This document shows positions 1 through 63,145 of a DNA stretch of 63,145 nt, piece after piece. How positions within the stretch are numbered: position 1 is the stretch's first letter; each line of letters starts with the position of its first letter. The stretch comes from an uncultured Planctomycetia bacterium (GTDB lineage Bacteria; Omnitrophota; Gorgyraeia; 1-14-0-20-64-10): contig CAYJVR010000007.1 in the NCBI GenBank assembly GCA_964373715.1, positions 26,787 through 89,931 of the forward strand. Direction: 5' to 3'. The notes under the pieces were generated by a model that was given only the letters and a program-made list of their open reading frames with translations, was not told the origin of the DNA and ran no database searches. Both the position numbers and the translations under genes were made by a program.

Positions 1-2
1 TG

Positions 3-629
3 AAAGCGCGAAAAGCAAAAATTAAGCGGGAGACAAGAGAGGTCCGGATCCAAGGGGAGATCAGCCTGGACGGGTCGGGGAAATCGTCCGTCTCGACCGG
101 CATCCGGTTCCTCGACCACATGCTGGAGCTGTTCGCCAAGCACGGCCTGTTCGACCTGAAGCTTCAGGCGAAGGGGGACGTGGACATTGATCTGCACCAC
201 ACGAACGAGGATATCGGGCTCGCGCTGGGGGAGGCCCTGAAGGCCGCGCTCGGTGATAAAAAAGGGATCCGTCGGATGGGTTCCTCGTTTGTGCCGATGG
301 ATGAGACTCTCGCGCAGGTGCGTTGCGTGCTGGATGTGAGCAGCCGGCCTTACTTTGCTTTTGATTGGACCGCCCGTCAGAGTTCGAAAAATTTCCGCAA
401 TGGGGCGTCCCGCAGGCCGATCCCGTACGACCTGCAGGACGCGAAGCATTTCCTCGATTCATTCGTGCAGAAGGCGGGGCTCACCGTCCACGTGGATGTG
501 CTGAAGGCCGGCGGGGATGTGCACCACTTGCTCGAGTCGGTCTTCAAAGCGTTCGGCCGGGCTCTGCGCCAGGCCGTCGAGCGGGATTCCCGCGTCAAAG
601 GGGTCCCGTCCACAAAAGGCACACTCTAA
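3..629 (+). CDS. hisB: imidazoleglycerol-phosphate dehydratase, 5' end cut by window edge
   Basis: Reading frame 3 from base 3 gives KAKIKRETREVRIQGEISLDGSGKSSVSTGIRFLDHMLELFAKHG, continuous with the listed ORF 120..629. DHMLE, HHTNEDIG and PMDE motifs are typical of IGPD. No start codon lies inside the window. Confidence 0.9.
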   Translation, partial: KARKAKIKRETREVRIQGEISLDGSGKSSVSTGIRFLDHMLELFAKHGLFDLKLQAKGDVDIDLHHTNEDIGLALGEALKAALGDKKGIRRMGSSFVPMDETLAQVRCVLDVSSRPYFAFDWTARQSSKNFRNGASRRPIPYDLQDAKHFLDSFVQKAGLTVHVDVLKAGGDVHHLLESVFKAFGRALRQAVERDSRVKGVPSTKGTL

Positions 630-654
630 TTAATAAAAACAGGGTAACGCCGGG

Positions 655-880
655 TCTGGTCTGGGTGTGAGGAACACCCAACCACTTCCTCCGGCCAGTT
701 CCTGGCCGCTCGACGGTCGCTGTCAAATTAAGTGACCGGCAGGGGTGTCGGCCAGCGCACCGTCGTGAGGCGAGCGGGCATGGTGTCCGCCAACGGCGGA
801 CGAGCGAGCCAAGCGTCGGAACGAGAAGTCCTCGCCGGGGACGACGAGTGATGCATCGGCCGATACCCCTGATGGGAGCT
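655..880. repeat. GC-rich imperfect-palindromic intergenic element, copy R1
   Basis: The arms ggggtgtcggccagcgcaccgtcgt (742..) and acgacgagtgatgcatcggccgatacccc (..870) are near reverse complements. It shares motifs (caccgtc[ga][tc]gaggcg.agcgggca.ggtgtcc, tccgccaacg..ggcggacgagcg) with the copies at 8611, 18752 and 46826. Confidence 0.7.
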
Positions 881-891
881 CAAACTTCATT

Positions 892-1548
892 ATGATTGCA
901 ATAATCGATTATGGGATGGGGAACCTCGCCTCCGTTGAGAAAGCGGTTAAATTTCTCGGCGGCAAGGTGCGGGTGACCTCTGACCCGAGAAAGATCACGC
1001 GTGCTTCGGGGATCATTCTGCCCGGCGTGGGCGCCTTCGGCGCGGCTATGCGTGAGATGAAGAAGCGCCGCCTCATCGGGCCGGTTTCCGCCGCCGCGCG
1101 GGAGGGCAAACCTTTCCTTGGCCTCTGCCTCGGCCTCCAGTTGTTGTTCGAGTCGAGTGAAGAGTCTCCCGGCGTGAAGGGTCTCGGCCTGCTCAAAGGG
1201 AAGGTCCGCCTGCTCCCCAAAAGGCCGGGGCTGAAGATTCCGCACATGGGGTGGAACAACATTAAACCAGTCGTGGAGCGGGGGGCGCGGGGCGGGGGAA
1301 ATCCAAACCGGCAGACACGCAATCCACTTTTAATCGGAATTCCGGACGGGGCGTTCGTCTATTTCGTTCACTCTTATTACGCCGATCCGAAAGAAAAATC
1401 GGTTGTCGCCGCGGTGACCGAATATGGTGTAAAGTTTCCGTCGGTTGTTTGGAACGGTGAGAAACTCTGGGCGACCCAGTTTCATCCGGAGAAGAGCCAG
1501 AAGGTTGGATTGAAAATCCTCGATAACTTCCTGAGGCAGGCGTGCTGA
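892..1548 (+). CDS. hisH: imidazole glycerol phosphate synthase, glutamine amidotransferase subunit
   Basis: Class I GATase motifs: ILPGVGAFG, LGLCLGLQLL, HMGWN, FHPEKS. Position is between hisB and hisA. Carries an extra Gly/Arg loop (VVERGARGGGNPNRQTRN). Confidence 0.9.
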   Translation: MIAIIDYGMGNLASVEKAVKFLGGKVRVTSDPRKITRASGIILPGVGAFGAAMREMKKRRLIGPVSAAAREGKPFLGLCLGLQLLFESSEESPGVKGLGLLKGKVRLLPKRPGLKIPHMGWNNIKPVVERGARGGGNPNRQTRNPLLIGIPDGAFVYFVHSYYADPKEKSVVAAVTEYGVKFPSVVWNGEKLWATQFHPEKSQKVGLKILDNFLRQAC

Positions 1549-2267
1549 TCGTTCCGGCCATCGACCTGCGGGGAGGCAAGGTGGTGCGCCTGCTCAAGGG
1601 GGATTTTTCCCAGGAGACTGTTTTCGGAGAAGATCCGCTTGATTTTGCGAGGCGTTGGGTTTCTCTCGGCGCGAAGCGCTTGCACCTGGTGGATCTGGAC
1701 GGGGCCAAGACCGGAGTTCCTCGCCACATGGAGATTGTTTCCCGGATCGCCCGGGAGGTTGTCATCCCGGTTGAGATCGGGGGAGGCATCCGGACGATGG
1801 CGGCGATCGACCGGTACCTCACTGCCGGCGTTGCCTATGTCATTTTGGGGACCAAGGCCTGCTTCGACGAAGAGTTCTTGACCGGCGCACTAAAAACCTA
1901 CGGCGAAAAGATTTCGGCCGGCGTGGATGTTAAGGATGGGAAGGTTGCCACCGAGGGATGGCTCGCGACCGCGGGTGGAGACCCGGCAGTCTTGGTGGAG
2001 CGGTTGGCCGGTCTCGGGGTGAAGACGATTATTTATACCGATGTGGCTCGGGACGGCGCGATGACCGGTCCCGCGGTCGAGACCTACAAGAAACTGCTCC
2101 CCTACACGAAAGGGAAATCGGCGCTGTTTGCTTCAGGCGGCGTCAGCTCGATGGAGGACCTGCTGAAGCTCAAAGAGCTGGAGAGGGATGGACTGACCGG
2201 CGCCATCGTGGGGCGCGCCCTCTACGAGGGGACACTCGACTTGAAAGAGGCGGTTGCCCGGTGCTAG
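1542..2267 (+). CDS. hisA: ProFAR isomerase (phosphoribosylformimino-5-aminoimidazole carboxamide ribotide isomerase)
   Basis: GTG start overlaps the hisH stop. Motifs [27 protein letters not shown] and IVGRALYEG. Confidence 0.9.
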
Positions 2268-3064
2268 CCAAAAGGATCATCCCCTGTCTCGATGTGAAAA
2301 ATGGCCGGGTCGTCAAAGGGACCCGGTTCGTAAACCTGAAGGACGCGGGGGACCCGGTCGAGGTGGCGCGGCGGTACGAGAAGGAAGGGGCTGATGAGAT
2401 GGTTTTCCTTGATATCACCGCCTCCCACGAGGGGCGGGACACGCGGGCCGATCTGGCCGCGCGCGTTGCCCGGGTGATTTTCATCCCGTTCACGGTTGGC
2501 GGCGGCATCAAGACGATCGGGGAGATCCGGAAAATTTTGCTGGCCGGCGCCGATAAGATTTCAGTCAACACCGCGGCGGTCAAGAACCCGAAGCTGATTA
2601 CCGAGGGTGCGAAGCGGTTCGGTTCCCAGTGCATCGTGGTAGCGATTGATGCCAAAAGAACAAGGGGCAGGAGACAGGGGGCACGGGGCAAAGGGCGAGG
2701 GGCGGGGGGCGGGGGAAAATGGGAGGTGTACCTGCATGGCGGACGGATCCCGACAGGTATCGACGCGGTGGCCTGGGCGAAGAGGGCGGTAAAGCTCGGC
2801 GCCGGGGAAATCCTGCTGACCTCGATGGATTGCGACGGCACGAGAAAGGGATACGACCTGGAACTCACCCGGTCGGTGGCGCAGGCGGTGCCGGTGCCGG
2901 TGATCGCCTCCGGCGGAGCGGGTAATTTACAGCATTTGGTTGCCGGTCTGACCAAGGGTATGGCTGATGCTGTCTTAGCCGCTTCGATTTTCCACTACAG
3001 GCAGTATACTGTTCCACAAGCCAAGCGCTACCTGAAGCGGCATGGCATTTCCGTGAGATTGTAA
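2261..3064 (+). CDS. hisF: imidazole glycerol phosphate synthase, cyclase subunit
   Basis: In-frame GTG at 2261 overlaps the hisA stop, so the listed ORF 1958..3064 is a 5' over-extension. Motifs [40 protein letters not shown] and ASGGAG. Carries a Gly/Arg insertion ([21 protein letters not shown]). Confidence 0.9.
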
Positions 3065-3074
3065 GAGGGGAACG

Positions 3075-3464
3075 ATGGCACATTCATGGATTAATGGGAT
3101 CAAGTTCGATTCGAATGGGCTGGTGCCCGCTATTATCGAGGATGCCGGCACGCATGAGGTTCTGATGGTGGCCTACATGAACAAGGAGGCGGTCGAGAAG
3201 ACCCTCTCCACGAAAAGGGCTCACTTTTATTCACGCTCCCGCCGGAAAATGTGGCTCAAAGGGGAGACCTCAGGCCATATCCAGAAGGTGAAGGGTCTGG
3301 CGATTGACTGCGACGGGGACGCGCTGTTGGTCAGCGTCGAGCAGGTGGGCGGGGCCTGCCATACCGGTTTTCGCACCTGTTTTTACCGGAAGCTCTCCGG
3401 CACAACTTGGAAAGAGACCGGCAAAAAACTATTTGATCCGGATAAGGTTTATGCCAAAAAATAG
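3075..3464 (+). CDS. hisI: phosphoribosyl-AMP cyclohydrolase (monofunctional, no HisE part)
   Basis: [44 protein letters not shown] and CHTGFRTCF. Only 129 aa. Confidence 0.85.
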
Positions 3465-4971
3465 TTCAGGGATAAGACCGACTGCGGAGGAGTTCCTCCG
3501 CCTTGCGAAGAGGGGGAACGTGATCCCGGTCTACCGGGAGATCCTCGCCGATTTTGAGACGCCGTTGTCCGCCTACCTGAAGCTGGAGGGAAGGGGGCCG
3601 GCCTACCTTCTGGAATCGGTGGAAGGGGGCGAAAGGCTGGGGCGCTATTCTTTTCTGGGGGCCGAGCCCTCTTTGATCATGGAATCCCGGGCCAAACAGA
3701 TCTGGCTTAAGGGCCCGCATGAGAACAGGGTATGGGTGACCTTGACCGATCCTCTGACCGAGCTGCAGCAGTTGATGTCCCATTACAAGAGCGTTGAGGT
3801 GCCGGGACTTCCCCGTTTTTGCGGCGGGTTTGTCGGGTATGCCGGCTACGACATCGTCCGGTTCCTGGAACCGGTCGGCGACAGCAAGCCAGACGCTCTC
3901 AATGTGCCCGACAGCGTCTGGTTTCTGAGCGATTCCCTCGTGATTTTCGACCATTTGGAGCACCGGATGAAGGTGGTGGCCAACGCAATTATTGAAGAGG
4001 GCCCGCGGGCCGGGTTCGAGAAGCGGGCGAAGGCCGCTTATGCCAGATCGGTCCGGAGAATTGAGGGGATCATCAAGAAACTGCGCCAGCCCCTCTGGTA
4101 CTCTCCTCCCGCCGGGAAACGCTCGCTTAAGGCCCCGGAGGTCCGTTCGAACATGACAAAGGGGGCTTTTACCGGCTCGGTGCGCAAGGCCAAAGCGGCG
4201 ATCAGCCAGGGGGAAACGATCCAGATTGTCCTGTCGCAGAGATTTCGAGTGCCGGTGGCCTGCTCCCCTTTTGAGATTTACCGAAGCTTAAGGTCTTTGA
4301 ACCCTTCCCCCTACATGTTCTACATCAACCAGGGGTCCTTCGCGCTGGCCGGTTCTTCGCCGGAGATTCTCGTCCGGTGCGAGGACGGCAAGGTAGAGGT
4401 TCGGCCGATCGCCGGGACCCGGCGCCGCGGGAAGACGCCGGCCGCCGACCAGCAGATCGAAGAGGGGCTGAGGCGGGACCCGAAAGAGAGGGCGGAGCAT
4501 CTGATGTTGGCCGACCTCGGCCGCAATGATATCGGAAGGGTTTGCGAGTACGGCTCGGTCAAGGTAAACGAGCTAATGACCGTTGAGCGGTATTCACACG
4601 TGATGCACCTGGTCAGCGATGTGGAAGGAAAACTCCGCAAGGGGATGAACAGTTTTGATGTGCTGCGGGCCTCTTTCCCGGCCGGCACGGTGAGTGGTGC
4701 CCCGAAGGTGCGGGCGATGCAGATCATCAACGAGCTCGAACCGGACGCGCGGGGCCCCTATGCGGGGGCGGTCGGGTACATCAGCTTCAACGGGAATCTC
4801 GATACCTGCATTACGATCCGGACGATCTTAGTCAAAGGGAACCAGGCGTATGTCCAGGCGGGGGCGGGCATCGTGGCCGATTCCAAGCCCGAAAAAGAGT
4901 ATCAGGAAACGCGGAACAAGGCAGCCGGTATGATTGAGGCCATCCATCTGGCGGAACAAGGGCTCGTTTGA
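3451..4971 (+). CDS. trpE: anthranilate synthase component I
   Basis: ATG 3451 ([15 protein letters not shown]) is in frame with the listed ORF 3304..4971 and overlaps the hisI end by 14 nt. Motifs [42 protein letters not shown] and [10 protein letters not shown]. Confidence 0.9.
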
Positions 4972-4990
4972 TGAAAATGACGGAGGGACG

Positions 4991-5608
4991 ATGGGCGCAA
5001 CAATGCTGATTGCGGAGATCCTCATCAGTGGAATTCAGACCGGTGTGGCGATTTTGCTCTGGGCGATTGCCCTGCTGGGCTACGGAGTTCTTCATAAGCC
5101 GTTGTTCCTTTTCGACATGCACGGCGGTTCCTGGAGGTGGGTTCCTATTTTCGGGATCATCATGCTGGCCGTCTGCTACACGCTGGGGATACTGGTAGAC
5201 CGGGTCTCTATGTCGGTCTTTTTCTGGTTTGACCGGCTTGTTCTGCGCGCGGCTTGCCCGGAGAGGAGCAAGGTCCGGCAGATGGTCCGGCGGGCGATCG
5301 ATGAGGAAAAGGTGTTTGTCAGGATGCTCAGCGAAGAGAGCAAGCTCTCGGAGCACATGCAGGATTTCCGGTCCCGGCAGAGGATTGCCCGGGCGACGGT
5401 CTTTAATTTGATCCTGATCAGCGCGGCCTTCTGCTGGCCCGGTTCGCACTTGGAAGCTCTGCTGCCGAAGTCTCCCCGATCCCTTCTTTTTGTGCAGATA
5501 CTGGGAACAATTCTTATTGGCCTGGTCAGCCTGGCGTGGGTGATCCTCCACCTGACCTACGAAGAAAAATTAAAGCAGGTGCAGGAGATCCGTTCCGGCA
5601 GGAAGTAA
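4991..5608 (+). CDS. hypothetical integral membrane protein inserted between trpE and trpG
   Basis: ATG 4991 is preceded by ggaggga. Several hydrophobic helices ([67 protein letters not shown]). No family recognised. Confidence 0.55.
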
Positions 5609-5612
5609 AAAG

Positions 5613-6188
5613 ATGAAGAAACAGAAGATCCTGATGATAGACAATTATGACTCCTTCACCTACAACCTCGTCCAGTACCTGGGAGAGCTGGGACAGGAGC
5701 TGATTGTCTACCGGAATGACAAGGTGACGCTCGATGAGGTCAGGCGGCTTAAGCCGGACCGGATTGTGATCTCCCCCGGGCCCGGCTCCCCGAAAGACGC
5801 CGGAGTTTCGAATGAGATCATCCGGGAGATGGGGCCGAAGGTCCCTCTCCTGGGGGTCTGCCTGGGGCACCAGTGTATCGGCGCTGTTTTCGGAGGGACG
5901 GTGATGCGCAATTGGAGGTTGATGCACGGCAAGACATCCCCGATCCATCACGACAACAGCGGAGTTTTTCAGGGTCTGCCGAACCCGTTCGAAGCGACCC
6001 GCTATCATTCACTGGTCGTCCGGCGTGAGGATTTCCCGAAAGAGCTGAAGGTGACGGCCGAGACGAAGGAGCATGAGATCATGGGCTTAAGGCATAAGAG
6101 TTACCCCATCTATGGGGTGCAGTTCCATCCGGAGTCTATTCTGACAACGGCGGGTAAACAACTCCTCAAAAATTTCCTGAAAGTTTAA
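5613..6188 (+). CDS. trpG: anthranilate synthase component II (glutamine amidotransferase)
   Basis: [34 protein letters not shown] and GVQFHPES. Confidence 0.9.
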
Positions 6189-6193
6189 CGTCC

Positions 6194-7213
6194 TTGATCG
6201 AAACATTTCTCGAAAAAGTCCAGCGGGGCGCCGACCTGACCGAGGAGGAGTCGCGCGAAGCGATCCTGCATATCATGCAGGGAAAGTTTTCTGCCGATCA
6301 GGTGAAAACGTTCCTCCTGGCTCTCAGAGAGAAGGGGGAAGCCCTTTCCGAGGTAATCGGCGCGGCCCGGGCGATGCGGGAGCAGGCGGTCCCTTTGAAG
6401 CTCAGCCGTCCGGCGGTGGATACCTGCGGCACCGGCGGAGACGGCCTGAAGACGCTGAACATCTCGACGGTTACCGCGCTGGTGGTGGCCGGGGCGGGTG
6501 TTGCCGTCGCCAAGCACGGCAACCGCTCGGTGACCTCTGCCTGCGGTTCCGCCGATCTTCTGGAGGCGCTCGGAGTGAAGGTGGATGTCGAACCGGCCGT
6601 GGTCGAGCGCTGCATCCAGGATGCCGGGTTCGGGTTCCTGTTCGCTCCCCGGTTCCATCCGGCGATGAGGGCGGTGGCCTCCATCCGCAGGGAATTGGGG
6701 GTCCCGACCATCTTCAACCTGCTGGGTCCGTTGACCAATCCGGCCGGCGTTCGGCGTCAGCTGGTCGGTGTAGCCGACGCCGCGAAACTGGATCTTTACG
6801 CGCAGGCGCTTGAGGCGTTGGGCGCGGAGAAAGGGCTGGTGGTGCGGGGCGAGGACGGCCAGGATGAGCTTTCAGTCACCGGCCCTACGGAGGTCAGGGA
6901 GCTGGGGGTTGTCGGGGTCCAGAGCAGGATTCTTCCTTATCAGGTGACGCCGGAGCAGTTCGGCCTGCCAAGGGCCTCTCTTCAGGATCTTGTGGGCGGG
7001 TCGGTGGAGGAAAACACCCGTTTAGCGCGAAGGGTTCTCACCGGCGACCGGGGGCCGATCCGGGACGCGGTTTTGCTGAACGCGGCGGCGGTCCTTTACG
7101 TGGCGGGTGAAGCCGGAGGGATCCGCAACGGGCTGATTCTCGCGGCCGACGCGATTGATTCCGGCACAGCCGCCGCTGTTTTGGAGAAGGTGGCGAAGAT
7201 GACCCATGACTAA
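6194..7213 (+). CDS. trpD: anthranilate phosphoribosyltransferase
   Basis: TTG start. DTCGTGGDG, KHGNRSVTSACGSADLLEALG and NLLGPLTNPA. Confidence 0.9.
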   Translation: MIETFLEKVQRGADLTEEESREAILHIMQGKFSADQVKTFLLALREKGEALSEVIGAARAMREQAVPLKLSRPAVDTCGTGGDGLKTLNISTVTALVVAGAGVAVAKHGNRSVTSACGSADLLEALGVKVDVEPAVVERCIQDAGFGFLFAPRFHPAMRAVASIRRELGVPTIFNLLGPLTNPAGVRRQLVGVADAAKLDLYAQALEALGAEKGLVVRGEDGQDELSVTGPTEVRELGVVGVQSRILPYQVTPEQFGLPRASLQDLVGGSVEENTRLARRVLTGDRGPIRDAVLLNAAAVLYVAGEAGGIRNGLILAADAIDSGTAAAVLEKVAKMTHD

Positions 7214-7985
7214 ACTTGACGAGATTGTCGCTTATAAGAGGGAAGAGGTTGCTCAGGCCAAAAAGAACCGGCCTCTCTCTATCGTTGAAAAGGGATTAAA
7301 GGGACGTCCCCCTGTCCGGGATTTCCGGGAGGCGATTTCCCAGCCCGGCAGGGTAAGCCTCATTGCCGAGGTGAAAAGAGCTTCCCCCTCTGCCGGAACG
7401 ATCCGGCCGGGGGCGGATGCCGTTTCGGTCGGAAAGATCTACGACAGCGCCGGCGCGCAGGCGATTTCGGTCCTGACCGATTCCAAATTCTTTTCGGGCG
7501 GATTGGAAGACCTGATCGCGGTCCGCGCGGCGGTTTCCGTCCCTGTGCTGAGGAAAGATTTCCTTCTGGAAGAGTACCAGGTTATTGAGGCGGCCGCCTC
7601 GGGCGCCGACGCGGTGCTGCTCATCGCCGCGATTTTAGAAGGGCCGGTTTTGAAGCGGCTGATCAGGATGGCGAGGGATCTTCACCTCCACGCGCTGGTG
7701 GAGGTTCATACGGAGAAAGAGATGGAACAAGCGGTCCAGGCGGAGGCCCAGATTATCGGCATCAACAACAGGGATTTGGCCACCTTCCGCGTGGATTTAA
7801 AAACAACTGAACAGCTGATCCGGAGGATTCCCGGGGGCAAAACGGTGGTCAGCGAAAGCGGCATCCGTTCCCGTGCCGATGTCGAGTTTCTCGGACGGCT
7901 TGGGGCGTCGGCGGTGCTGGTGGGCGAGGAGCTGATGCGCTCGGAGGATATCGCCGCCCGGGTCAAGGAGCTGATGGGATGGTGA
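7206..7985 (+). CDS. trpC: indole-3-glycerol phosphate synthase
   Basis: LIAEVKRASPSAG, ISVLTD..FF.G, LRKDF and GINNRDL. Overlaps the trpD end. Confidence 0.9.
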   Translation: MTKLDEIVAYKREEVAQAKKNRPLSIVEKGLKGRPPVRDFREAISQPGRVSLIAEVKRASPSAGTIRPGADAVSVGKIYDSAGAQAISVLTDSKFFSGGLEDLIAVRAAVSVPVLRKDFLLEEYQVIEAAASGADAVLLIAAILEGPVLKRLIRMARDLHLHALVEVHTEKEMEQAVQAEAQIIGINNRDLATFRVDLKTTEQLIRRIPGGKTVVSESGIRSRADVEFLGRLGASAVLVGEELMRSEDIAARVKELMGW

Positions 7986-8614
7986 CACAGAAGACGTGGG
8001 TGAAGATCTGCGGCACGACGAATCTTGAAGATGCTTTGGCGGCGGTTCAGGCGGGAGCCGACGCGGTCGGCTTCATCTTCGCTCCGACCAGCCCGAGGGA
8101 GATCACCCGGGAGGATGCGGCCAAGATCCTCCCCCAGATTCCCCCCTCCATCCTTTCGATCGGCGTGGTGGTGAACGAAAACACCGATTATTTGAAAGGT
8201 CTTCTGAGGGTGTGCCCCCTTCAGGGGTTCCAGTTTCACGGGGACGAGCCGCCGGAGGAGGTTTTGGCGCTCCGGGATGAGGTAAAGTTTTTAATCAAGG
8301 CGGTTCGGGTGAAGAATGCCGCCTCATTGGAGCAGATCCCCTTTTATAAGGGGGTGAACGCTGTTTTGCTGGACACCTACCGGTCCGATAAAAGAGGGGG
8401 CACCGGCGTTCCATTTGAGTGGGGTCTTGTTTCGAAAGCAAAAGAGTACGGTATCCCGGTGATCGTGGCGGGCGGGCTGACGCCTGCTACTGTGGGTGAC
8501 CTTGTCCGTCAGAGGACTCCCTTTGGGGTGGATGTGGTCAGCGGGGTCGAAAAATCTCCGGGACAGAAAGACCCGCACCTTGTCCGGGAATTCCTCCTTC
8601 GGGCCAAAGGGTAG
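7979..8614 (+). CDS. trpF: phosphoribosylanthranilate isomerase
   Basis: VKICGTTNLEDA, ADAVGFIFAPTSPR, LLDTY..GGTG and GGL.P.TV. The stop codon TAG (8612..8614) lies inside the left terminal repeat of element R2. Confidence 0.85.
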   Translation: MVTQKTWVKICGTTNLEDALAAVQAGADAVGFIFAPTSPREITREDAAKILPQIPPSILSIGVVVNENTDYLKGLLRVCPLQGFQFHGDEPPEEVLALRDEVKFLIKAVRVKNAASLEQIPFYKGVNAVLLDTYRSDKRGGTGVPFEWGLVSKAKEYGIPVIVAGGLTPATVGDLVRQRTPFGVDVVSGVEKSPGQKDPHLVREFLLRAKG

Positions 8615-8928
8615 CGGCCTAGTTTAACAGCCCCACGAAGGGAATTCCGGCAGAGCACCGTCACGAGGCGCAGCGGGCAAGGTGTCCCCCGCCGGGAGAG
8701 CCTGTCTTCGGGCCGCTTGTTCGGCCCGGCGTGCCGGACTGCGCTCGACGGACTCGCTCGCTCTCCCTGAAGGGAACCGTGCCCGCTCGCGTCGTCCGAC
8801 GTCCCTGCAGACAAACTCTCCCGACGGGGGACGAGCCAGCCGAGTGTCGGAGCGAGGAACGGCTCGCCGGGACGTTCCGAACGGTGCATCGCCGGAATTC
8901 CCCGAGGTGGAGCAAACTAGGCCGCTAC
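8611..8928. repeat. 318-bp MITE-like palindromic element, copy R2, with 15-16 bp terminal inverted repeats
   Basis: Left end gtagcggcctagttta (8611..) matches the reverse complement of the right end caaactaggccgctac (8913..8928). Internal arms also pair: ggaattccggcagagcaccg with cggtgcatcgccggaattcc, and agcgggcaaggtgtccc with gggaaccgtgcccgct. Confidence 0.8.
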
Positions 8929-8968
8929 CAAACCGCCGGTTTAGCTGGAGCCTCGTTGGGAAGTCTTG

Positions 8969-8974
8969 TATAAT
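8969..8974 (+). promoter_or_regulatory. candidate -10 box (tataat) upstream of htpX
   Basis: A tataat lies 27 nt upstream of ATG 9001, followed by the SD ggagga. No convincing -35 box seen. Confidence 0.25.
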
Positions 8975-9000
8975 GAAAAGAAGCGGAGGAGAATCCTAAG

Positions 9001-9867
9001 ATGAAAATATTCAAAACAGCATTCCTTTTAATCGTTCTCACTTTGATGTTTATCTTGATCGGCAGTGTATTGGGAGGCCGCAGCGGCATGATCATGGCCT
9101 TCGGGTTCGCGCTGGTCATGAACTTCGTCACTTATTGGTTTTCGGACAAGATTGTTCTGGCGATGTACCGGGCCAAGCCGGTGACCGAAGCCGATGCGCC
9201 GGAGTTGGTGGGGGCCGTCAGGCACTTGGCCCAGCTGGCCGACATGCCGATGCCTAAGGTCTACATCATCCCGTCCGAAGTCCCGAACGCTTTCGCCACC
9301 GGTCGTTCTCCCAAGCATGCCGCTGTGGCGGCAACTCAGGGGATATTGAGGATACTGAATCAGGAAGAGCTAATCGGTGTCCTGGCCCATGAGATTTCGC
9401 ATGTCAAAAACCGGGACATCCTAATCGGTACGATCGCTGCGGCTGTAGCGGGCGCTATCTACATGCTGGCCAACACGGCTCGGTGGGGGATGATGTGGGG
9501 GGGAATGGGCCGCGGCCGGGACAGGGGGAACGGGAACGGAGCGATCCAACTAGTCTTGATGCTCGTTGTCGCCATCGTCGCGCCGATCGCTGCGATGCTG
9601 GTTCAGATGGCAATCTCCCGTTCCAGGGAGTATCAGGCGGATGAATCGGGGGCTCGTCTCTGCCGTAAGCCGCTGGCTTTGGCCTCCGCGTTAAAGAAGA
9701 TCCATTCGGTTGCCGAAAAGCACCCGATGGAGGGGGCGAATCCAGCCACCGCTCATCTGTTCATCGTCAACCCTTTAAGCGGTCAAAGCTTGATGACTCT
9801 TTTCAGCACCCATCCGCCGATGGCAAAGAGGGTTGAGATCCTGGAGAATATTGCCCGCCAAATGTAG
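9001..9867 (+). CDS. htpX: M48-family zinc metalloprotease HtpX
   Basis: N-terminal TM helices, the [10 protein letters not shown] (HExxH) motif, and the C-terminal [10 protein letters not shown] motif typical of HtpX. Confidence 0.85.
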
Positions 9868-10061
9868 GCTCTTTAATCGAAAGGAGATGTCGGTAGCCTG
9901 CCTTTGCCTCTTTTAACGATAGTTATTTTTTCTGCTTAGATTTATGGACGTAACTCAATTTAATATATTGGGTTACGTTTATTTTGTTTAAGAGCGACTT
10001 TTTTTCAGTCTATAATTACTTCCAGAGGTATACTTTTGAATATCAGGTTTTTCTCTTAAAT

Positions 10062-10724
10062 ATGGAAGAAAAATGGGGTTTAGAGGATTATTCATTAAGT
10101 AGAGAGCCCGGTAAAGGCCCATCCGCCGCCCCGGAATCGGATCACGAGCTGATCCGCCAAGCGCAAGAGGGGGATCAGCAGGCGATGAGTGCCCTTTACA
10201 TAAGGTATCGCCGGAGGATACTGAATTACCTCTATCGCTTCACCGGTAACAGAGCAGTTGCCGAGGATTTAACACAGGAGACGTTTGTATTGGTCATCAA
10301 GAATATTCCGCGGTACCGCCCGATCGGCAGCGCGGCGGGCTGGATTTACCGGATTGCCGGAAACCTCGCCCGGCGCCATGCCGCGCAGAAACGCCGGGTG
10401 TTGGGAAAAGAGATCTTTCTGGATGAGCCGGTAGAGTTAGAGGAGGGTACGGTGGATAAGAAAGACATGATTCCCGGATCCGGGCCTCAGCCTGATGAGG
10501 TTGTTTTGAAAGCTGAGCGGGAAGCGATTGTTCAGCTCTCCCTTCTGAAAGTGTCACCCCGTTACCGGCAGGTGCTGATCATGTGTGATATTGAGGGGTT
10601 GGCCTACCGGGATGTCGCGGACCTTCTGAAATGTTCGATCAATACGGTCGCTTCACGATTAGCCAGAGGCAGGGTGCAGTTGGCTAAGTTCCTGGGATAC
10701 CTCAAAGAGGAGAAACTGTTTTGA
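10062..10724 (+). CDS. ECF-type RNA polymerase sigma factor
   Basis: Region 2 (LIRQAQEGDQQAMSALYIRYRRRILNYLYRFTGNRAVAEDLTQETF) and a region 4 HTH (LAYRDVADLLKCSINTVASRLARGR). ATG 10062 is preferred over the listed start at 9984. Confidence 0.8.
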   Translation: MEEKWGLEDYSLSREPGKGPSAAPESDHELIRQAQEGDQQAMSALYIRYRRRILNYLYRFTGNRAVAEDLTQETFVLVIKNIPRYRPIGSAAGWIYRIAGNLARRHAAQKRRVLGKEIFLDEPVELEEGTVDKKDMIPGSGPQPDEVVLKAEREAIVQLSLLKVSPRYRQVLIMCDIEGLAYRDVADLLKCSINTVASRLARGRVQLAKFLGYLKEEKLF

Positions 10725-12079
10725 TGGTCTTCGGGCACCCGACGATAGACCGCTTATCCCGGCTGGTGGACGGAATGCTCCGGACCTCGGAAGAGGAGGC
10801 GCTGAATAAGCACCTTGAAGCGTGCTCCCAGTGCTATGCGAAGGAACAGGCGCTCATCCGGGTCAGGATGATTTTGCAGACCCTTCCGGCAATCGAAGAA
10901 GGCCTGGTCATGAAGGAGCCGCCGGTTCCGATGCCGGTTATCATCGGCCGGCTGGTTTTTGAGCGGGGGCTGGCTATCGGCCTTCTCGTCGGGATTATCT
11001 TGATCGGTGCGATGGCTCTCTGGATACCTCAGCCGGCGTTGAAAGTCATCTCCGGCAATTCCCCAACGAATTTTGTCGGTCCGCAGAGGATTTCGGAAAA
11101 TCAACAGGTGCAGACGGGAGAGGCTCTGCGCACTCTCCCCTCGGGGCATGTGGATTTGGAAATTCCGGACCGGGTTTTTCTCAGACTCAAGCCCGGAACG
11201 ACGATTACTTGGCAGCAGCTGGACAGGCCGTTCTTTTTTCGGAAGCCTTTAATTATAGTCAACCTGATGCGGGGCGAGCTTTTAGGCCGGACGAAAGACG
11301 CTTTCTGGGGATCCAACATGATTATCCGGACGCCAACGGCCAACGCCTTCATTAAGGGGACTGCTTTCGGCGTCAAGGTGGACTCGAAGCAGGATGCGAC
11401 GACGTTGAAGGTCATTGCCGGGTCGGTTTTCTTTTCCCCGTACATGAATAACATCGGTGTTCACGTGAATCCCGGCGAGACGAGCCGGATTCAGGAAGAG
11501 AAAATGCCGGAGCGCCCCGCTCAGATCAGCGTTGATGATTGGGAACAGATGTTTGAAACGTTCCAGATCGGCGACCAGTCGGGCAGCCAGCCGGTGGCTC
11601 TCATGATCGGGATCGGGCCGACACGCGTTGAAGAGCTTCTTCGTCCGGCCTTTTTGTACGTGAGTAATTGGGAGCACCCGCAGCTACAGCCCTTTCTAAG
11701 AAAGGTGTTGAAGGAATTGAACGCCGCCCTCCTGAGGGGGGACCCGATGAGCCAGAACAATAACCTGAAGATTCTCGAGGTGGCCGCCGCCAATACGGCC
11801 GACGAGGATATTTCCGTCGTCTTACAGCTTTTTGCCGGCGCCTATTCCCTCCGATTGGATAATCCCTGGAGGGCCCACTATCATTTCCGCCTGATTGTGG
11901 AGAAATATCCGTGGCATCCTCTGGCGAGCTTGAGCCTGGCTGCCCTGGCTTTAAGCGCCGACAGGCGGGGTGATCGTGTAAATGCCGAAGAGAATTTCCG
12001 GGCCATCCTTTCGAAATACCCGAAATCTCAGGAAGCTGTTTACGCGACCAAATACCTCCAGGAACACGGCTACAAATAA
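10724..12079 (+). CDS. anti-sigma factor (zf-HC2, one TM helix, FecR-like domain, TPR-like tail)
   Basis: Start overlaps the sigma stop (ttgATGg). HLEACSQCYAKE zinc-finger motif, TM helix LAIGLLVGIILIGAMALWI, FecR-like RTPTANAFIKGTAFGV, and C-terminal helical repeats. Confidence 0.7.
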   Translation: MVFGHPTIDRLSRLVDGMLRTSEEEALNKHLEACSQCYAKEQALIRVRMILQTLPAIEEGLVMKEPPVPMPVIIGRLVFERGLAIGLLVGIILIGAMALWIPQPALKVISGNSPTNFVGPQRISENQQVQTGEALRTLPSGHVDLEIPDRVFLRLKPGTTITWQQLDRPFFFRKPLIIVNLMRGELLGRTKDAFWGSNMIIRTPTANAFIKGTAFGVKVDSKQDATTLKVIAGSVFFSPYMNNIGVHVNPGETSRIQEEKMPERPAQISVDDWEQMFETFQIGDQSGSQPVALMIGIGPTRVEELLRPAFLYVSNWEHPQLQPFLRKVLKELNAALLRGDPMSQNNNLKILEVAAANTADEDISVVLQLFAGAYSLRLDNPWRAHYHFRLIVEKYPWHPLASLSLAALALSADRRGDRVNAEENFRAILSKYPKSQEAVYATKYLQEHGYK

Positions 12080-12096
12080 TCTCCTGATTGTTTCTT

Positions 12097-12131
12097 ATTG
12101 CGAGCCCTTACGAGGGTAAGCGCTATTCCTT
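12097..12131. repeat. 35-nt REP-like palindromic unit, copy 1
   Basis: attgcgagcccttacgagggtaagcgctattcctt resembles cattgcgagccctcgcaagggcgaagcaattcctta at 53099..53134. The central stem is gagccct/agggc. Confidence 0.6.
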
Positions 12132-12181
12132 CTTTTGCGATGCTTCTCCTCTCCCGAAGGGTGTGATAAACTGGCTCTTCT

Positions 12182-13387
12182 ATGTCGAGAAAACTCCCCA
12201 ATTCCCACGGCCGTTTCGGTCCCTTTGGCGGGCAGTTTGTGCCTGAAACCCTTATGGCGGCTCTGTCGGATTTGGAGTCCGCCTATGGCCGGCTTCGCCG
12301 GGATAAAAAATTTCGAGCCGAGCTTAAGGGTTACCTTCGGGAATATGCCGGCAGGCCGACCCCCCTTTACCACGCGCGGAGGTTAAGCGCCAAACTGGGC
12401 CGGGGCATCCGGGTTTTTTTAAAAAGAGAAGACCTTCTCCATACAGGGGCTCACAAGATCAACAACACCTTGGGGCAGGGTCTGCTGGCCAGGCATCTGA
12501 AGAAAGAGCGTGTCATCGCCGAGACCGGAGCTGGCCAGCACGGGGTTGCCTCGGCAACGGTGGCCGCCCTTCTGGGGCTTCAGTGCGAGGTCTACATGGG
12601 GGAGACGGATGTTGCCCGGCAGAGGCTCAACGTTTTCCGGATGAAACTGCTGGGGTCGAAGGTCAACCCGGTGACAAGCGGTTCGAAGACCCTCAAGGAT
12701 GCCTGCAACGAGGCGATCCGGGATTGGGTGACCAATGTCCGGACGACCCATTACATTTTGGGGTCCGTGGTCGGCCCGCACCCCTACCCAATGATGGTCA
12801 GGGATTTCCAGTCGGTTATTGGGCGGGAGGTAAGGAGGCAGATTTTGAAAACGGCCGGGCGCCTGCCGGATCTGGTGTTGGCCTGCGTTGGAGGAGGCTC
12901 GAACGCCATAGGCATCTTCCATCCGTTTTACGCGGACCGGAATGTTCGTTTGATCGGCGTCGAGGCGGCCGGGAAAGGTCTAGGTTCCGGGTTCCATTCC
13001 GCCACGCTGAATAAAGGGACGCCGGGTGTTCTCCACGGGGCGAAATCGTATCTTCTGCAGGATTCCCAAGGGCAGGTGGCTGATGCCCACTCGGTAGCTC
13101 CCGGGCTTGATTATCCCGGGGTGGGGCCGGAACACGCTTATTACAAACTGACCGGCCGGGCCGACTACGCGGCGGTGACCGACGTCGAGGCTCTGGAAGG
13201 TTTCCAGCTTTTGGCCCGGACGGAGGGTATCCTGCCGGCGTTGGAACCGTCTCACGCGGTTGCTTACCTGAGAAAGGTTGCGCCCGGTTTGAAGCAGGGC
13301 GCGGTCGTGGTTTTGTGCCTTTCCGGCCGCGGCGACAAGGATGTGGAATCGATCGCCGGCATTCTCGGCGACAAGCTGAAGGTTTAA
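12182..13387 (+). CDS. trpB: tryptophan synthase beta chain
   Basis: [39 protein letters not shown] and SGRGDKD. Confidence 0.92.
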
Positions 13388-13388
13388 A

Positions 13389-14180
13389 ATGAACCGGATA
13401 GATTCTTTATTCAGCCGTTTGCGCCGAAAGAAAAGAAAGGCGCTGATCGCCTATGTCACTGCGGGTTTTCCGTCGTTGAAGATCCTTCCGCGGTTGGTGG
13501 CCGCGCTGGCGGAAGAAGGGGCGGATTTAGTCGAAATCGGGATTCCGTTCTCGGACCCTCTGGCGGATGGGCCAACGATCCAGGCTGCTTCTTCGGAGGC
13601 CTTGCGCCGCGGCGTCACGGTGGACCAGGTTTTTGAGCAGGTCAGGCGGATCCGGAAGAGGGCAAACGGTTTGCCGGTCGTTTTCATGACCTATTACAAC
13701 CCTGTTTTCCATTACGGGATCCGAGCGTTTTGCCGGAAGGCCGCTTTGTGCGGGGTGGACGGCCTGATTGTTCCGGATCTGCCACCCGAGGAGTCTCAGG
13801 ATTTGAGCCGTGAAGCCAGAAAGGCCGGTATCGCGCTGATTTTCTTGGCCTCTCCGACGAGCAGTCCGGGCCGGTTAAGGAAAATAGCACAGGTTTCCCG
13901 AGGGTTCATCTACTGCGTCAGCTTAACCGGCGTTACCGGCGCGAGGGATTCCTTAACGGTCAACTTTAAGATTGTTGAGCAGCTCAAAAGGATAACGAAG
14001 ATGCCGATCTGCGTTGGGTTCGGCATCTCCACGGCCGGCCAGGCGGCCGGCTACGCGCGCAGGGCCGATGGTGTTATTATCGGTTCGGCGCTGATCAACG
14101 CGATGCGCCGGTTTTCGGGCGACCCTGTCCGGGGGGCTGCGGCATTTATCCGGAAGGTGAAGTTGGGTTGGCATTCGTGA
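13389..14180 (+). CDS. trpA: tryptophan synthase alpha chain
   Basis: LIAYVTAGFP, EIGIPFSDPLADGPTIQ, MTYYNP, GLIVPDLP and GFGIS. Confidence 0.9.
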   Translation: MNRIDSLFSRLRRKKRKALIAYVTAGFPSLKILPRLVAALAEEGADLVEIGIPFSDPLADGPTIQAASSEALRRGVTVDQVFEQVRRIRKRANGLPVVFMTYYNPVFHYGIRAFCRKAALCGVDGLIVPDLPPEESQDLSREARKAGIALIFLASPTSSPGRLRKIAQVSRGFIYCVSLTGVTGARDSLTVNFKIVEQLKRITKMPICVGFGISTAGQAAGYARRADGVIIGSALINAMRRFSGDPVRGAAAFIRKVKLGWHS

Positions 14181-14204
14181 TTGTCCTACCATGGAGCGTG
14201 TGTG

Positions 14205-15290
14205 ATGAGTGAAAATAAGCACCTCTGGGTTTTGATTATGGCCGGTGGCAGCGGCGAGCGGTTGTGGCCGCTGTCACGGCGCACCCATCCGAAACAGACT
14301 CTTCGTCTGGGCGCGAAACGCTCTTTGCTGCAGGTGACTGCCGACCGGCTCAAAGGGATTGTTCCCGCCCGGCGGACGGTCGTTGTGACGACCAAGCTCC
14401 AGGCCGGCATTGTTCGCAAGCAGCTGCCCGGGATCGCGCGGCACCATTTCCTTGTGGAGCCGGCTTCCCGGAACACGGCGGCCGCGGTCGGTTTGGGCAC
14501 GGTGGCGATCCTCAAGGAGGATCCGAACGCCGTGGTTCTGGTGGTTCCGGCCGATCATGTAATCCGGCCCGCGGAAAAGTTCCACCGGACGGTCCGGCGG
14601 GCGGCCGATCTGGCCATCAAGAAGGAGGGGCTTGTCTGTCTCGGCATCAAGCCGACCTATCCGGCCACCGGGTACGGCTATATCGAGCCGATTGGATCGC
14701 TGACCTCGCTGGGCGGCTACCGGGTGAGCCGTTTCATCGAAAAACCGGATCTGAAGGCGGCTGAAAAACTGATTCGGCGGACCGGCATAGTGTGGAACGC
14801 CGGTATCTTTTGCTGGCGAGGAAGGGTGGTCATGGCGGCGATCCGCCAATGGTTGCCCCGGCTTTATTCTGGGCTCACGGCGATTCAAACAGGCTGGGGC
14901 ACGCCGGAGGGAGACCGCCGGCTCGGAGATCTGTACCGGCAGCTGCCGAGCATATCGATAGACATCGGTGTTCTTGAACGGGCGAGAAATGTGTGGATGG
15001 TGCCCACCGATTTCCAGTGGGATGACGTCGGTTCCTGGAACAGTTTGGGTTTCCTTCACAACGCTGACGTCCAGGGGAACATTGTTTTGGGCAATCACGT
15101 CGGGGTGGAGACAACCGGCTCCATCATTGTTTCGGACGGGAAACACCTGGTCGCCACGATCGGAGCGAAAGATCTTGTGGTAGTGCAGACCGGAGATGCC
15201 ACCCTTGTCTGCCATAAGAGTCAGTCGCAGGCGGTGCGCAAGATTGTCTCGATGCTTGCGGCTTCTCCCCGGATGAGGCGTCACCTGTAA
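14205..15290 (+). CDS. mannose-1-phosphate guanylyltransferase (no PMI domain)
   Basis: ATG 14205 gives MSENKHLWVLIMAGGSGERLWPLSR, a nucleotidyltransferase N-terminus. Also VVPADH, GYGYIE, FIEKPD and WNAGIF. Confidence 0.8.
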   Translation: MSENKHLWVLIMAGGSGERLWPLSRRTHPKQTLRLGAKRSLLQVTADRLKGIVPARRTVVVTTKLQAGIVRKQLPGIARHHFLVEPASRNTAAAVGLGTVAILKEDPNAVVLVVPADHVIRPAEKFHRTVRRAADLAIKKEGLVCLGIKPTYPATGYGYIEPIGSLTSLGGYRVSRFIEKPDLKAAEKLIRRTGIVWNAGIFCWRGRVVMAAIRQWLPRLYSGLTAIQTGWGTPEGDRRLGDLYRQLPSISIDIGVLERARNVWMVPTDFQWDDVGSWNSLGFLHNADVQGNIVLGNHVGVETTGSIIVSDGKHLVATIGAKDLVVVQTGDATLVCHKSQSQAVRKIVSMLAASPRMRRHL

Positions 15291-15298
15291 GGATCGAC

Positions 15299-16603
15299 AT
15301 GGCACCCGCGTTGTCCTATCCTGTTCAGAGGCAGAGGTACCACAAAACCATTCTGCCCAACGGCCTGAGGATCGTCAGCGCTCCCAGGCGCGATGCCGAG
15401 TCGGTGGCGGTTGGGTTTTGGATTAACGCCGGCGGCCGGTATGAAAACGCCCGGGTCAACGGCATCTCTCATTTCCTCGAACATCTGCTTTTCAAGGGGA
15501 CTCAGGAGAGGACGTCGCGGGACATCAAGGAGACGGTCGAAGGTTCAGGCGGGATGCTCAACGCTTTCACCGATGAAGAGTACACCTGCCTTCTGGCCAA
15601 GGTCCAGCCGAAAGATCTCAGCTTGACGGTGAATGTTTTGGCCGATATGGTGCTTCACTCAACGTTTAACGCCAAAGAGATGGAGAGGGAGCGGCAGGTG
15701 ATCTTGGAAGAGATCCGTATGTACAAGGACCTGCCGATGCAGTACGTTAACGACCTGCTGAGTAACCTGCTGTGGCCCAACCATCCTCTAGGAATGGAGC
15801 TGGCAGGAACGGAAAAATCGGTCGGGAGGCTTAAGAGATCCGACATCATCTCTTATCACCGCCGGTTTTACACCCCGAGAAATATTGTGATTACCGCCTG
15901 CGGGCGGCTGAGCCACCGGGACCTGGTAAATGCTGTTGAGGCATTATGGCGGGGTGTCAGGCCGGGCATACTGCAGACCAGCCGAAAGCCGGTACAGCGC
16001 CAGCAGCGGCCCCGCTTGAAGGTGGATGAAAAAAAGACGGAGCAGACCCACTTTTCGCTCGGATTTCATGCGTTCCCGCGCAACCATCCGCAGGTGCACG
16101 CGCTGAATCTGCTCAACGTGATCTTGGGAGGCAATATGTCCTCCCGGCTTTTCCAGAAGGTGAGGGAAGAGCGGGGGTTGGCTTATGAAATAGGCTCGCA
16201 GATCAAGCGTTTCCGGGACACCGGCTATTTCTCCGTCAGCGCTGGGGTGGAGCATAAGCACCTGTTCAAGTCCCTGCGGGTCATTTTAAAGGAAATCAAG
16301 CGTGTTCGGAAAGAACCGGTTACGCCGAAGGAGTTCGCGCAGTCCCGGGAATATCTGACCGGCCAGCTCCTTTTCTCCATGGAGGACACGGTGGAACACA
16401 TGTGCTGGATCGGGGAATGCGAGATGACGCTGGGGGAGGTGCAGCCTGTGGAGAAAATCCTCGATCAGATCAATAAGGTCCGCAAACAGGATATCACCAG
16501 AGTCTCCCGGGCCATTTTCCGCCCGGAAAGGCTGAATTTAGCAGTGATTGGGCCGATCAAACAAGAAAGCAGAAGCCGGATTTCAAGGATTTTGGAGGAG
16601 TAA
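15299..16603 (+). CDS. M16 (pitrilysin/insulinase) family zinc peptidase
   Basis: HFLEHLLFKGT (inverted HxxEH zinc motif), NAFTDEEYT and EEI. Confidence 0.8.
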   Translation: MAPALSYPVQRQRYHKTILPNGLRIVSAPRRDAESVAVGFWINAGGRYENARVNGISHFLEHLLFKGTQERTSRDIKETVEGSGGMLNAFTDEEYTCLLAKVQPKDLSLTVNVLADMVLHSTFNAKEMERERQVILEEIRMYKDLPMQYVNDLLSNLLWPNHPLGMELAGTEKSVGRLKRSDIISYHRRFYTPRNIVITACGRLSHRDLVNAVEALWRGVRPGILQTSRKPVQRQQRPRLKVDEKKTEQTHFSLGFHAFPRNHPQVHALNLLNVILGGNMSSRLFQKVREERGLAYEIGSQIKRFRDTGYFSVSAGVEHKHLFKSLRVILKEIKRVRKEPVTPKEFAQSREYLTGQLLFSMEDTVEHMCWIGECEMTLGEVQPVEKILDQINKVRKQDITRVSRAIFRPERLNLAVIGPIKQESRSRISRILEE

Positions 16604-16608
16604 AAAGG

Positions 16609-17304
16609 ATGGCCGGGTTAAAAATACTCGTGGCTCCTTCGATCTTGTCGGCGGATTTCGGCCGTTTGGCCGAAGAGACGATCCTGATGGAAAAATCGGG
16701 GGCCGACTGGGTCCATCTGGATGTGATGGACGGTCATTTTGTTCCGAACCTGACCATCGGGCCTCAGGTGGTGTCGGCTATAAAGCCGGTGACGAAGCTG
16801 CCTTTGGATGTCCACCTGATGATCGAGCGCCCGGAAAATTACGTCGGAATTTTCGCCGAGGCGGGCGCCGACCGGATCACGGTTCATGCGGAGGCTTGCG
16901 GAGACCTGAAAAAAGTTGTGCGGCAGATCCGGGGGTTGGGTGTTAAGGTGGGTGTCGCCTTAAGGCCGCAGACTGGGATTGACCTGTTGATATCCTGCCT
17001 GGATGTAATTGATCTGGCCCTTCTCATGACGGTAAACCCGGGTTTCGGCGGTCAGGCTTTTATGCCGGAAGTTCTGCCGAAAATAGAGGCCCTCCGGAAG
17101 ATCTACGACCGGCATATCCAGGTGGACGGAGGGATTAACTACGACACCGCCCGTTCCACCCAGTCCGCGGGAGCGGATGTGATGGTGGCCGGAACGTATA
17201 TCTTCAAGGCGGCAGATCCGAAGCAAGCGATCGCCGTGCTCAAAGGGGAGGTGTCCCCGTCCCGGATGAAGCCATCAACCAAGGAAAAAGGAAATGAGTG
17301 CTGA
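16609..17304 (+). CDS. rpe: ribulose-phosphate 3-epimerase
   Basis: APSILSADF, HLDVMDGHFVPNLT, DVHLM, VNPGFGGQ and VDGGI. Confidence 0.9.
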   Translation: MAGLKILVAPSILSADFGRLAEETILMEKSGADWVHLDVMDGHFVPNLTIGPQVVSAIKPVTKLPLDVHLMIERPENYVGIFAEAGADRITVHAEACGDLKKVVRQIRGLGVKVGVALRPQTGIDLLISCLDVIDLALLMTVNPGFGGQAFMPEVLPKIEALRKIYDRHIQVDGGINYDTARSTQSAGADVMVAGTYIFKAADPKQAIAVLKGEVSPSRMKPSTKEKGNEC

Positions 17305-18748
17305 AAACAAAACACCGATCAAATTTGGAACCGACGGCTGGCGATCGCTGGTCGCGGAAGACTTCACATTTCCGAATGTTCGGCTTGTCACCCAGTCAAT
17401 CGCCGCTTACTTAAAGAGTCATCCGGCGGAAGGCCGGCCGCTGAAAGTGATTGTCGGCTATGACACCCGCCCGCTCGGCGACCGGTTCGCAGAGGCGGTG
17501 GCCGAGGTCTTCGCGGGCAACGGTTTCGAGGTCCTGCTGACCGACAGCCCGATGCCGACACCGGCGATCAGCTTCTCGATCCGGGAGTTCAATCTTTGCG
17601 GAGGTGTTGCGGTGACGGCGAGCCACAACCCGTTCACCTACAACGGCATCAAGTTCAAACCGTATTATGCCGGTCCGTCGGAGCCGGAGATGACGGGTTG
17701 GGTCGAAAACGATCTGCGGAAGGAACCGGTCAAGAAGATGCCTCTGGCCGATGGGCTGAAAAGCGGAAAGATCAAGAAGATCGATCTGGTTCCGAAGTAT
17801 CTCTCGTTCGTTCGGTCGTACGTCAATTGGTCCCTTGTCAAGAAGGCGAGGTTCAAGGTGGCCTACGACAATATGCACGGCGCAGGGCAGAAGCTGCTGC
17901 AGCGCCTTCTCGAAGGCAGCTCGATCAGGGTGATCGATGCCAACGAGGACCCCTGGCCGATGAAGGCCAACCATCGCCCTGAGCCGGTCGGAGAACATTT
18001 GAACCGTTTGGGTGTTGTGGTCAAGAAAAACAAATGTCACGCCGGCCTCGCGAACGACGGCGACGCCGACAGGCTCGGTCTCGTTGGCCCCGACGGGAAG
18101 TTCGTCAGCTCGCAGGAGACGATGGCGCTGTTGCTCTGGCACTTGCTTGAGGACCGGCGGTGGAAGGGGCTGGTGGTGACAACCATCTCCGGCACGAAGC
18201 TTGTCGACGTGATGGCGGCCCACTACGGCGTTCCGTTGAAGCGGACGCCGGTCGGCTTCAAGCACATTGCCGCCTACATGCGGACAGAGGATGTCCTCTT
18301 CGGCGGAGAGGAGTCCGGTGGGTTCGGTTTCCGGGGTTGCGTGCCCGAGAGGGACGGCCTTCTGGCAGGTCTGTTGATTCTGGAGATGATGGCGATGCGC
18401 AAGCAGAGCCTCGCTCAAATCCTTCAGCAGATGCGTAAAGAATTCGGCCGCTGGATCTTCAAGCGGGAAGACCTGATCCTTTCCCGGCCGGTTTCCGCTC
18501 AGGAGATGAAAGACTGGGCCGCAAAGCACACCGGCAATGGTTTTTCCATCTCCTCCAGTGTGAAGGTGAAGGAGATCAAGACGGAGGATGGGGTTCAGGT
18601 TGTGCTCGAGGACAACAGCTGGCTCCTCTTAAGGCCCTCCGGGACCGAGCCTCTGCTGAGGATCTATTCCGAAGGAAAATCGGAATCGCAGGTAAAGAAA
18701 TTGATCGAGAGAGGCAGGAAGATCGGGCTTCAAATCATCGGAAAATGA
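17294..18748 (+). CDS. alpha-D-phosphohexomutase family (phosphoglucomutase/phosphomannomutase)
   Basis: FGTDGWR, TASHNPFTYNGIKF (active-site Ser), NDGDADR, GGEESGG and RPSGTEP. Confidence 0.85.
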   Translation: MSAENKTPIKFGTDGWRSLVAEDFTFPNVRLVTQSIAAYLKSHPAEGRPLKVIVGYDTRPLGDRFAEAVAEVFAGNGFEVLLTDSPMPTPAISFSIREFNLCGGVAVTASHNPFTYNGIKFKPYYAGPSEPEMTGWVENDLRKEPVKKMPLADGLKSGKIKKIDLVPKYLSFVRSYVNWSLVKKARFKVAYDNMHGAGQKLLQRLLEGSSIRVIDANEDPWPMKANHRPEPVGEHLNRLGVVVKKNKCHAGLANDGDADRLGLVGPDGKFVSSQETMALLLWHLLEDRRWKGLVVTTISGTKLVDVMAAHYGVPLKRTPVGFKHIAAYMRTEDVLFGGEESGGFGFRGCVPERDGLLAGLLILEMMAMRKQSLAQILQQMRKEFGRWIFKREDLILSRPVSAQEMKDWAAKHTGNGFSISSSVKVKEIKTEDGVQVVLEDNSWLLLRPSGTEPLLRIYSEGKSESQVKKLIERGRKIGLQIIGK

Positions 18749-18751
18749 AGC

Positions 18752-18985
18752 GGGTTCTGTCGTGGCCGGGCGGGCATCCGGCATCGGGGCTCGGGGCCTA
18801 GAAGGCCGGTCGCCCCTGCTGGCGGATGCCCGCCCGCTCCACGCCACCCGCTTCAGCATGGGTGACGCCGAGGAGATGCCCGGTCCAGCCGCGCGCAGTT
18901 CCGCAGCCCGAAGGGCGAGGACTGTTCCGCCAACGATCTCTGGCGGACGAGCGGGCGCTCCGAAGGCGGCAGGACCCATGCCAAA
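18752..18985. repeat. GC-rich palindromic element, copy R3 (two hairpin modules)
   Basis: Module A pairs ccgggcgggcatccgg with ggcggatgcccgcccgc. Module B (18857..18980) is bounded by catgggt/acccatg and is homologous to R5, including an exact 23-mer at 18884..18906 that matches the reverse complement of 36310..36332. Confidence 0.8.
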
Positions 18986-19007
18986 CATGTTGTTATAGAA
19001 AGAGTTT

Positions 19008-20798
<1,791 letters not shown>

Positions 20799-20806
20799 GA
20801 GAAAAA

Positions 20807-21394
20807 ATGAGTGCGGAGCAGAAGTCTCAGAAGTCCGTTTCCAGGGAATACGTGGAATCAATTATCATCGCGGTCATCCTGGCGCTTGTGGTGAGGGCCT
20901 TTTTCGTGCAGGCTTTTAAAATCCCGACCGGCTCCATGCGGCCGACGCTGATAGAGGGGGACCGGATACTCGTTAATAAGGTGCTCTACGGGATCAAGAT
21001 TCCGTTTACGTCGTGGCGCCTGCCGGAGGTTCGATCTCCCCGGAGAGGGGACCTGGTGGTCTTTCGCGCCATGGAGGATAAGCAGAAGGATTTCATCAAG
21101 AGGCTTGTTGCCTTAGGTAACGATACGGTGGAGATCAGAGATCTCCATCTGTGGGTCAACGGCCGTCCTTTGATTGAACCTTCGATCTTCAGGCAGATCA
21201 ACTATTACAACCGGGGCGATTACGGCCAGGCCGGTAAACCGGCTCAGGTCCCTGCCGACCACTTTTTTTTTCTTGGGGACAATTCGGCCTCTTCCAGAGA
21301 CTCCCGTTACTGGGGGTTCCTGCCCGAAGACCGAGTGATCGGGAAAGCTTTTTTGATTTATTGGCCGCCAAGACGGATTCGGTGGCTGGATTGA
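20807..21394 (+). CDS. lepB: signal peptidase I
   Basis: ATG 20807 (MSAEQKS), so the listed ORF 20669.. is a 5' over-extension. TM helix, then IPTGSMRPTL (catalytic Ser), GDRILVNK, KRLVALGNDTV and GDNSASSRDSRYWGF. Confidence 0.9.
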   Translation: MSAEQKSQKSVSREYVESIIIAVILALVVRAFFVQAFKIPTGSMRPTLIEGDRILVNKVLYGIKIPFTSWRLPEVRSPRRGDLVVFRAMEDKQKDFIKRLVALGNDTVEIRDLHLWVNGRPLIEPSIFRQINYYNRGDYGQAGKPAQVPADHFFFLGDNSASSRDSRYWGFLPEDRVIGKAFLIYWPPRRIRWLD

Positions 21395-21456
21395 CGGGTT
21401 GATTTGAGGTGTGGGCTGAGGTATCCTGAACGATAAGATAGTGGAGGAGAAAGAAT

Positions 21457-21906
21457 ATGCGTAAATATTTGGTTCTTGTTTCGGTTTCTGTTTTAGCCTT
21501 GGGTTGCGCGTCGGCGACGCCGACCCAGAAGGGGGCGCTCGGAGGTTCCGCTATTGGAGCCGGTTTGGGAGCTATTATCGGCCACCAGTCCGGCCGTACG
21601 GCGGAAGGGGCTTTGATCGGAGCGGCTGCCGGCGGTATAGGAGGCGCTCTTGTCGGAGACGCGGCGGCGACGCAGTTCTGTCCGACCTGCGGCCGGGATT
21701 ATTTTGCCGACCAGACTCACTGCCAGATGGATGGGACGCCTCTGCGCCATAAGGGGGCTCCCGCCCAGACGTCGTCTGCACAATCGCAGCAGGAGGCGAC
21801 TCAGGAGAGTATGCCGAAGTTTTGTTCTTCCTGCGGCAGAAGCTATCCTGCCAGCACTACCTATTGCTCTGAAGACGGGTCTGCGCTTAAAACAAGGCAA
21901 CAGTAA
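21457..21906 (+). CDS. lipoprotein with a glycine-zipper segment and two CxxC zinc-ribbon-like motifs
   Basis: Lipobox VLALGC. Gly-zipper GALGGSAIGAGLGAIIGHQSG..GALIGAAAGGIGGALVG. Then FCPTCGRDYFADQTHCQMDGTPL and FCSSCGRSYPASTTYCSEDGSAL. Confidence 0.6.
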   Translation: MRKYLVLVSVSVLALGCASATPTQKGALGGSAIGAGLGAIIGHQSGRTAEGALIGAAAGGIGGALVGDAAATQFCPTCGRDYFADQTHCQMDGTPLRHKGAPAQTSSAQSQQEATQESMPKFCSSCGRSYPASTTYCSEDGSALKTRQQ

Positions 21907-21966
21907 CGTTTTTCACCCCGCACCTATGTTGTTTAACGCGGCGGAGAGAAGGGGCATAGGTGCGGG

Positions 21967-22533
21967 GTGAGTCTTGCCAACAAACTTTCCCTTTTCCGCA
22001 TCCTGCTTGTTCCGGCGTTTGTCCTCTGTCTGCTTTATTACAAACCGGGTGAGTCGGAATGGTTGCGGTACCTGGCGTTGGCGCTGTTTTCCGTGGCGGT
22101 GGTTACCGATGCCGTGGACGGCTACATCGCGCGTGTAGGGAAACAGGCGACCCGCCTGGGGGCGATACTGGACCCTTTGGCCGACAAGCTTCTTCTGGTG
22201 TCGGCGTTTTTATGCCTGAGCATGGTTTCCACCCTGCCTCCTCTGTACCGGTTGCCTGCGTGGGTCCCGATTTTGGTGTTGAGCCGCGACGCATTGATTG
22301 TGTTCGGCTGGCTGGTGATTGTCCTGTTGACCGGCGATTTTCAGACGCAGCCCCGGCCTTCCCGGATCGGTAAAGCTACCACCTTTTTCCAAATGGCGAC
22401 GATTGTCAGCGTCCTTCTGGGCTGGGTTTTTTCAACAGGGATTCTGTGGATCGCGATGGTGTTGACGGTTCTCTCCGGAATATCTTATGTCAGGGAAGGC
22501 AACCGCCTGCTCAATTTCAGCAGTACCCGTTGA
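21967..22533 (+). CDS. pgsA: CDP-diacylglycerol--glycerol-3-phosphate 3-phosphatidyltransferase
   Basis: GTG start. CDP-alcohol phosphatidyltransferase motif DAVDGYIAR...GAILDPLADK. Multi-pass membrane protein. Confidence 0.8.
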   Translation: MSLANKLSLFRILLVPAFVLCLLYYKPGESEWLRYLALALFSVAVVTDAVDGYIARVGKQATRLGAILDPLADKLLLVSAFLCLSMVSTLPPLYRLPAWVPILVLSRDALIVFGWLVIVLLTGDFQTQPRPSRIGKATTFFQMATIVSVLLGWVFSTGILWIAMVLTVLSGISYVREGNRLLNFSSTR

Positions 22534-22548
22534 TTTTCATGAAAACCC

Positions 22549-23880
22549 ATGTCGAATAACACTGTTCCTGTTATCGCTATTGTCGGCCGGCCGAATGTCG
22601 GCAAGTCGGCCCTTTTTAACCGTCTTGTGAAGAAACGCCAGTCCCTCGTGGATGCCACCCCCGGCTTGACCCGGGACCGCCTCTACGGCGACGTGGCCTG
22701 GGGAGGAATCTCCTTTAAGGTGGTGGATACAGGAGGCCTCCAGTTCGACAAGAAAGACCGCATTTCCGGCGCGATCGCTCATCAGGTGGACAAGGCGATG
22801 CAGGAAGCGCGGGTCGCCCTTTTCGTCTGCGACGCCAGGGCGGGCGTTGTGCCTCTTGATAAAGAGGTCAGCGTTTGGCTGAGGCGATGGGGCAAGCCGG
22901 TTATTGTGGTGGTCAACAAAGTGGACTTGAACGAACAAGCCAATTCTATTTACGAGTTTGCCTCTCTTGGGCTGGGCTCCCCGATGCCGGTCTCGTCTCT
23001 CCACGGTTTGAGGGTGGGAGAACTGCTCGACGCTATCGTTGAGCAATTGAAGAAAGCCGGCGCACCGGATGTTTCCGCTGGAGACGGCCAGCCGGTGATC
23101 CGGGTCGCCATCGTCGGCCGCCCGAATGTCGGGAAATCATCTCTGATCAACCGGATCCTCAATGATGACCGCCTTTTGGTGGACGATCTGCCCGGCACGA
23201 CGCGCGATTCGGTGGAGATCTTCTTTTCTTACGGCGGGAAGGCCTATCATCTGATTGACACGGCGGGAGTCGTGTCACGGCGCCGGCTGAAGTCGAAGAT
23301 TGACGCGGTGATCCGACTCAAAGCGCTGGAAGTCATCCGGCGGTCCGACGTCTGTCTCGGGGTGTTGGACGCTTCCGCCGGGGTGGTGAAGGATGATTTC
23401 CGGTTGCTCGATGAAGTGGTGACTGCGGCACGGCCGCTATGCATCGCGGTCAATAAGTGGGACCTCGTTCCAAAGGGGGAGGACCTCAGGAGGGTGGCGT
23501 CAGACATCGCCCGCGCGATGCCTTTTGTCCGTTTCGCGCCGGTTCTCTGCATATCGGCGAAGACCGGCTTCAACGTGCTGAAAGTGCTGGATCGGATAAC
23601 GGCGGTGGTGGAAACTTCCCGCATGAAGATCCGGCCGACCGACGCGAAACGTTTGATGGATTTCCTCTGCACGGACTCCCGAGCACCGGTTGCGCTCCGC
23701 AACGCGCATCTGTTCCGTTTGATCCAGGTGGGGGTTTCTCCTCCGACCTTCCACCTTCTGGGCCGGATGAAGAGGGGGTTCCGTTCCTCAGACGTGGCTT
23801 ATATCGAAAATCTGTTCCGGCGGGAATTGGACCTGGAGGGGACCCCGATCCAGATACGGCTCTTGACGAATTCATCCTGA
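22549..23880 (+). CDS. der: ribosome-associated GTPase Der/EngA
   Basis: Two tandem GTPase domains (GRPNVGKSALFNRL and GRPNVGKSSLINRI; DTGG and DTAG; NKVD and NKWD) plus a KH-like C-terminus. Confidence 0.92.
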   Translation: MSNNTVPVIAIVGRPNVGKSALFNRLVKKRQSLVDATPGLTRDRLYGDVAWGGISFKVVDTGGLQFDKKDRISGAIAHQVDKAMQEARVALFVCDARAGVVPLDKEVSVWLRRWGKPVIVVVNKVDLNEQANSIYEFASLGLGSPMPVSSLHGLRVGELLDAIVEQLKKAGAPDVSAGDGQPVIRVAIVGRPNVGKSSLINRILNDDRLLVDDLPGTTRDSVEIFFSYGGKAYHLIDTAGVVSRRRLKSKIDAVIRLKALEVIRRSDVCLGVLDASAGVVKDDFRLLDEVVTAARPLCIAVNKWDLVPKGEDLRRVASDIARAMPFVRFAPVLCISAKTGFNVLKVLDRITAVVETSRMKIRPTDAKRLMDFLCTDSRAPVALRNAHLFRLIQVGVSPPTFHLLGRMKRGFRSSDVAYIENLFRRELDLEGTPIQIRLLTNSS

Positions 23881-23897
23881 TGGTAAAAACTATCTGA

Positions 23898-24512
23898 ATG
23901 ATCCTGATACCTATTCTTTGCGGATCTTACCTGTTGGGAGCAATTCCAACGGGTGTCATTATAGGCAGGCTGAGCGGGGTGGATGTGCGCCGGCATGGCA
24001 GCGGCAATGTTGGAGCCACCAATGTCTATCGTGTTGTCGGCAGGCTTCCCGGCTTGTTTGTTTTGGCGGTGGATATGCTTAAGGGGTGGTTTCCGGTGGC
24101 GGTTTTAGCCGCTTCAGCCGTCCGCTGGGATCCGGCCCTTGCCCCGGACTGGGCGGCGATTCTCTCCGGCGTGGCGGCGGTGGCGGGGCACATTTTCAAT
24201 CCATTTCTCCAGTTTCGGGGCGGCAAGGGAGTCGCCACCGCATTGGGGGTTTTACTGGCCCTCTCCCATCAGCTGGCCCTGAGCGCCGCGGCTGTCTGGA
24301 TTATCGTGGTTCTTGTGACCCATTATGTTTCCATTGCCTCTATCGCAGCCGCTCTGGCTTCCCCTTTTCTTATGTTCTTGCTTGGTTTGCCGACCCCGTG
24401 GGTTCTCGGTGGGGTTGTTGTTTCCATAGCGATCATTGCCCGCCACCGGGAGAATATCCTGCGTTTGATGCATGGAGAAGAAAACCGTTTCAGAAAAAAT
24501 CGGACCCCCTGA
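23898..24512 (+). CDS. plsY: acyl-phosphate:glycerol-3-phosphate acyltransferase
   Basis: GSGNVGATN, FRGGKGVAT and five or six TM helices. Confidence 0.88.
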   Translation: MILIPILCGSYLLGAIPTGVIIGRLSGVDVRRHGSGNVGATNVYRVVGRLPGLFVLAVDMLKGWFPVAVLAASAVRWDPALAPDWAAILSGVAAVAGHIFNPFLQFRGGKGVATALGVLLALSHQLALSAAAVWIIVVLVTHYVSIASIAAALASPFLMFLLGLPTPWVLGGVVVSIAIIARHRENILRLMHGEENRFRKNRTP

Positions 24513-24587
24513 ATTTTCAGGTTTTTCCTCCTAACCTCAAGTAATATTACTAGTTAGGTTGTTCGGTTGCATTCGGGGGCGCAGACT

Positions 24588-25814
24588 ATGCAGCGGTTCC
24601 GCTACAAAGCCCGTAATATTGACGGGCGGAATATGTCCGGTGAAGTGGTGGCTATCAGCCGCGAGGAGGTCGCCAGCCGCCTTCAAGAGGCCGGCGTCTA
24701 TGTCCTCTCTGTCAAGCCGATCCGGTGGTCGAGATCCTTCCTGCGTTTCGGGCGCGGTTACATTCCTCAAGAAGATCTCCTTGTTTTCCTTGAATCATGG
24801 GCCATGTTTCTGGAAGCAGGCATTTCGATGCAGTCCTCTTTGCTGCGCCTGCGCATGCGATCCAGAGTTCCCGCTCTAGCGGAAGGGATCGAGGACATGA
24901 TGTTTGCCATTGACAGCGGCGCCTCTGTCGGGGAGGCTCTGAAAGCCAGCCAACTGCTGCCTTCTGCCTGGGTTTCCGTCGTTGAAATGGGTGAAACCAG
25001 CGGCAATTATACCGAGCCGCTGAAAATGCTCTGCAGGGACTGTCTTGATTTCCAAAAGTTCAAAAGGGAAATCCTTTACCATCTGATCATGCCGTTTGTT
25101 CTGTTGGTTGTCATGGGGGTTTGGTTCTGGATTCTTTTTAAGAAGGTCATCCCGAGCCTTGTCATTTTAATGGAGTCGACCGGCGGGACGGTGAAGGTGC
25201 CGGTTTGGATGACGGCGTTCCTCTCATGGGTGATGTCTTCAGTCCAGTGGCTGGTCCCTGCGGCAGGGTGTGTTCTGCTTTTCTTCTGTCTGTGGGTCCG
25301 GCAGATCAGCCAGCAGGGAGGCCTTTCCCAGCTGTGGATTCCCCATTCAACGCCGGTCTTAGGCCCGCTTGTGAAACAGCTGCAGCTGATCATGGTGGCC
25401 AAAAACCTCCAAATGCAGTTGGAAGCAGGCATTCCGTTTGCCAACGCGATTGAATCCATGATCGAGGGAATCAGGAACGAGAGGGTCCGGAGGGATTTAA
25501 TACAGCTCTATCGGAAACTCCGAGAGGGTGTGCCGATTCCGGAGGCGGTTTCCGGTTTTCAGCTGTTCTCGCAAATGGGGCAATCGTTGCTTGTTGCCGG
25601 CCATGAAAGCGGCAAGATGCCCGAAATGCTGGGGTGTCTTGTCCGGGAAAGCGAATCCGTCCTGATCGAGAACATCAAGCGCCTGACGATCTTCATCCAA
25701 ATGACCGTCATTATCAGTTGCGGCATCACGGTCGGTGCTGTCGTTATCATGTTCTTCTCGATCTTCTTCAGCGCCATAGGGTCTTTCGCCAACTCCGGCG
25801 TCCTCAACCGCTGA
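24588..25814 (+). CDS. type II secretion / type IV pilus platform protein (GspF/PilC family), orphan
   Basis: ATG 24588 gives MQRFRYKARNIDGRNMSGEVVAISREEVASRLQEAGVYVLSVKP, a typical GspF/PilC N-terminus. Two T2SSF-like halves with three or four TM helices. No other T2SS or T4P genes in the window. Confidence 0.7.
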   Translation: MQRFRYKARNIDGRNMSGEVVAISREEVASRLQEAGVYVLSVKPIRWSRSFLRFGRGYIPQEDLLVFLESWAMFLEAGISMQSSLLRLRMRSRVPALAEGIEDMMFAIDSGASVGEALKASQLLPSAWVSVVEMGETSGNYTEPLKMLCRDCLDFQKFKREILYHLIMPFVLLVVMGVWFWILFKKVIPSLVILMESTGGTVKVPVWMTAFLSWVMSSVQWLVPAAGCVLLFFCLWVRQISQQGGLSQLWIPHSTPVLGPLVKQLQLIMVAKNLQMQLEAGIPFANAIESMIEGIRNERVRRDLIQLYRKLREGVPIPEAVSGFQLFSQMGQSLLVAGHESGKMPEMLGCLVRESESVLIENIKRLTIFIQMTVIISCGITVGAVVIMFFSIFFSAIGSFANSGVLNR

Positions 25815-25855
25815 GATTGACCCTCTCCGTTTTCGCGTGATAGACTGGCGGCACC

Positions 25856-26893
25856 ATGGCGAATAAAAGCCATCTCTCGAAAGCCCCCGCTCTCAAAAAG
25901 GAGGCCAAACGGATTACCGTTCTCGGCGCCGGCGGGTGGGGGACCTGCCTGACCGTGCTCCTGGCGAATCAGGGGTACCGTGTCACCCTGTGGGGGCATT
26001 CCCCGGAACACATGTCCCAGATCGTTCGGGCCGGACAAAACAAACGTTTTTTGCCGGGAATTCCTATTCCGGAATCGGTTCGCCTCACCTCGCAACTCTC
26101 CCATGCCTGGGACAATCCGGATGTTGTGGTCCTGGCCGTTCCTTCCCAGAATCTCCGGCAGGTGTTGGAGCAGGCGGCCGATTTTGATTGGGAGAATAGG
26201 CTGATTGTCAGCGCCTCCAAGGGGATCGAAGAGAAGACTTTGCTCAGGATGTCCGGTGTGATCCGTAGCGTCGCGCCGACCAGCCGAATCGTCGCTCTCT
26301 CCGGGCCGTCCATTTCGTATGAGGTGGCGCGCGGGGTCCCTACCACGGTTGTGGCGGCCTCCTCCAGCATCCGGTTTGCTCAGCAGGTGCAGGCGATCTT
26401 CTCCGGCGAGAGGTTCCGTGTGTACACCTCGACCGATATGATCGGTGTTGAACTCGGCGGATCGCTCAAGAACGTGATTGCGATCGCCTGCGGCATCGCC
26501 GACGGCCTGAAGTTCGGCACCAACACAAAAGCCGCGTTGGTGACCCGCGGGATTGTTGAGATAGCCCGCTTGGGGATCGCGATGGGGGCAAAGAGGGATA
26601 CTTTTTCCGGTCTAAGTGGTTTGGGAGATCTCGTGACGACCTGCTTCAGCCCGTACAGCCGCAACCGGGGGGTGGGGGAGAAACTGGGCAAAGGGATTCC
26701 TCTGCCAAAGATCACGAAGAAGATGGAGCAGGTGGCCGAGGGGGTTCCCACCACCAAGTCGGCCTTCCAGTTGAGCGAACAGTACCAGGTGGATATGCCG
26801 ATCACCTCGGCGGTCTACCGGGTCCTCTGCGAGCGGGAATCTCCGGTCGAAATGGTCCGTGAGCTGATGCTGCGCGAACCCAAACCGGAATAA
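25856..26893 (+). CDS. gpsA: NAD(P)H-dependent glycerol-3-phosphate dehydrogenase
   Basis: ITVLGAGGWGT, AVPSQ, GPS.A.EV, GSLKNVIAIA.G, SGLSGLGDL and S.NR. Confidence 0.92.
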   Translation: MANKSHLSKAPALKKEAKRITVLGAGGWGTCLTVLLANQGYRVTLWGHSPEHMSQIVRAGQNKRFLPGIPIPESVRLTSQLSHAWDNPDVVVLAVPSQNLRQVLEQAADFDWENRLIVSASKGIEEKTLLRMSGVIRSVAPTSRIVALSGPSISYEVARGVPTTVVAASSSIRFAQQVQAIFSGERFRVYTSTDMIGVELGGSLKNVIAIACGIADGLKFGTNTKAALVTRGIVEIARLGIAMGAKRDTFSGLSGLGDLVTTCFSPYSRNRGVGEKLGKGIPLPKITKKMEQVAEGVPTTKSAFQLSEQYQVDMPITSAVYRVLCERESPVEMVRELMLREPKPE

Positions 26894-27091
26894 AGCAGTT
26901 TCAAGTTTAAGAGTTTATCAGTCCTGAGATTAAGATGTAAGATCGAATAGCAATAATCTTCCTGCCTGCCAATCCTGTTTAATCGTAAATAGATCTAGAT
27001 ATAGCTGCGTATTTTTATAGATTTCCAGCTATACTATAACTACAAACAAATATTCCCTGGATTTAAATTTGATTTTCGATTAACTAATCTC
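26894..27091 (+). promoter_or_regulatory. AT-rich non-coding leader/promoter region of giant ORF 1
   Basis: 198 bp of markedly AT-rich DNA in an otherwise GC-rich window. Contains tatact/tataac-type hexamers. No GGAGG-type SD before ATG 27092. Confidence 0.35.
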
Positions 27092-30000
27092 ATGAAGATA
27101 AAACCGATTGTGGCACGTGTTATAGAAAGAGGAATCAGAGGAGGTACTCTTCTGGTTTTTCTTACATCTTACTCTGTTTCTGAGCCGTACTTACTAGGCC
27201 GGGATACTCTTCGTCCTGAGCCAATTCGAGAAGCAACCGGATCTGGCCTAAAAGAACTAAGAGAAAGAATCTCTGAGGATACTGTCGCATTCAGAGCCGG
27301 CTTGGAGGAGGGTAGCTCTTTGCAAGATTTGATTCGAAACGCTGAAACTCTGTTGGGAGATCCGGCGCAAGAGGCGGTGACTCCGGAGAAAGCTCAATTG
27401 CTGGAACAGTTGATTCCTTGGGTCGAAAAGAAGCTACGGGAGCAGGAGAAAGTTGGATTGCTGCGCCCCACTCTCCAACTGATTGAGAGCGCGCAGTCTT
27501 TTAAGGCTGGGAATACCGTGTTTTTGCCTTTCGAGGCTGCCGACGCCGTTTTTATCACCGATTTGCACGGTGATCGCATCTCGTTCCAACAGATTCTTAC
27601 ACAGGTAAGCTACGATCCGGAGGCGAACAAAAAAGCTCTCCGTAAAAAATATCTGATATTGGGCGGAGATTATGTGGATGGAGGGCCGCGGAGTTTGGAC
27701 GTGCTGCTCAAAACTCTCACTCTTTATCTGCAAGATTCGAAGCATGTTGTTCTCATGGGCGGCAACATCGACCGCTATCGGCTGAAAACCGTAGAACAAG
27801 ACAAGTATCGATTTTTTCTGCAATTGAAAGAGCGATTAGGAACGAACGGTGAAGCTCTTTATAAGAAATGGCAAGAATTTGCCCGCCAATTTTTAGTGGC
27901 GGATGTCATTACAAAAAATGGCTTTGCCTTTGTGCACGCAGCTCCTCCCACCGATAAAGTCCAAGGATATGACCTCGAACGAGGTTTGGAATGGCTCTCT
28001 TTCAGTGATGAAGCGAAGCACGAAATGGCGACGAATTCGTTGCGGCGTCCGGGTTTACCCAATCTTAGCGATGGTTCCGATCAAGAAAACGAACAATACA
28101 GCCGGGATCTTCAAAGGGATTATGAAGGCCACCCTTCCAGCCGGGTTACCGGAATAGAAAGCATCCGAAAATTCGGAGAATTAACAGGGGCATCGGTTAT
28201 TCTTCGGGGGCATGACAGCGGTTCACCCCACGATAAAGCGCTGGTTGTCCCGGTGGAAGGGGGTAAAAAAATTACTGTCCTTACGGTGCATGCTTCCGTA
28301 ATAGGAAGCCCGGAAAGCGAAAAAGTTTATCCGAAAACGCCGAGATGCTACGCGGTAGTGAAGTTGGACCACAATTACACCACGATTGACCCGACCAGTA
28401 CCGATCCGACCGAACAAATTGTCTATCCTGTTTTACCAGACGCCGGCTTGGAGGAGAGCGATGAGGGGCCGCCACCGTCTGCTTTCTGGCCTGAAGAACA
28501 TTTCGAAAGGCTGAGTCAGCGGATTGCCCCGTATGTGACGCAGACTGCAACGGTTCCATTTACCTCTTGGGATGAATTAAAGGCCTACCTGAAACTCCAT
28601 AAAGCGGAATTAGAGCAAAGAAATCACGAGGCCTTAATTGCTTCTGGACAGATAAAGTCGACAGATCCCGTCACTCGGTTCGCGTATCAGACGTTCGTCA
28701 ATGCCTTCTCAGAAGGCGGTTGGGCAACCGGAGTGGGTCAGAATTGGCAGCGGGCCGCGGGGGCATTGGATTTAAGCGAGCGAATCGCGCCGGTTATCCA
28801 GTTTCCGAACGGACAGGCTTTTCCAACCTGGGAGGAGGTGGGGAATTATTTAAGAGATCACAAAGCGGATTTGGAACAACGCAATCATGAGGTTTTGGTT
28901 GTCTCTGGTAAGAAGAAGGCGACGGGTCTAGCGACCCCGGTTTCGTATCAAACCTTCATGCAAGCTTTTTATGAAGCGGGTTGGGTTATAGAAACTGAGC
29001 GGCAATGGATGTATGGGGGAGCTTTTGACCTGGCGGATAGGATTGCCAGCGCCATTCAGCTGCCGGACGGCAAACCATTCGAGAATTGGAACGCCTTAAG
29101 AGAATATCTCAGGGCCAACAAAACTGTTTTTGAAAGAAAGAATTACGAAGCTCAAGTGGTTTCCGGCCAGATAGATCCACAGGAACAAAAGACTCCAACG
29201 TTGTTAGCCTATACGACTCTCGTTTCAGCTTTTCAAGGGGGCGGTTGGGCAAGCTTGTCTCAAGTTTTAAGACGATCTGCGGGGGCTTTGGATCTCGCCC
29301 AGCGTCTTTCTCCGGTGGTTAAGCTTCCAGATAACAAACCTTTCAGTACGTGGGAAGAGGTTAAAGCGTATTTTATGGCCGACAAATCGATTTTGGAAAA
29401 ACAAAATCGGGAAGTCTTGCTCGCTACCAGCCCACTCAAGCCGAAAGACCGTTCTGTGCTATTGGCCTATTCAACCCTTTTGGAAGCTTTCCGAGAGGGA
29501 GGATGGGTGGAAATCCCGGAAGAAGAATACATAAGATGGAAACGGTCCTCTTCTTCTCTCAGTTTAGGGGAGCGGTTGGCGCCGATTGTTCAGTTACCCG
29601 ATGGTCAGCCGTTTTCAAATTGGGAGGATCTAAGGTCCTATTTGAAAGCTCATAAAGCCGATCTGGAGCGCCGGAATTATGAGGTCTTAAGTGCCTCCGG
29701 TCAGGTAGAAGCAGAAGATGCCCCAGGTCCTTTGTCATATACCACGCTTGCGTATGCGTTCGGCGAAGCCGGATTATTTAAGGGCAGTGACGAGGCGTAT
29801 TGGGCCGCTGGCGCTCTTGAACTATCGGAACGGCTTGCCCCGATTGTTCAACTTCCCAACGGTCAGCCGATAGCGACTTGGGAGGATTTGAAAGCTTACC
29901 TGAAAGCGAATAAGGCCAAACTGGAAAGGCAGAATCACGAAATATTAGTTGCTTCCGGGAAGGTAAAGCCGGGTGTTCCTGTTCATCCGCTTTCGTACAA

Positions 30001-32941
30001 CACGCTTGTTAATGCATTTCGGGAAGCAGGTTGGACACCCGCATCAACGACCTATGTGAACTGGGTTGCGAGTGCCGTTGATTTGGCAGAGAGAATCGCG
30101 CCGGCTGTTCAGCTTCCCAATGGCCAGCCGTTCGAGAGCTGGGAAGCCCTCAAAGCTTATTTGAAAGCCAACAAGAGCCGATTGGAAGAACGGAATCACG
30201 AAGTTTTAGTGGCCGCGGGTCAGGTGAAACCGACCGATCCTGTCGGATCTCTTTCGTATCTAACCCTCGTCAGTGCTTTCCAAGAAGGAAGTTGGGCAGT
30301 CGGCGTTGATTATAGCTGGCAACGGAATGCAGGTGGGTTCGATCTCAGCGAGCGGCTCGCGGCGGTCGTTCAGCTTCCCAATGGGCAGCCATTTGGAAGC
30401 TGGAAAGATTTAAAAGAATATTTCACGGCCAATAAGGTTGTTTTGGAAAGGCGGAATCACGAAATGTTGGTTACTTCCGGCCAATCTAAACAGGAGGCCT
30501 CTCCTCGTTCGTTGGCCTATGGTTCTCTGCTGCTTGCATTTCGGGAAGCGGGTTGGACGGGTGAAGAAGTGAAAGGTTGGTTTTGGGATGCGGGCTCACT
30601 TGATTTAGCAGAACGATTGCGGCCTGCCATTCAGCTTCCAGGAGGACAACCGTTTCAGACATGGGAGAGCTTTAAAGCATACCTTTTGGCGCACAAAGCG
30701 GAATTAGAAGCCCACAACCAGAGAGTGTTAGCTGAATTCGATCCTTCGGAATTGCAAGAAGAGGTTTCGGGCAGGTTGTCTTTTGGAACTCTTGTGGGCG
30801 CCGCGATTGAGGCTGAGTTGGTTCTGGGTGACCAAAGCTGGCTTCGGGCGGCAGGAGCCCTTGATTTAAGCGAAAGGATCGCCACGGTCGTCCAGCTTCC
30901 GAGCGGGAAACCATTTAAAACGTGGGAAGATCTCAAGGATTATCTTGTCGCGCATAAACAGGAGTTGGATCGAAAGAACTGGGAAGCGCTGGTGGATTTG
31001 GGACAAATCAAGTCGATCAATCCGATCCAGCCCATTTCGTACGCCACTCTTTATCAAGCTTTTCGAGAAGCAGGGTGGGCGATTCAAGTCAGCCAAGATT
31101 GGTTGCGCGCATCCGCCGGGTTAGATTTAAGCCAGCGGTTGGCGCCGATTGTTCATCTTCCCGATGGACAGCCCTTTAGAACGTGGGGAGATTTAAAGGT
31201 TTATCTTAAACCCCTCAAATTTGCGTTGGAGCAACGGAATCGAGAGGCATTGATCGGGTCCGGCCAGATGAAAACAGACAGCCCCAATCAGGCGCTTTCT
31301 TATGCGACGCTTTTCCAGGCGTTCCGAGAAGCCGGATGGGCAGTGGACGTAGACCAGGGCTGGTTGAGAGATTCCAGCTCGTTGGACTTGGCCGACCGCC
31401 TTTCTCCGTTGGTATTGCAAGACGAAGATCAAGTTCCTTTTTCGACCTGGCCGGAACTCAAGGCCTATCTGATAGCCAAAAAAGCCGATTTGGAACGGCA
31501 AAATACGCAAGCTTTACAAACGTTTGAAGAACCGAACGAAACGACGGTTGCAGGCCGGCTGGCGTACGCGACGCTTGTTGCTGCGTTCCAAGAGATTGGA
31601 TGGACGGCGAGAGTGGATGTCAACTGGAACCGGGCCGCGGGGGCATTGGATTTAAACGAGAGGATCGAAGGTTTTCTCGCGCTCCATCCGTTGCCGGAAC
31701 AGCCGGATTGGCCCGATGTTCGTCAATGGTATCTTGAGAACAGAGAAGGGTTGGCGCAGGCCAACTGGCAAGCTTTGAATCCAGAGACACCCCGTCCGGC
31801 CGATTACTATTTAGCTCCTGCCACAATAGGTTTTGCTCTTGTCGAAGCCGGCCATTTGCCTGAGACTTTGCGAAACGGAATCCATGAAAACGGTATTGAA
31901 TTGAACTATGCTTTGAACCATCAGAGAACATTAATCAGTCAATTGGGAGCTGCTCTTGACCAGCTGAATCCTGTAAATTTTCCAGTTGGACAAGAAAAGG
32001 AATTCGTTACGGCCGTAAAGAATTGGATGCATCCGGAGCTGCTTCTTAAAGTGACAAGTGAGGTTGAACAACAGGACGTCAACAGCCTCGCCGCTGCTTT
32101 CCAGGCGGGGAATCAAACTCCAGCCGGTGCCGCACGGGTGGCCGGGTTGACTGCGGCAAGGGCTCGAAAGCTATGGGGGTATGTCACCGGTGCGAAAACA
32201 TTTGTTCCTGTAACTTACGCAAACAACAGAGCTTTCCCGAAGCTCGTTACAGAATTAGTGGCCGTTCCTTACGCTCAGCCGGTGATAGCCGAGTGGCGAA
32301 GTGGCTTGGAAGAGACCCGAATTTCTGTGCTGGAGCGGAGCGCCATCTCTCGTTTGACGGCAGAACGGGGAATTTTTGAATGGGCGCGATCGTGGGCAGA
32401 GGTTGTCCGTTCCTTGGGAGGCGAACTTTACGATGGAATCATCAACGTCACGAATCCTGATCAACCTGCTTTGTCGAAATCATTCGATTTAACTCGTTCG
32501 TTAGAGGCGGATGGTCATGCTTTAGTTGTTCCAACGCTACCGGCTCAGGAGATAAAGCTCGTTCAGTCAGCCACTTTGTGGGTGCAAAAGGGGGTCCTCG
32601 TGCCTGCTGCGTGGAGGGAGTTTTTCCAAATCAGGGAATTGGCCGCTGAAGAGCCTGAACAAGCCGGGGAAGCTTTGAGGGAAGCCCGAGTAGGGGACGT
32701 TGTTCTGTTGAACGATGAATTCGTTACGGAAACCACTCAAGAAAACTGGGTAAATATCCTGAATGAGCGGGAACTTCTCGGGCTTCGCGTTCCGGCAGGG
32801 ATGAATTTGGAAACATACTCTGAGAAGGATTTGGCCACGCTGCTCATCGTTCTCGAGCGTTCCGGCATCCATTTTTATGATCTTTCCTCTCTTCATGCCG
32901 CCGATATCGAAGGCCAGCGGCAGTTACTCCTCTATCTGTAA
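27092..32941 (+). CDS. giant protein 1 (1949 aa): degenerate PPP/metallophosphoesterase-like head, 12-13 tandem ~87-aa repeats, unknown C-terminal region
   Basis: Single uninterrupted ORF. Head motifs are ITDLHGD, LGGDYVDGG, GGNIDR (in place of GNHE), FVHAAP and LRGHD. The repeat array is described separately. Three [A/S]GLEE motifs at 27296, 28442 and 32300. Confidence 0.85.
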   Translation: MKIKPIVARVIERGIRGGTLLVFLTSYSVSEPYLLGRDTLRPEPIREATGSGLKELRERISEDTVAFRAGLEEGSSLQDLIRNAETLLGDPAQEAVTPEKAQLLEQLIPWVEKKLREQEKVGLLRPTLQLIESAQSFKAGNTVFLPFEAADAVFITDLHGDRISFQQILTQVSYDPEANKKALRKKYLILGGDYVDGGPRSLDVLLKTLTLYLQDSKHVVLMGGNIDRYRLKTVEQDKYRFFLQLKERLGTNGEALYKKWQEFARQFLVADVITKNGFAFVHAAPPTDKVQGYDLERGLEWLSFSDEAKHEMATNSLRRPGLPNLSDGSDQENEQYSRDLQRDYEGHPSSRVTGIESIRKFGELTGASVILRGHDSGSPHDKALVVPVEGGKKITVLTVHASVIGSPESEKVYPKTPRCYAVVKLDHNYTTIDPTSTDPTEQIVYPVLPDAGLEESDEGPPPSAFWPEEHFERLSQRIAPYVTQTATVPFTSWDELKAYLKLHKAELEQRNHEALIASGQIKSTDPVTRFAYQTFVNAFSEGGWATGVGQNWQRAAGALDLSERIAPVIQFPNGQAFPTWEEVGNYLRDHKADLEQRNHEVLVVSGKKKATGLATPVSYQTFMQAFYEAGWVIETERQWMYGGAFDLADRIASAIQLPDGKPFENWNALREYLRANKTVFERKNYEAQVVSGQIDPQEQKTPTLLAYTTLVSAFQGGGWASLSQVLRRSAGALDLAQRLSPVVKLPDNKPFSTWEEVKAYFMADKSILEKQNREVLLATSPLKPKDRSVLLAYSTLLEAFREGGWVEIPEEEYIRWKRSSSSLSLGERLAPIVQLPDGQPFSNWEDLRSYLKAHKADLERRNYEVLSASGQVEAEDAPGPLSYTTLAYAFGEAGLFKGSDEAYWAAGALELSERLAPIVQLPNGQPIATWEDLKAYLKANKAKLERQNHEILVASGKVKPGVPVHPLSYNTLVNAFREAGWTPASTTYVNWVASAVDLAERIAPAVQLPNGQPFESWEALKAYLKANKSRLEERNHEVLVAAGQVKPTDPVGSLSYLTLVSAFQEGSWAVGVDYSWQRNAGGFDLSERLAAVVQLPNGQPFGSWKDLKEYFTANKVVLERRNHEMLVTSGQSKQEASPRSLAYGSLLLAFREAGWTGEEVKGWFWDAGSLDLAERLRPAIQLPGGQPFQTWESFKAYLLAHKAELEAHNQRVLAEFDPSELQEEVSGRLSFGTLVGAAIEAELVLGDQSWLRAAGALDLSERIATVVQLPSGKPFKTWEDLKDYLVAHKQELDRKNWEALVDLGQIKSINPIQPISYATLYQAFREAGWAIQVSQDWLRASAGLDLSQRLAPIVHLPDGQPFRTWGDLKVYLKPLKFALEQRNREALIGSGQMKTDSPNQALSYATLFQAFREAGWAVDVDQGWLRDSSSLDLADRLSPLVLQDEDQVPFSTWPELKAYLIAKKADLERQNTQALQTFEEPNETTVAGRLAYATLVAAFQEIGWTARVDVNWNRAAGALDLNERIEGFLALHPLPEQPDWPDVRQWYLENREGLAQANWQALNPETPRPADYYLAPATIGFALVEAGHLPETLRNGIHENGIELNYALNHQRTLISQLGAALDQLNPVNFPVGQEKEFVTAVKNWMHPELLLKVTSEVEQQDVNSLAAAFQAGNQTPAGAARVAGLTAARARKLWGYVTGAKTFVPVTYANNRAFPKLVTELVAVPYAQPVIAEWRSGLEETRISVLERSAISRLTAERGIFEWARSWAEVVRSLGGELYDGIINVTNPDQPALSKSFDLTRSLEADGHALVVPTLPAQEIKLVQSATLWVQKGVLVPAAWREFFQIRELAAEEPEQAGEALREARVGDVVLLNDEFVTETTQENWVNILNERELLGLRVPAGMNLETYSEKDLATLLIVLERSGIHFYDLSSLHAADIEGQRQLLLYL
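28495..31890 (+). repeat. in-frame tandem array, 12 units of about 262 bp plus a degenerate 13th
   Basis: Unit consensus: ALDLSERIAPVVQLPNGQPF.TWEDLKAYLKANKA.LERRNHEVLVASGQVKP.DP...LSY.TLV.AF.EAGWA......W.RAAG. Unit starts near 28495, 28763, 29021, 29285 and on to 31378, with the degenerate unit from 31643. Confidence 0.9.
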
Positions 32942-33169
32942 ATCCCTTTTATGAAGCGTTCCCATTACCATACCCGCAATGACGGTATACAAACGGTCTT
33001 GATGCCACTATTTCCCGGTTCCTGTTCTTGTTTTTCCCTCCTTGTTTTGCTAGACTAGCCTGTTGTTCTGCCGGTTAGTCTCGGTAAACGTTTCTTTTGA
33101 GACAGCAACAACTTAGGGGAAATCTACCCTCTTTTTTTTCGAACGGAGGGTTAAAGAAGGATTGCCCAG

Positions 33170-33916
33170 ATGAGCCTGATGAGGACTGCAAACCCAGCGC
33201 TGAACGCGGACACCTTTGTCGGGTCTGCCGGGGTTTCGGAAACAGAGACGATGACCCTGCAGGGGGCGGTCAATAAGACCGGGATTCTCCTCGGCATATT
33301 GGTCCTCGCCAGTTCTTGGACCTGGAACCAAGCCCACATTGACGTGCCGGGGGTTCTCCGATGGACCTTAATCTGTGCGATTGCCGGTTTCGTGGTTGGG
33401 CTTGTCACGGTCTTCAAGAAATCGTGGTCCCCCGTCACTGCGCCGGTCTACGCGCTGCTGGAAGGCTTGGTGCTGGGGGGGATATCCGCTTTCTTTGAGC
33501 GTCAGTATCCCGGCATCGTAATTCAGGCGGTGGCGCTCACCTTCGGGACGCTGGCCGCCCTGCTGGCCGCTTACACCTCCCGGATTATCTCGGTCACGCA
33601 GAACTTCAAACTTGGTGTGGTGGCGGCGACCGGCGGCATCGCGATCCTGTACCTGATCAATATGGGGATGATGTTCTTCGGTCGGAGCATCCCGATGATC
33701 CATGAGAGCGGGCCTTTGGGGATCGGGTTCAGCGTTTTCGTGGTGATCATCGCGGCGCTGAACCTCGTGCTCGACTTCGACTTTATTGAAAACGGATCCA
33801 AAACCAACCAGCCGAAGTACATGGAGTGGTACGCCGGTTTCGGGCTGATCGTGACGCTGGTCTGGCTGTATTTGGAGATCCTCCGGCTGCTGGCAAAAAC
33901 CCGCCGCCGCCGGTAA
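33170..33916 (+). CDS. Bax inhibitor-1/YccA-like membrane protein (COG4760-type)
   Basis: N-terminus MRTANPALNADTF....MTLQGAVNKTGILLGIL followed by about seven TM helices, an architecture typical of this family. Confidence 0.6.
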   Translation: MSLMRTANPALNADTFVGSAGVSETETMTLQGAVNKTGILLGILVLASSWTWNQAHIDVPGVLRWTLICAIAGFVVGLVTVFKKSWSPVTAPVYALLEGLVLGGISAFFERQYPGIVIQAVALTFGTLAALLAAYTSRIISVTQNFKLGVVAATGGIAILYLINMGMMFFGRSIPMIHESGPLGIGFSVFVVIIAALNLVLDFDFIENGSKTNQPKYMEWYAGFGLIVTLVWLYLEILRLLAKTRRRR

Positions 33917-33995
33917 TCAATTGTTTGGAAAATAGAATTCTTCTCTGTAAGAGGAAAAGTTTTGAAGGGAACCCTTCCTCTCGAGAGTGGGGGTT

Positions 33996-34088
33996 TTGGG
34001 GAGAGTGTTGAACTCTCCCCAAAGAGTCCATTAGTTTTTGCTGGAGATGGGAATATTAAGGGAAGAACCGAGATATGGTTCTTCCCTT
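33996..34088. other. two perfect hairpins (10-bp and 12-bp stems)
   Basis: ttggggagag-tgttgaa-ctctccccaa (33996..34022) and aagggaagaacc-gagatat-ggttcttccctt (34058..34088). Neither has a T-run, so they are not canonical terminators. They sit just left of the tRNA-Pro half-copy. Confidence 0.7.
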
Positions 34089-34191
34089 AAAACGAGATCC
34101 GACGCTTGAGCGTCAGCCGCTGCCACAGTTTGTTTGCGGAAAGCGTTAGAAAGTCGTGAGCTCGTTTATTTGCAAAAGGCAGGAACTCGTT

Positions 34192-34232
34192 CGGGGCGTG
34201 GCTCAGCTTGGCTAGAGCGCTTGCATGGGGTG
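34192..34232 (+). repeat. 41-nt exact duplicate of the 5' half of tRNA-Pro(GGG) (att-like direct repeat)
   Basis: cggggcgtggctcagcttggctagagcgcttgcatggggtg is identical to 36131..36171. Identity ends at the 3' edge of the anticodon loop. Confidence 0.9.
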
Positions 34233-34360
34233 TTTAGTACTGTTTTTGAAACGCATTCATACATAATGAGATACAGGTTGACTGGTCGCCATAAGGTCGC
34301 CATTGTATACAGTCAATCGAGGGCTGACCGTTACACTTAACGCAGGAAGGAGTTGTCTAG

Positions 34361-34663
34361 GTGAGCGCGAGGATTGCGATTGATCGGGAGAAGATAGCGG
34401 ATTTCTGCCGGCGGCATCACATTCGACGGCTGGCGCTCTTCGGCTCTGTTCTGCGCGATGATTTCCGGCCTGATAGTGACGTGGATGTCCTCGTCGAATT
34501 CGAGCCGGGTGCTACCGTTGGATTTCTCCGGTTAGCCGCAATGGAACTCGAACTGTCGGGCATTCTTGGTCGAAAGGGAGATCTAAGAACACCTGCGGAG
34601 TTGAGCCGGTATTTCCGAGATGAAGTACTGAAGGAAGCCGAGGTCCAGTATGTCGCGGCGTAA
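34361..34663 (+). CDS. nucleotidyltransferase-domain antitoxin (MNT/MntA-like)
   Basis: GTG start after aggaaggag. LALFGSVLRDDFRPDSDVDVLVEF is the GS..R...D.D minimal nucleotidyltransferase signature. Overlaps the downstream HEPN gene by 14 nt. Confidence 0.8.
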   Translation: MSARIAIDREKIADFCRRHHIRRLALFGSVLRDDFRPDSDVDVLVEFEPGATVGFLRLAAMELELSGILGRKGDLRTPAELSRYFRDEVLKEAEVQYVAA

Positions 34664-34985
34664 CGATGCTAACTTCCTACGCGATATGATTGATGCCGCT
34701 AAGGAGGCTCTCTCTTTCGCCCAGGGCAAGAAACGCAGCGACTTAGATGAGGACCGGAAGCTTGTGCTCTCCATCGTTCACTTGGTCGAGATTATCGGCG
34801 AGGCCGCGGACCATGTGAGCAGAGAGTTTCAGGAAGCCCATCCAGAGATCCCTTGGCCGGTCATCATCGGTATGCGGAACCGTTTGGCCCACGCCTACTT
34901 TGAGGTAGATCTGGACCGGGTTTGGGATACCGTGAAGGACGATCTTCTTCCTTTGATCTCTCAGTTGGAAGGGATTGTTAAATGA
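34650..34985 (+). CDS. HEPN/DUF86 (HepT-like) toxin
   Basis: IGMRNRLAHAYFEVD contains the Rx4-6H HEPN motif. Size about 110 aa. Paired with the upstream MNT gene. Confidence 0.8.
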   Translation: MSRRNDANFLRDMIDAAKEALSFAQGKKRSDLDEDRKLVLSIVHLVEIIGEAADHVSREFQEAHPEIPWPVIIGMRNRLAHAYFEVDLDRVWDTVKDDLLPLISQLEGIVK

Positions 34986-35467
34986 CCCGGCGCTTTCGCA
35001 ACCCGACACCTGCAAGCCGTCAATGCGATCGGGTGTTGAAACGGTTTCTTTCGGTTTGCCTTGCCTTCCTTATGTTCTTGGTTGCAGCGAATTGTTTTGC
35101 AGTTGAGGTAGCTGTCGAATGGCAAAGGAATGACGGCGTTTTTGATGGATTCATAGGAAAGCTGGAAATTGACATACAAAGCAAAGCTATGGCAGCTTCC
35201 GTCTTTGCAAAATCGGCCCATGGAGGTGTACAGGTTTACTCGCACCATTTTGAGATACTTGAAATTCAAGAGACGCTGGAAGGGCATTATCGCATTGGTT
35301 GCAGGAATGAAATGGGAGCGATGTTTTCGGGCCACGTCGATTTGAGTGATTCAGCCAAACCCGCAGTGAAGTTGTACGGACCCAACAACGTAGTCATCAC
35401 GAACATTTCTCGGGGTGGTAAGTGGTTCAAATTCTGGAATATTCGAAACGTATATTTGGGTCGATAG
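34982..35467 (+). CDS. hypothetical secreted protein
   Basis: ORF has an N-terminal hydrophobic signal-like segment FLSVCLAFLMFLVAANCFAVEV. Start overlaps the HEPN stop (aaATGAcc). No family recognised. Confidence 0.45.
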   Translation: MTRRFRNPTPASRQCDRVLKRFLSVCLAFLMFLVAANCFAVEVAVEWQRNDGVFDGFIGKLEIDIQSKAMAASVFAKSAHGGVQVYSHHFEILEIQETLEGHYRIGCRNEMGAMFSGHVDLSDSAKPAVKLYGPNNVVITNISRGGKWFKFWNIRNVYLGR

Positions 35468-35555
35468 ATTCAAGTGAACTTGTTGAGTAGGTACGTACCT
35501 TGTAACGGCCTTGGGAAGCAGACTCATTTGTAACGAAAGAGATGGGAGTTAGAGC

Positions 35556-35912
35556 ATGCTGAATATAACTTTAATAGGTCTCATTATCTTAGGGGTAATC
35601 TCTGCCACTCTGCTTGCATGCTTGCACTTGAGGTTATTCTCATTTGATGCGTTGGCCTCTTCTTCTGTTGCAGAGTTTATAAGTAGAAGCTTTCTGCATT
35701 GTCTCGTTATGGCTGGAGCCATTGCTTTGGCTGTCTTTGTTTTGTTGCAGCTAAGGGATAGGGAGATACCTCGTGGAACTCATGCTGGCGAAGGAGCGGG
35801 AGGCGCTATTAACAGGCGGTTTATTACTCCTGAGTTCTTTCGGAACTTAGTAGCGGCACTTATTGCGGCGGGTTATTTGGGTCTCGTCGTTATGTTTCTG
35901 AACAGAGTTTAA
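35556..35912 (+). CDS. hypothetical membrane protein
   Basis: Three or four hydrophobic helices. Preceded by gggagttagagc. No family recognised. Confidence 0.45.
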   Translation: MLNITLIGLIILGVISATLLACLHLRLFSFDALASSSVAEFISRSFLHCLVMAGAIALAVFVLLQLRDREIPRGTHAGEGAGGAINRRFITPEFFRNLVAALIAAGYLGLVVMFLNRV

Positions 35913-36130
35913 TCAGCGGTAATGCCATAGAGTGGGAACACGATTGGTCTGACTGCCCGCTGGAGGTGGTTGAGTTGATATCAGCCATTCAGACTCTCGA
36001 TAGGTAGCCGGGATCGGTAACTATAAGGTCCCCATTTTGTGATGCTAGGCAACGCTTGGACAAGTTGGATTTAGCGGGGCAGTGTCGGAGTTCTCGTCGG
36101 TGGATGGATTTTCACAAGTCGTTGTGTTGA

Positions 36131-36208
36131 CGGGGCGTGGCTCAGCTTGGCTAGAGCGCTTGCATGGGGTGCAAGAGGTCCCGAGTTCAAATCTCGGCGC
36201 CCCGACCA
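36131..36208 (+). tRNA. tRNA-Pro (anticodon GGG), CCA encoded
   Basis: Cloverleaf read by hand: acceptor cggggcg/cgccccg, D arm gctc-agcttggcta-gagc, anticodon arm cttgc-atGGGgt-gcaag, variable loop aggtc, T arm ccgag-ttcaaat-ctcgg, discriminator a, then cca. Confidence 0.9.
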
Positions 36209-36223
36209 TTTTGACAATTAACG

Positions 36224-36362
36224 CATCACGGGTCCTGCTGCCGTCGGAGCGCCCCTTCGCCGTGCTCAGACAGTCCTCGACCCTTCTCTAGAAATAAAGT
36301 AAGAAGGGTCTGCGGAACTGCGCGCGGCTGGAAGGGGCATCTCCTCGGCATCACCCGTGATG
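36224..36362. repeat. GC-rich palindromic element, copy R5 (about 139-nt imperfect hairpin)
   Basis: Bounded by catcacggg/cccgtgatg, with central stem gacccttct..agaagggtc. Its reverse complement aligns with R3 module B: gggtga[ct]gccgaggagatgccc, tccagccgcgcgcagttccgcag, gaggactgt and gggcgctccga. Confidence 0.8.
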
Positions 36363-36390
36363 GAATTGTTTTCAGTTTGGAGTTTGGAAA

Positions 36391-37698
36391 ATGGCGGCTA
36401 TCGAAAAAATAAACATAGGATTGATCGGGTGCGGCACCGTCGGGTCCGGCGTGGCGAAGATGCTCCTGGACCGGAAGGAATTCCTTGCCCGCAGGGCCGG
36501 CGTGCAGCTGGTTTTAAAAAAGGTGGCCGTTCGCCACCGGAACAAAGCCCGGCTGCTGAGGCTTGATCCCCGGCTGGTGACCACCGATCCGATGTCGGTG
36601 GTGGAGGACCCGGAGATAGACCTCGTCGTCGAGCTGATCGGCGGCATCCACCCGGCCAAGGAGCTGGTCTTGAAGGCGATCCAGAACCGCAAACCGGTCG
36701 TGACCGCGAACAAGGCCCTACTCTCGCATGAGGGGACAGCGGTCTTCGGCGCGGCCGTCAAGGCGGGCATAGACCTTTATTTCGAGGCGAGCGTAGCCGG
36801 CGGGATACCGATCATCAAGTCTCTGCGGGAAGGCCTGATCGGCAACGACCTGGAGGTCCTCTACGGGATACTGAACGGGACCACCAATTTTATTTTGTCC
36901 GAGATGGCCCGCGGGGAGGGCCGTTCGTTCAGGGCCGCGCTCGAAGAGGCGCAGGAGCGCGGCTACGCGGAACGGAACCCGTCGCTGGACCTGAAAGGGG
37001 TTGATACCGCGCATAAGCTTTCTATCCTGACGCTGCTTGGTTTCGGGCGGATGATCCGGCCCGAGGATATCTACGTCGAGGGGATTCAGGACATCACCGC
37101 CAACGACGTCCGGTACGCGCATGATGTCGGCTATACGATCAAGCTCCTCGGCATCGCCAAAAGGGAGGGAGACCAACTGGAGGTGCGCGTGCACCCCACG
37201 CTGCTTCCGAACAACCATCTGCTTTCCAGCGTCAACGGCGTTTATAACGCTGTTTTTGTCGAAGGGGATTTGATCGGCGACCTGGTCCTGTACGGCCAAG
37301 GGGCGGGCCGCTTTCCGACCGCGAGCGCGGTCCTTTCCGACATTGTGGACGTGGCCCGGAACATCCGCTACAGCTCCCAACAAAGGGTTCCGCTGCCTCT
37401 GCCGACCTCGAGGATCCGGCGGGTGCGCCGCGTCGGGGAGATCGAGGGGCGCTACTATTTCCGGTTTTCCTGCATTGACAGGCCCGGCGTTCTGGCCAGG
37501 ATCGCCCGGGTGCTGGGCGCCCACCGGATTTCTATCGCCAGCGTGCTTCAGAAGGACCGCCGGCGGGAGCACATCGTTCCGGTGGTGATGCTGACCCATG
37601 ACGCAAAGGAAAGAAATGTTCAGGACGCCTTGTCTGAAATTGACAGGCTTTCATTGATCCGCCGTAAAACGGTTTGCATCCGGGTGGAGAGAGGATGA
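36391..37698 (+). CDS. hom: homoserine dehydrogenase
   Basis: [38 protein letters not shown] and a C-terminal ACT domain. Confidence 0.92.
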
Positions 37699-38855
37699 AA
37701 ACGGGGCGTGGGGCAGGGGGCGTAGACGAGGGGCGAGGGGCGAGGGGCGAGGGGAAAGCGAAAAAATCTTTCCGACCCGTGTCTCCTGCCCCTTGTCCCC
37801 CGTCTTGGCCCGGTGTCGTCCGACGGTACGCGGAGTTCCTGCCGGTGGGTCCGCAGACGCCGGTGGTCACCCTTTTGGAAGGGAATACCCCGCTGATCCC
37901 CTCCCGGGTTTTAAGCAGACGGTTGGGGAGGGATGTTCAGCTTTATTTCAAATACGAGGGGTTGAACCCTACAGGTTCTTTCAAAGACCGGGGAATGACG
38001 ATGGCGATGTCGAAGGCGAGTGAGCAGGGGTTCAAGACGGTGATCTGCGCCTCGACAGGGAACACCTCCGCCTCCGCGGCCGCTTACGCGGCGCAGGCCG
38101 GTTTGAAGTGCGTTGTCCTGATCCCGAAGGGGGCCATAGCGCTGGGCAAGCTGGCGCAGGCGCTGATCCACGGGGCGAAAGTTCTGGCGGTCAGCGGTTC
38201 TTTTGACGAGGCGCTTGAGATCGTCCGCCACGTGAGCCAGGATTATCCGATCGCTTTGGTCAACTCGGTCAACCCTTACCGGATCGAGGGGCAGAAAACC
38301 GGCGCCTTCGAAATCTGCGATGTTCTCGGGCGGCCGCCGGATTACCACGCGATCCCGGTCGGCAACGCTGGCAACATCACGGCTTATTGGAAAGGGTACA
38401 ACGAGTATTTCAAAGTAGGCAGGGTCAACACCTTTCCTAAAATGATCGGCTTTCAGGCGGCGGGGGCCGCGCCGATCGTTAAAGGACAGGTGATCAAGGA
38501 CCCGGAGACGATCGCCACGGCGATCAAGATCGGGAATCCGGCCAGCTGGGAAGGGGCGGTCGCGGCGCGCGACGCCTCCGGCGGCCTGATCGGCTCGGTC
38601 ACCGACAAGGAGATCCTGGCGGCCTACCAGCTTCTGGCCGAGGAGGAGGGGATTTTTGCGGAGCCGGCGAGTGTTGCTCCCATTGCCGGAATTTTGAAGC
38701 TGGGGAAGAAAGGGTACTTCCGGAAAGGCAGCACGGTGGTCAGCGTTCTGACCGGCCACGGTCTGAAGGACCCGGAACGGGCTGTTCAGACGGTGCGCCC
38801 GCCTAAGGTTGTTCCTCCGAAGATCGGCGCGATCCTGGATGAGATCGGATTCTGA
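37695..38855 (+). CDS. thrC: threonine synthase with a Gly/Arg-rich N-terminal extension
   Basis: ATG 37695 overlaps the hom stop (gg ATG A) and follows ggagagagg. The conserved core starts at [32 protein letters not shown] (PLP lysine). An alternative in-frame GTG at 37779 cannot be excluded. Confidence 0.85.
37703..37754 (+). other. G-quadruplex-type G-tract cluster (seven G4-5 runs) on the sense strand at the start of thrC
   Basis: ggggcgtggggcagggggcgtagacgaggggcgaggggcgaggggcgagggg. The last four runs (37730..37754) are GGGG separated by cga loops. Confidence 0.75.
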
Positions 38856-38924
38856 ACCCGGCACATCCGACCCGGCTGATATAATGAAAAACTTAATGAG
38901 AATGCTCCGAGGGCTGTTCCAAAG

Positions 38925-40133
38925 ATGAAGACAATTCTGCTGGTCTGCGACGGGATGGGGGACTTCCCGGTTGAAAAACTGGGCGGGAAGACCCCTCTTG
39001 AAGCGGCGAAAACCCCGTTCATGGACCGACTCGCCAAGGAGGGGAAAACCGGCTTGGCTCGCACAATCCCGAAAGGATTTGTTCCCGGCAGCGATGTCGG
39101 AAATATGGTGGTCATGGGTTATGACCCCCACCAATACTATTCGGGACGCGGCCCTCTGGAAGCGGCCAATATGGGATTGGAGCTGAAACCCGAGGACGTG
39201 GTGTTCCGCTGCAACCTGGTGACGGCCGACGGGGATACCTTGATGGATTACTCCGCCGGCCATATCAGCTCGGAAGAGGCGGGGCCGTTGATCCGGTTGC
39301 TGGATTCTGCGATTGGCTCCGCCTCTTTGAAGTTTTATTCGGGCGTCCGGTACAGGCATTTGGCGGTTTTCAGCGATCCGACGGTGACCGATGCGCTGAT
39401 GAAAACAACTTGTCAGCCGCCGCACGATTTTTCCGGTTGGAACATATCGGACCACCTGCCGAAAGGTCCCGAGGGCAAGCGCCTGGCGGGGCTCATGGAG
39501 GAATCCCGTAAGATTTTACAGAGCCATGAGGTGAATCAGGTCCGGGTGGATCTCAAGGAAAACCCGGCCAACATGATCTGGCTCTGGGGACAGGGGCAGG
39601 AGGTGAAGATTCCCACCTTTGGAAAAAGGTGGGGGATCACCGGTTCGGTGGTTTCCGCCGTGGATTTGGTCAAAGGGACCGGCCGGCTGGCCGGCCTGGA
39701 GGTGCTCGATGTGCCCGGCGCGACCGGCTATTACGACACAAATTATCTCGGGAAAGCAGAGTTTGCCTTAAAAAGCCTGAAGAAACACGATTTTGCCTTT
39801 GTGCATGTTGAAGCGGCCGATGAGGCGGGGCACAACGGGGATCTCCGGCAGAAGGTCGCCGCGATTGAGAATTTTGACAAGCTGATTGTCGGAACGATTT
39901 TAGAAGAGATGGAAGTCCGGAAGGATTTCCGCGTGCTCATCATACCTGACCATATGACGCCGGTCAGCACCCGGAGCCACACGGCGGACCCGGTTCCTTT
40001 TCTACTCTACGGGCAGGGGATTTCCCCTAACGGCGCGGAAGGTTTTGGGGAGACCCACGCCAAAGCCACAGGCTGGATGGTGGACAAGGCGTATGAATTG
40101 TTGCCCCGTTTAATAACAGAACAGACCATTTAA
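38925..40133 (+). CDS. cofactor-independent phosphoglycerate mutase family (ApgM-like); by context a candidate alternative homoserine kinase
   Basis: LLVCDGMGD, about 400 aa, metalloenzyme-superfamily ends (HVEAADEAGH, PDHMTP). Sits between thrC and lysC. No thrB in the window. Confidence 0.65.
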   Translation: MKTILLVCDGMGDFPVEKLGGKTPLEAAKTPFMDRLAKEGKTGLARTIPKGFVPGSDVGNMVVMGYDPHQYYSGRGPLEAANMGLELKPEDVVFRCNLVTADGDTLMDYSAGHISSEEAGPLIRLLDSAIGSASLKFYSGVRYRHLAVFSDPTVTDALMKTTCQPPHDFSGWNISDHLPKGPEGKRLAGLMEESRKILQSHEVNQVRVDLKENPANMIWLWGQGQEVKIPTFGKRWGITGSVVSAVDLVKGTGRLAGLEVLDVPGATGYYDTNYLGKAEFALKSLKKHDFAFVHVEAADEAGHNGDLRQKVAAIENFDKLIVGTILEEMEVRKDFRVLIIPDHMTPVSTRSHTADPVPFLLYGQGISPNGAEGFGETHAKATGWMVDKAYELLPRLITEQTI

Positions 40134-40150
40134 ATTTCCGGGTACTTGAG

Positions 40151-41461
40151 ATGGCTTTAATTGTTCAGAAATACGGCGGTTCATCCGTAGCCAACCCGGA
40201 GCGGATCAGGAAGGTGGCCGAGCGGATCGTGAGAACCCGCCGCGCGGGACACCAGGTGGCGGTGGTTGTTTCGGCGATGGGGGACTACACCGACGAATTG
40301 ATCGGCCTCGCTTCGAAGCTCACGAAGAACGCCCCCGACCGGGAGATGGACATGCTGCTGGCCACCGGCGAGCAGGTCGCCGCTTCCCTGATGGCGATGG
40401 CGGTCCACTCTTTGGGCCAGAAGGCGGTTTCCTACAACGGCGCCCAGGTGGGGATCGTTACCGACCGGACGCACACGAAAGCGAAAATACGGGACATCAG
40501 CGCGCAGAGGATCCAGAAGGCGCTGAGCAAGGGATATGTCGTCGTGGTGACCGGTTTCCAGGGGATCACGCCGGACGGCGAGATCACGACGCTGGGCCGC
40601 GGCGGTTCCGACCTGACCGCGGTCGCGGTCGCGCAGGCGCTGAAGGCGAAAATCTGTGAGATTTATACCGACGTGGAGGGGGTCTATACGGCCGACCCGA
40701 GGATCGTCGCGAATGCCCGGAAGCTTCCGGCGATCAGCTACGATGAAATGCTCGAGTTGGCGAGCCTGGGGACCCAGGTGATGCAGGCCCGCTCCATGGA
40801 AATGGCGAAAAAATACGAAGTTCCTCTTCACGTCCGGTCCAGTTTCTCCCGGCGCACGGGAACGATCATCTCGAAGGAGGTTAAGTCAATGGAAGAAGTT
40901 GTGGTCAGCGGCGTTAGCCTGCAGAAAGATGAGGCGAAGGTAACGATCTGCGACGTTCCGGACAAGCCGGGGATCGCCTCGACGATCTTCACCCGCATTT
41001 CCGACGCCAACGTCAACGTGGACATGATCGTGCAGAACGTCGGCCGTACCGGCATGACGGATGTCTCGTTCACCGTGCCCCGCACCGACCTTTCCCGGGT
41101 TCTCCGGGTTGCGCGCCGCGTGGCGGGCGAAGTCAAGGCGGGCCGCGTGATCCACAACGACGAGATCGCGAAGGTCTCGGTGGTGGGGCTCGGGATGCGG
41201 TCGCACTCCGGCATTGCCGCCAAGATGTTCCAGGCTCTGGCCAAGGAGACGATCAACATTGACATGATCTCCACGTCGGAGATCAAGATATCCTGCATCA
41301 TCCGCAAGGACCAGGCGGTGAAGGCGGTGAAGGCGCTCCACGACGTGTTCGAGCTGGACAAGCTCGGAGTGAAGCCTGTGGAGCAGAAATCCCACAAGGC
41401 AAAGCGGCTGCCGCCTAGAACAAAGGAAGCGGCACCACGCGCTTCGGCGCAGCGGCGGTAA
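40151..41461 (+). CDS. lysC: aspartate kinase (two ACT domains, basic C-terminal tail)
   Basis: VQKYGGSSV, VVVSAMGD.TD, LGRGGSD and tandem ACT regions. Confidence 0.9.
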   Translation: MALIVQKYGGSSVANPERIRKVAERIVRTRRAGHQVAVVVSAMGDYTDELIGLASKLTKNAPDREMDMLLATGEQVAASLMAMAVHSLGQKAVSYNGAQVGIVTDRTHTKAKIRDISAQRIQKALSKGYVVVVTGFQGITPDGEITTLGRGGSDLTAVAVAQALKAKICEIYTDVEGVYTADPRIVANARKLPAISYDEMLELASLGTQVMQARSMEMAKKYEVPLHVRSSFSRRTGTIISKEVKSMEEVVVSGVSLQKDEAKVTICDVPDKPGIASTIFTRISDANVNVDMIVQNVGRTGMTDVSFTVPRTDLSRVLRVARRVAGEVKAGRVIHNDEIAKVSVVGLGMRSHSGIAAKMFQALAKETINIDMISTSEIKISCIIRKDQAVKAVKALHDVFELDKLGVKPVEQKSHKAKRLPPRTKEAAPRASAQRR

Positions 41462-41467
41462 GGTCCG

Positions 41468-43045
41468 ATGAAAAAAGAAGTTTTTCTTTACGACACGACA
41501 ATGCGGGACGGGGCGCAGACAGAAGGGATTTCTCTGTCTGTCGAGGATAAACTGCGGATAACGGTTAAACTCGATGACCTGGGCGTCCCGTACATCGAAG
41601 GAGGGTGGCCGGTCGCCAGCCCCAAGGAGATGGAGTTCTTCCACCGGGTGAAGAAGGAACTGAAGCTCAAACATGCCGTCTTGACCTCTTTCGGTTCCAC
41701 GCGCAAGGCAGATACTCCGGTCAGCAAGGATTCCCAGGTGGCCTCGCTTCTGGAATCCGGCACCAAGGTGGTGACGATCTTCGGCAAGAGCTGGGACCTG
41801 CACGTGAAAGAGGTTTTCCGCGTGCCGCTGGAAGAGAATCTCAGGATGATTGCCGATACGGTCGCCTACCTCAAGAAGCACGGGGTAGAGGTGATGTACG
41901 ATGCGGAGCATTTCTTTGACGGGTTCCGGGCCAACCCGGATTACGCACTGAAAACTCTGGAAGTGGCCGCGGAGAGCGGGGCGGGGACGATCATCCTCTG
42001 CGACACCAACGGCGGGTCTCTGCCGAGCTTTGTCCACAAGGTGGTGGATGAAGTGAAGCGGCGTGTCTCCGTTCCTCTGGGGATCCACAGCCACAACGAT
42101 TCCGAGCTGGCGGTGGCCAATGCGCTGGCGGCGGTCGAGGCCGGTGTTGCCCAAGTGCAAGGGTGCATCAACGGCTACGGCGAGCGGTGCGGCAATGCGA
42201 ACCTCTCCTCGCTGATCCCGATCCTTCAGCTGAAGATGGGGTATTCGGGCATTCCCGTTGACAGGATGAAGACTCTCACCGAGACCTCCCATTATGTGGC
42301 TGAGGTCTGCAACATGAGGCCGGACGACCATCAGCCGTTTGTGGGGAACTCCGCGTTCGCCCACAAGGGGGGCGTGCACATCAACGCGGTGATGAAGAAT
42401 TCCGCGACGTACGAACATATCGAGCCGGCCGCGGTCGGGAACCGGCAGAGGATTCTCGTGTCGGAGCTTGGGGGCAAGGCGACGATCCAGGAGAGCGCCA
42501 AGGTCTTCAAATTCGAGATGGATCCAGACCAGACGAAAGAGTTTTACAAGTCGGTGCAGGCCAAAGAGGCCGCCGGCTTCCAGTACGAGATGGCGCCCGG
42601 TTCCTACGAGGTGCTGATGCGCCGAGCTTATAAGAAATACAAAGCCTTCTTTACCCTGGAGAGATTCAGCGTGCTGGTCGAGAAGTCCCCCGATGGGGCG
42701 CTGACCTCGCAGGCGACGATCAAGGTCAAGGTGGACGGCACCTCCGAACATACCGTGGCGGAAGGGGATGGCCCGGTGAATGCACTGGATAAAGCGGTGC
42801 GCAAAGCTCTGTCGGAGTTCTATCCGGCGCTGGCGAAAATGCACCTTGTAGATTTCAAAGTCAGGGTGTTGGAGAGCCAGGCCGGCACTGCCGCGCGGGT
42901 GCGTGTGCTGATCCAATCGCAGGATGAGAAAGACAGCTGGTGGACGATGGGGGTCAGCGAAAACATCATCGAAGCCAGCTGGCAGGCTTTGGTGGATTCG
43001 ATCGAGTACAAGCTTTTAAAAGACCGAAATAGTCGTGGGTCTTGA
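41468..43045 (+). CDS. cimA: citramalate synthase / 2-isopropylmalate synthase family (CimA-like)
   Basis: LYDTTMRDGAQTEGISLSVEDKL, HSHNDSELAVANALAAV, GERCGNA and a LeuA-type C-terminal regulatory domain. The 525-aa length fits the citramalate synthase clade, but substrate assignment is inference. Confidence 0.65.
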   Translation: MKKEVFLYDTTMRDGAQTEGISLSVEDKLRITVKLDDLGVPYIEGGWPVASPKEMEFFHRVKKELKLKHAVLTSFGSTRKADTPVSKDSQVASLLESGTKVVTIFGKSWDLHVKEVFRVPLEENLRMIADTVAYLKKHGVEVMYDAEHFFDGFRANPDYALKTLEVAAESGAGTIILCDTNGGSLPSFVHKVVDEVKRRVSVPLGIHSHNDSELAVANALAAVEAGVAQVQGCINGYGERCGNANLSSLIPILQLKMGYSGIPVDRMKTLTETSHYVAEVCNMRPDDHQPFVGNSAFAHKGGVHINAVMKNSATYEHIEPAAVGNRQRILVSELGGKATIQESAKVFKFEMDPDQTKEFYKSVQAKEAAGFQYEMAPGSYEVLMRRAYKKYKAFFTLERFSVLVEKSPDGALTSQATIKVKVDGTSEHTVAEGDGPVNALDKAVRKALSEFYPALAKMHLVDFKVRVLESQAGTAARVRVLIQSQDEKDSWWTMGVSENIIEASWQALVDSIEYKLLKDRNSRGS

Positions 43046-43100
43046 GTCGTGGGTCTTGAGTAAAATCAGGTTTCAAGACTCACCCCTCACGGCTCACGAC
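43031..43100 (+). other. 14-bp tandem duplication plus a long imperfect hairpin spanning the cimA stop
   Basis: agtcgtgggtcttg occurs twice (43031..43058). The right arm tcaagactcacccctcacggctcacgac (43073..43100) pairs with it, allowing G-U pairs. Loop is agtaaaatcaggtt. Confidence 0.6.
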
Positions 43101-43117
43101 AATGTTACTGGTTGGTC

Positions 43118-45859
43118 ATGACTCGTCCATCCGTTTATTCTCCTTCTGAATCGGAAAACCGCTGGTACCCCGAGTGGGAAGAGAAGGGGTATTTCCGTCC
43201 CGATCTCAACGCTCCTCAAGGGCCCTTCACGATCGTGATCCCTCCGCCCAACGTGACCGGGATCCTCCACATGGGGCATGCGCTGAACAACACCCTCCAG
43301 GACATTCTCATCCGCTGGAAAAGGATGCAGGGGTACTCCACTCTCTGGGTGCCCGGCACCGATCATGCCGGCATCGCGACACAGAACGTGGTCGAGCGCC
43401 AGCTCGCGAAGGATCACCTGACGCGCCACCAACTGGGCCGCGAAGCGTTCGTTAAAAAGGTGTGGGACTGGCGGCAGCAGTACGGTTCGACGATCGTGCG
43501 CCAGCTCAGGCGTCTCGGCTCCTCCTGCGATTGGTCGCGCGAGCGGTTCACGATGGACGAAGGGCTCTCTAAAGCGGTCCAGACCGCGTTCCTGGAGCTC
43601 CACAGCGCCGGCCTTATTTACCGGGGCTATTACCTCGTTAACTGGTGCCCCCGCTGCCAGACGGCGCTCTCCGATGAAGAGGTTTTGCACGAAGAGATCA
43701 AAAGCCATTTCTGGCACATCCGTTACCCGGAAGCGGGGCAAGGGACGGGGGGCGGAGGGCAGGGGGTGGTGGTGGCCACGACGCGGCCCGAGACGCTTCT
43801 CGGCGATGTGGCGGTGGCTGTGCACCCGGAGGACGGGCGGTACCGCTCTCTGGCGGGCAAGACGCTTCAGCTTCCGATTGTCGGCCGCCCCGTCAAGGTG
43901 ATCCAGGATTCCAGCGTGGACAGGGAGTTCGGCACCGGCGCGGTCAAAGTGACTCCGGCGCACGATCCGGCCGATTTCCTGCTCGGGCAGAAGCACGGCC
44001 TCGAGGCGATCCGCGTCATGCAGCCGGACGGCCGGATGAACGAACAGGCAGGCCCCTATGCCGGTATGGACCGGTTTGAGTGCCGCAAGAAGATCGTCGC
44101 CGATCTGGAATCGGCGGGCCTTCTCATCAAGGTGGAAGACCATACCGCCTCGGTCGGCCACTGCTACCGATGCAAGACGGTGATTGAGCCGACTCTCTCT
44201 CCCCAGTGGTTTGTGAAAATGGGACCGCTGGCGAAACTCGGAATCGAAGCGGTGGAGAAGGACGGGATGAGGTTTTACCCGGAGAGATGGACCAAGTTTT
44301 ATCTCGATTGGCTCCGTAACATACGGGACTGGTGCATCTCGCGCCAGATTTGGTGGGGGCACCGGATCCCCGCCTGGTACTGTAAAAAGTGCTATCCGGC
44401 CTACACCGAAAAACAGCAGAGGGGCACCCTCTCAGGCACTCTCGTGATGAACGAGGAGAAGGCCGGTATCTACGTGGGCCACAGTTGCCCGAAAAGCTGC
44501 CGCGCCTGCGGCGGAACCGAATTCGTCCAGGATGAAGATGTGCTCGACACATGGTTCTCCTCCTGGCTGTGGCCCTTCTCGACGCTCGGTTGGCCGGAGA
44601 AGACGAAGGACCTTGCCGCTTTCTACCCCACCTCTGTTCTCGTGACCGCGCAGGACATCATCTTTTTCTGGGTCGCCCGGATGGTGATGGCCGGCAAATT
44701 TTTCCTCAATAAGATCCCGTTTAAAGACGTTTATATCCACGGGATCATCCGGGTGGAAGGGGGCAAAAAGATGTCGAAATCCCTCGGCAATAGCATTGAC
44801 CCCCTCGAGGTCATTGACAAAATGGGCACGGATGCTCTGCGCTTCAGCATCGCCCACATGGCCTCCGAGGGGCAGGATCTGTATCTGTCGGACGCCAAAT
44901 TTCTTTTGGGCCGGAATTTCGCCAATAAGCTCTGGAACGCGGCCCGGCTGATCCTCGATAAGGCGGGGGATGATCTGGAGCGTCCGATACCGTTCAATCC
45001 CCGGTTTCTTACGGTCCCGGACCGGTGGATCTTAAGCCGTCTCCAACGGACGGTGGATTTGGTGACGGACGCTCTCGGGGAATACAAGTTCAACGAAGCA
45101 GCCAGGCTGCTCTACGGCTTTGTCTGGCATGAATTTTGCGACTGGTATCTGGAGATCGCAAAGCTCCAGAGAGAAAGCGGGGACTCAGCACAGGCCAGCG
45201 ACACGGATGAAGTCCTGCTGACGGTGCTGGAGACGGTCTTAAGGCTGCTCCACCCGTTCATGCCGTTTATCACCGAAGAGTTGTGGCACCGGATGGGGCA
45301 GGTGACGCCGGCGAATTCAACGATCATGAAAGCCCCCTGGCCGAAACCCGAAACCGCCTGGCTCGATCCGGCGGCCGAGGAGGCTTTCGGCAGGCTCGAG
45401 GCGGTGATTACAGAGGCGAGGAACATCCGCGCCACCTTCCGGGTGCCGGTCAAACAGCAGGTGAGCCTTTTTATCCGGGGACGGAAAGGGACGGAACTGC
45501 TGTCGCGTCATGAAGCGGTCATTAAACGGCTCGCGTCGGTCGGTGACATGGCTGTGGATCAGAAGACGGCACGCCCGCAGGGCTCTGTGGCGGCCCATCT
45601 GCCGGAGTCGGCGGATTTCGACGCCTGGGACCTGATCGTTCCGCTCGCGGGCCTTGTGGACCTGAACGTCGAGAGGCAGCGGATCGAAAAAGAGATGGAG
45701 GGGATACAGTCCCGGGCCGAGGCGAAGAAGGCGCGTCTTAACGACGGGGTGTTCCGTTCCAATGCTCCGGCCGAGGTGGTGGAGGAGATGGAAAATTCGC
45801 TCAAGGAACTGGAGTCGGAATTAGTCAAATGGACCGAAAGCCTGAAACAGCTTCAATGA
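43118..45859 (+). CDS. valS: valine--tRNA ligase
   Basis: PPPNVTGILHMGHAL (HIGH), KMSKSLGN (KMSKS), CP1 editing region and a C-terminal coiled coil. Confidence 0.95.
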   Translation: MTRPSVYSPSESENRWYPEWEEKGYFRPDLNAPQGPFTIVIPPPNVTGILHMGHALNNTLQDILIRWKRMQGYSTLWVPGTDHAGIATQNVVERQLAKDHLTRHQLGREAFVKKVWDWRQQYGSTIVRQLRRLGSSCDWSRERFTMDEGLSKAVQTAFLELHSAGLIYRGYYLVNWCPRCQTALSDEEVLHEEIKSHFWHIRYPEAGQGTGGGGQGVVVATTRPETLLGDVAVAVHPEDGRYRSLAGKTLQLPIVGRPVKVIQDSSVDREFGTGAVKVTPAHDPADFLLGQKHGLEAIRVMQPDGRMNEQAGPYAGMDRFECRKKIVADLESAGLLIKVEDHTASVGHCYRCKTVIEPTLSPQWFVKMGPLAKLGIEAVEKDGMRFYPERWTKFYLDWLRNIRDWCISRQIWWGHRIPAWYCKKCYPAYTEKQQRGTLSGTLVMNEEKAGIYVGHSCPKSCRACGGTEFVQDEDVLDTWFSSWLWPFSTLGWPEKTKDLAAFYPTSVLVTAQDIIFFWVARMVMAGKFFLNKIPFKDVYIHGIIRVEGGKKMSKSLGNSIDPLEVIDKMGTDALRFSIAHMASEGQDLYLSDAKFLLGRNFANKLWNAARLILDKAGDDLERPIPFNPRFLTVPDRWILSRLQRTVDLVTDALGEYKFNEAARLLYGFVWHEFCDWYLEIAKLQRESGDSAQASDTDEVLLTVLETVLRLLHPFMPFITEELWHRMGQVTPANSTIMKAPWPKPETAWLDPAAEEAFGRLEAVITEARNIRATFRVPVKQQVSLFIRGRKGTELLSRHEAVIKRLASVGDMAVDQKTARPQGSVAAHLPESADFDAWDLIVPLAGLVDLNVERQRIEKEMEGIQSRAEAKKARLNDGVFRSNAPAEVVEEMENSLKELESELVKWTESLKQLQ

Positions 45860-45871
45860 AAGCGGCATCCC

Positions 45872-46825
45872 ATGCCGGAAATTTCCCCTTTCTCGGCTAA
45901 GCTTCAGAAGGAAGCGCTCCTGCCGCTGATCGCGGCGGCTTTGAAGGAGGATGTCGGGGCGCGCGATGTCACCAGCTCCGTCCTTATTCCGAAAGACCAG
46001 TGGGCCAAAGGGGATCTCGTTGTCCGGCAGGAAGGGGTGGCCGCCGGCATCCAGGTCATGGAGTGGACATTCGGCCAGGCCGATCCCCGGATCCGGTTCA
46101 AGCCGAATTTAAGGGACGGAGGCCTCGTCCATCCAGGGAAGGTCGTCGCCTACGTCGAGGGGCCGGCCCGCGGGATGTTGGCCGCCGAACGGACGGCGCT
46201 TAACTTCTTCGGCCGTCTTTCGGGGATTGCCTCTTATACCCGCCAGTTCGTGGACCGGGTCAAAAAGTACAAGGTACAGATCATGGATACCCGAAAGACC
46301 ACCCCGACTCTGCGCTTCCTTGAAAAATATGCGGTGGCGATGGGGGGCGGCACGCTCCATCGAAAGGGGCTCTTTGACCAGGTCCTGATTAAGGACAACC
46401 ATCTTCATCTCATTGCCAGCCGGCTCCACTCGGAATCGGGAGGGTTTCCCTCGACGCCGGGTATCCCGCACCACCGTCTTTCCGCGGTCGAGGCGGCGGT
46501 CCGGGAGGTCCGGCGGAAATTTCTCGCGAAAGCGCTAATCGAGGTGGAGGTGAAGACCTTGCAGGAATTCCGGTTGGCTTTAAGCGCCGAGGCTAACATC
46601 ATCCTGCTCGACAATATGCCGGCCGCCGACATCCAGGAGGCGGTCCGGCTCAGGAACGCGGTGGTTCGGTCAAAAAAGGACCGCAAAATTCTTTTGGAGG
46701 TCTCCGGCGGGGTGCGGCTGGAGAACGTCGAGGCGATCGCCGCGGCCGGCGTGGACCGGATATCAATCGGCGCCTTGACCCACTCGGCGCCGGCGCTCGA
46801 CGTCGCGCTGGACCTGATCGGCTGA
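45872..46825 (+). CDS. nadC: nicotinate-nucleotide pyrophosphorylase (quinolinate phosphoribosyltransferase)
   Basis: AAERTALNF, TRKT.P, KDNH, IEVEV, DNM and SGG. Contains an extra segment of about 20 aa (SRLHSESGGFPSTPGIPHHRL). Confidence 0.85.
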   Translation: MPEISPFSAKLQKEALLPLIAAALKEDVGARDVTSSVLIPKDQWAKGDLVVRQEGVAAGIQVMEWTFGQADPRIRFKPNLRDGGLVHPGKVVAYVEGPARGMLAAERTALNFFGRLSGIASYTRQFVDRVKKYKVQIMDTRKTTPTLRFLEKYAVAMGGGTLHRKGLFDQVLIKDNHLHLIASRLHSESGGFPSTPGIPHHRLSAVEAAVREVRRKFLAKALIEVEVKTLQEFRLALSAEANIILLDNMPAADIQEAVRLRNAVVRSKKDRKILLEVSGGVRLENVEAIAAAGVDRISIGALTHSAPALDVALDLIG

Positions 46826-47150
46826 TGGCCGCGGCCGCCGCCCCGGCAGATCCGTTGTAGCATCGCTCGACGCGTCCCGGCGAGGCGCGTCTCGCTCGCG
46901 CATCCGGCCGCGCTCGTCCCGCTTGTCGCGGGACACCGTGCCCGCGCGGCCTTCTGAGCATGCTTTGCCGGACCTGCCGGAGCAGTGGCTGCCCTGAGCG
47001 GGTGTGGTTCGAAGGCCATCGGAGGTCCGAACGGGCATGGCTCCCCGAAGGGGAGAGTGAGGGCCGACGTTGAGCGCAGCCGGACTCGCAGGGGCCGGCA
47101 AGCGGGCCTGAGAAGCGTACCCGCTCAAGGCATACTTTCTGAGAAAGGAA
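46826..47150. repeat. GC-rich intergenic element, copy R4
   Basis: Contains gggacaccgtgcccgcgc, the reverse complement of the gcgggca.ggtgtcc core of R1 and R2. Also has gtcccggcgag, gctcgacg and ccgaacgggcatgg, which are shared with R2. Confidence 0.65.
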
Positions 47151-47157
47151 GGGGTGG

Positions 47158-49200
47158 ATGGCGGAATTCAAGCTGGTCAGCGAGATGAAGCCGTGCGGCG
47201 ACCAGCCGCAGGCGATCGATAAGCTCAGCCTCGGCCTCGAGAAAGGAAAGCGGTTCCAGACGCTACTTGGCGTGACCGGTTCCGGCAAGACCTTCACGAT
47301 GGCCAACGTCATCGCCAAGATTCCCCGGCCCACTCTCGTCATCTCCCACAATAAAACGCTGGCGGCCCAGCTCTACAGCGAGCTCAAGAGTTTCTTCCCG
47401 GAAACCGCGGTCGAATATTTCGTCAGCTATTACGACTATTACCAGCCGGAGGCGTACATCCCGCAGACCGACACGTACATCGAGAAGGACGCCTCGATTA
47501 ATGACCGGCTGGACCGGCTGAGGCTTTCCGCAACGACGAGCCTGTTGTCCCGCCAGGACGTCATCATCGTCGCCTCCGTCTCCTGCATCTACAACCTCGG
47601 TTCCCCCGACGATTACAAGCAGATGCTCCTCTTCTTTGAGGTGGGCCAGGAGATCCCGAGGCGGGAGCTGCTGACGCGCCTCGTGGGGCTGCTCTACGAG
47701 CGCAACGACATCGATTTTACCCGCGGGCGTTTCCGGGTGCGCGGCGAAACGGTGGAGATTTTCCCGGCGTATGAAGAGACGGCAGTCCGCCTGGAGACCT
47801 TCGGCGATCGGATCGAGAAGATGTCGATCGTCAATCCGCTGACCGGCGAGGTTCTGCAGAAACTGGAAAAGTGGGCCCTTTATCCGGCGAAGCATTTCAT
47901 CACCACCTCCGAACGGGTCGAGCAGGGGTTGAAAGAGATTGAGGCCGAGCTGGAACGTCGTCTGAAGGAGATGAGGGACAGGGGAAAGCTTCTCGAGGCG
48001 CAGAGGCTGGAATCCCGCACCCATTACGATATGGAAATGTTAAGGGAGATGGGGTTCTGCAACGGGATAGAGAATTACTCCCGCGCTCTTTCCGGCCGCC
48101 CTCCAGGCTCGAGGCCGTACTGCCTTTTGGATTATTTCCCGAAAGATTTCCTGACGGTCATTGACGAGTCGCACGTGACGCTCCCGCAGCTGCGGGGCAT
48201 GTTTGAAGGGGACCGGGCCCGAAAGCAGGTTCTGGTGGATTTCGGGTTCAGGTTGCCCTCCTGCTTGGATAACCGCCCCCTTAAGTTTGATGAACTGGAG
48301 AGCCTCGTTGGGCAGGCGGTATTCGTATCGGCCACGCCGGGCCCTTACGAGGCGAAGAATTCGCTTGGAGAGATAGTCGAGCAGGTGATTCGTCCCACCG
48401 GCCTGGTGGATCCTGAGATTGAGGTCCGGTCGATTACGGGACAGGTGGACGATCTGGTCCATGAGGTGAAGAAACGGGCTGAAGAGGGGGAAAGGGTTTT
48501 GATCACGACTTTAACGAAACGGATGGCCGAGGACCTCTCGGCCCATTTGAAGGAGATGAAGATTAGAGTCACCTACATCCATTCCGACCTCGATGCTTTT
48601 GAGCGGGTGGAGGTTTTGAAAAATCTGCGTAAAGGGAACTTCGACTGCGTTGTCGGGGTCAACCTGCTTCGTGAAGGGCTTGACCTGCCGGAGGTATCGC
48701 TGGTCTGCGTGCTCGATGCCGACAAAGAGGGCTTTTTGCGCTCATCCACCTCTTTGGTCCAGGTGTCCGGCCGCGCCGCTCGGCACCTGCATGGGCGCGT
48801 GATCTTTTACGGAGAGAAGATAACCGACGCGATGAGTTATGCGATTCGAGAAACCAAACGGCGCCGGAAGATCCAGCTTGCGTATAATGAAAAACACAAA
48901 ATTACCCCCCGTTCGGTCGAGAAGGCAATCCGTGACGGGATCGAGACGTCGGCGAAAGAGGAGGCGCAGGATCTTGTGCGGAGCGCGGCCGGTTTCAGCG
49001 ATGACCAGTTTGATTTGCAGGAGGTGATCGCGGATCTGGAGAGAGAAATGGAGTTGGCGGCGAGGAACCTGCAGTTTGAGCGGGCCGCCGGTTTCCGCGA
49101 CCAGGTGGCTGTTCTGCGCGAAAAGGGGATGGCCGGCTTGACCTCGTTTGAAAAAAAGATCGCATCGGGAGGAAAATCCCGGCGGTGGAAGAGGCGGTAA
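47158..49200 (+). CDS. uvrB: excinuclease ABC subunit B
   Basis: GVTGSGKT, DESH, helicase motifs and a C-terminal UVR domain (LQFERAAGFRD). Confidence 0.95.
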   Translation: MAEFKLVSEMKPCGDQPQAIDKLSLGLEKGKRFQTLLGVTGSGKTFTMANVIAKIPRPTLVISHNKTLAAQLYSELKSFFPETAVEYFVSYYDYYQPEAYIPQTDTYIEKDASINDRLDRLRLSATTSLLSRQDVIIVASVSCIYNLGSPDDYKQMLLFFEVGQEIPRRELLTRLVGLLYERNDIDFTRGRFRVRGETVEIFPAYEETAVRLETFGDRIEKMSIVNPLTGEVLQKLEKWALYPAKHFITTSERVEQGLKEIEAELERRLKEMRDRGKLLEAQRLESRTHYDMEMLREMGFCNGIENYSRALSGRPPGSRPYCLLDYFPKDFLTVIDESHVTLPQLRGMFEGDRARKQVLVDFGFRLPSCLDNRPLKFDELESLVGQAVFVSATPGPYEAKNSLGEIVEQVIRPTGLVDPEIEVRSITGQVDDLVHEVKKRAEEGERVLITTLTKRMAEDLSAHLKEMKIRVTYIHSDLDAFERVEVLKNLRKGNFDCVVGVNLLREGLDLPEVSLVCVLDADKEGFLRSSTSLVQVSGRAARHLHGRVIFYGEKITDAMSYAIRETKRRRKIQLAYNEKHKITPRSVEKAIRDGIETSAKEEAQDLVRSAAGFSDDQFDLQEVIADLEREMELAARNLQFERAAGFRDQVAVLREKGMAGLTSFEKKIASGGKSRRWKRR

Positions 49201-49209
49201 AGCAGAGAA

Positions 49210-50172
49210 ATGACGGACGAGGCGATACTCAACATTTTGAGGAACCGGTCGGGGAGCTACGTCTCCGGTGAAGAGTTGAGCCGGATTGTCGGTGTGTCGC
49301 GCGCCGCGATTTGGAAAGAGATCCAGAAAATGAGGGCGGGGGGGTACAAGGTTCTTGCCCAGCCGCACACCGGTTACCAGCTGGTAGGCGTTCCCGACAA
49401 ACTTATCCCCCAGGAGCTGATGTGGAACCTTCCGGTCAAGAAGGTGGGGCGAAGGGTTTACGCCTATGAATCGACCGAATCCACAATGGATGTCGCCCAC
49501 CGGCTTGCCTCCGGCGGGGAGCCGGAAGGTTCCGTGGTTGTCGCCGAATTCCAGGAGAAAGGGCGCGGCCGGCTCGGCCGGACCTGGATCTCGCCGAAAG
49601 GCAAGGGGATTTACCTCTCCGTGATACTGCGGCCTTCGCTGCATCTTTCGGAGGTGTCGTTGATCACGCTCATGGCGGCGGCGGCTGTGGCCTCGGCGGT
49701 GCGGAACCGGACAGGCTTGAATCCGGAGATCAAATGGCCGAACGATATTCTGATCGGCGGCAAGAAGGTTGCCGGCATCTTGACGGAATTGAACGCCGAG
49801 CTTAACCGGGTGAATTACGTTATTATCGGGATCGGGATGAACGTCAACACGCCGGTGTCGAGCCTCCCAAGCCACGCCACCTCTTTGGCCGAAGCGGCAG
49901 GTGCTAAAGTGGAAAGGATAGCGTTAGCCAGAGCGCTGTTCTTGGAACTCGACCGGTTTTATGAAGCCTTCTCTGTGCGGCAATTTGACTTCATTCTGGA
50001 ATCGTGGCGTAAGTTCGCCGGTTTTCTGGGCAGGCGCGTCCGGGTGGTGGCGGAGGGCCGGACGGTGGACGGCCAAGCGCTGGACCTGGATTCCAACGGG
50101 GCGCTGCTCGTCCGGACGGACACGGGCTTTATCGAATCGTTGCCCGCCGGCGAAGTTTTGGTGGTACGTTAA
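49210..50172 (+). CDS. birA: bifunctional biotin--[acetyl-CoA-carboxylase] ligase / transcriptional repressor
   Basis: N-terminal winged HTH (SGEELSRIVGVSRAAIWKEIQKM), GRGRLGRTW and KWPND. Confidence 0.88.
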   Translation: MTDEAILNILRNRSGSYVSGEELSRIVGVSRAAIWKEIQKMRAGGYKVLAQPHTGYQLVGVPDKLIPQELMWNLPVKKVGRRVYAYESTESTMDVAHRLASGGEPEGSVVVAEFQEKGRGRLGRTWISPKGKGIYLSVILRPSLHLSEVSLITLMAAAAVASAVRNRTGLNPEIKWPNDILIGGKKVAGILTELNAELNRVNYVIIGIGMNVNTPVSSLPSHATSLAEAAGAKVERIALARALFLELDRFYEAFSVRQFDFILESWRKFAGFLGRRVRVVAEGRTVDGQALDLDSNGALLVRTDTGFIESLPAGEVLVVR

Positions 50173-50196
50173 TAGCGATGAGATAAAAGGACTTTC

Positions 50197-51537
50197 ATGT
50201 CGAACAGAAAATCCATCTGGGTCTTTTTCGCGGGTATTACGGTTCTTTCCTTCCTCGCACCTCGCATAGCCCCGGCTGAACAGCAGGGGCAGGTCTTTTT
50301 GCTTGAGGTCAAGGGGACGATTGATTTGGCCGTCGCCCGTTATATCACCCGGGGTTTGGAGGAAGCCCGAAAAGCCCAAGCTTCCGCCGTGGTGATTCAG
50401 CTGGATACACCCGGCGGAATGGATGGTTCCATGAGGAAAATCGTCCAGGAGATACTTAATTCTCCCACGCCGGTGATCGTTTATGTTTCTCCACAGGGGG
50501 CGAGGGCCGCTTCCGCCGGCGCTTTTATCACGCTGGCGGCGCATGTCTCTGCTATGGCGCCCGGGACCAACATCGGGGCCGCCCACCCGGTCCATATCGG
50601 CCCCGGAGAATCGGTTTTCGGCCGGAAAGAGGGAGAGAAACCCTCCGTTATGGATGAGAAGATGACCAATGACGCTGTCGCTCACATCCAGTCGATAGCC
50701 GACATCCGGGGCAGAGACCTGGTTTTGTCCGAAGAGATGGTGCGCGAGAGCCGTTCTTCAACCGCTGATGAAGCCAAGAAGCGAAAGATGGTGGATCTGG
50801 TCGCAAATGATATGGACGACCTCTTCGCGCAGACGGAAGGACTCCAGTTGAAGACCGTTTTCGGCATGGCAACACTGTCGCTGAAAGGGCTGCCTCAAAA
50901 AACCGTTCGGATGTCGGCAGTGGAAAAGGGGCTTCACCAGATTGCCCATCCGAACATCGCCTATATCCTCCTGCTGTTGGGAATTTACAGCATGATTTTT
51001 GAGCTCTCGACGCCCGGCGCTGTTTTTCCGGGGGTTCTCGGGGCGATCCTGCTGGTTCTGGGGTTCGTCGCTTTGGAGATGTTGGAGGTCAACTGGGCAG
51101 GGATCTCGCTGATTTTCCTCGCGCTGCTGTTTTTTATCGCCGATATCAAATTGCCCGGTTACGGGGCGTTGACCGTGGGGGGCATTGTTGCTTTTCTCTT
51201 GGGTTCCGCCTTCTTGTTTCCGGGAGCCCGTTTGCCGCACTTGAAATTGGCTTGGAAGACTATCGGTGTCGCCACGGCGATGACCGCCGGCTTCTTCATA
51301 TTTATCGTTGGGGCGGGGATCCGGGTTTTGGGAAAGAGGGTGACCAGCGGACTTCAGGGGCTGATCGGCGCTGAGGGAACGGCGAAAACCGATTTGAAGC
51401 CGGAAGGGCTCGTGCATGTCCAGGGGGAAGAATGGATGGCTCGTGCGCACCAGGCACTCAGAAAGGGGACTCGGGTAAGGGTCGTTAAGCTGGATGGGTT
51501 AACTGTCCATGTGGAAGCTGTGGAGGAGGGTTCCTGA
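50197..51537 (+). CDS. nfeD: membrane-bound ClpP-class serine protease NfeD
   Basis: Signal peptide, ClpP-like domain (DTPGG, GARAASAGAFI), multi-TM middle section and a C-terminal OB-fold NfeD domain (VHVQGEEWMA). Confidence 0.85.
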   Translation: MSNRKSIWVFFAGITVLSFLAPRIAPAEQQGQVFLLEVKGTIDLAVARYITRGLEEARKAQASAVVIQLDTPGGMDGSMRKIVQEILNSPTPVIVYVSPQGARAASAGAFITLAAHVSAMAPGTNIGAAHPVHIGPGESVFGRKEGEKPSVMDEKMTNDAVAHIQSIADIRGRDLVLSEEMVRESRSSTADEAKKRKMVDLVANDMDDLFAQTEGLQLKTVFGMATLSLKGLPQKTVRMSAVEKGLHQIAHPNIAYILLLLGIYSMIFELSTPGAVFPGVLGAILLVLGFVALEMLEVNWAGISLIFLALLFFIADIKLPGYGALTVGGIVAFLLGSAFLFPGARLPHLKLAWKTIGVATAMTAGFFIFIVGAGIRVLGKRVTSGLQGLIGAEGTAKTDLKPEGLVHVQGEEWMARAHQALRKGTRVRVVKLDGLTVHVEAVEEGS

Positions 51538-51674
51538 TGCAGTATGTTCTGTTGTTCGTCGTTGTTTTCGCCGTTCTGCTTCTGGTGAGCATGCTTCGAA
51601 TCGTTCCGGAATACCCCGGCTGGTGGTTTACCGATGGAGTATCGCGAAAGCGACAAGCAGGATTCCGGCAATGA
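51537..51674 (+). pseudogene. remnant (45 codons) of an SPFH/stomatin-family gene
   Basis: ATG overlaps the nfeD stop (tgATG) after ggaggagg. MQYVLLFVVVFAVLLLVSMLRIVPEY matches the TM plus IVPEY(ERG) start of SPFH proteins. It then diverges and stops after 19 more codons. Confidence 0.6.
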
Positions 51675-52092
51675 CTAGCACCGCCACCAAAGCGCCGACC
51701 ACCAGATGGGCGGTCGTGTCCGGTTTTCCGGCCGGTTCCGAAGGGGGTGGGTTCTTTTGTCTTTGCTCGTCGTAGATCGTTTGGAGTTCACCCCGTTCCA
51801 GCCAAAGCCCGCGGCACCGCGTGCAGCGGTCCACCAGAAGGGTCACCCCTTCGTTATAAGGCAGTTCTTCCATCAACTGCTGGCAGCGGGGGCAGGTGAC
51901 GCGCTCGTTCGAGGCTTTCTTTCTCGTCTCCTTCGCGGGCGGCGGCAGATCGGGCATGTCCGCGTTGGTTTGGGCCAGCCGGGTCAGTTCTCCGGCATCC
52001 AGCCAGATGCCGTCGGAGAGCTCGCACCAATCCAAAGAGATCCCTTTGTCTTCAATAGGTCGCATGGCGGCCTGGTCCGCGGGACATTTCAT
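51628..52092 (-). CDS. membrane-anchored protein with two zf-TFIIB-like zinc ribbons
   Basis: ATG at 52092 is preceded by ggaggggg. MKCPADQAAM..ISLDWCELSDGIWLDAGEL and CPRCQQLM..LLVDRCTRCRGLWLERGEL (C..C..C..C plus the WLD/WLE.GEL signature). C-terminal TM helix LVVGALVAVLVIAGILLVAFAIL. Confidence 0.65.
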   Translation of the reverse strand: MKCPADQAAMRPIEDKGISLDWCELSDGIWLDAGELTRLAQTNADMPDLPPPAKETRKKASNERVTCPRCQQLMEELPYNEGVTLLVDRCTRCRGLWLERGELQTIYDEQRQKNPPPSEPAGKPDTTAHLVVGALVAVLVIAGILLVAFAILHR

Positions 52093-52172
52093 CGGTTTAC
52101 CCCCTCCGGGTGGGTTATTCGAAGCATACCGCAACGATGTTTTTCCGTCAATTCTTTGTGGAGGTCCCGGCG

Positions 52173-52646
52173 ATGATTCTTCCGGCGGCGGTGGTTGTGG
52201 CTGCGGCTTTGTGGGTGGGAGGCCAGCTGTTTTTCGCCGCGGTGGTCACCCCGGCTGTTTTCCGTTCGCTCCAGAAAGAGGAAGCTTCAAAATTTTTGGG
52301 CACTTTGTTCCAGATTGCCAACCAGTGGTTCTTTTTCTGGGGTTTAGTCATGGTCGTTTCCCTTCTTTTGTTCTTCTGGGAGCACCATTTTGAATTCCCC
52401 GCTCTTATTCTCGAGATTCCGGCCGGTTTGGCTTTTCTACTGACCTGCCACTCCGTTTTCATTATCCATCCCCAGATCCGTGAGTTGAAGAGGAAGATGT
52501 CACTGCCTGATTTTCACGGGTCCGTCCACCTGCAGGTCATGGAGTTTTCGTTCGGCCGCCTGCACCGCTATTCCGTGACCCTTCATCTTTTGGTCTTAGG
52601 TTTAGGGTTGGCGATTTTGGTTTCGATCCCTTCTTCCCTCAAGTAA
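52173..52646 (+). CDS. hypothetical 4-TM membrane protein (DUF4149-like)
   Basis: ATG 52173 follows ggagg. MILPAAVVVAAALWVGGQLFFAAVVTPAVFRSL.. has a pattern reminiscent of DUF4149. Assignment is weak. Confidence 0.45.
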   Translation: MILPAAVVVAAALWVGGQLFFAAVVTPAVFRSLQKEEASKFLGTLFQIANQWFFFWGLVMVVSLLLFFWEHHFEFPALILEIPAGLAFLLTCHSVFIIHPQIRELKRKMSLPDFHGSVHLQVMEFSFGRLHRYSVTLHLLVLGLGLAILVSIPSSLK

Positions 52647-53087
52647 ATGGATAAAAAGAAGTTGTCCGCTTTCTGGCAGGACCTGCGCCTCCGGCTGAAG
52701 GAATGGGGCCGTGAGCTGATTGATTTCAAGGGGACTCCTCACCAGTTGGGGGTTGCCTTTGGGCTGGGGATCCTGATCGGCGTCATTCCGGGCACCGGCC
52801 TTGTTGCGGCGGCGGCGGCGGCCGCGATCCTCCGGTTAAACTTGCCGGTTACGGTGGCTGGCGCTTGCCTGACCAACCCTCTGACCATGCCGTTTATCTA
52901 TGGGGCCGGGTATGCGCTGGGTCTCCGCCTCTTGGGGGATTGGCTGCCTCTTCACCAGGCCGCCCGGGTCCTTGTCAGCACGGTTGCCGGAACGCTCATA
53001 CTCAGCTTGATTGCCGGCGCTGCCGGCTATCTCGTCGCTTTCCTTGTCATTCTGATTATCCGGCTTCTTAAACCTTCGTCATCGTAG
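52647..53087 (+). CDS. DUF2062-family membrane protein
   Basis: TPHQLGVAFGLGILIGVIPGTGL...LTNPLTMPFIYGAGYALG matches the DUF2062 core as I remember it. Confidence 0.55.
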   Translation: MDKKKLSAFWQDLRLRLKEWGRELIDFKGTPHQLGVAFGLGILIGVIPGTGLVAAAAAAAILRLNLPVTVAGACLTNPLTMPFIYGAGYALGLRLLGDWLPLHQAARVLVSTVAGTLILSLIAGAAGYLVAFLVILIIRLLKPSSS

Positions 53088-53098
53088 CCAGCACCCGT

Positions 53099-53134
53099 CA
53101 TTGCGAGCCCTCGCAAGGGCGAAGCAATTCCTTA
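53099..53134. repeat. 35-nt REP-like palindromic unit, copy 2
   Basis: cattgcgagccctcgcaagggcgaagcaattcctta; see the copy at 12097..12131. Confidence 0.6.
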
Positions 53135-53228
53135 CAAGGTGATAGTTTGTAGTTAATAGTAAATATAGTTAATAATTTCTATTGAAAGACTCTGGTCTTT
53201 AAAGGTATACTTCCTATATATCCCGACC
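53135..53228 (+). promoter_or_regulatory. AT-rich leader/promoter region of giant ORF 2
   Basis: caaggtgatagtttgtagttaatagtaaatatagttaataatttctattgaaag.. is AT-rich, has no GGAGG before ATG 53229, and shares the 11-mer gtttgtagtta (inverted) with the giant ORF 1 leader. Confidence 0.35.
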
Positions 53229-56200
53229 ATGAAAACTGGACGATTTTTGCCAAGATTTATAGCGCTTTTACTAGCATTCTCGCTGAGTGTGCCGTCACCC
53301 TCCTTTGCTCTGCGTCCTCAACAGGCGCCGGAGAGCAGCGAAGGGCGGCGGCTCGCCATGCTTTTGCTTTCAGGCAGGTCTTCCGCCGGATTAGAAGAGG
53401 GGAGTTATGGATTTGGTTTGACCGAGCGGGAATGGGCCGGCCTCAAGTACCTGATGAAGGATCAGCTGCCGGATCCGAACGAACCCGGTGCCTTGAACGA
53501 TGTGCGGGGATATCTTGCCCAGCTCGTCCGTGAAGGCTATGGCCCCGAAGAACCCCTTTCCGTCGGAGATCGCCAGCTTGCCGAAAATCTTTCCCGCAGA
53601 TTAGGAGAGATCTCCCTCCAGCGGGCGAGAGAGGCTCCCGTGATGCGTCCTCAGCCGACGGCGACTCAAGCATCTGCCGGCACTCCAGGAACGGTTATTC
53701 CTCCCGGTGTCTATGATCCCTCTCAGCAGGGTCCCGCTCAGGGGATGGTGAAGATTGGGGAGGGTTATTTCAATAAGAAGACCGTTGTTCTAGGGGTTTT
53801 GGCCGTTGCCCTTCTGGGTATTGCGGGATATTTAGCTTTCGGTCCTTTCTGGAAAAAGGGGCCCGAGGATGTTAAAGAGCCGAAGCCCGGCATTGAGAAA
53901 AAAGATGCTCCTCAGAAGAAGCCGCTGAATAAAAGGGACGGCGGCTTAGAGGAAAAGGTCGGGGAACTCAATAAGCTGAGCCTTGAGGTTGTCAGGGGAT
54001 GGACACAGCTGGGCCGGCGGGCGCAGATTCTCGATATGAGGGGATTAGCGAACGCGGTTGGGGTTACAGAGCAGAAGATCCAGGTCCCGATCGTCCTTCC
54101 ACGGGAGGCCGAGAGGATTCTCACGGAGAACCGGACGGTTGTTCTTCAGGCGCTTCAGCCTCCGGCCGCCGGGCAATCCGATGTTCTCATTCTGCAGGAG
54201 ATCGCGTTAAACCCGGAAGACGAAAACGTCACGCAGGAAACGCTGTCTTCACAGCGTTCTTTCCTGAACAGACAGCTTGAAAGCATCGCCGCCTCCCGGT
54301 CGGGGGGGCAGGTCCGCCTCTCTTCATCCGCCAGAACCTTCGAGCAGATACGCCTCTTCTTAACACTGCATGATCCATGGGCGGTCATCGTTTCCATGCC
54401 GGGCGGTCAGCCGGCATGGACCTACCTGGATGCGCATATGGACGCGGACGGGAAGTTTGTGAAGATCGCGAACGATCTTCTCCCCGGCAAGCCAGGCGAC
54501 TACGATTACGACCTCACCCTATTGGACGGCGTCCTTTCTTTTGACATGGATATAGGAGGCGGTATTTACTCCCGTGTGGATGTTCCGCCGGGAAGACTCC
54601 AGGCGGTCATTATTGCCCGCCCCAAAAATAAATTCGGCGGGTTGGAAGAGAATGCCGTTTGGACCAAAAGGATTGATCAAGGGTTCGACGGAAAACGCCT
54701 TCTGCTGTTCGGTTGGAGCGGATTTGTGGGGGGGCGGTTGCTCCAGGATCTTTCACAGCGTGTGGGCAGCCGTGTTTCCCATATCACGGCGGTAAGCCGG
54801 ACTGCCGGCCCGGTTCCCGGCCCCGGTTCTCCTCTTTCGGGCAAGTTCACTCCGCGGGCGGGCGACCTGCTCCAGATCAGCTTCATCCGGCAGATCGTCA
54901 ATCCGTCCGGCAGATTCGATGTCCGGCCGGACAAGATCTTTATGCCCGCAGGACTCGCTTGGCAGCATCCGCCCTCTTTGGGGCGCCAGCCTACAGAAGC
55001 CGATCTGCAGGCGATTCTCGAAGAAGAACTTTTATTCAACGGTATGACCGTTTTAATGTTGAGCGCTGTGATGTCTGACCGGCAGCAGCTCATCGTGACC
55101 TCTTCCAACGCGATTGACGTTATGGTGAGTCAATTGCCGGAGGCTCAGCGGCCGGCGCTGCAACAGCAGGCAGTCGAGATGGCGCGCCGCTATCTGGCCG
55201 CTTGGGTGCCGGCCATTGAGAAGCAGCAGAACCCGACAGCGGACGAGTTGAGATCTTTTGTCCGCAAGGATCTCGAGCAATTTCCTCCCGCGGATCCGGC
55301 GTTTGTCCGCCGACTCAGCTATCCCTATTCGATGTTGCTGCGGGAAGAGATTTTGAAGTTGGCTGCCGAGAGATCGGGTAAAGAGATCCGTGTGCTGCGG
55401 ATCTCCGATGTCTACGGGCCGGGTCAGCCGCTTGGCCGGGCCGTCTTGAATCCGGACCGCTCGGCGCGCCGGCCACAGCGGTTTTTAGCGGCATTGCTCG
55501 AGAGTTCGACCGGCTGGACGGAGTGGATCAGCCAATACGGTTCCCGCGCTCATGGTTTTCAGATCGACGGACAGGGGCATCTGACCGTCGCCATTCGTAA
55601 CGACTGGGTCGCTCCCACTTATGTCGGAGATGTGACCCAGATGTTGATTCGCGCGGCGGTGGCTGACATTCCGAAAGAGCAGGTTGTTCTTGAAGTCAGC
55701 GCCCCTTGGATCTCCAACAGGCAGATGGTGGAAACGATCCGTGACGTTGTCAGCGAAACCGTCGGCCAGGCGGATGTCGTTATACAGACGCAGGGCGCTC
55801 GGCAAGAAAAGCCGGCGGCCCGAAGCCGGGATCTGCGGCGATTAGGATTGACGTCAGTATCGCTCACGCCGCTGGACCAAGGGCTGCGGAATTGGCTTAG
55901 CCTCGGCGCCGCTGGACTGGAAGAAGGGCTGAAGTTCGGCGATCCGATGGTGTGGAAAGACGAGCGCGAGAGGACGGAGAAGATCGTCCAGGGCGCAATC
56001 GATTTCCTCCGGCAGAGAGCGGAGGTCTACGGAGTGGCTTATCCGGCGCTTTTCTCCGCTGCGGTTGTTGATCCGAGAATCGAGCACCTGAACCGGATGT
56101 GGGAAGGCATCCAGGCCGACATGGCCGGCCAGCCGGTTGTCGTGAGCGTGAAGGATCTTTACGCCGTGAAGCCGGAGGTCCAGATCAAACGGTTCGGCCA

Positions 56201-59200
56201 GGTGATTTGGGGCGAGAGTCTAACCGCCCTTTCCTGGAAAGAGATTCCTTACAACATCGCCCAGTCCCTGCTTTTCAGCGAAGTGGCATGGGCCACCGGT
56301 TTCCTGGACGCTCCCGGCAATCCGCTCACCGATTTCTACAAGAAGACCCGTGACAAGCAGCAGGAAGATTCCCTGATCACCGCGCAGGGGGTCCCCACGC
56401 TTCCGGCGTACGTCCGGTTCGTGCTCGGCGGGTATTCCTTTGAACGGCTGCGCTCTCTTCCAAACCAGCAGAAACAGGACGTGCTCAAGCGGGCGCTGCT
56501 GCTGGTGCTCAAGGGCAACGCTTTGGACCCGAACGTGCTCGACAAGCTGAAAGTTAACGCGGATTTGTTGAGCCAGCAGCTCGCCGATCAAAGCAGTCTG
56601 ATTCTCAACGACACCGATGCGCTTGTGAATGCGCTGACTGATCCGTCGGTTCGGGAAACGGTTTTATTCCCGGACAATACCGGCGTCGAGATGATCGGCG
56701 CGACGCTGTTGACCGCAGTCTACCTCAGGATGTATCCGGCAAGGAAGGTGACATGGGGCGTGAAGGAAGCTCCCTATCTGAAGGTGGACGTGGCCCGGCG
56801 GGACTTGACCGGATGGGACACGGTTGTGGACCAGGTTGACGGCCGAAGCTGGCTGGCCCGTTTCCGGGACGGCAAGTACAATCCCGGCCAGGATCCCCAG
56901 GTTCAGCAGCTCTTCGATTTTATGGCTGGTGCGGTCGGTGAGCCGGGTCGCTTTGAGGTCATGAGCCATTCGTGGCTCGAGAGTGGTCTTTCGGGGAAGC
57001 AGATTCCGGCCGATTTAGCCGCCCGTGTCGGCGGACGAAGCCGGATTCTGATCGCCGATGGCGAATGGCTAAACGAGCGGTTTGCCAACGGCGTTCCTTA
57101 TCCGCAGGGGACCTCGTACGAGATGGCGTGGGGGTATCTCGGCGAGAAAGGGATCCAGCAGTTCGGCCTTCTGCGGATGATCAAGGACAAATTCATCGTC
57201 GTTATTCCTCCGGGGCGTGTTCCGGACGATTTCGAGGTGCTCGAAGGGGGAGTCCAGGGTCTTGTGAGCTTTGCCCGGTTTGAGGCCGGGTTGGAGGAGC
57301 CGACGCAGGAGCAGATCTCAGAACGGATTCGGGTCATGGGCGATGTTTCCTACGATCTTGCCACTGAAATATTCGAGATGAGCGAGAGACAGAATCGTCC
57401 TATTGCGGAGCTTCTGCAAAGTCAGCCGATTTTGGAGATGGTACTGCCCCTGTTTGACGCCGATAAACAACTTCGGAAATCCTTGAGGCGAGGCGGCCTT
57501 ACTGTTTCGGAAGTCGAGGAGTCGATTCAGCGGCTGATTGAAGGCCCGCAGCCGGAGACCCGGCTGCTGCTGGCGGAAACCGTTCTCAACGTCCTGGCGA
57601 TAAGACGTCAACACGGCGCCTCTTTGGACTATCCGGACATCCTAGCTGATTTCCGGACCTTAGCGAAAGGTGAAATCGCTGCGAATCAGGCGAGATACAG
57701 ACAGGTAGAACCATTAGTAGACATCTCCGCGCTGGCATTGATCGAATGGGCGAAAGTCAGCGTCGGACTTTTCCCCGCCGGGCTGGAGGAGCCGACGCAG
57801 GACCAGGTTCGGGCCGCGGCGCTGCAGATACTTCAGTCCCCGGAGACTCGCGGGGGGCGGTGGGTCTTGTTCATTCCTCAGTTGGACGCGTCGGTCCGTG
57901 ATGCGCTGATTGACGACACCCGCGCGGCGATTAACGCCAACCAGGCGGGGTGGATCTCTGGAGGATTGCTGACGAAAAAAGAGTTGAACCATCTGCGTGG
58001 CGACGTCAACACGGCGATCCAGAAAGCCAATTCTCAACTTGCAAGAGAGAGCAAAGAGAAGGCCAAAGTGAAAACCGAAGCGTCCCCCACGAGCCCGACG
58101 GCTTCTGCTCAGCCTCAAGTCCGTCAGCCGCCGGCCGCGCCGGTTGTTTCTTCGCCCGCCGTTTCAGTCCCTGCTCGTCCGGTGACCGGCTGGAACGCGG
58201 AGGTCGAGCGGGTGGTTGAGGCCGTCAGACAGGGCCGCCGGGGGTCCATCTTGCGGCTCCAGGACCACGACGTGGTCAACAGCCAGGAATTCCTCGATTT
58301 TGTTGATGAAATTATACGGCGCGGTGTTCCGGCGAACCGGATCGTTGTTTTGACCGAAGTCGGCAAACCCTCGACCCAGGCCCTGATCGAAAGCATGGGC
58401 AGGATGGGGATCCGGGACCAGGTCCTCCAGATTTTCCAATCCGGCGCGGCCTACCCGCTCATGCAGACCTACTTCGCCCGGGGCGGCCAGGTGCCGATCA
58501 ACCTGAGGGCCGTTTTTCCCGATCGACAAAGGCTCGACCTGATCCACGGGATGCACCGGCAGTTGTACCCCTTGTGGGAGAATTTGCTTGCCCGTGCCCG
58601 GCAGGGGGGCGTGACGAGCCCGTCTTCGGTCAACCAGATATCCAGAGGTCTTGCCGACAGGGGCGTCGGCCAAATTTGGGAGCGGTCCTCTCCGGCTTAC
58701 TGGTTTCTGGGTTTCTTTTCCGCTGTTTATGGGAATGCGATGGCGGACATTTATGTCCGGGGGGATGAGACGAGGGCCATTGCCGGCACTCAGGTTGATT
58801 TGGATACGAGGGAGTGGAGCACGAATGAGAGGGATGCGACCATCGCTGCCCAGTGGAATCAGATCATGGGCGACCTCCGGTCCGAAGGGTTTTTGATCCT
58901 GGGTGAGTTCGGCGGCATGCATGATTCCATCGTGGGCCGGCTTCAACCGGGAGAGATTCCTTTCGCGGTCAGCCGCAGCGAGGTTGCCTCTGGTATCGAC
59001 AACGATCCGTTCCTTGATCTTGCGCGGCGGCGGAACGAACAAGGGCGTTTGGGCCAGCCCTTCGACGTGGCCGATTTGCCTCTGGTCCAAAAGTTCCCGA
59101 TCTACAGCCGTCTGAAAGAACTCTGGGTCAGTCTCCCGAGGAGGGGTTTCCTCGGTGAGACTCGGGCTGCTCTCTCCGGCATCAAGGAAATACTTTCCGG

Positions 59201-62200
59201 CCTTCAGGGCCAGCAGGTGGCGGAGCTGAACAGGAAGATATTCGAGGTTACCTCGCAAGGACGGTGGCCCGCCGGAGTAATCCAGTCCCCGGCGGATGTC
59301 GATTTGGCGCAGGCCTACCTCATCTATGCGTGGTTGAACGATCCTTCGCGAAATCTCGTGACGCCCGAGTTTAAGCAGGTACTTCCGGCGGATGTCACCG
59401 GCATGACGGAACAGAACTGGTTCCGGGTGTTTGCCGACCGCGTGACGGCAGCCGGCCGAGAAAAGTGGGAAAACGCGATTGCGCAGGTGCTTTCCCAAGG
59501 GTATGGAATTCCCGAGCCACAGCTGAGATCTCGTCTGCAAAAATACGATTTCAATGTGTTTCGGGTGACATGGGGAGCCTCTGTCGAATCCTTGGTGGAT
59601 TTCTACGCGCGTGTTCTCGGCGTTTCTCTGCAGCCGGAAGAGAGGGCTGCTATGGCGAGCAGGCTCTCTTTGTTAGCCCAGCCCCAGTCGGTGTCTCTGC
59701 CGGCAGAGATTGAGCAGGCCTACGAAAGGCTTTTAAGGGCGGGGCCGATGGATTTCATGGCGCGGTTTGAGGAGCTCGAAGAAGTGGTCGGCCGGTTTCT
59801 CGCTCTTCACCCGGGAGAGATCCAGAATGACGCTTTGAGGCGGTGGATGGATGCCACCGCTTATACGCCGGAGGAGACGGCGATTATTAAAAGAACTGCG
59901 GAACGAATTGTCGCAGCGTTCAATCCGGGCAATCCGCGGTCGGCGGTTTTTGTGAATGAGATCGTCCGGTGGTCTAGGCCGATGTCGTTGAGGGCAACGA
60001 ATAGTTTGTGGCTGGATGCCGGGATTTCGGTTTATACGCCGGGTTTCCTGAAGCTGTTTCACGACGATGCGATGCAGTCGCTGACGTCGGACAGTTATTT
60101 CGCCGTTTCTCCCAAGCAGGGTTTCCCCTCCAGCTGGCGTGTTCCAACGGCGGCTTTTTTGGGTTCCAAAACCAGGTTTGCCGGCAAGTCAGCTCATGAA
60201 ATCACCCATGCGGAATTGTTCCGGAACGCGCCGGATTGGTGGCACACGCAGGGTCAGGGGGCGGTTGCTCCTGCCGATAGGATTACCCGCGCGGTGCAGA
60301 CCCTGATCGAAGACAGCGCAGCCCGAGAAATAAGGGAGGCTCGCCGGCCTTCGTTGCCGCCGTTTACGTCTTCTCCGAATGCCGGGCCTGCGGCGATTCA
60401 GTATCTCTACGAGGAAGGCCAGCGGATTTCCGGAAACCCTGAAGCATGGGATAGTTTCTTCCAATCGGTCGGTTTTATGCCGTTTACCGGTATCCATTAC
60501 GCGCAAGGGCCGATTTTGGCCGGTATCGCTTACGGGATCGGCCGCGAGATTGCCGTGCAGAAGTCTCAGACAGATCCGTATGAGAGAGCTTTACGGTTCG
60601 TCGCGTTCTACGCCCGTTCCGCCAAAGACTTGAGTACTCAGGAATTGATCCGTGCAGCCGCGGAATTCCGGAACCTGCCGGAGAACCAGGCCGGCCTGGA
60701 GGAGCCGAGTCAAGAAGAGATTCGCAAGGAGGCGGTTGAACTTCTGAAGATCCACACCGGACGCGATGCGATCCGCAACGGTAAATGGGCTCCGCTGATA
60801 CAGTTTCTCGAACAGAGTGCTTTGGAGACTTTGCAAGCACTCCTTGACAACCCAAGACAGACGGTTCCACCCAATGAGCAAGTTTGGAAACAACAAGGGT
60901 TGCTCAAAGGGGGTGGCGTTGCAAAGCTACTCGTTGGTGATATTGGAGAGGCCAAGCGCCGGGCTCAAGAACGCCTCAAGAGGAAAGTGGATGAGGCCGC
61001 GGGAGAGAAGGTTCGGGAGGAAGGAAAACAAAAAGCTGCTGAAGCTGAGCGTCTCATGCGTCCGGCGAAATGGGCCCACCAAGAGATGCTACCGGCTCTC
61101 AGGCGATTGGCCGAATCCCATCTGAACGATTTCTCGAGATTGCGCCAAGCTGGAGAGGCGCTTCCCGACCAGAAACAAGCGTGGCAATCGGTAGTAGATC
61201 AGCTTGAGCAAGCGACCCAGCAGTGGCGGCAGGAGGGACCGACTGCAGTTTCGGAACTTCAGTTCTTTACGCAGCTTGTTCACCGATTAAATCAACAGTG
61301 GTTTCTTGACCGTCAAGAACTACTTGCCATCGCTTCTGGGACAGCCATAGAAGGAGCCGTCGACGTTGCGGACTCTCTGGCCGTCGCCCGCGTCGTCAGA
61401 AGCAGGCGATACGAGTTGGAAGGACGGTTGGTTCCTGTCTATTTTATAGAGGAACTTTTCCCGCCACGCCGCGGCGAGCTGTTAGTCGGATGGACTCCAG
61501 TAGGGATTATTCTGATGCCTTTGAAGAATTTAGCCGAGATAGCGCAGTTTCCTTGGGGGGTTCCAAAGAGGTCGGAGACTTGGCTACGGAAGGGATTTAG
61601 CCCAAGCTTTGTTGCCGCCGTTTCAGAGCTGTATGGGGAGAGAACTCGTCGGCGATACAAAGAGACCGAACGATATCTTCCCGTCCTGTCGGAGGAAGTC
61701 CTTTTTGAAGAGATTCGGCACGCTCTCGACCATACCCGCGTGCAGGCCGCCACAGGGAAGACCTTCTTTACCGCCGGCGATGAATTTTTTGCGCAGTTCG
61801 TAGAAACGCAGCTTCGGCCAAACGGACTTTTGCGGGACATCCTCTGGGAGCATCCTGTCCTGGAAGGCGTTGAGTTCGAGAAACTGGAAGCCCCTCAGAT
61901 GGCTGCATTAAAACGGGCTTTTGCCCAGAGTTTATTTGAGTTCTCCGGAGGGATGACCTTCGCCGCTGCAGAGTCAGATCCAACCCGGAGTGTGGGAGAC
62001 TGGCTTTACTTTCAGGTGAGATGGGCCCTGAGTCAGAGTGCAGAATCTTCCTATTCCAACATGCTTTATGCAAATGTCGGAAAACTGGGAATTCTCTTGC
62101 TTGCCGAAGAGTTTGGGATAGCGCAGATTCCGTGGAGGACGGGTGCTTGGATAAACATCAAGAAGGACCAGCTGGCCTCGATGGCCCTGGCCATCGCCGA

Positions 62201-63145
62201 ACATCCCCCAGAAAAAATTCGGCTGGCGATGAAAGCGATTTACGCGCGCGAGTTCATCCATCCCATTGACGAACCTCCATTCCCAGAGATTGGCCCCGAT
62301 GGAAACCTTGTCCCGCGACCTGGCGCCGGATTGGAGGAGGGGTCGGCGGAAACCCCTGCGGCGCCTCAGCTAAATCTTATCGTCCGCGGAATGCTTGAGC
62401 ATGATTACGGTATGCCGGGTCAAGAGAGCCAGGTGCTGGAGATTCAAAGCAGGAACCCGCGGCCGCAGGGAGATTGGCACAGGGAGCTTTTCCACGGGTA
62501 CGCGCAGGCGGAGCGGGCGATCGTGGCGCAGGATCAGGGCAGCTGGTGGAGTCCCGATACGCTCAGGTTGGCGGGTTTTCTTGCTTTTGAGATCAAAGGG
62601 GGCGACGAGGATGCTCCGATTCCGGAGCGGGAGAAGATCGAGATTGTCCATCTGGCGGTCCATTCGGATTATTGGGAATCCGGACAGGTGGAGAAAGAGA
62701 TGGTGGCTTTGCTGCGCGGCGACTACCCGGAACTGCCCATTGTGATGACCGTGCACGAGGAGGACCGCAGCACACTGGAGTTTTTGAAAAGGCTCGGTTC
62801 CACCTCCGTTCGGCTCCCCCACCGGTTCGGTGATCGCGATGGTTTTGAGTTTCTGCTGTCGGAAGCGGATCGGGAAGGTGCCCTTGGTGTTGTTCCGGAA
62901 CAGGATTTCAACTTCAAGGTTCTTCAAATTAGAAATTGGGTTGCAGAGGGACAGATGTCCGTTGAGACAGCGGCTTTAGAAGTGGTGCGGGTGCTGGAGC
63001 AGGTGAAGGAAAGGTCCGCTTTCAATAGCTGGGGCTATGTTCGTGACATTTTGGATTTGGCTGAGAATGAGGTGGGGCTGGGTGGTGCCGTGTTTCTGCG
63101 GCTTTTCGCGGAGCAGGCGGTGAGGATGGCGCGCGGGGGACAGGA
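53229..63145 (+). CDS. giant protein 2, 3' end beyond the window (at least 3305 codons): signal peptide, TM helix, extended-SDR-like, DUF89/ARMT1-like, HExxH-containing and GNAT-like modules
   Basis: Hand translation of the frame with codon starts divisible by 3 gives no stop from ATG 53229 to base 63145. The supplied track lists no + strand ORF in this frame in the region. Starts MKTGRFLPRFIALLLAFSLSVPSPSFA. Eight [A/G]GLEE motifs, all in this frame. Confidence 0.85.
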   Translation, partial: MKTGRFLPRFIALLLAFSLSVPSPSFALRPQQAPESSEGRRLAMLLLSGRSSAGLEEGSYGFGLTEREWAGLKYLMKDQLPDPNEPGALNDVRGYLAQLVREGYGPEEPLSVGDRQLAENLSRRLGEISLQRAREAPVMRPQPTATQASAGTPGTVIPPGVYDPSQQGPAQGMVKIGEGYFNKKTVVLGVLAVALLGIAGYLAFGPFWKKGPEDVKEPKPGIEKKDAPQKKPLNKRDGGLEEKVGELNKLSLEVVRGWTQLGRRAQILDMRGLANAVGVTEQKIQVPIVLPREAERILTENRTVVLQALQPPAAGQSDVLILQEIALNPEDENVTQETLSSQRSFLNRQLESIAASRSGGQVRLSSSARTFEQIRLFLTLHDPWAVIVSMPGGQPAWTYLDAHMDADGKFVKIANDLLPGKPGDYDYDLTLLDGVLSFDMDIGGGIYSRVDVPPGRLQAVIIARPKNKFGGLEENAVWTKRIDQGFDGKRLLLFGWSGFVGGRLLQDLSQRVGSRVSHITAVSRTAGPVPGPGSPLSGKFTPRAGDLLQISFIRQIVNPSGRFDVRPDKIFMPAGLAWQHPPSLGRQPTEADLQAILEEELLFNGMTVLMLSAVMSDRQQLIVTSSNAIDVMVSQLPEAQRPALQQQAVEMARRYLAAWVPAIEKQQNPTADELRSFVRKDLEQFPPADPAFVRRLSYPYSMLLREEILKLAAERSGKEIRVLRISDVYGPGQPLGRAVLNPDRSARRPQRFLAALLESSTGWTEWISQYGSRAHGFQIDGQGHLTVAIRNDWVAPTYVGDVTQMLIRAAVADIPKEQVVLEVSAPWISNRQMVETIRDVVSETVGQADVVIQTQGARQEKPAARSRDLRRLGLTSVSLTPLDQGLRNWLSLGAAGLEEGLKFGDPMVWKDERERTEKIVQGAIDFLRQRAEVYGVAYPALFSAAVVDPRIEHLNRMWEGIQADMAGQPVVVSVKDLYAVKPEVQIKRFGQVIWGESLTALSWKEIPYNIAQSLLFSEVAWATGFLDAPGNPLTDFYKKTRDKQQEDSLITAQGVPTLPAYVRFVLGGYSFERLRSLPNQQKQDVLKRALLLVLKGNALDPNVLDKLKVNADLLSQQLADQSSLILNDTDALVNALTDPSVRETVLFPDNTGVEMIGATLLTAVYLRMYPARKVTWGVKEAPYLKVDVARRDLTGWDTVVDQVDGRSWLARFRDGKYNPGQDPQVQQLFDFMAGAVGEPGRFEVMSHSWLESGLSGKQIPADLAARVGGRSRILIADGEWLNERFANGVPYPQGTSYEMAWGYLGEKGIQQFGLLRMIKDKFIVVIPPGRVPDDFEVLEGGVQGLVSFARFEAGLEEPTQEQISERIRVMGDVSYDLATEIFEMSERQNRPIAELLQSQPILEMVLPLFDADKQLRKSLRRGGLTVSEVEESIQRLIEGPQPETRLLLAETVLNVLAIRRQHGASLDYPDILADFRTLAKGEIAANQARYRQVEPLVDISALALIEWAKVSVGLFPAGLEEPTQDQVRAAALQILQSPETRGGRWVLFIPQLDASVRDALIDDTRAAINANQAGWISGGLLTKKELNHLRGDVNTAIQKANSQLARESKEKAKVKTEASPTSPTASAQPQVRQPPAAPVVSSPAVSVPARPVTGWNAEVERVVEAVRQGRRGSILRLQDHDVVNSQEFLDFVDEIIRRGVPANRIVVLTEVGKPSTQALIESMGRMGIRDQVLQIFQSGAAYPLMQTYFARGGQVPINLRAVFPDRQRLDLIHGMHRQLYPLWENLLARARQGGVTSPSSVNQISRGLADRGVGQIWERSSPAYWFLGFFSAVYGNAMADIYVRGDETRAIAGTQVDLDTREWSTNERDATIAAQWNQIMGDLRSEGFLILGEFGGMHDSIVGRLQPGEIPFAVSRSEVASGIDNDPFLDLARRRNEQGRLGQPFDVADLPLVQKFPIYSRLKELWVSLPRRGFLGETRAALSGIKEILSGLQGQQVAELNRKIFEVTSQGRWPAGVIQSPADVDLAQAYLIYAWLNDPSRNLVTPEFKQVLPADVTGMTEQNWFRVFADRVTAAGREKWENAIAQVLSQGYGIPEPQLRSRLQKYDFNVFRVTWGASVESLVDFYARVLGVSLQPEERAAMASRLSLLAQPQSVSLPAEIEQAYERLLRAGPMDFMARFEELEEVVGRFLALHPGEIQNDALRRWMDATAYTPEETAIIKRTAERIVAAFNPGNPRSAVFVNEIVRWSRPMSLRATNSLWLDAGISVYTPGFLKLFHDDAMQSLTSDSYFAVSPKQGFPSSWRVPTAAFLGSKTRFAGKSAHEITHAELFRNAPDWWHTQGQGAVAPADRITRAVQTLIEDSAAREIREARRPSLPPFTSSPNAGPAAIQYLYEEGQRISGNPEAWDSFFQSVGFMPFTGIHYAQGPILAGIAYGIGREIAVQKSQTDPYERALRFVAFYARSAKDLSTQELIRAAAEFRNLPENQAGLEEPSQEEIRKEAVELLKIHTGRDAIRNGKWAPLIQFLEQSALETLQALLDNPRQTVPPNEQVWKQQGLLKGGGVAKLLVGDIGEAKRRAQERLKRKVDEAAGEKVREEGKQKAAEAERLMRPAKWAHQEMLPALRRLAESHLNDFSRLRQAGEALPDQKQAWQSVVDQLEQATQQWRQEGPTAVSELQFFTQLVHRLNQQWFLDRQELLAIASGTAIEGAVDVADSLAVARVVRSRRYELEGRLVPVYFIEELFPPRRGELLVGWTPVGIILMPLKNLAEIAQFPWGVPKRSETWLRKGFSPSFVAAVSELYGERTRRRYKETERYLPVLSEEVLFEEIRHALDHTRVQAATGKTFFTAGDEFFAQFVETQLRPNGLLRDILWEHPVLEGVEFEKLEAPQMAALKRAFAQSLFEFSGGMTFAAAESDPTRSVGDWLYFQVRWALSQSAESSYSNMLYANVGKLGILLLAEEFGIAQIPWRTGAWINIKKDQLASMALAIAEHPPEKIRLAMKAIYAREFIHPIDEPPFPEIGPDGNLVPRPGAGLEEGSAETPAAPQLNLIVRGMLEHDYGMPGQESQVLEIQSRNPRPQGDWHRELFHGYAQAERAIVAQDQGSWWSPDTLRLAGFLAFEIKGGDEDAPIPEREKIEIVHLAVHSDYWESGQVEKEMVALLRGDYPELPIVMTVHEEDRSTLEFLKRLGSTSVRLPHRFGDRDGFEFLLSEADREGALGVVPEQDFNFKVLQIRNWVAEGQMSVETAALEVVRVLEQVKERSAFNSWGYVRDILDLAENEVGLGGAVFLRLFAEQAVRMARGGQ

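Follow-up and report, generated by a model that had tools for sequence, protein, structure and literature searches.

The MARTX proteins of Vibrio are giant secreted proteins in which shuffled effector modules are separated by short unstructured linkers, which carry a defined processing site for the release of the modules. They contain their own C80 cysteine protease, which cuts after Leu, together with glycine-rich RTX repeats, and they use type I export. Viral polyproteins and the double-glycine (C39) systems are processed by one dedicated protease at a short conserved junction site with small residues, and the double-glycine sites additionally require a conserved upstream leader helix. [quoted passage not shown] It is a recognised puzzle whether the giant ORFs of the Omnitrophota, and of uncultured bacteria related to them, yield a single chain or are cut up. 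Post-translational cleavage is suspected, with cleavage points that were stated to be unknown (West-Roberts et al., 10.1101/2023.11.21.568195), and those who described the giant ORFs point out that a domain-wise analysis is blocked as long as no such points are known (10.1101/2023.11.21.568195).

Here we analysed a window of 63,145 nt, which is the whole stretch of DNA under study, and found that 53229-63145 lies in the 5' part of a single real gene, of which at least 3432 codons are open and which encodes a very long modular protein of the Omnitrophota type. Starting with the ATG at 53229, 3305 sense codons follow without any stop up to base 63143, leaving 2 bases before the window edge, and the preceding in-frame stop ends at 53168. 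This re-translation bears out the earlier note on this DNA, which had described a stop-free frame of at least 3305 codons from this ATG to the last base. The remaining five frames contain 47 to 135 stops each over the same interval. The ORF is missing from the ORF track because the lister leaves out ORFs that run off an end; the earlier note had suspected this, and the lister's own description agrees. All + strand ORFs that it lists at 53.2-63.1 kb (54713, 56972, 60817, 62395) lie in the two other frames. Each 900-nt tile of the giant frame has a coding signature (GC1 ~0.6-0.68, GC2 ~0.38-0.49, GC3 0.56-0.76), and its codon usage correlates with that of the window's housekeeping genes at 0.81, whereas the shifted frames give 0.19 and -0.01. 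The region is matched with 100% and 99.99% identity, and without an indel, by two independent public assemblies (Logan ERR4904390 and ERR3478687; L001 and L002). An in-frame stop or frameshift within 53229-63145, which the earlier note had named as counter-evidence, was found neither in the window nor in these two assemblies. The gene calls in both assemblies are open to the contig ends (window-equivalent 63275 and 63526), and the length is therefore a lower bound, at least 3432 codons on the L002 contig and 3305 in the window, with no stop reached. Extension was attempted with an exact-match scan of metagenome contigs using the last 46 nt of the window and with an M8 profile scan across metagenome contigs, both without a match, and with a scan of a genome collection, which returned solely a 35% relative. 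That such a protein is very unusual for bacteria was overstated by the earlier note, given the published Omnitrophota multi-enzyme proteins (10 to 147 kaa), which also combine a signal peptide with a TM helix. The features are collected in Table 1.

Table 1. Positions of the features in the window and in the encoded proteins.
Feature	Residues (aa)	Nucleotides	Strand	Description
T2SS-F gene		24567-25814		in the neighbourhood
Second protein of the class		27092..32941	+	1949 aa; AGLEE aa 69-73, AGLEE aa 451-455, SGLEE aa 1737-1741
Sigma-70-like promoter match		53182..53211	+	TTGAAA, 18-nt spacer, TATACT; 10/12 positions; 18 nt 5' of ATG
Giant ORF		53229..63145	+	open frame, 3305 codons; open at window edge
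Leader	1-52	53229..53384	+	Sec-type signal-like; ends ...PSPSFA before LR, then short spacer to motif 1
Signal-like segment	10-28			hydrophobic
Motif 1	53-57	53385..53399	+	AGLEE
M1	58-237	53400..53939	+	N-terminal domain, TM helix, Lys-rich tail; 29% identity to P0019 N-terminus
TM-like segment	186-204	53784-53840		hydrophobic
Lys-rich stretch	205-237			directly after the TM helix
Motif 2	238-242	53940..53954	+	GGLEE
M2	243-469	53955..54635	+	orphan; no family match
Motif 3	470-474	54636..54650	+	GGLEE
M3	475-894	54651..55910	+	Rossmann/extended-SDR-like
Motif 4	895-899	55911..55925	+	AGLEE
M4	900-1352	55926..57284	+	DUF89/ARMT1-like damage-control phosphatase domain
PF01937 match in M4	1075-1194	56451-56810		profile positions 99-211 of 311
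Motif 5	1353-1357	57285..57299	+	AGLEE
M5	1358-1516	57300..57776	+	orphan; starts AGLEEPTQEQI...
Motif 6	1517-1521	57777..57791	+	AGLEE
M6	1522-2487	57792..60689	+	small N-terminal helical part, linker, P0019-like domain, orphan region
Linker in M6	1618-1652	58080-58184		Pro/Ser/Ala-rich
P0019-like domain in M6	1635-1883	58131-58877		71% identity to P0019
HEITH in M6	2323-2327	60195-60209		in the orphan region
Motif 7	2488-2492	60690..60704	+	AGLEE
M7	2493-3032	60705..62324	+	undescribed family, ~420 aa; confident AF2 model
EExRH in M7	2827-2831	61707-61721		E2827-E2828-x-R-H2831
Motif 8	3033-3037	62325..62339	+	AGLEE; its aligned counterpart in the relative L003 is AGLEE at aa 934
M8	3038 to at least 3305	62340..63143	+	GNAT fold (~aa 3050-3210, nt 62376-62858) and helical domain

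What the earlier note did not contain are the most informative features of the locus, namely an AGLEE delimiter, the absence of cysteine and a second AGLEE protein in the window. Each module of the giant protein is bounded by the motif [A/G/S/T]-G-[L/A/Q/M]-E-E, here called AGxEE. It is present in 8 copies, whereas 5000 shuffles gave 0.165 copies on average and never more than 3, and the window's housekeeping proteins (12,676 residues) contain no copy. When the window and ten fetched loci (~199 kb together) were scanned in six frames, all matches but two fell within proteins of this class or within frames that overlap such proteins. The two others are chance matches, in a MutS-like ORF (L012) and in an unassigned 278-aa stop-free stretch (L011). 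The motifs are mostly 100-600 aa apart, and the recognisable domains, which are DUF89, GNAT, Metallophos, a methyltransferase (P0045) and HATPase plus P-loop (P0014), each lie within one inter-motif segment. Additionally, the motif position is kept in alignments at 35-45% identity, and M8 is flanked by the motif on both sides in six relatives. In the structure models the motif residues are poorly ordered, with pLDDT <50 at M8 residues 1-11 and 69-73 at both M7 ends. In the giant chain, a Sec-type leader is followed by one module after another, each folded independently and 160 to 970 aa long. We consider it very probable that the single gene is real and has this motif-delimited, cysteine-free modular architecture, the part of our reading that is seen directly.

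Because the Gly, Leu and Glu codons vary synonymously among the copies (GGA/GGC/GGG; TTA/TTG/CTG; GAA/GAG), the motif must be constrained as a peptide. A function of AGLEE as a DNA or RNA signal, in which GGnCTGGAGGAA with its Shine-Dalgarno-like GGAGG would lead to internal initiation, was ruled out by these synonymous codons and by the lack of a start codon thereafter. The third position shifts among lineages (AGLEE, AGAEE, AGQEE), with some relatives favouring AGAEE or AGQEE, which agrees with a site that co-evolves with its reader. It is also mixed within single proteins (P0009, P0014), so that the motif is degenerate and not strictly lineage-specific. The positions -8 to -3 upstream of 74 motif sites show no conservation. 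M5, M6 and M7 have the common start AGLEEP[TS]Q..[IV]R, and BLAST detected no significant internal paralogy among the modules of the giant. In several relatives the motif is found 2 to 9 residues from the C-terminus (AGLEEAA or AGLEEYL directly before the stop).

The relatives were found only by an exhaustive HMMER run with aa 2488-3305, and besides the two proteins of the window the motif occurs in ~15 of them. The second protein of the window has a Metallophos module between its motifs 1 and 2, followed by ~14 tandem repeats of ~78 aa, and contains 1 cysteine. The giant protein has none in 3305 residues, where ~28 are expected (P ~7e-13). For the AGxEE family as a whole we counted 16 cysteines in 23,864 residues (0.07%), versus 0.84% in housekeeping proteins; stand-alone M7 homologues without the motif have 1.08%. 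P0007 and P0009 share a locus, after sdhABCD, yet differ in their module sets, P0002 is a lone M8 module with leader and flanking motifs, and P0019 combines M1 with an M7-like module and a portion of M6. Modules are shuffled among family proteins that share the motif, the leader and the near-total exclusion of cysteine. The leader, of an AxA-LR type, is common to P0002, P0008, P0009, P0019, P0031, P0038, P0045 and P0065; leaders often contain two motifs, 18 to 40 aa apart, and most relatives have the leader and lack the TM helix. Term searches of the two papers on Omnitrophota giants (10.1101/2023.11.21.568195; 10.64898/2026.06.07.730766) gave no mention of a delimiter motif, an AxA-LR leader or cysteine exclusion, and literature searches for the motif strings returned nothing relevant. 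The three features appear to be undescribed.

P0007 (M8 44% identical, same motif) is labelled Candidatus Omnitrophica bacterium by NCBI, and the relative L003 is titled uncultured Planctomycetia bacterium; the relatives' assembly accessions are absent from the supplements of the Omnitrophota paper and from full texts. The neighbours of the relatives are sdh/nuo, hopanoid, lysine-biosynthesis and recA genes, and across the neighbourhoods inspected no conserved protease or transporter gene adjoins them. The peptidases of the window (M48, M16, LepB, NfeD) are of ordinary housekeeping types. Upstream of the giant ORF, the promoter call is a consensus match only, and such matches are not in excess across the region; no obvious Shine-Dalgarno sequence precedes the ATG at 53229. 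Rfam returned no RNA family for the window.

Turning to the modules, the hydropathy scan of the giant protein found only two hydrophobic segments, one signal-like and one TM-like. They agree with the Sec-type signal-like N-terminus and with the TM-like helix at about 53781..53850 in the earlier note. The note had further described unrelated enzyme-like modules strung together, and this holds for DUF89 (by Pfam), GNAT (by fold) and, weakly, for the SDR-like module. In M3, GWSGFVGG (GxxGxxG) and RISDVYGPG speak for the extended SDR that had been named, but the Pfam Epimerase (PF01370-type) match stays at 14.1 bits (E=0.031), under the 20.9 cut-off, and the catalytic YxxxK is absent from aa 475-894. 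A k-mer homology search gave no homologues of M3. From its sequence, M3 would be SDR fold-like at best and possibly not catalytic. The DUF89-like call for M4 is secured by a Pfam PF01937 match above the gathering threshold (40.9 bits for the whole protein and 45.2 bits for the module; cut-off 25) and M4 also matches PDB 3pt1/5by0 (E=5.9e-4, aa 1078-1329). In M6 the Pro/Ser/Ala-rich linker reported at about 58080..58190 was recovered. The HExxH region reduces to one HEITH, the only such motif in the giant protein (probability of at least one by shuffling 0.029); the motif exists, but no family stands behind it, as Pfam, NCBIfam, PDB and homologue searches with this region returned nothing. A k-mer homology search with the full 3305 aa gave no match, and with aa 1635-2488 only P0019. 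Indeed, most modules have no match to a known family, just as the earlier note had stated for most of the product's length.

M7 is conserved at N2688, at the EExRH sequence, at E2904, R2998 and D3014, and its conserved tail ...PIDEPPFPEIGPDGNLVPRP adjoins motif 8. No known fold was recognised for it (best E=1.3 in the PDB and 0.17 in BFVD), the 38 members of the M7 family have no Pfam family in common, and M7 is also found as a stand-alone protein in Planctomycetota. Judged by its model, M7 is a new, well-folded protein family without a Pfam or PDB relative, and the conserved EExRH...E site on this new fold would make it one candidate hydrolase should the chain be cut at AGxEE. M8 is cut by the window ~45 aa short of the relatives' end, where AGLEE or TGLEE comes next. 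Its AF2 model (pLDDT 73.7) gave 220 PDB matches at E<=1e-3 with Foldseek, the top ones being Naa10/Ard1/Naa50/Naa60 with a probability of 1.0 and a target-normalised TM of up to 0.76. The M8 of the window has no match to Pfam GNAT (PF00583) at E<=10 and its profile finds YpeA in the PDB at E=0.6; the orthologous module in L003 reaches 21.5 bits for Pfam GNAT (cut-off 20.7). The GNAT-like tail of the earlier note is upheld by this fold match to N-terminal acetyltransferases together with the Pfam GNAT match in the relative.

How the chain is used in the cell we can only propose. Because cysteine exclusion is typical of exported or otherwise extracytoplasmic proteins, we infer such a setting for the whole chain, and the giant protein is probably exported. 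The AGxEE motifs would be recognition sites for a trans-acting, site-specific endopeptidase, which would cut the precursor into separate module-sized proteins and so make it a bacterial polyprotein. This full statement, an exported motif-delimited chain that is cleaved at AGxEE, has in our estimate not far below an even chance. We are more tentative in proposing that a dedicated processing system may use AGxEE as its cleavage signal and that the lineage's exported enzymes may often be cysteine-free polyproteins, cut at each boundary. A strict five-residue motif at all boundaries, disordered linkers and shuffled modules form the classic pattern of polyprotein processing. The same motif could nevertheless stay uncut and serve as a short linear motif at which a scaffold, a chaperone or a secretion factor docks, as a site of Glu-Glu modification or as a hinge, although a hinge would not require an invariant G-x-E-E. 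One membrane-anchored chain would then hold many enzymes together, with the gene and its modular architecture unchanged. This uncut chain is a possibility that we take seriously and rate only a little below the cleaved one. The motifs near the C-terminus are easier to explain as recognition tags than as cleavage sites; in relatives that end on AGLEEAA a cut would remove just 2 to 5 residues. The frequent paired motifs of the leaders could be a targeting signal. A protease is found neither in the genes nor adjoining them: Pfam and NCBIfam gave no protease domain, whether C39, S8 or C80, for the 3305 aa seen, and with zero cysteines in this part a cysteine protease domain (C80) is excluded there and a C39 active site impossible. 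Many long Omnitrophota proteins are also read as intact membrane-anchored assemblies (10.64898/2026.06.07.730766).

The location of the chain is a separate matter, compatible with either reading of the motif. By the positive-inside rule, the Lys-rich segment directly after the TM helix would leave the long C-terminal part on the cytoplasmic side, at odds with the export suggested by the cysteine exclusion. In that case the TM helix, paired with the N-terminal segment as a hairpin that exposes a small loop (aa 29-185) to the periplasm, would anchor a cytoplasmic multi-enzyme chain, whose modules use NAD(P), acetyl-CoA and phosphate esters; the cytoplasmic cofactors needed by the GNAT, SDR-like and DUF89 modules fit this arrangement, and long Omnitrophota proteins of the dominant class are interpreted as membrane-anchored, with their domains in the cytoplasm (10.64898/2026.06.07.730766). 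We nevertheless hold it to be unlikely. Most relatives, with a leader and no TM helix, would be exported whole, and the exclusion of cysteine extends over the whole chain and family, against the percentages given above for the cytoplasmic proteins of the window and the stand-alone M7 homologues; it would need another cause in a cytoplasmic chain. An artefact is highly improbable, be it a chimeric assembly, a run of neighbouring genes joined through sequencing errors or a frame that is open by chance because the DNA is rich in G+C. The identical locus sequence in two further assemblies from different runs, the zero stops versus 47 to 135 in each of the five other frames and the coding-like codon usage and GC1/2/3 throughout all tiles argue against it, as do homologues of M1, M6, M7 and M8 that are similarly joined in other organisms and motifs that have no start codon or ribosome-binding signal after them. 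It is true that the window and the two assemblies break just downstream, within ~400 nt of one another (63145, 63275, 63526), pointing to a locus that is hard to assemble, and that homologues are absent for most of the product.

A conserved peptide at each module boundary provides concrete, testable candidate sites for processing or recognition, family-wide. The motif gives a simple sequence rule for splitting giants into modules before structure prediction, and the rule also recognises family members without other detectable homology. If AGxEE were indeed a cleavage signal, it would represent a bacterial counterpart of viral polyprotein expression and would supply the missing cleavage map for the giant genes of the Omnitrophota.

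In summary, the locus resembles the Omnitrophota giants in that one ORF, ending at a contig edge, is tiled by many unrelated enzyme-like domains (in the relatives GNAT, methyltransferase, HATPase, P-loop and Metallophos) behind an N-terminal signal peptide and TM helix, with much dark sequence, a T2SS-F gene nearby and one relative labelled Ca. Omnitrophica. It differs in its visible length of ~3.4 kaa, with the stop not reached, from catalogues that start at 10 kaa, and in the lack of a C39/S8 peptidase, dockerin or SecA domain in the part seen. With viral polyproteins and C39 systems it shares a short conserved site with small residues (A-G) at each junction. Unlike the double-glycine/C39 systems, it has no conservation at -8 to -3, no C39 match and no transporter adjoining the relatives. 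The shuffled enzyme modules, separated by short, poorly ordered linkers with a candidate site, are reminiscent of MARTX; the Sec-type leader and the AGxEE site are different, and C80 and RTX repeats have no Pfam or NCBIfam match in the 3305 aa. Finally, M4 lies above the PF01937 cut-off like DUF89/ARMT1 proteins, and M8 has a GNAT fold nearest to N-terminal acetyltransferases of the RimI/Naa type. Unlike in these families, the M4 match is partial, M8 stays below the Pfam GNAT threshold, and both are beads in a giant cysteine-free chain.

The reading frame that opens at ATG 53229, which we call the giant, runs stop-free to base 63143, and each of the other five frames carries 47 to 135 stops across the same region. 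Every 900-nt tile looks coding (GC1 above GC2, GC3 0.56-0.76), with GC3 below that of the housekeeping genes (0.76-0.82), and its codon frequencies correlate with those of the window's housekeeping genes at 0.81, compared to 0.19 and -0.01 for the shifted frames. All + strand ORFs listed at 53.2-63.1 kb are out of frame with it. The earlier note had guessed that the frame was missing from the ORF track for want of an in-window stop, and this is borne out, because the lister, by its own description, leaves out ORFs running off an end. Via the upstream DUF2062 gene we found two contigs of the same locus from independent sequencing runs, L001 (ERR4904390) and L002 (ERR3478687), whose identity to the window is 100% and 99.99%, respectively, with zero indels. 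On neither contig is the gene call closed before the end, so that the giant has at least 3432 codons. Assembly stops at window-equivalent positions 63145 (window), 63275 (L001) and 63526 (L002), all within about 400 nt and inside the last visible module, M8, or just past it, so that something just downstream of 63145 appears to break short-read assembly, which points to a repeat or a paralogous module there. The window's housekeeping proteins lie on an NCBI contig of 89,931 bp, longer than the window itself. The giant's own product was not found in either protein collection, including by exhaustive HMMER search, from which we infer that a contig end truncates the gene in those data as well.

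Coordinates of the features discussed (nt in the window unless a locus is named; aa in the protein named)
Feature	Position	Strand	Remark
Giant ORF	53229-63145	+	3305 stop-free codons, open at window edge
Nearest upstream in-frame stop	ends at 53168	+
Giant, signal-like segment	aa 10-28		ends SFA|LR
Giant, TM-like helix	aa 186-204		Lys-rich stretch after
Giant, GLEE copies	aa 54, 239, 471, 896, 1354, 1518, 2489, 3034
Giant, PF01937 match	aa 1075-1194		ARMT1-like / DUF89
Giant, M7 conserved polar residues	N2688, E2827, E2828, R2830, H2831, D2834, E2904, R2998, D3014
Second large ORF	27092-32941	+	1949 aa
Second large ORF, AGLEE	aa 69, 451
Second large ORF, SGLEE	aa 1737
T2SS-F gene	24567-25814
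tRNA-Pro(GGG)	36131-36208
Copy of its first 41 nt	34192-34232		exact
Low-GC islet with its two bracketing copies	34192-36208		islet between the copies about 1.9 kb, GC about 0.49
Islet gene pair	34361-34663; 34650-34985		overlapping
Zn-ribbon gene call	L001 2945-3409	-	154 aa, TFIIB-type
ORF in the same neighbourhood	51706-52176	+
C-terminal-module sites	L011 14860-14960; L016 3020-3030; L003 ORF end at 11772

The chain is divided by a pentapeptide, [A/G/S/T]-G-[L/A/Q/M]-E-E, into a leader and eight modules, M1-M8, of 160 to 970 aa, and each recognisable domain is confined to one module. Eight copies were observed, all with GLEE preceded by Ala (six) or Gly (two), compared to 0.165 expected and a maximum of 3 in 5000 shuffles; the 34 housekeeping proteins of the window (12,676 residues) contain none. 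The codons for G, L and both E vary synonymously among the copies, showing that the constraint lies on the peptide and not on DNA or RNA, which rules out an internal Shine-Dalgarno-like signal. The 3305 residues are furthermore free of cysteine; at the 0.84% Cys of the window's housekeeping proteins they would contain about 28 (P about 7e-13). Not one TGY codon occurs in frame, compared to 110 and 134 in the two remaining + frames. Across the motif-bearing family we count 16 cysteines in 23,864 residues (0.07%), compared to 1.08% in motif-less stand-alone homologues of M7. Exclusion of this kind is commonly seen in proteins whose export takes place in the unfolded state or whose function lies outside the cytoplasm.

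Two of the enzyme-like modules named in the earlier note could be confirmed. The DUF89-like module (M4) matches PF01937 with 40.9 bits (cut-off 25), the sole family matched by the whole product in Pfam and NCBIfam, and a PDB sequence search returned only the yeast DUF89 protein 3pt1. The GNAT-like tail (M8) likewise stands: its AF2 model, built from an alignment with six relatives (pLDDT 73.7), gave 220 PDB matches in Foldseek at E<=1e-3, headed by the protein N-terminal acetyltransferases Naa10/Ard1, Naa50 and Naa60 with probability 1.0, and the orthologous module of L003, a relative's MAG locus, scores above the Pfam GNAT threshold. The window end truncates M8 about 45 aa short of its end in relatives, where the next motif comes. 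Of the proposed extended SDR, GWSGFVGG, RISDVYGPG and sub-threshold Epimerase and NAD-binding matches are present in M3 and YxxxK is missing, so that M3 may be called SDR-like at best. The HExxH region comes down to a single HEITH in M6 (chance of at least one, 0.029), in surroundings without a homologue. M1, M2 and M5 are orphans.

The core of M7 is matched by many stand-alone proteins of 400-600 aa, one of them (P0010) from Pirellulales. Its AF2 model is good (pLDDT 88, pTM 0.79, 38 sequences), and even the best matches to the fold in PDB (E=1.3) and BFVD (E=0.17) are not significant; there is also no PDB profile match and no Pfam family common to the members. Among the conserved polar residues, E-E-x-R-H begins a long helix after the beta-sheet and a distant Glu is also present, an arrangement that we take, as a lead only, to recall a zincin site with the first His replaced. 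Five stand-alone homologues (P0021, P0024, P0030, P0051, P0061) are of low complexity, AT-biased in appearance, and share a conserved N-terminus, FPQLxHTAPxWG..., which resembles a separate signal, specific to their lineage, for targeting or secretion.

The architecture is not confined to the giant. In the second large ORF of the window, motifs one and two enclose a calcineurin-like phosphoesterase (Metallophos) domain, behind which come about 14 tandem protein repeats of about 78 aa (...RIAPxVQLPNGQPFxTWEDLKAYLKANK...LSYxTLVxAFxEAGW...); Tandem Repeats Finder detected none at the DNA level. GC3 is 0.50 in this ORF, compared to 0.76-0.82 in housekeeping genes, and it holds one Cys where 16.5 are expected. 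Pfam matches inside the repeats (M29, MBD, LysC and others) look spurious, with no significant stretches. Searching giant aa 2488-3305 exhaustively with HMMER against 1.84 billion representatives gave 62 matches, about 15 of which are multi-module proteins with a signal peptide-AxA|LR leader and [AGST]-G-x-E-E-bounded modules. The 1725-aa protein of L003 is 35% identical to giant aa 2950-3305, and its AGLEE aligns with that of the giant. The logo of 74 sites reads A/S at -2, A (52/74), T, S or G at -1, then G, L (46), A (15) or Q (8), E and E, with no conservation further out; neighbouring motifs are mostly 100-600 aa apart. The third position is biased by lineage with some mixing (AGLEE in P0001/2/4/7/31, AGAEE in P0003/38/45, AGQEE in P0014). 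In six-frame scans of the window and ten loci (about 199 kb) the motif is confined to this protein class or overlapping frames, plus two chance matches, in a MutS-like ORF on L012 and an unassigned 278-aa stop-free stretch on L011.

Relatives again hold one recognisable domain per module (methyltransferase in P0045, HATPase and P-loop in P0014, GNAT in L003), and the modules are shuffled among them. P0002 consists of a leader and one M8 between its motifs; in P0019 an M1-like N-terminus with TM helix is combined with an M7-like module and with a copy, at 71% identity, of giant aa 1635-1883; P0007 (2011 aa) and P0009 (1632 aa), which both follow sdhABCD at the same locus, have modules only partly in common. 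P0065, with two M7 copies, is found in the sequencing run that also contains the window's contig, and it may belong to the same genome. No recurrent neighbouring gene was seen at the loci of motif-bearing relatives. Several relatives (P0004, P0005, P0009 and L003p, the L003 protein) finish with a conserved C-terminal module whose last residues are ...GQAGLEEAA* or ...AGLEQAA*, and in two loci a HAD-hydrolase gene directly follows it. Ala-Ala or x-Ala ends, found in many family members, resemble the non-polar C-terminal tags that tail-specific proteases recognise.

The giant is one gene encoding a Sec-type leader, a string of unrelated folded modules and a peptide-level delimiter in short, poorly ordered linkers; GLEEGSAETPA at the start of M8 is disordered in the AF2 model. 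The hydropathy scan gave two hydrophobic segments, in agreement with the signal-like N-terminus and the TM-like helix of the earlier note. Its view of a secreted or anchored protein is supported for the whole chain by the cysteine exclusion and conflicts with a simple reading of the topology, in which the positive-inside rule, applied to a TM helix with a Lys-rich stretch behind it, would leave M2 to M8 cytoplasmic.

A trans-acting factor would read the motif, and the chain could then be cut there into module-sized proteins, after or during export. A strict short site that recurs at every boundary, within linkers, preceded by small residues and drifting by lineage in its third position, is the pattern of polyprotein processing sites and favours cleavage. 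In the main rival reading the motif is recognised and left uncut, serving for docking, targeting or modification. Support for this rival comes from motif copies lying only 2 to 9 residues from C-termini (...AGLEEAA*) and from the fact that no protease was found; the cysteine-free sequence itself leaves no room for a cysteine protease (C39, C80) in the visible part of the giant. Judged from sequence patterns, cleavage into module-sized proteins is for us the preferred but tentative reading, with chances that fall somewhat short of even.

The window as a whole (1-63145) represents 63 kb of a single replichore with co-oriented genes: all of the about 34 recognisable genes are on the + strand, and GC skew is positive throughout, with a steady rise in the cumulative curve. 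Among the genes are those for His and Trp biosynthesis, M48 and M16 peptidases, LepA, LepB, Der, PlsY, T2SS-F and GpsA, together with Hom, ThrC, Ask, LeuA-like, ValRS, NadC, UvrB, BirA and NfeD; full amino-acid biosynthesis operons do not suggest an extremely reduced symbiont. tRNA-Pro and its partial copy flank the low-GC islet, which contains two small orphan ORFs besides a gene pair that by eye looks like a nucleotidyltransferase/HEPN toxin-antitoxin; the islet appears to be left over from an element that had integrated at tRNA-Pro, with no integrase remaining. Between NfeD and DUF4149 the gene caller places a Zn-ribbon protein, the sole minus-strand call in that neighbourhood (on L001, identical to the window); the + strand ORF there has no Pfam match and is probably not the real gene.

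The earlier note regarded the giant as very unusual for bacteria, a view that goes too far. [quoted passage not shown] The likeness extends to the T2SS-F gene of the window and to the relative P0007, labelled Candidatus Omnitrophica by NCBI. The authors of 10.1101/2023.11.21.568195 suspect cleavage after translation and describe its positions as unknown. Term searches found no mention of the motif or of cysteine in either preprint and none of cleavage in the 2026 preprint, and open-access full-text searches with the motif strings gave nothing relevant. We therefore count the giant ORF as such among the known kinds of protein; in it the combination of delimiter, leader and cysteine-free signature is, as far as open-access term searches reach, apparently an undescribed variant feature.
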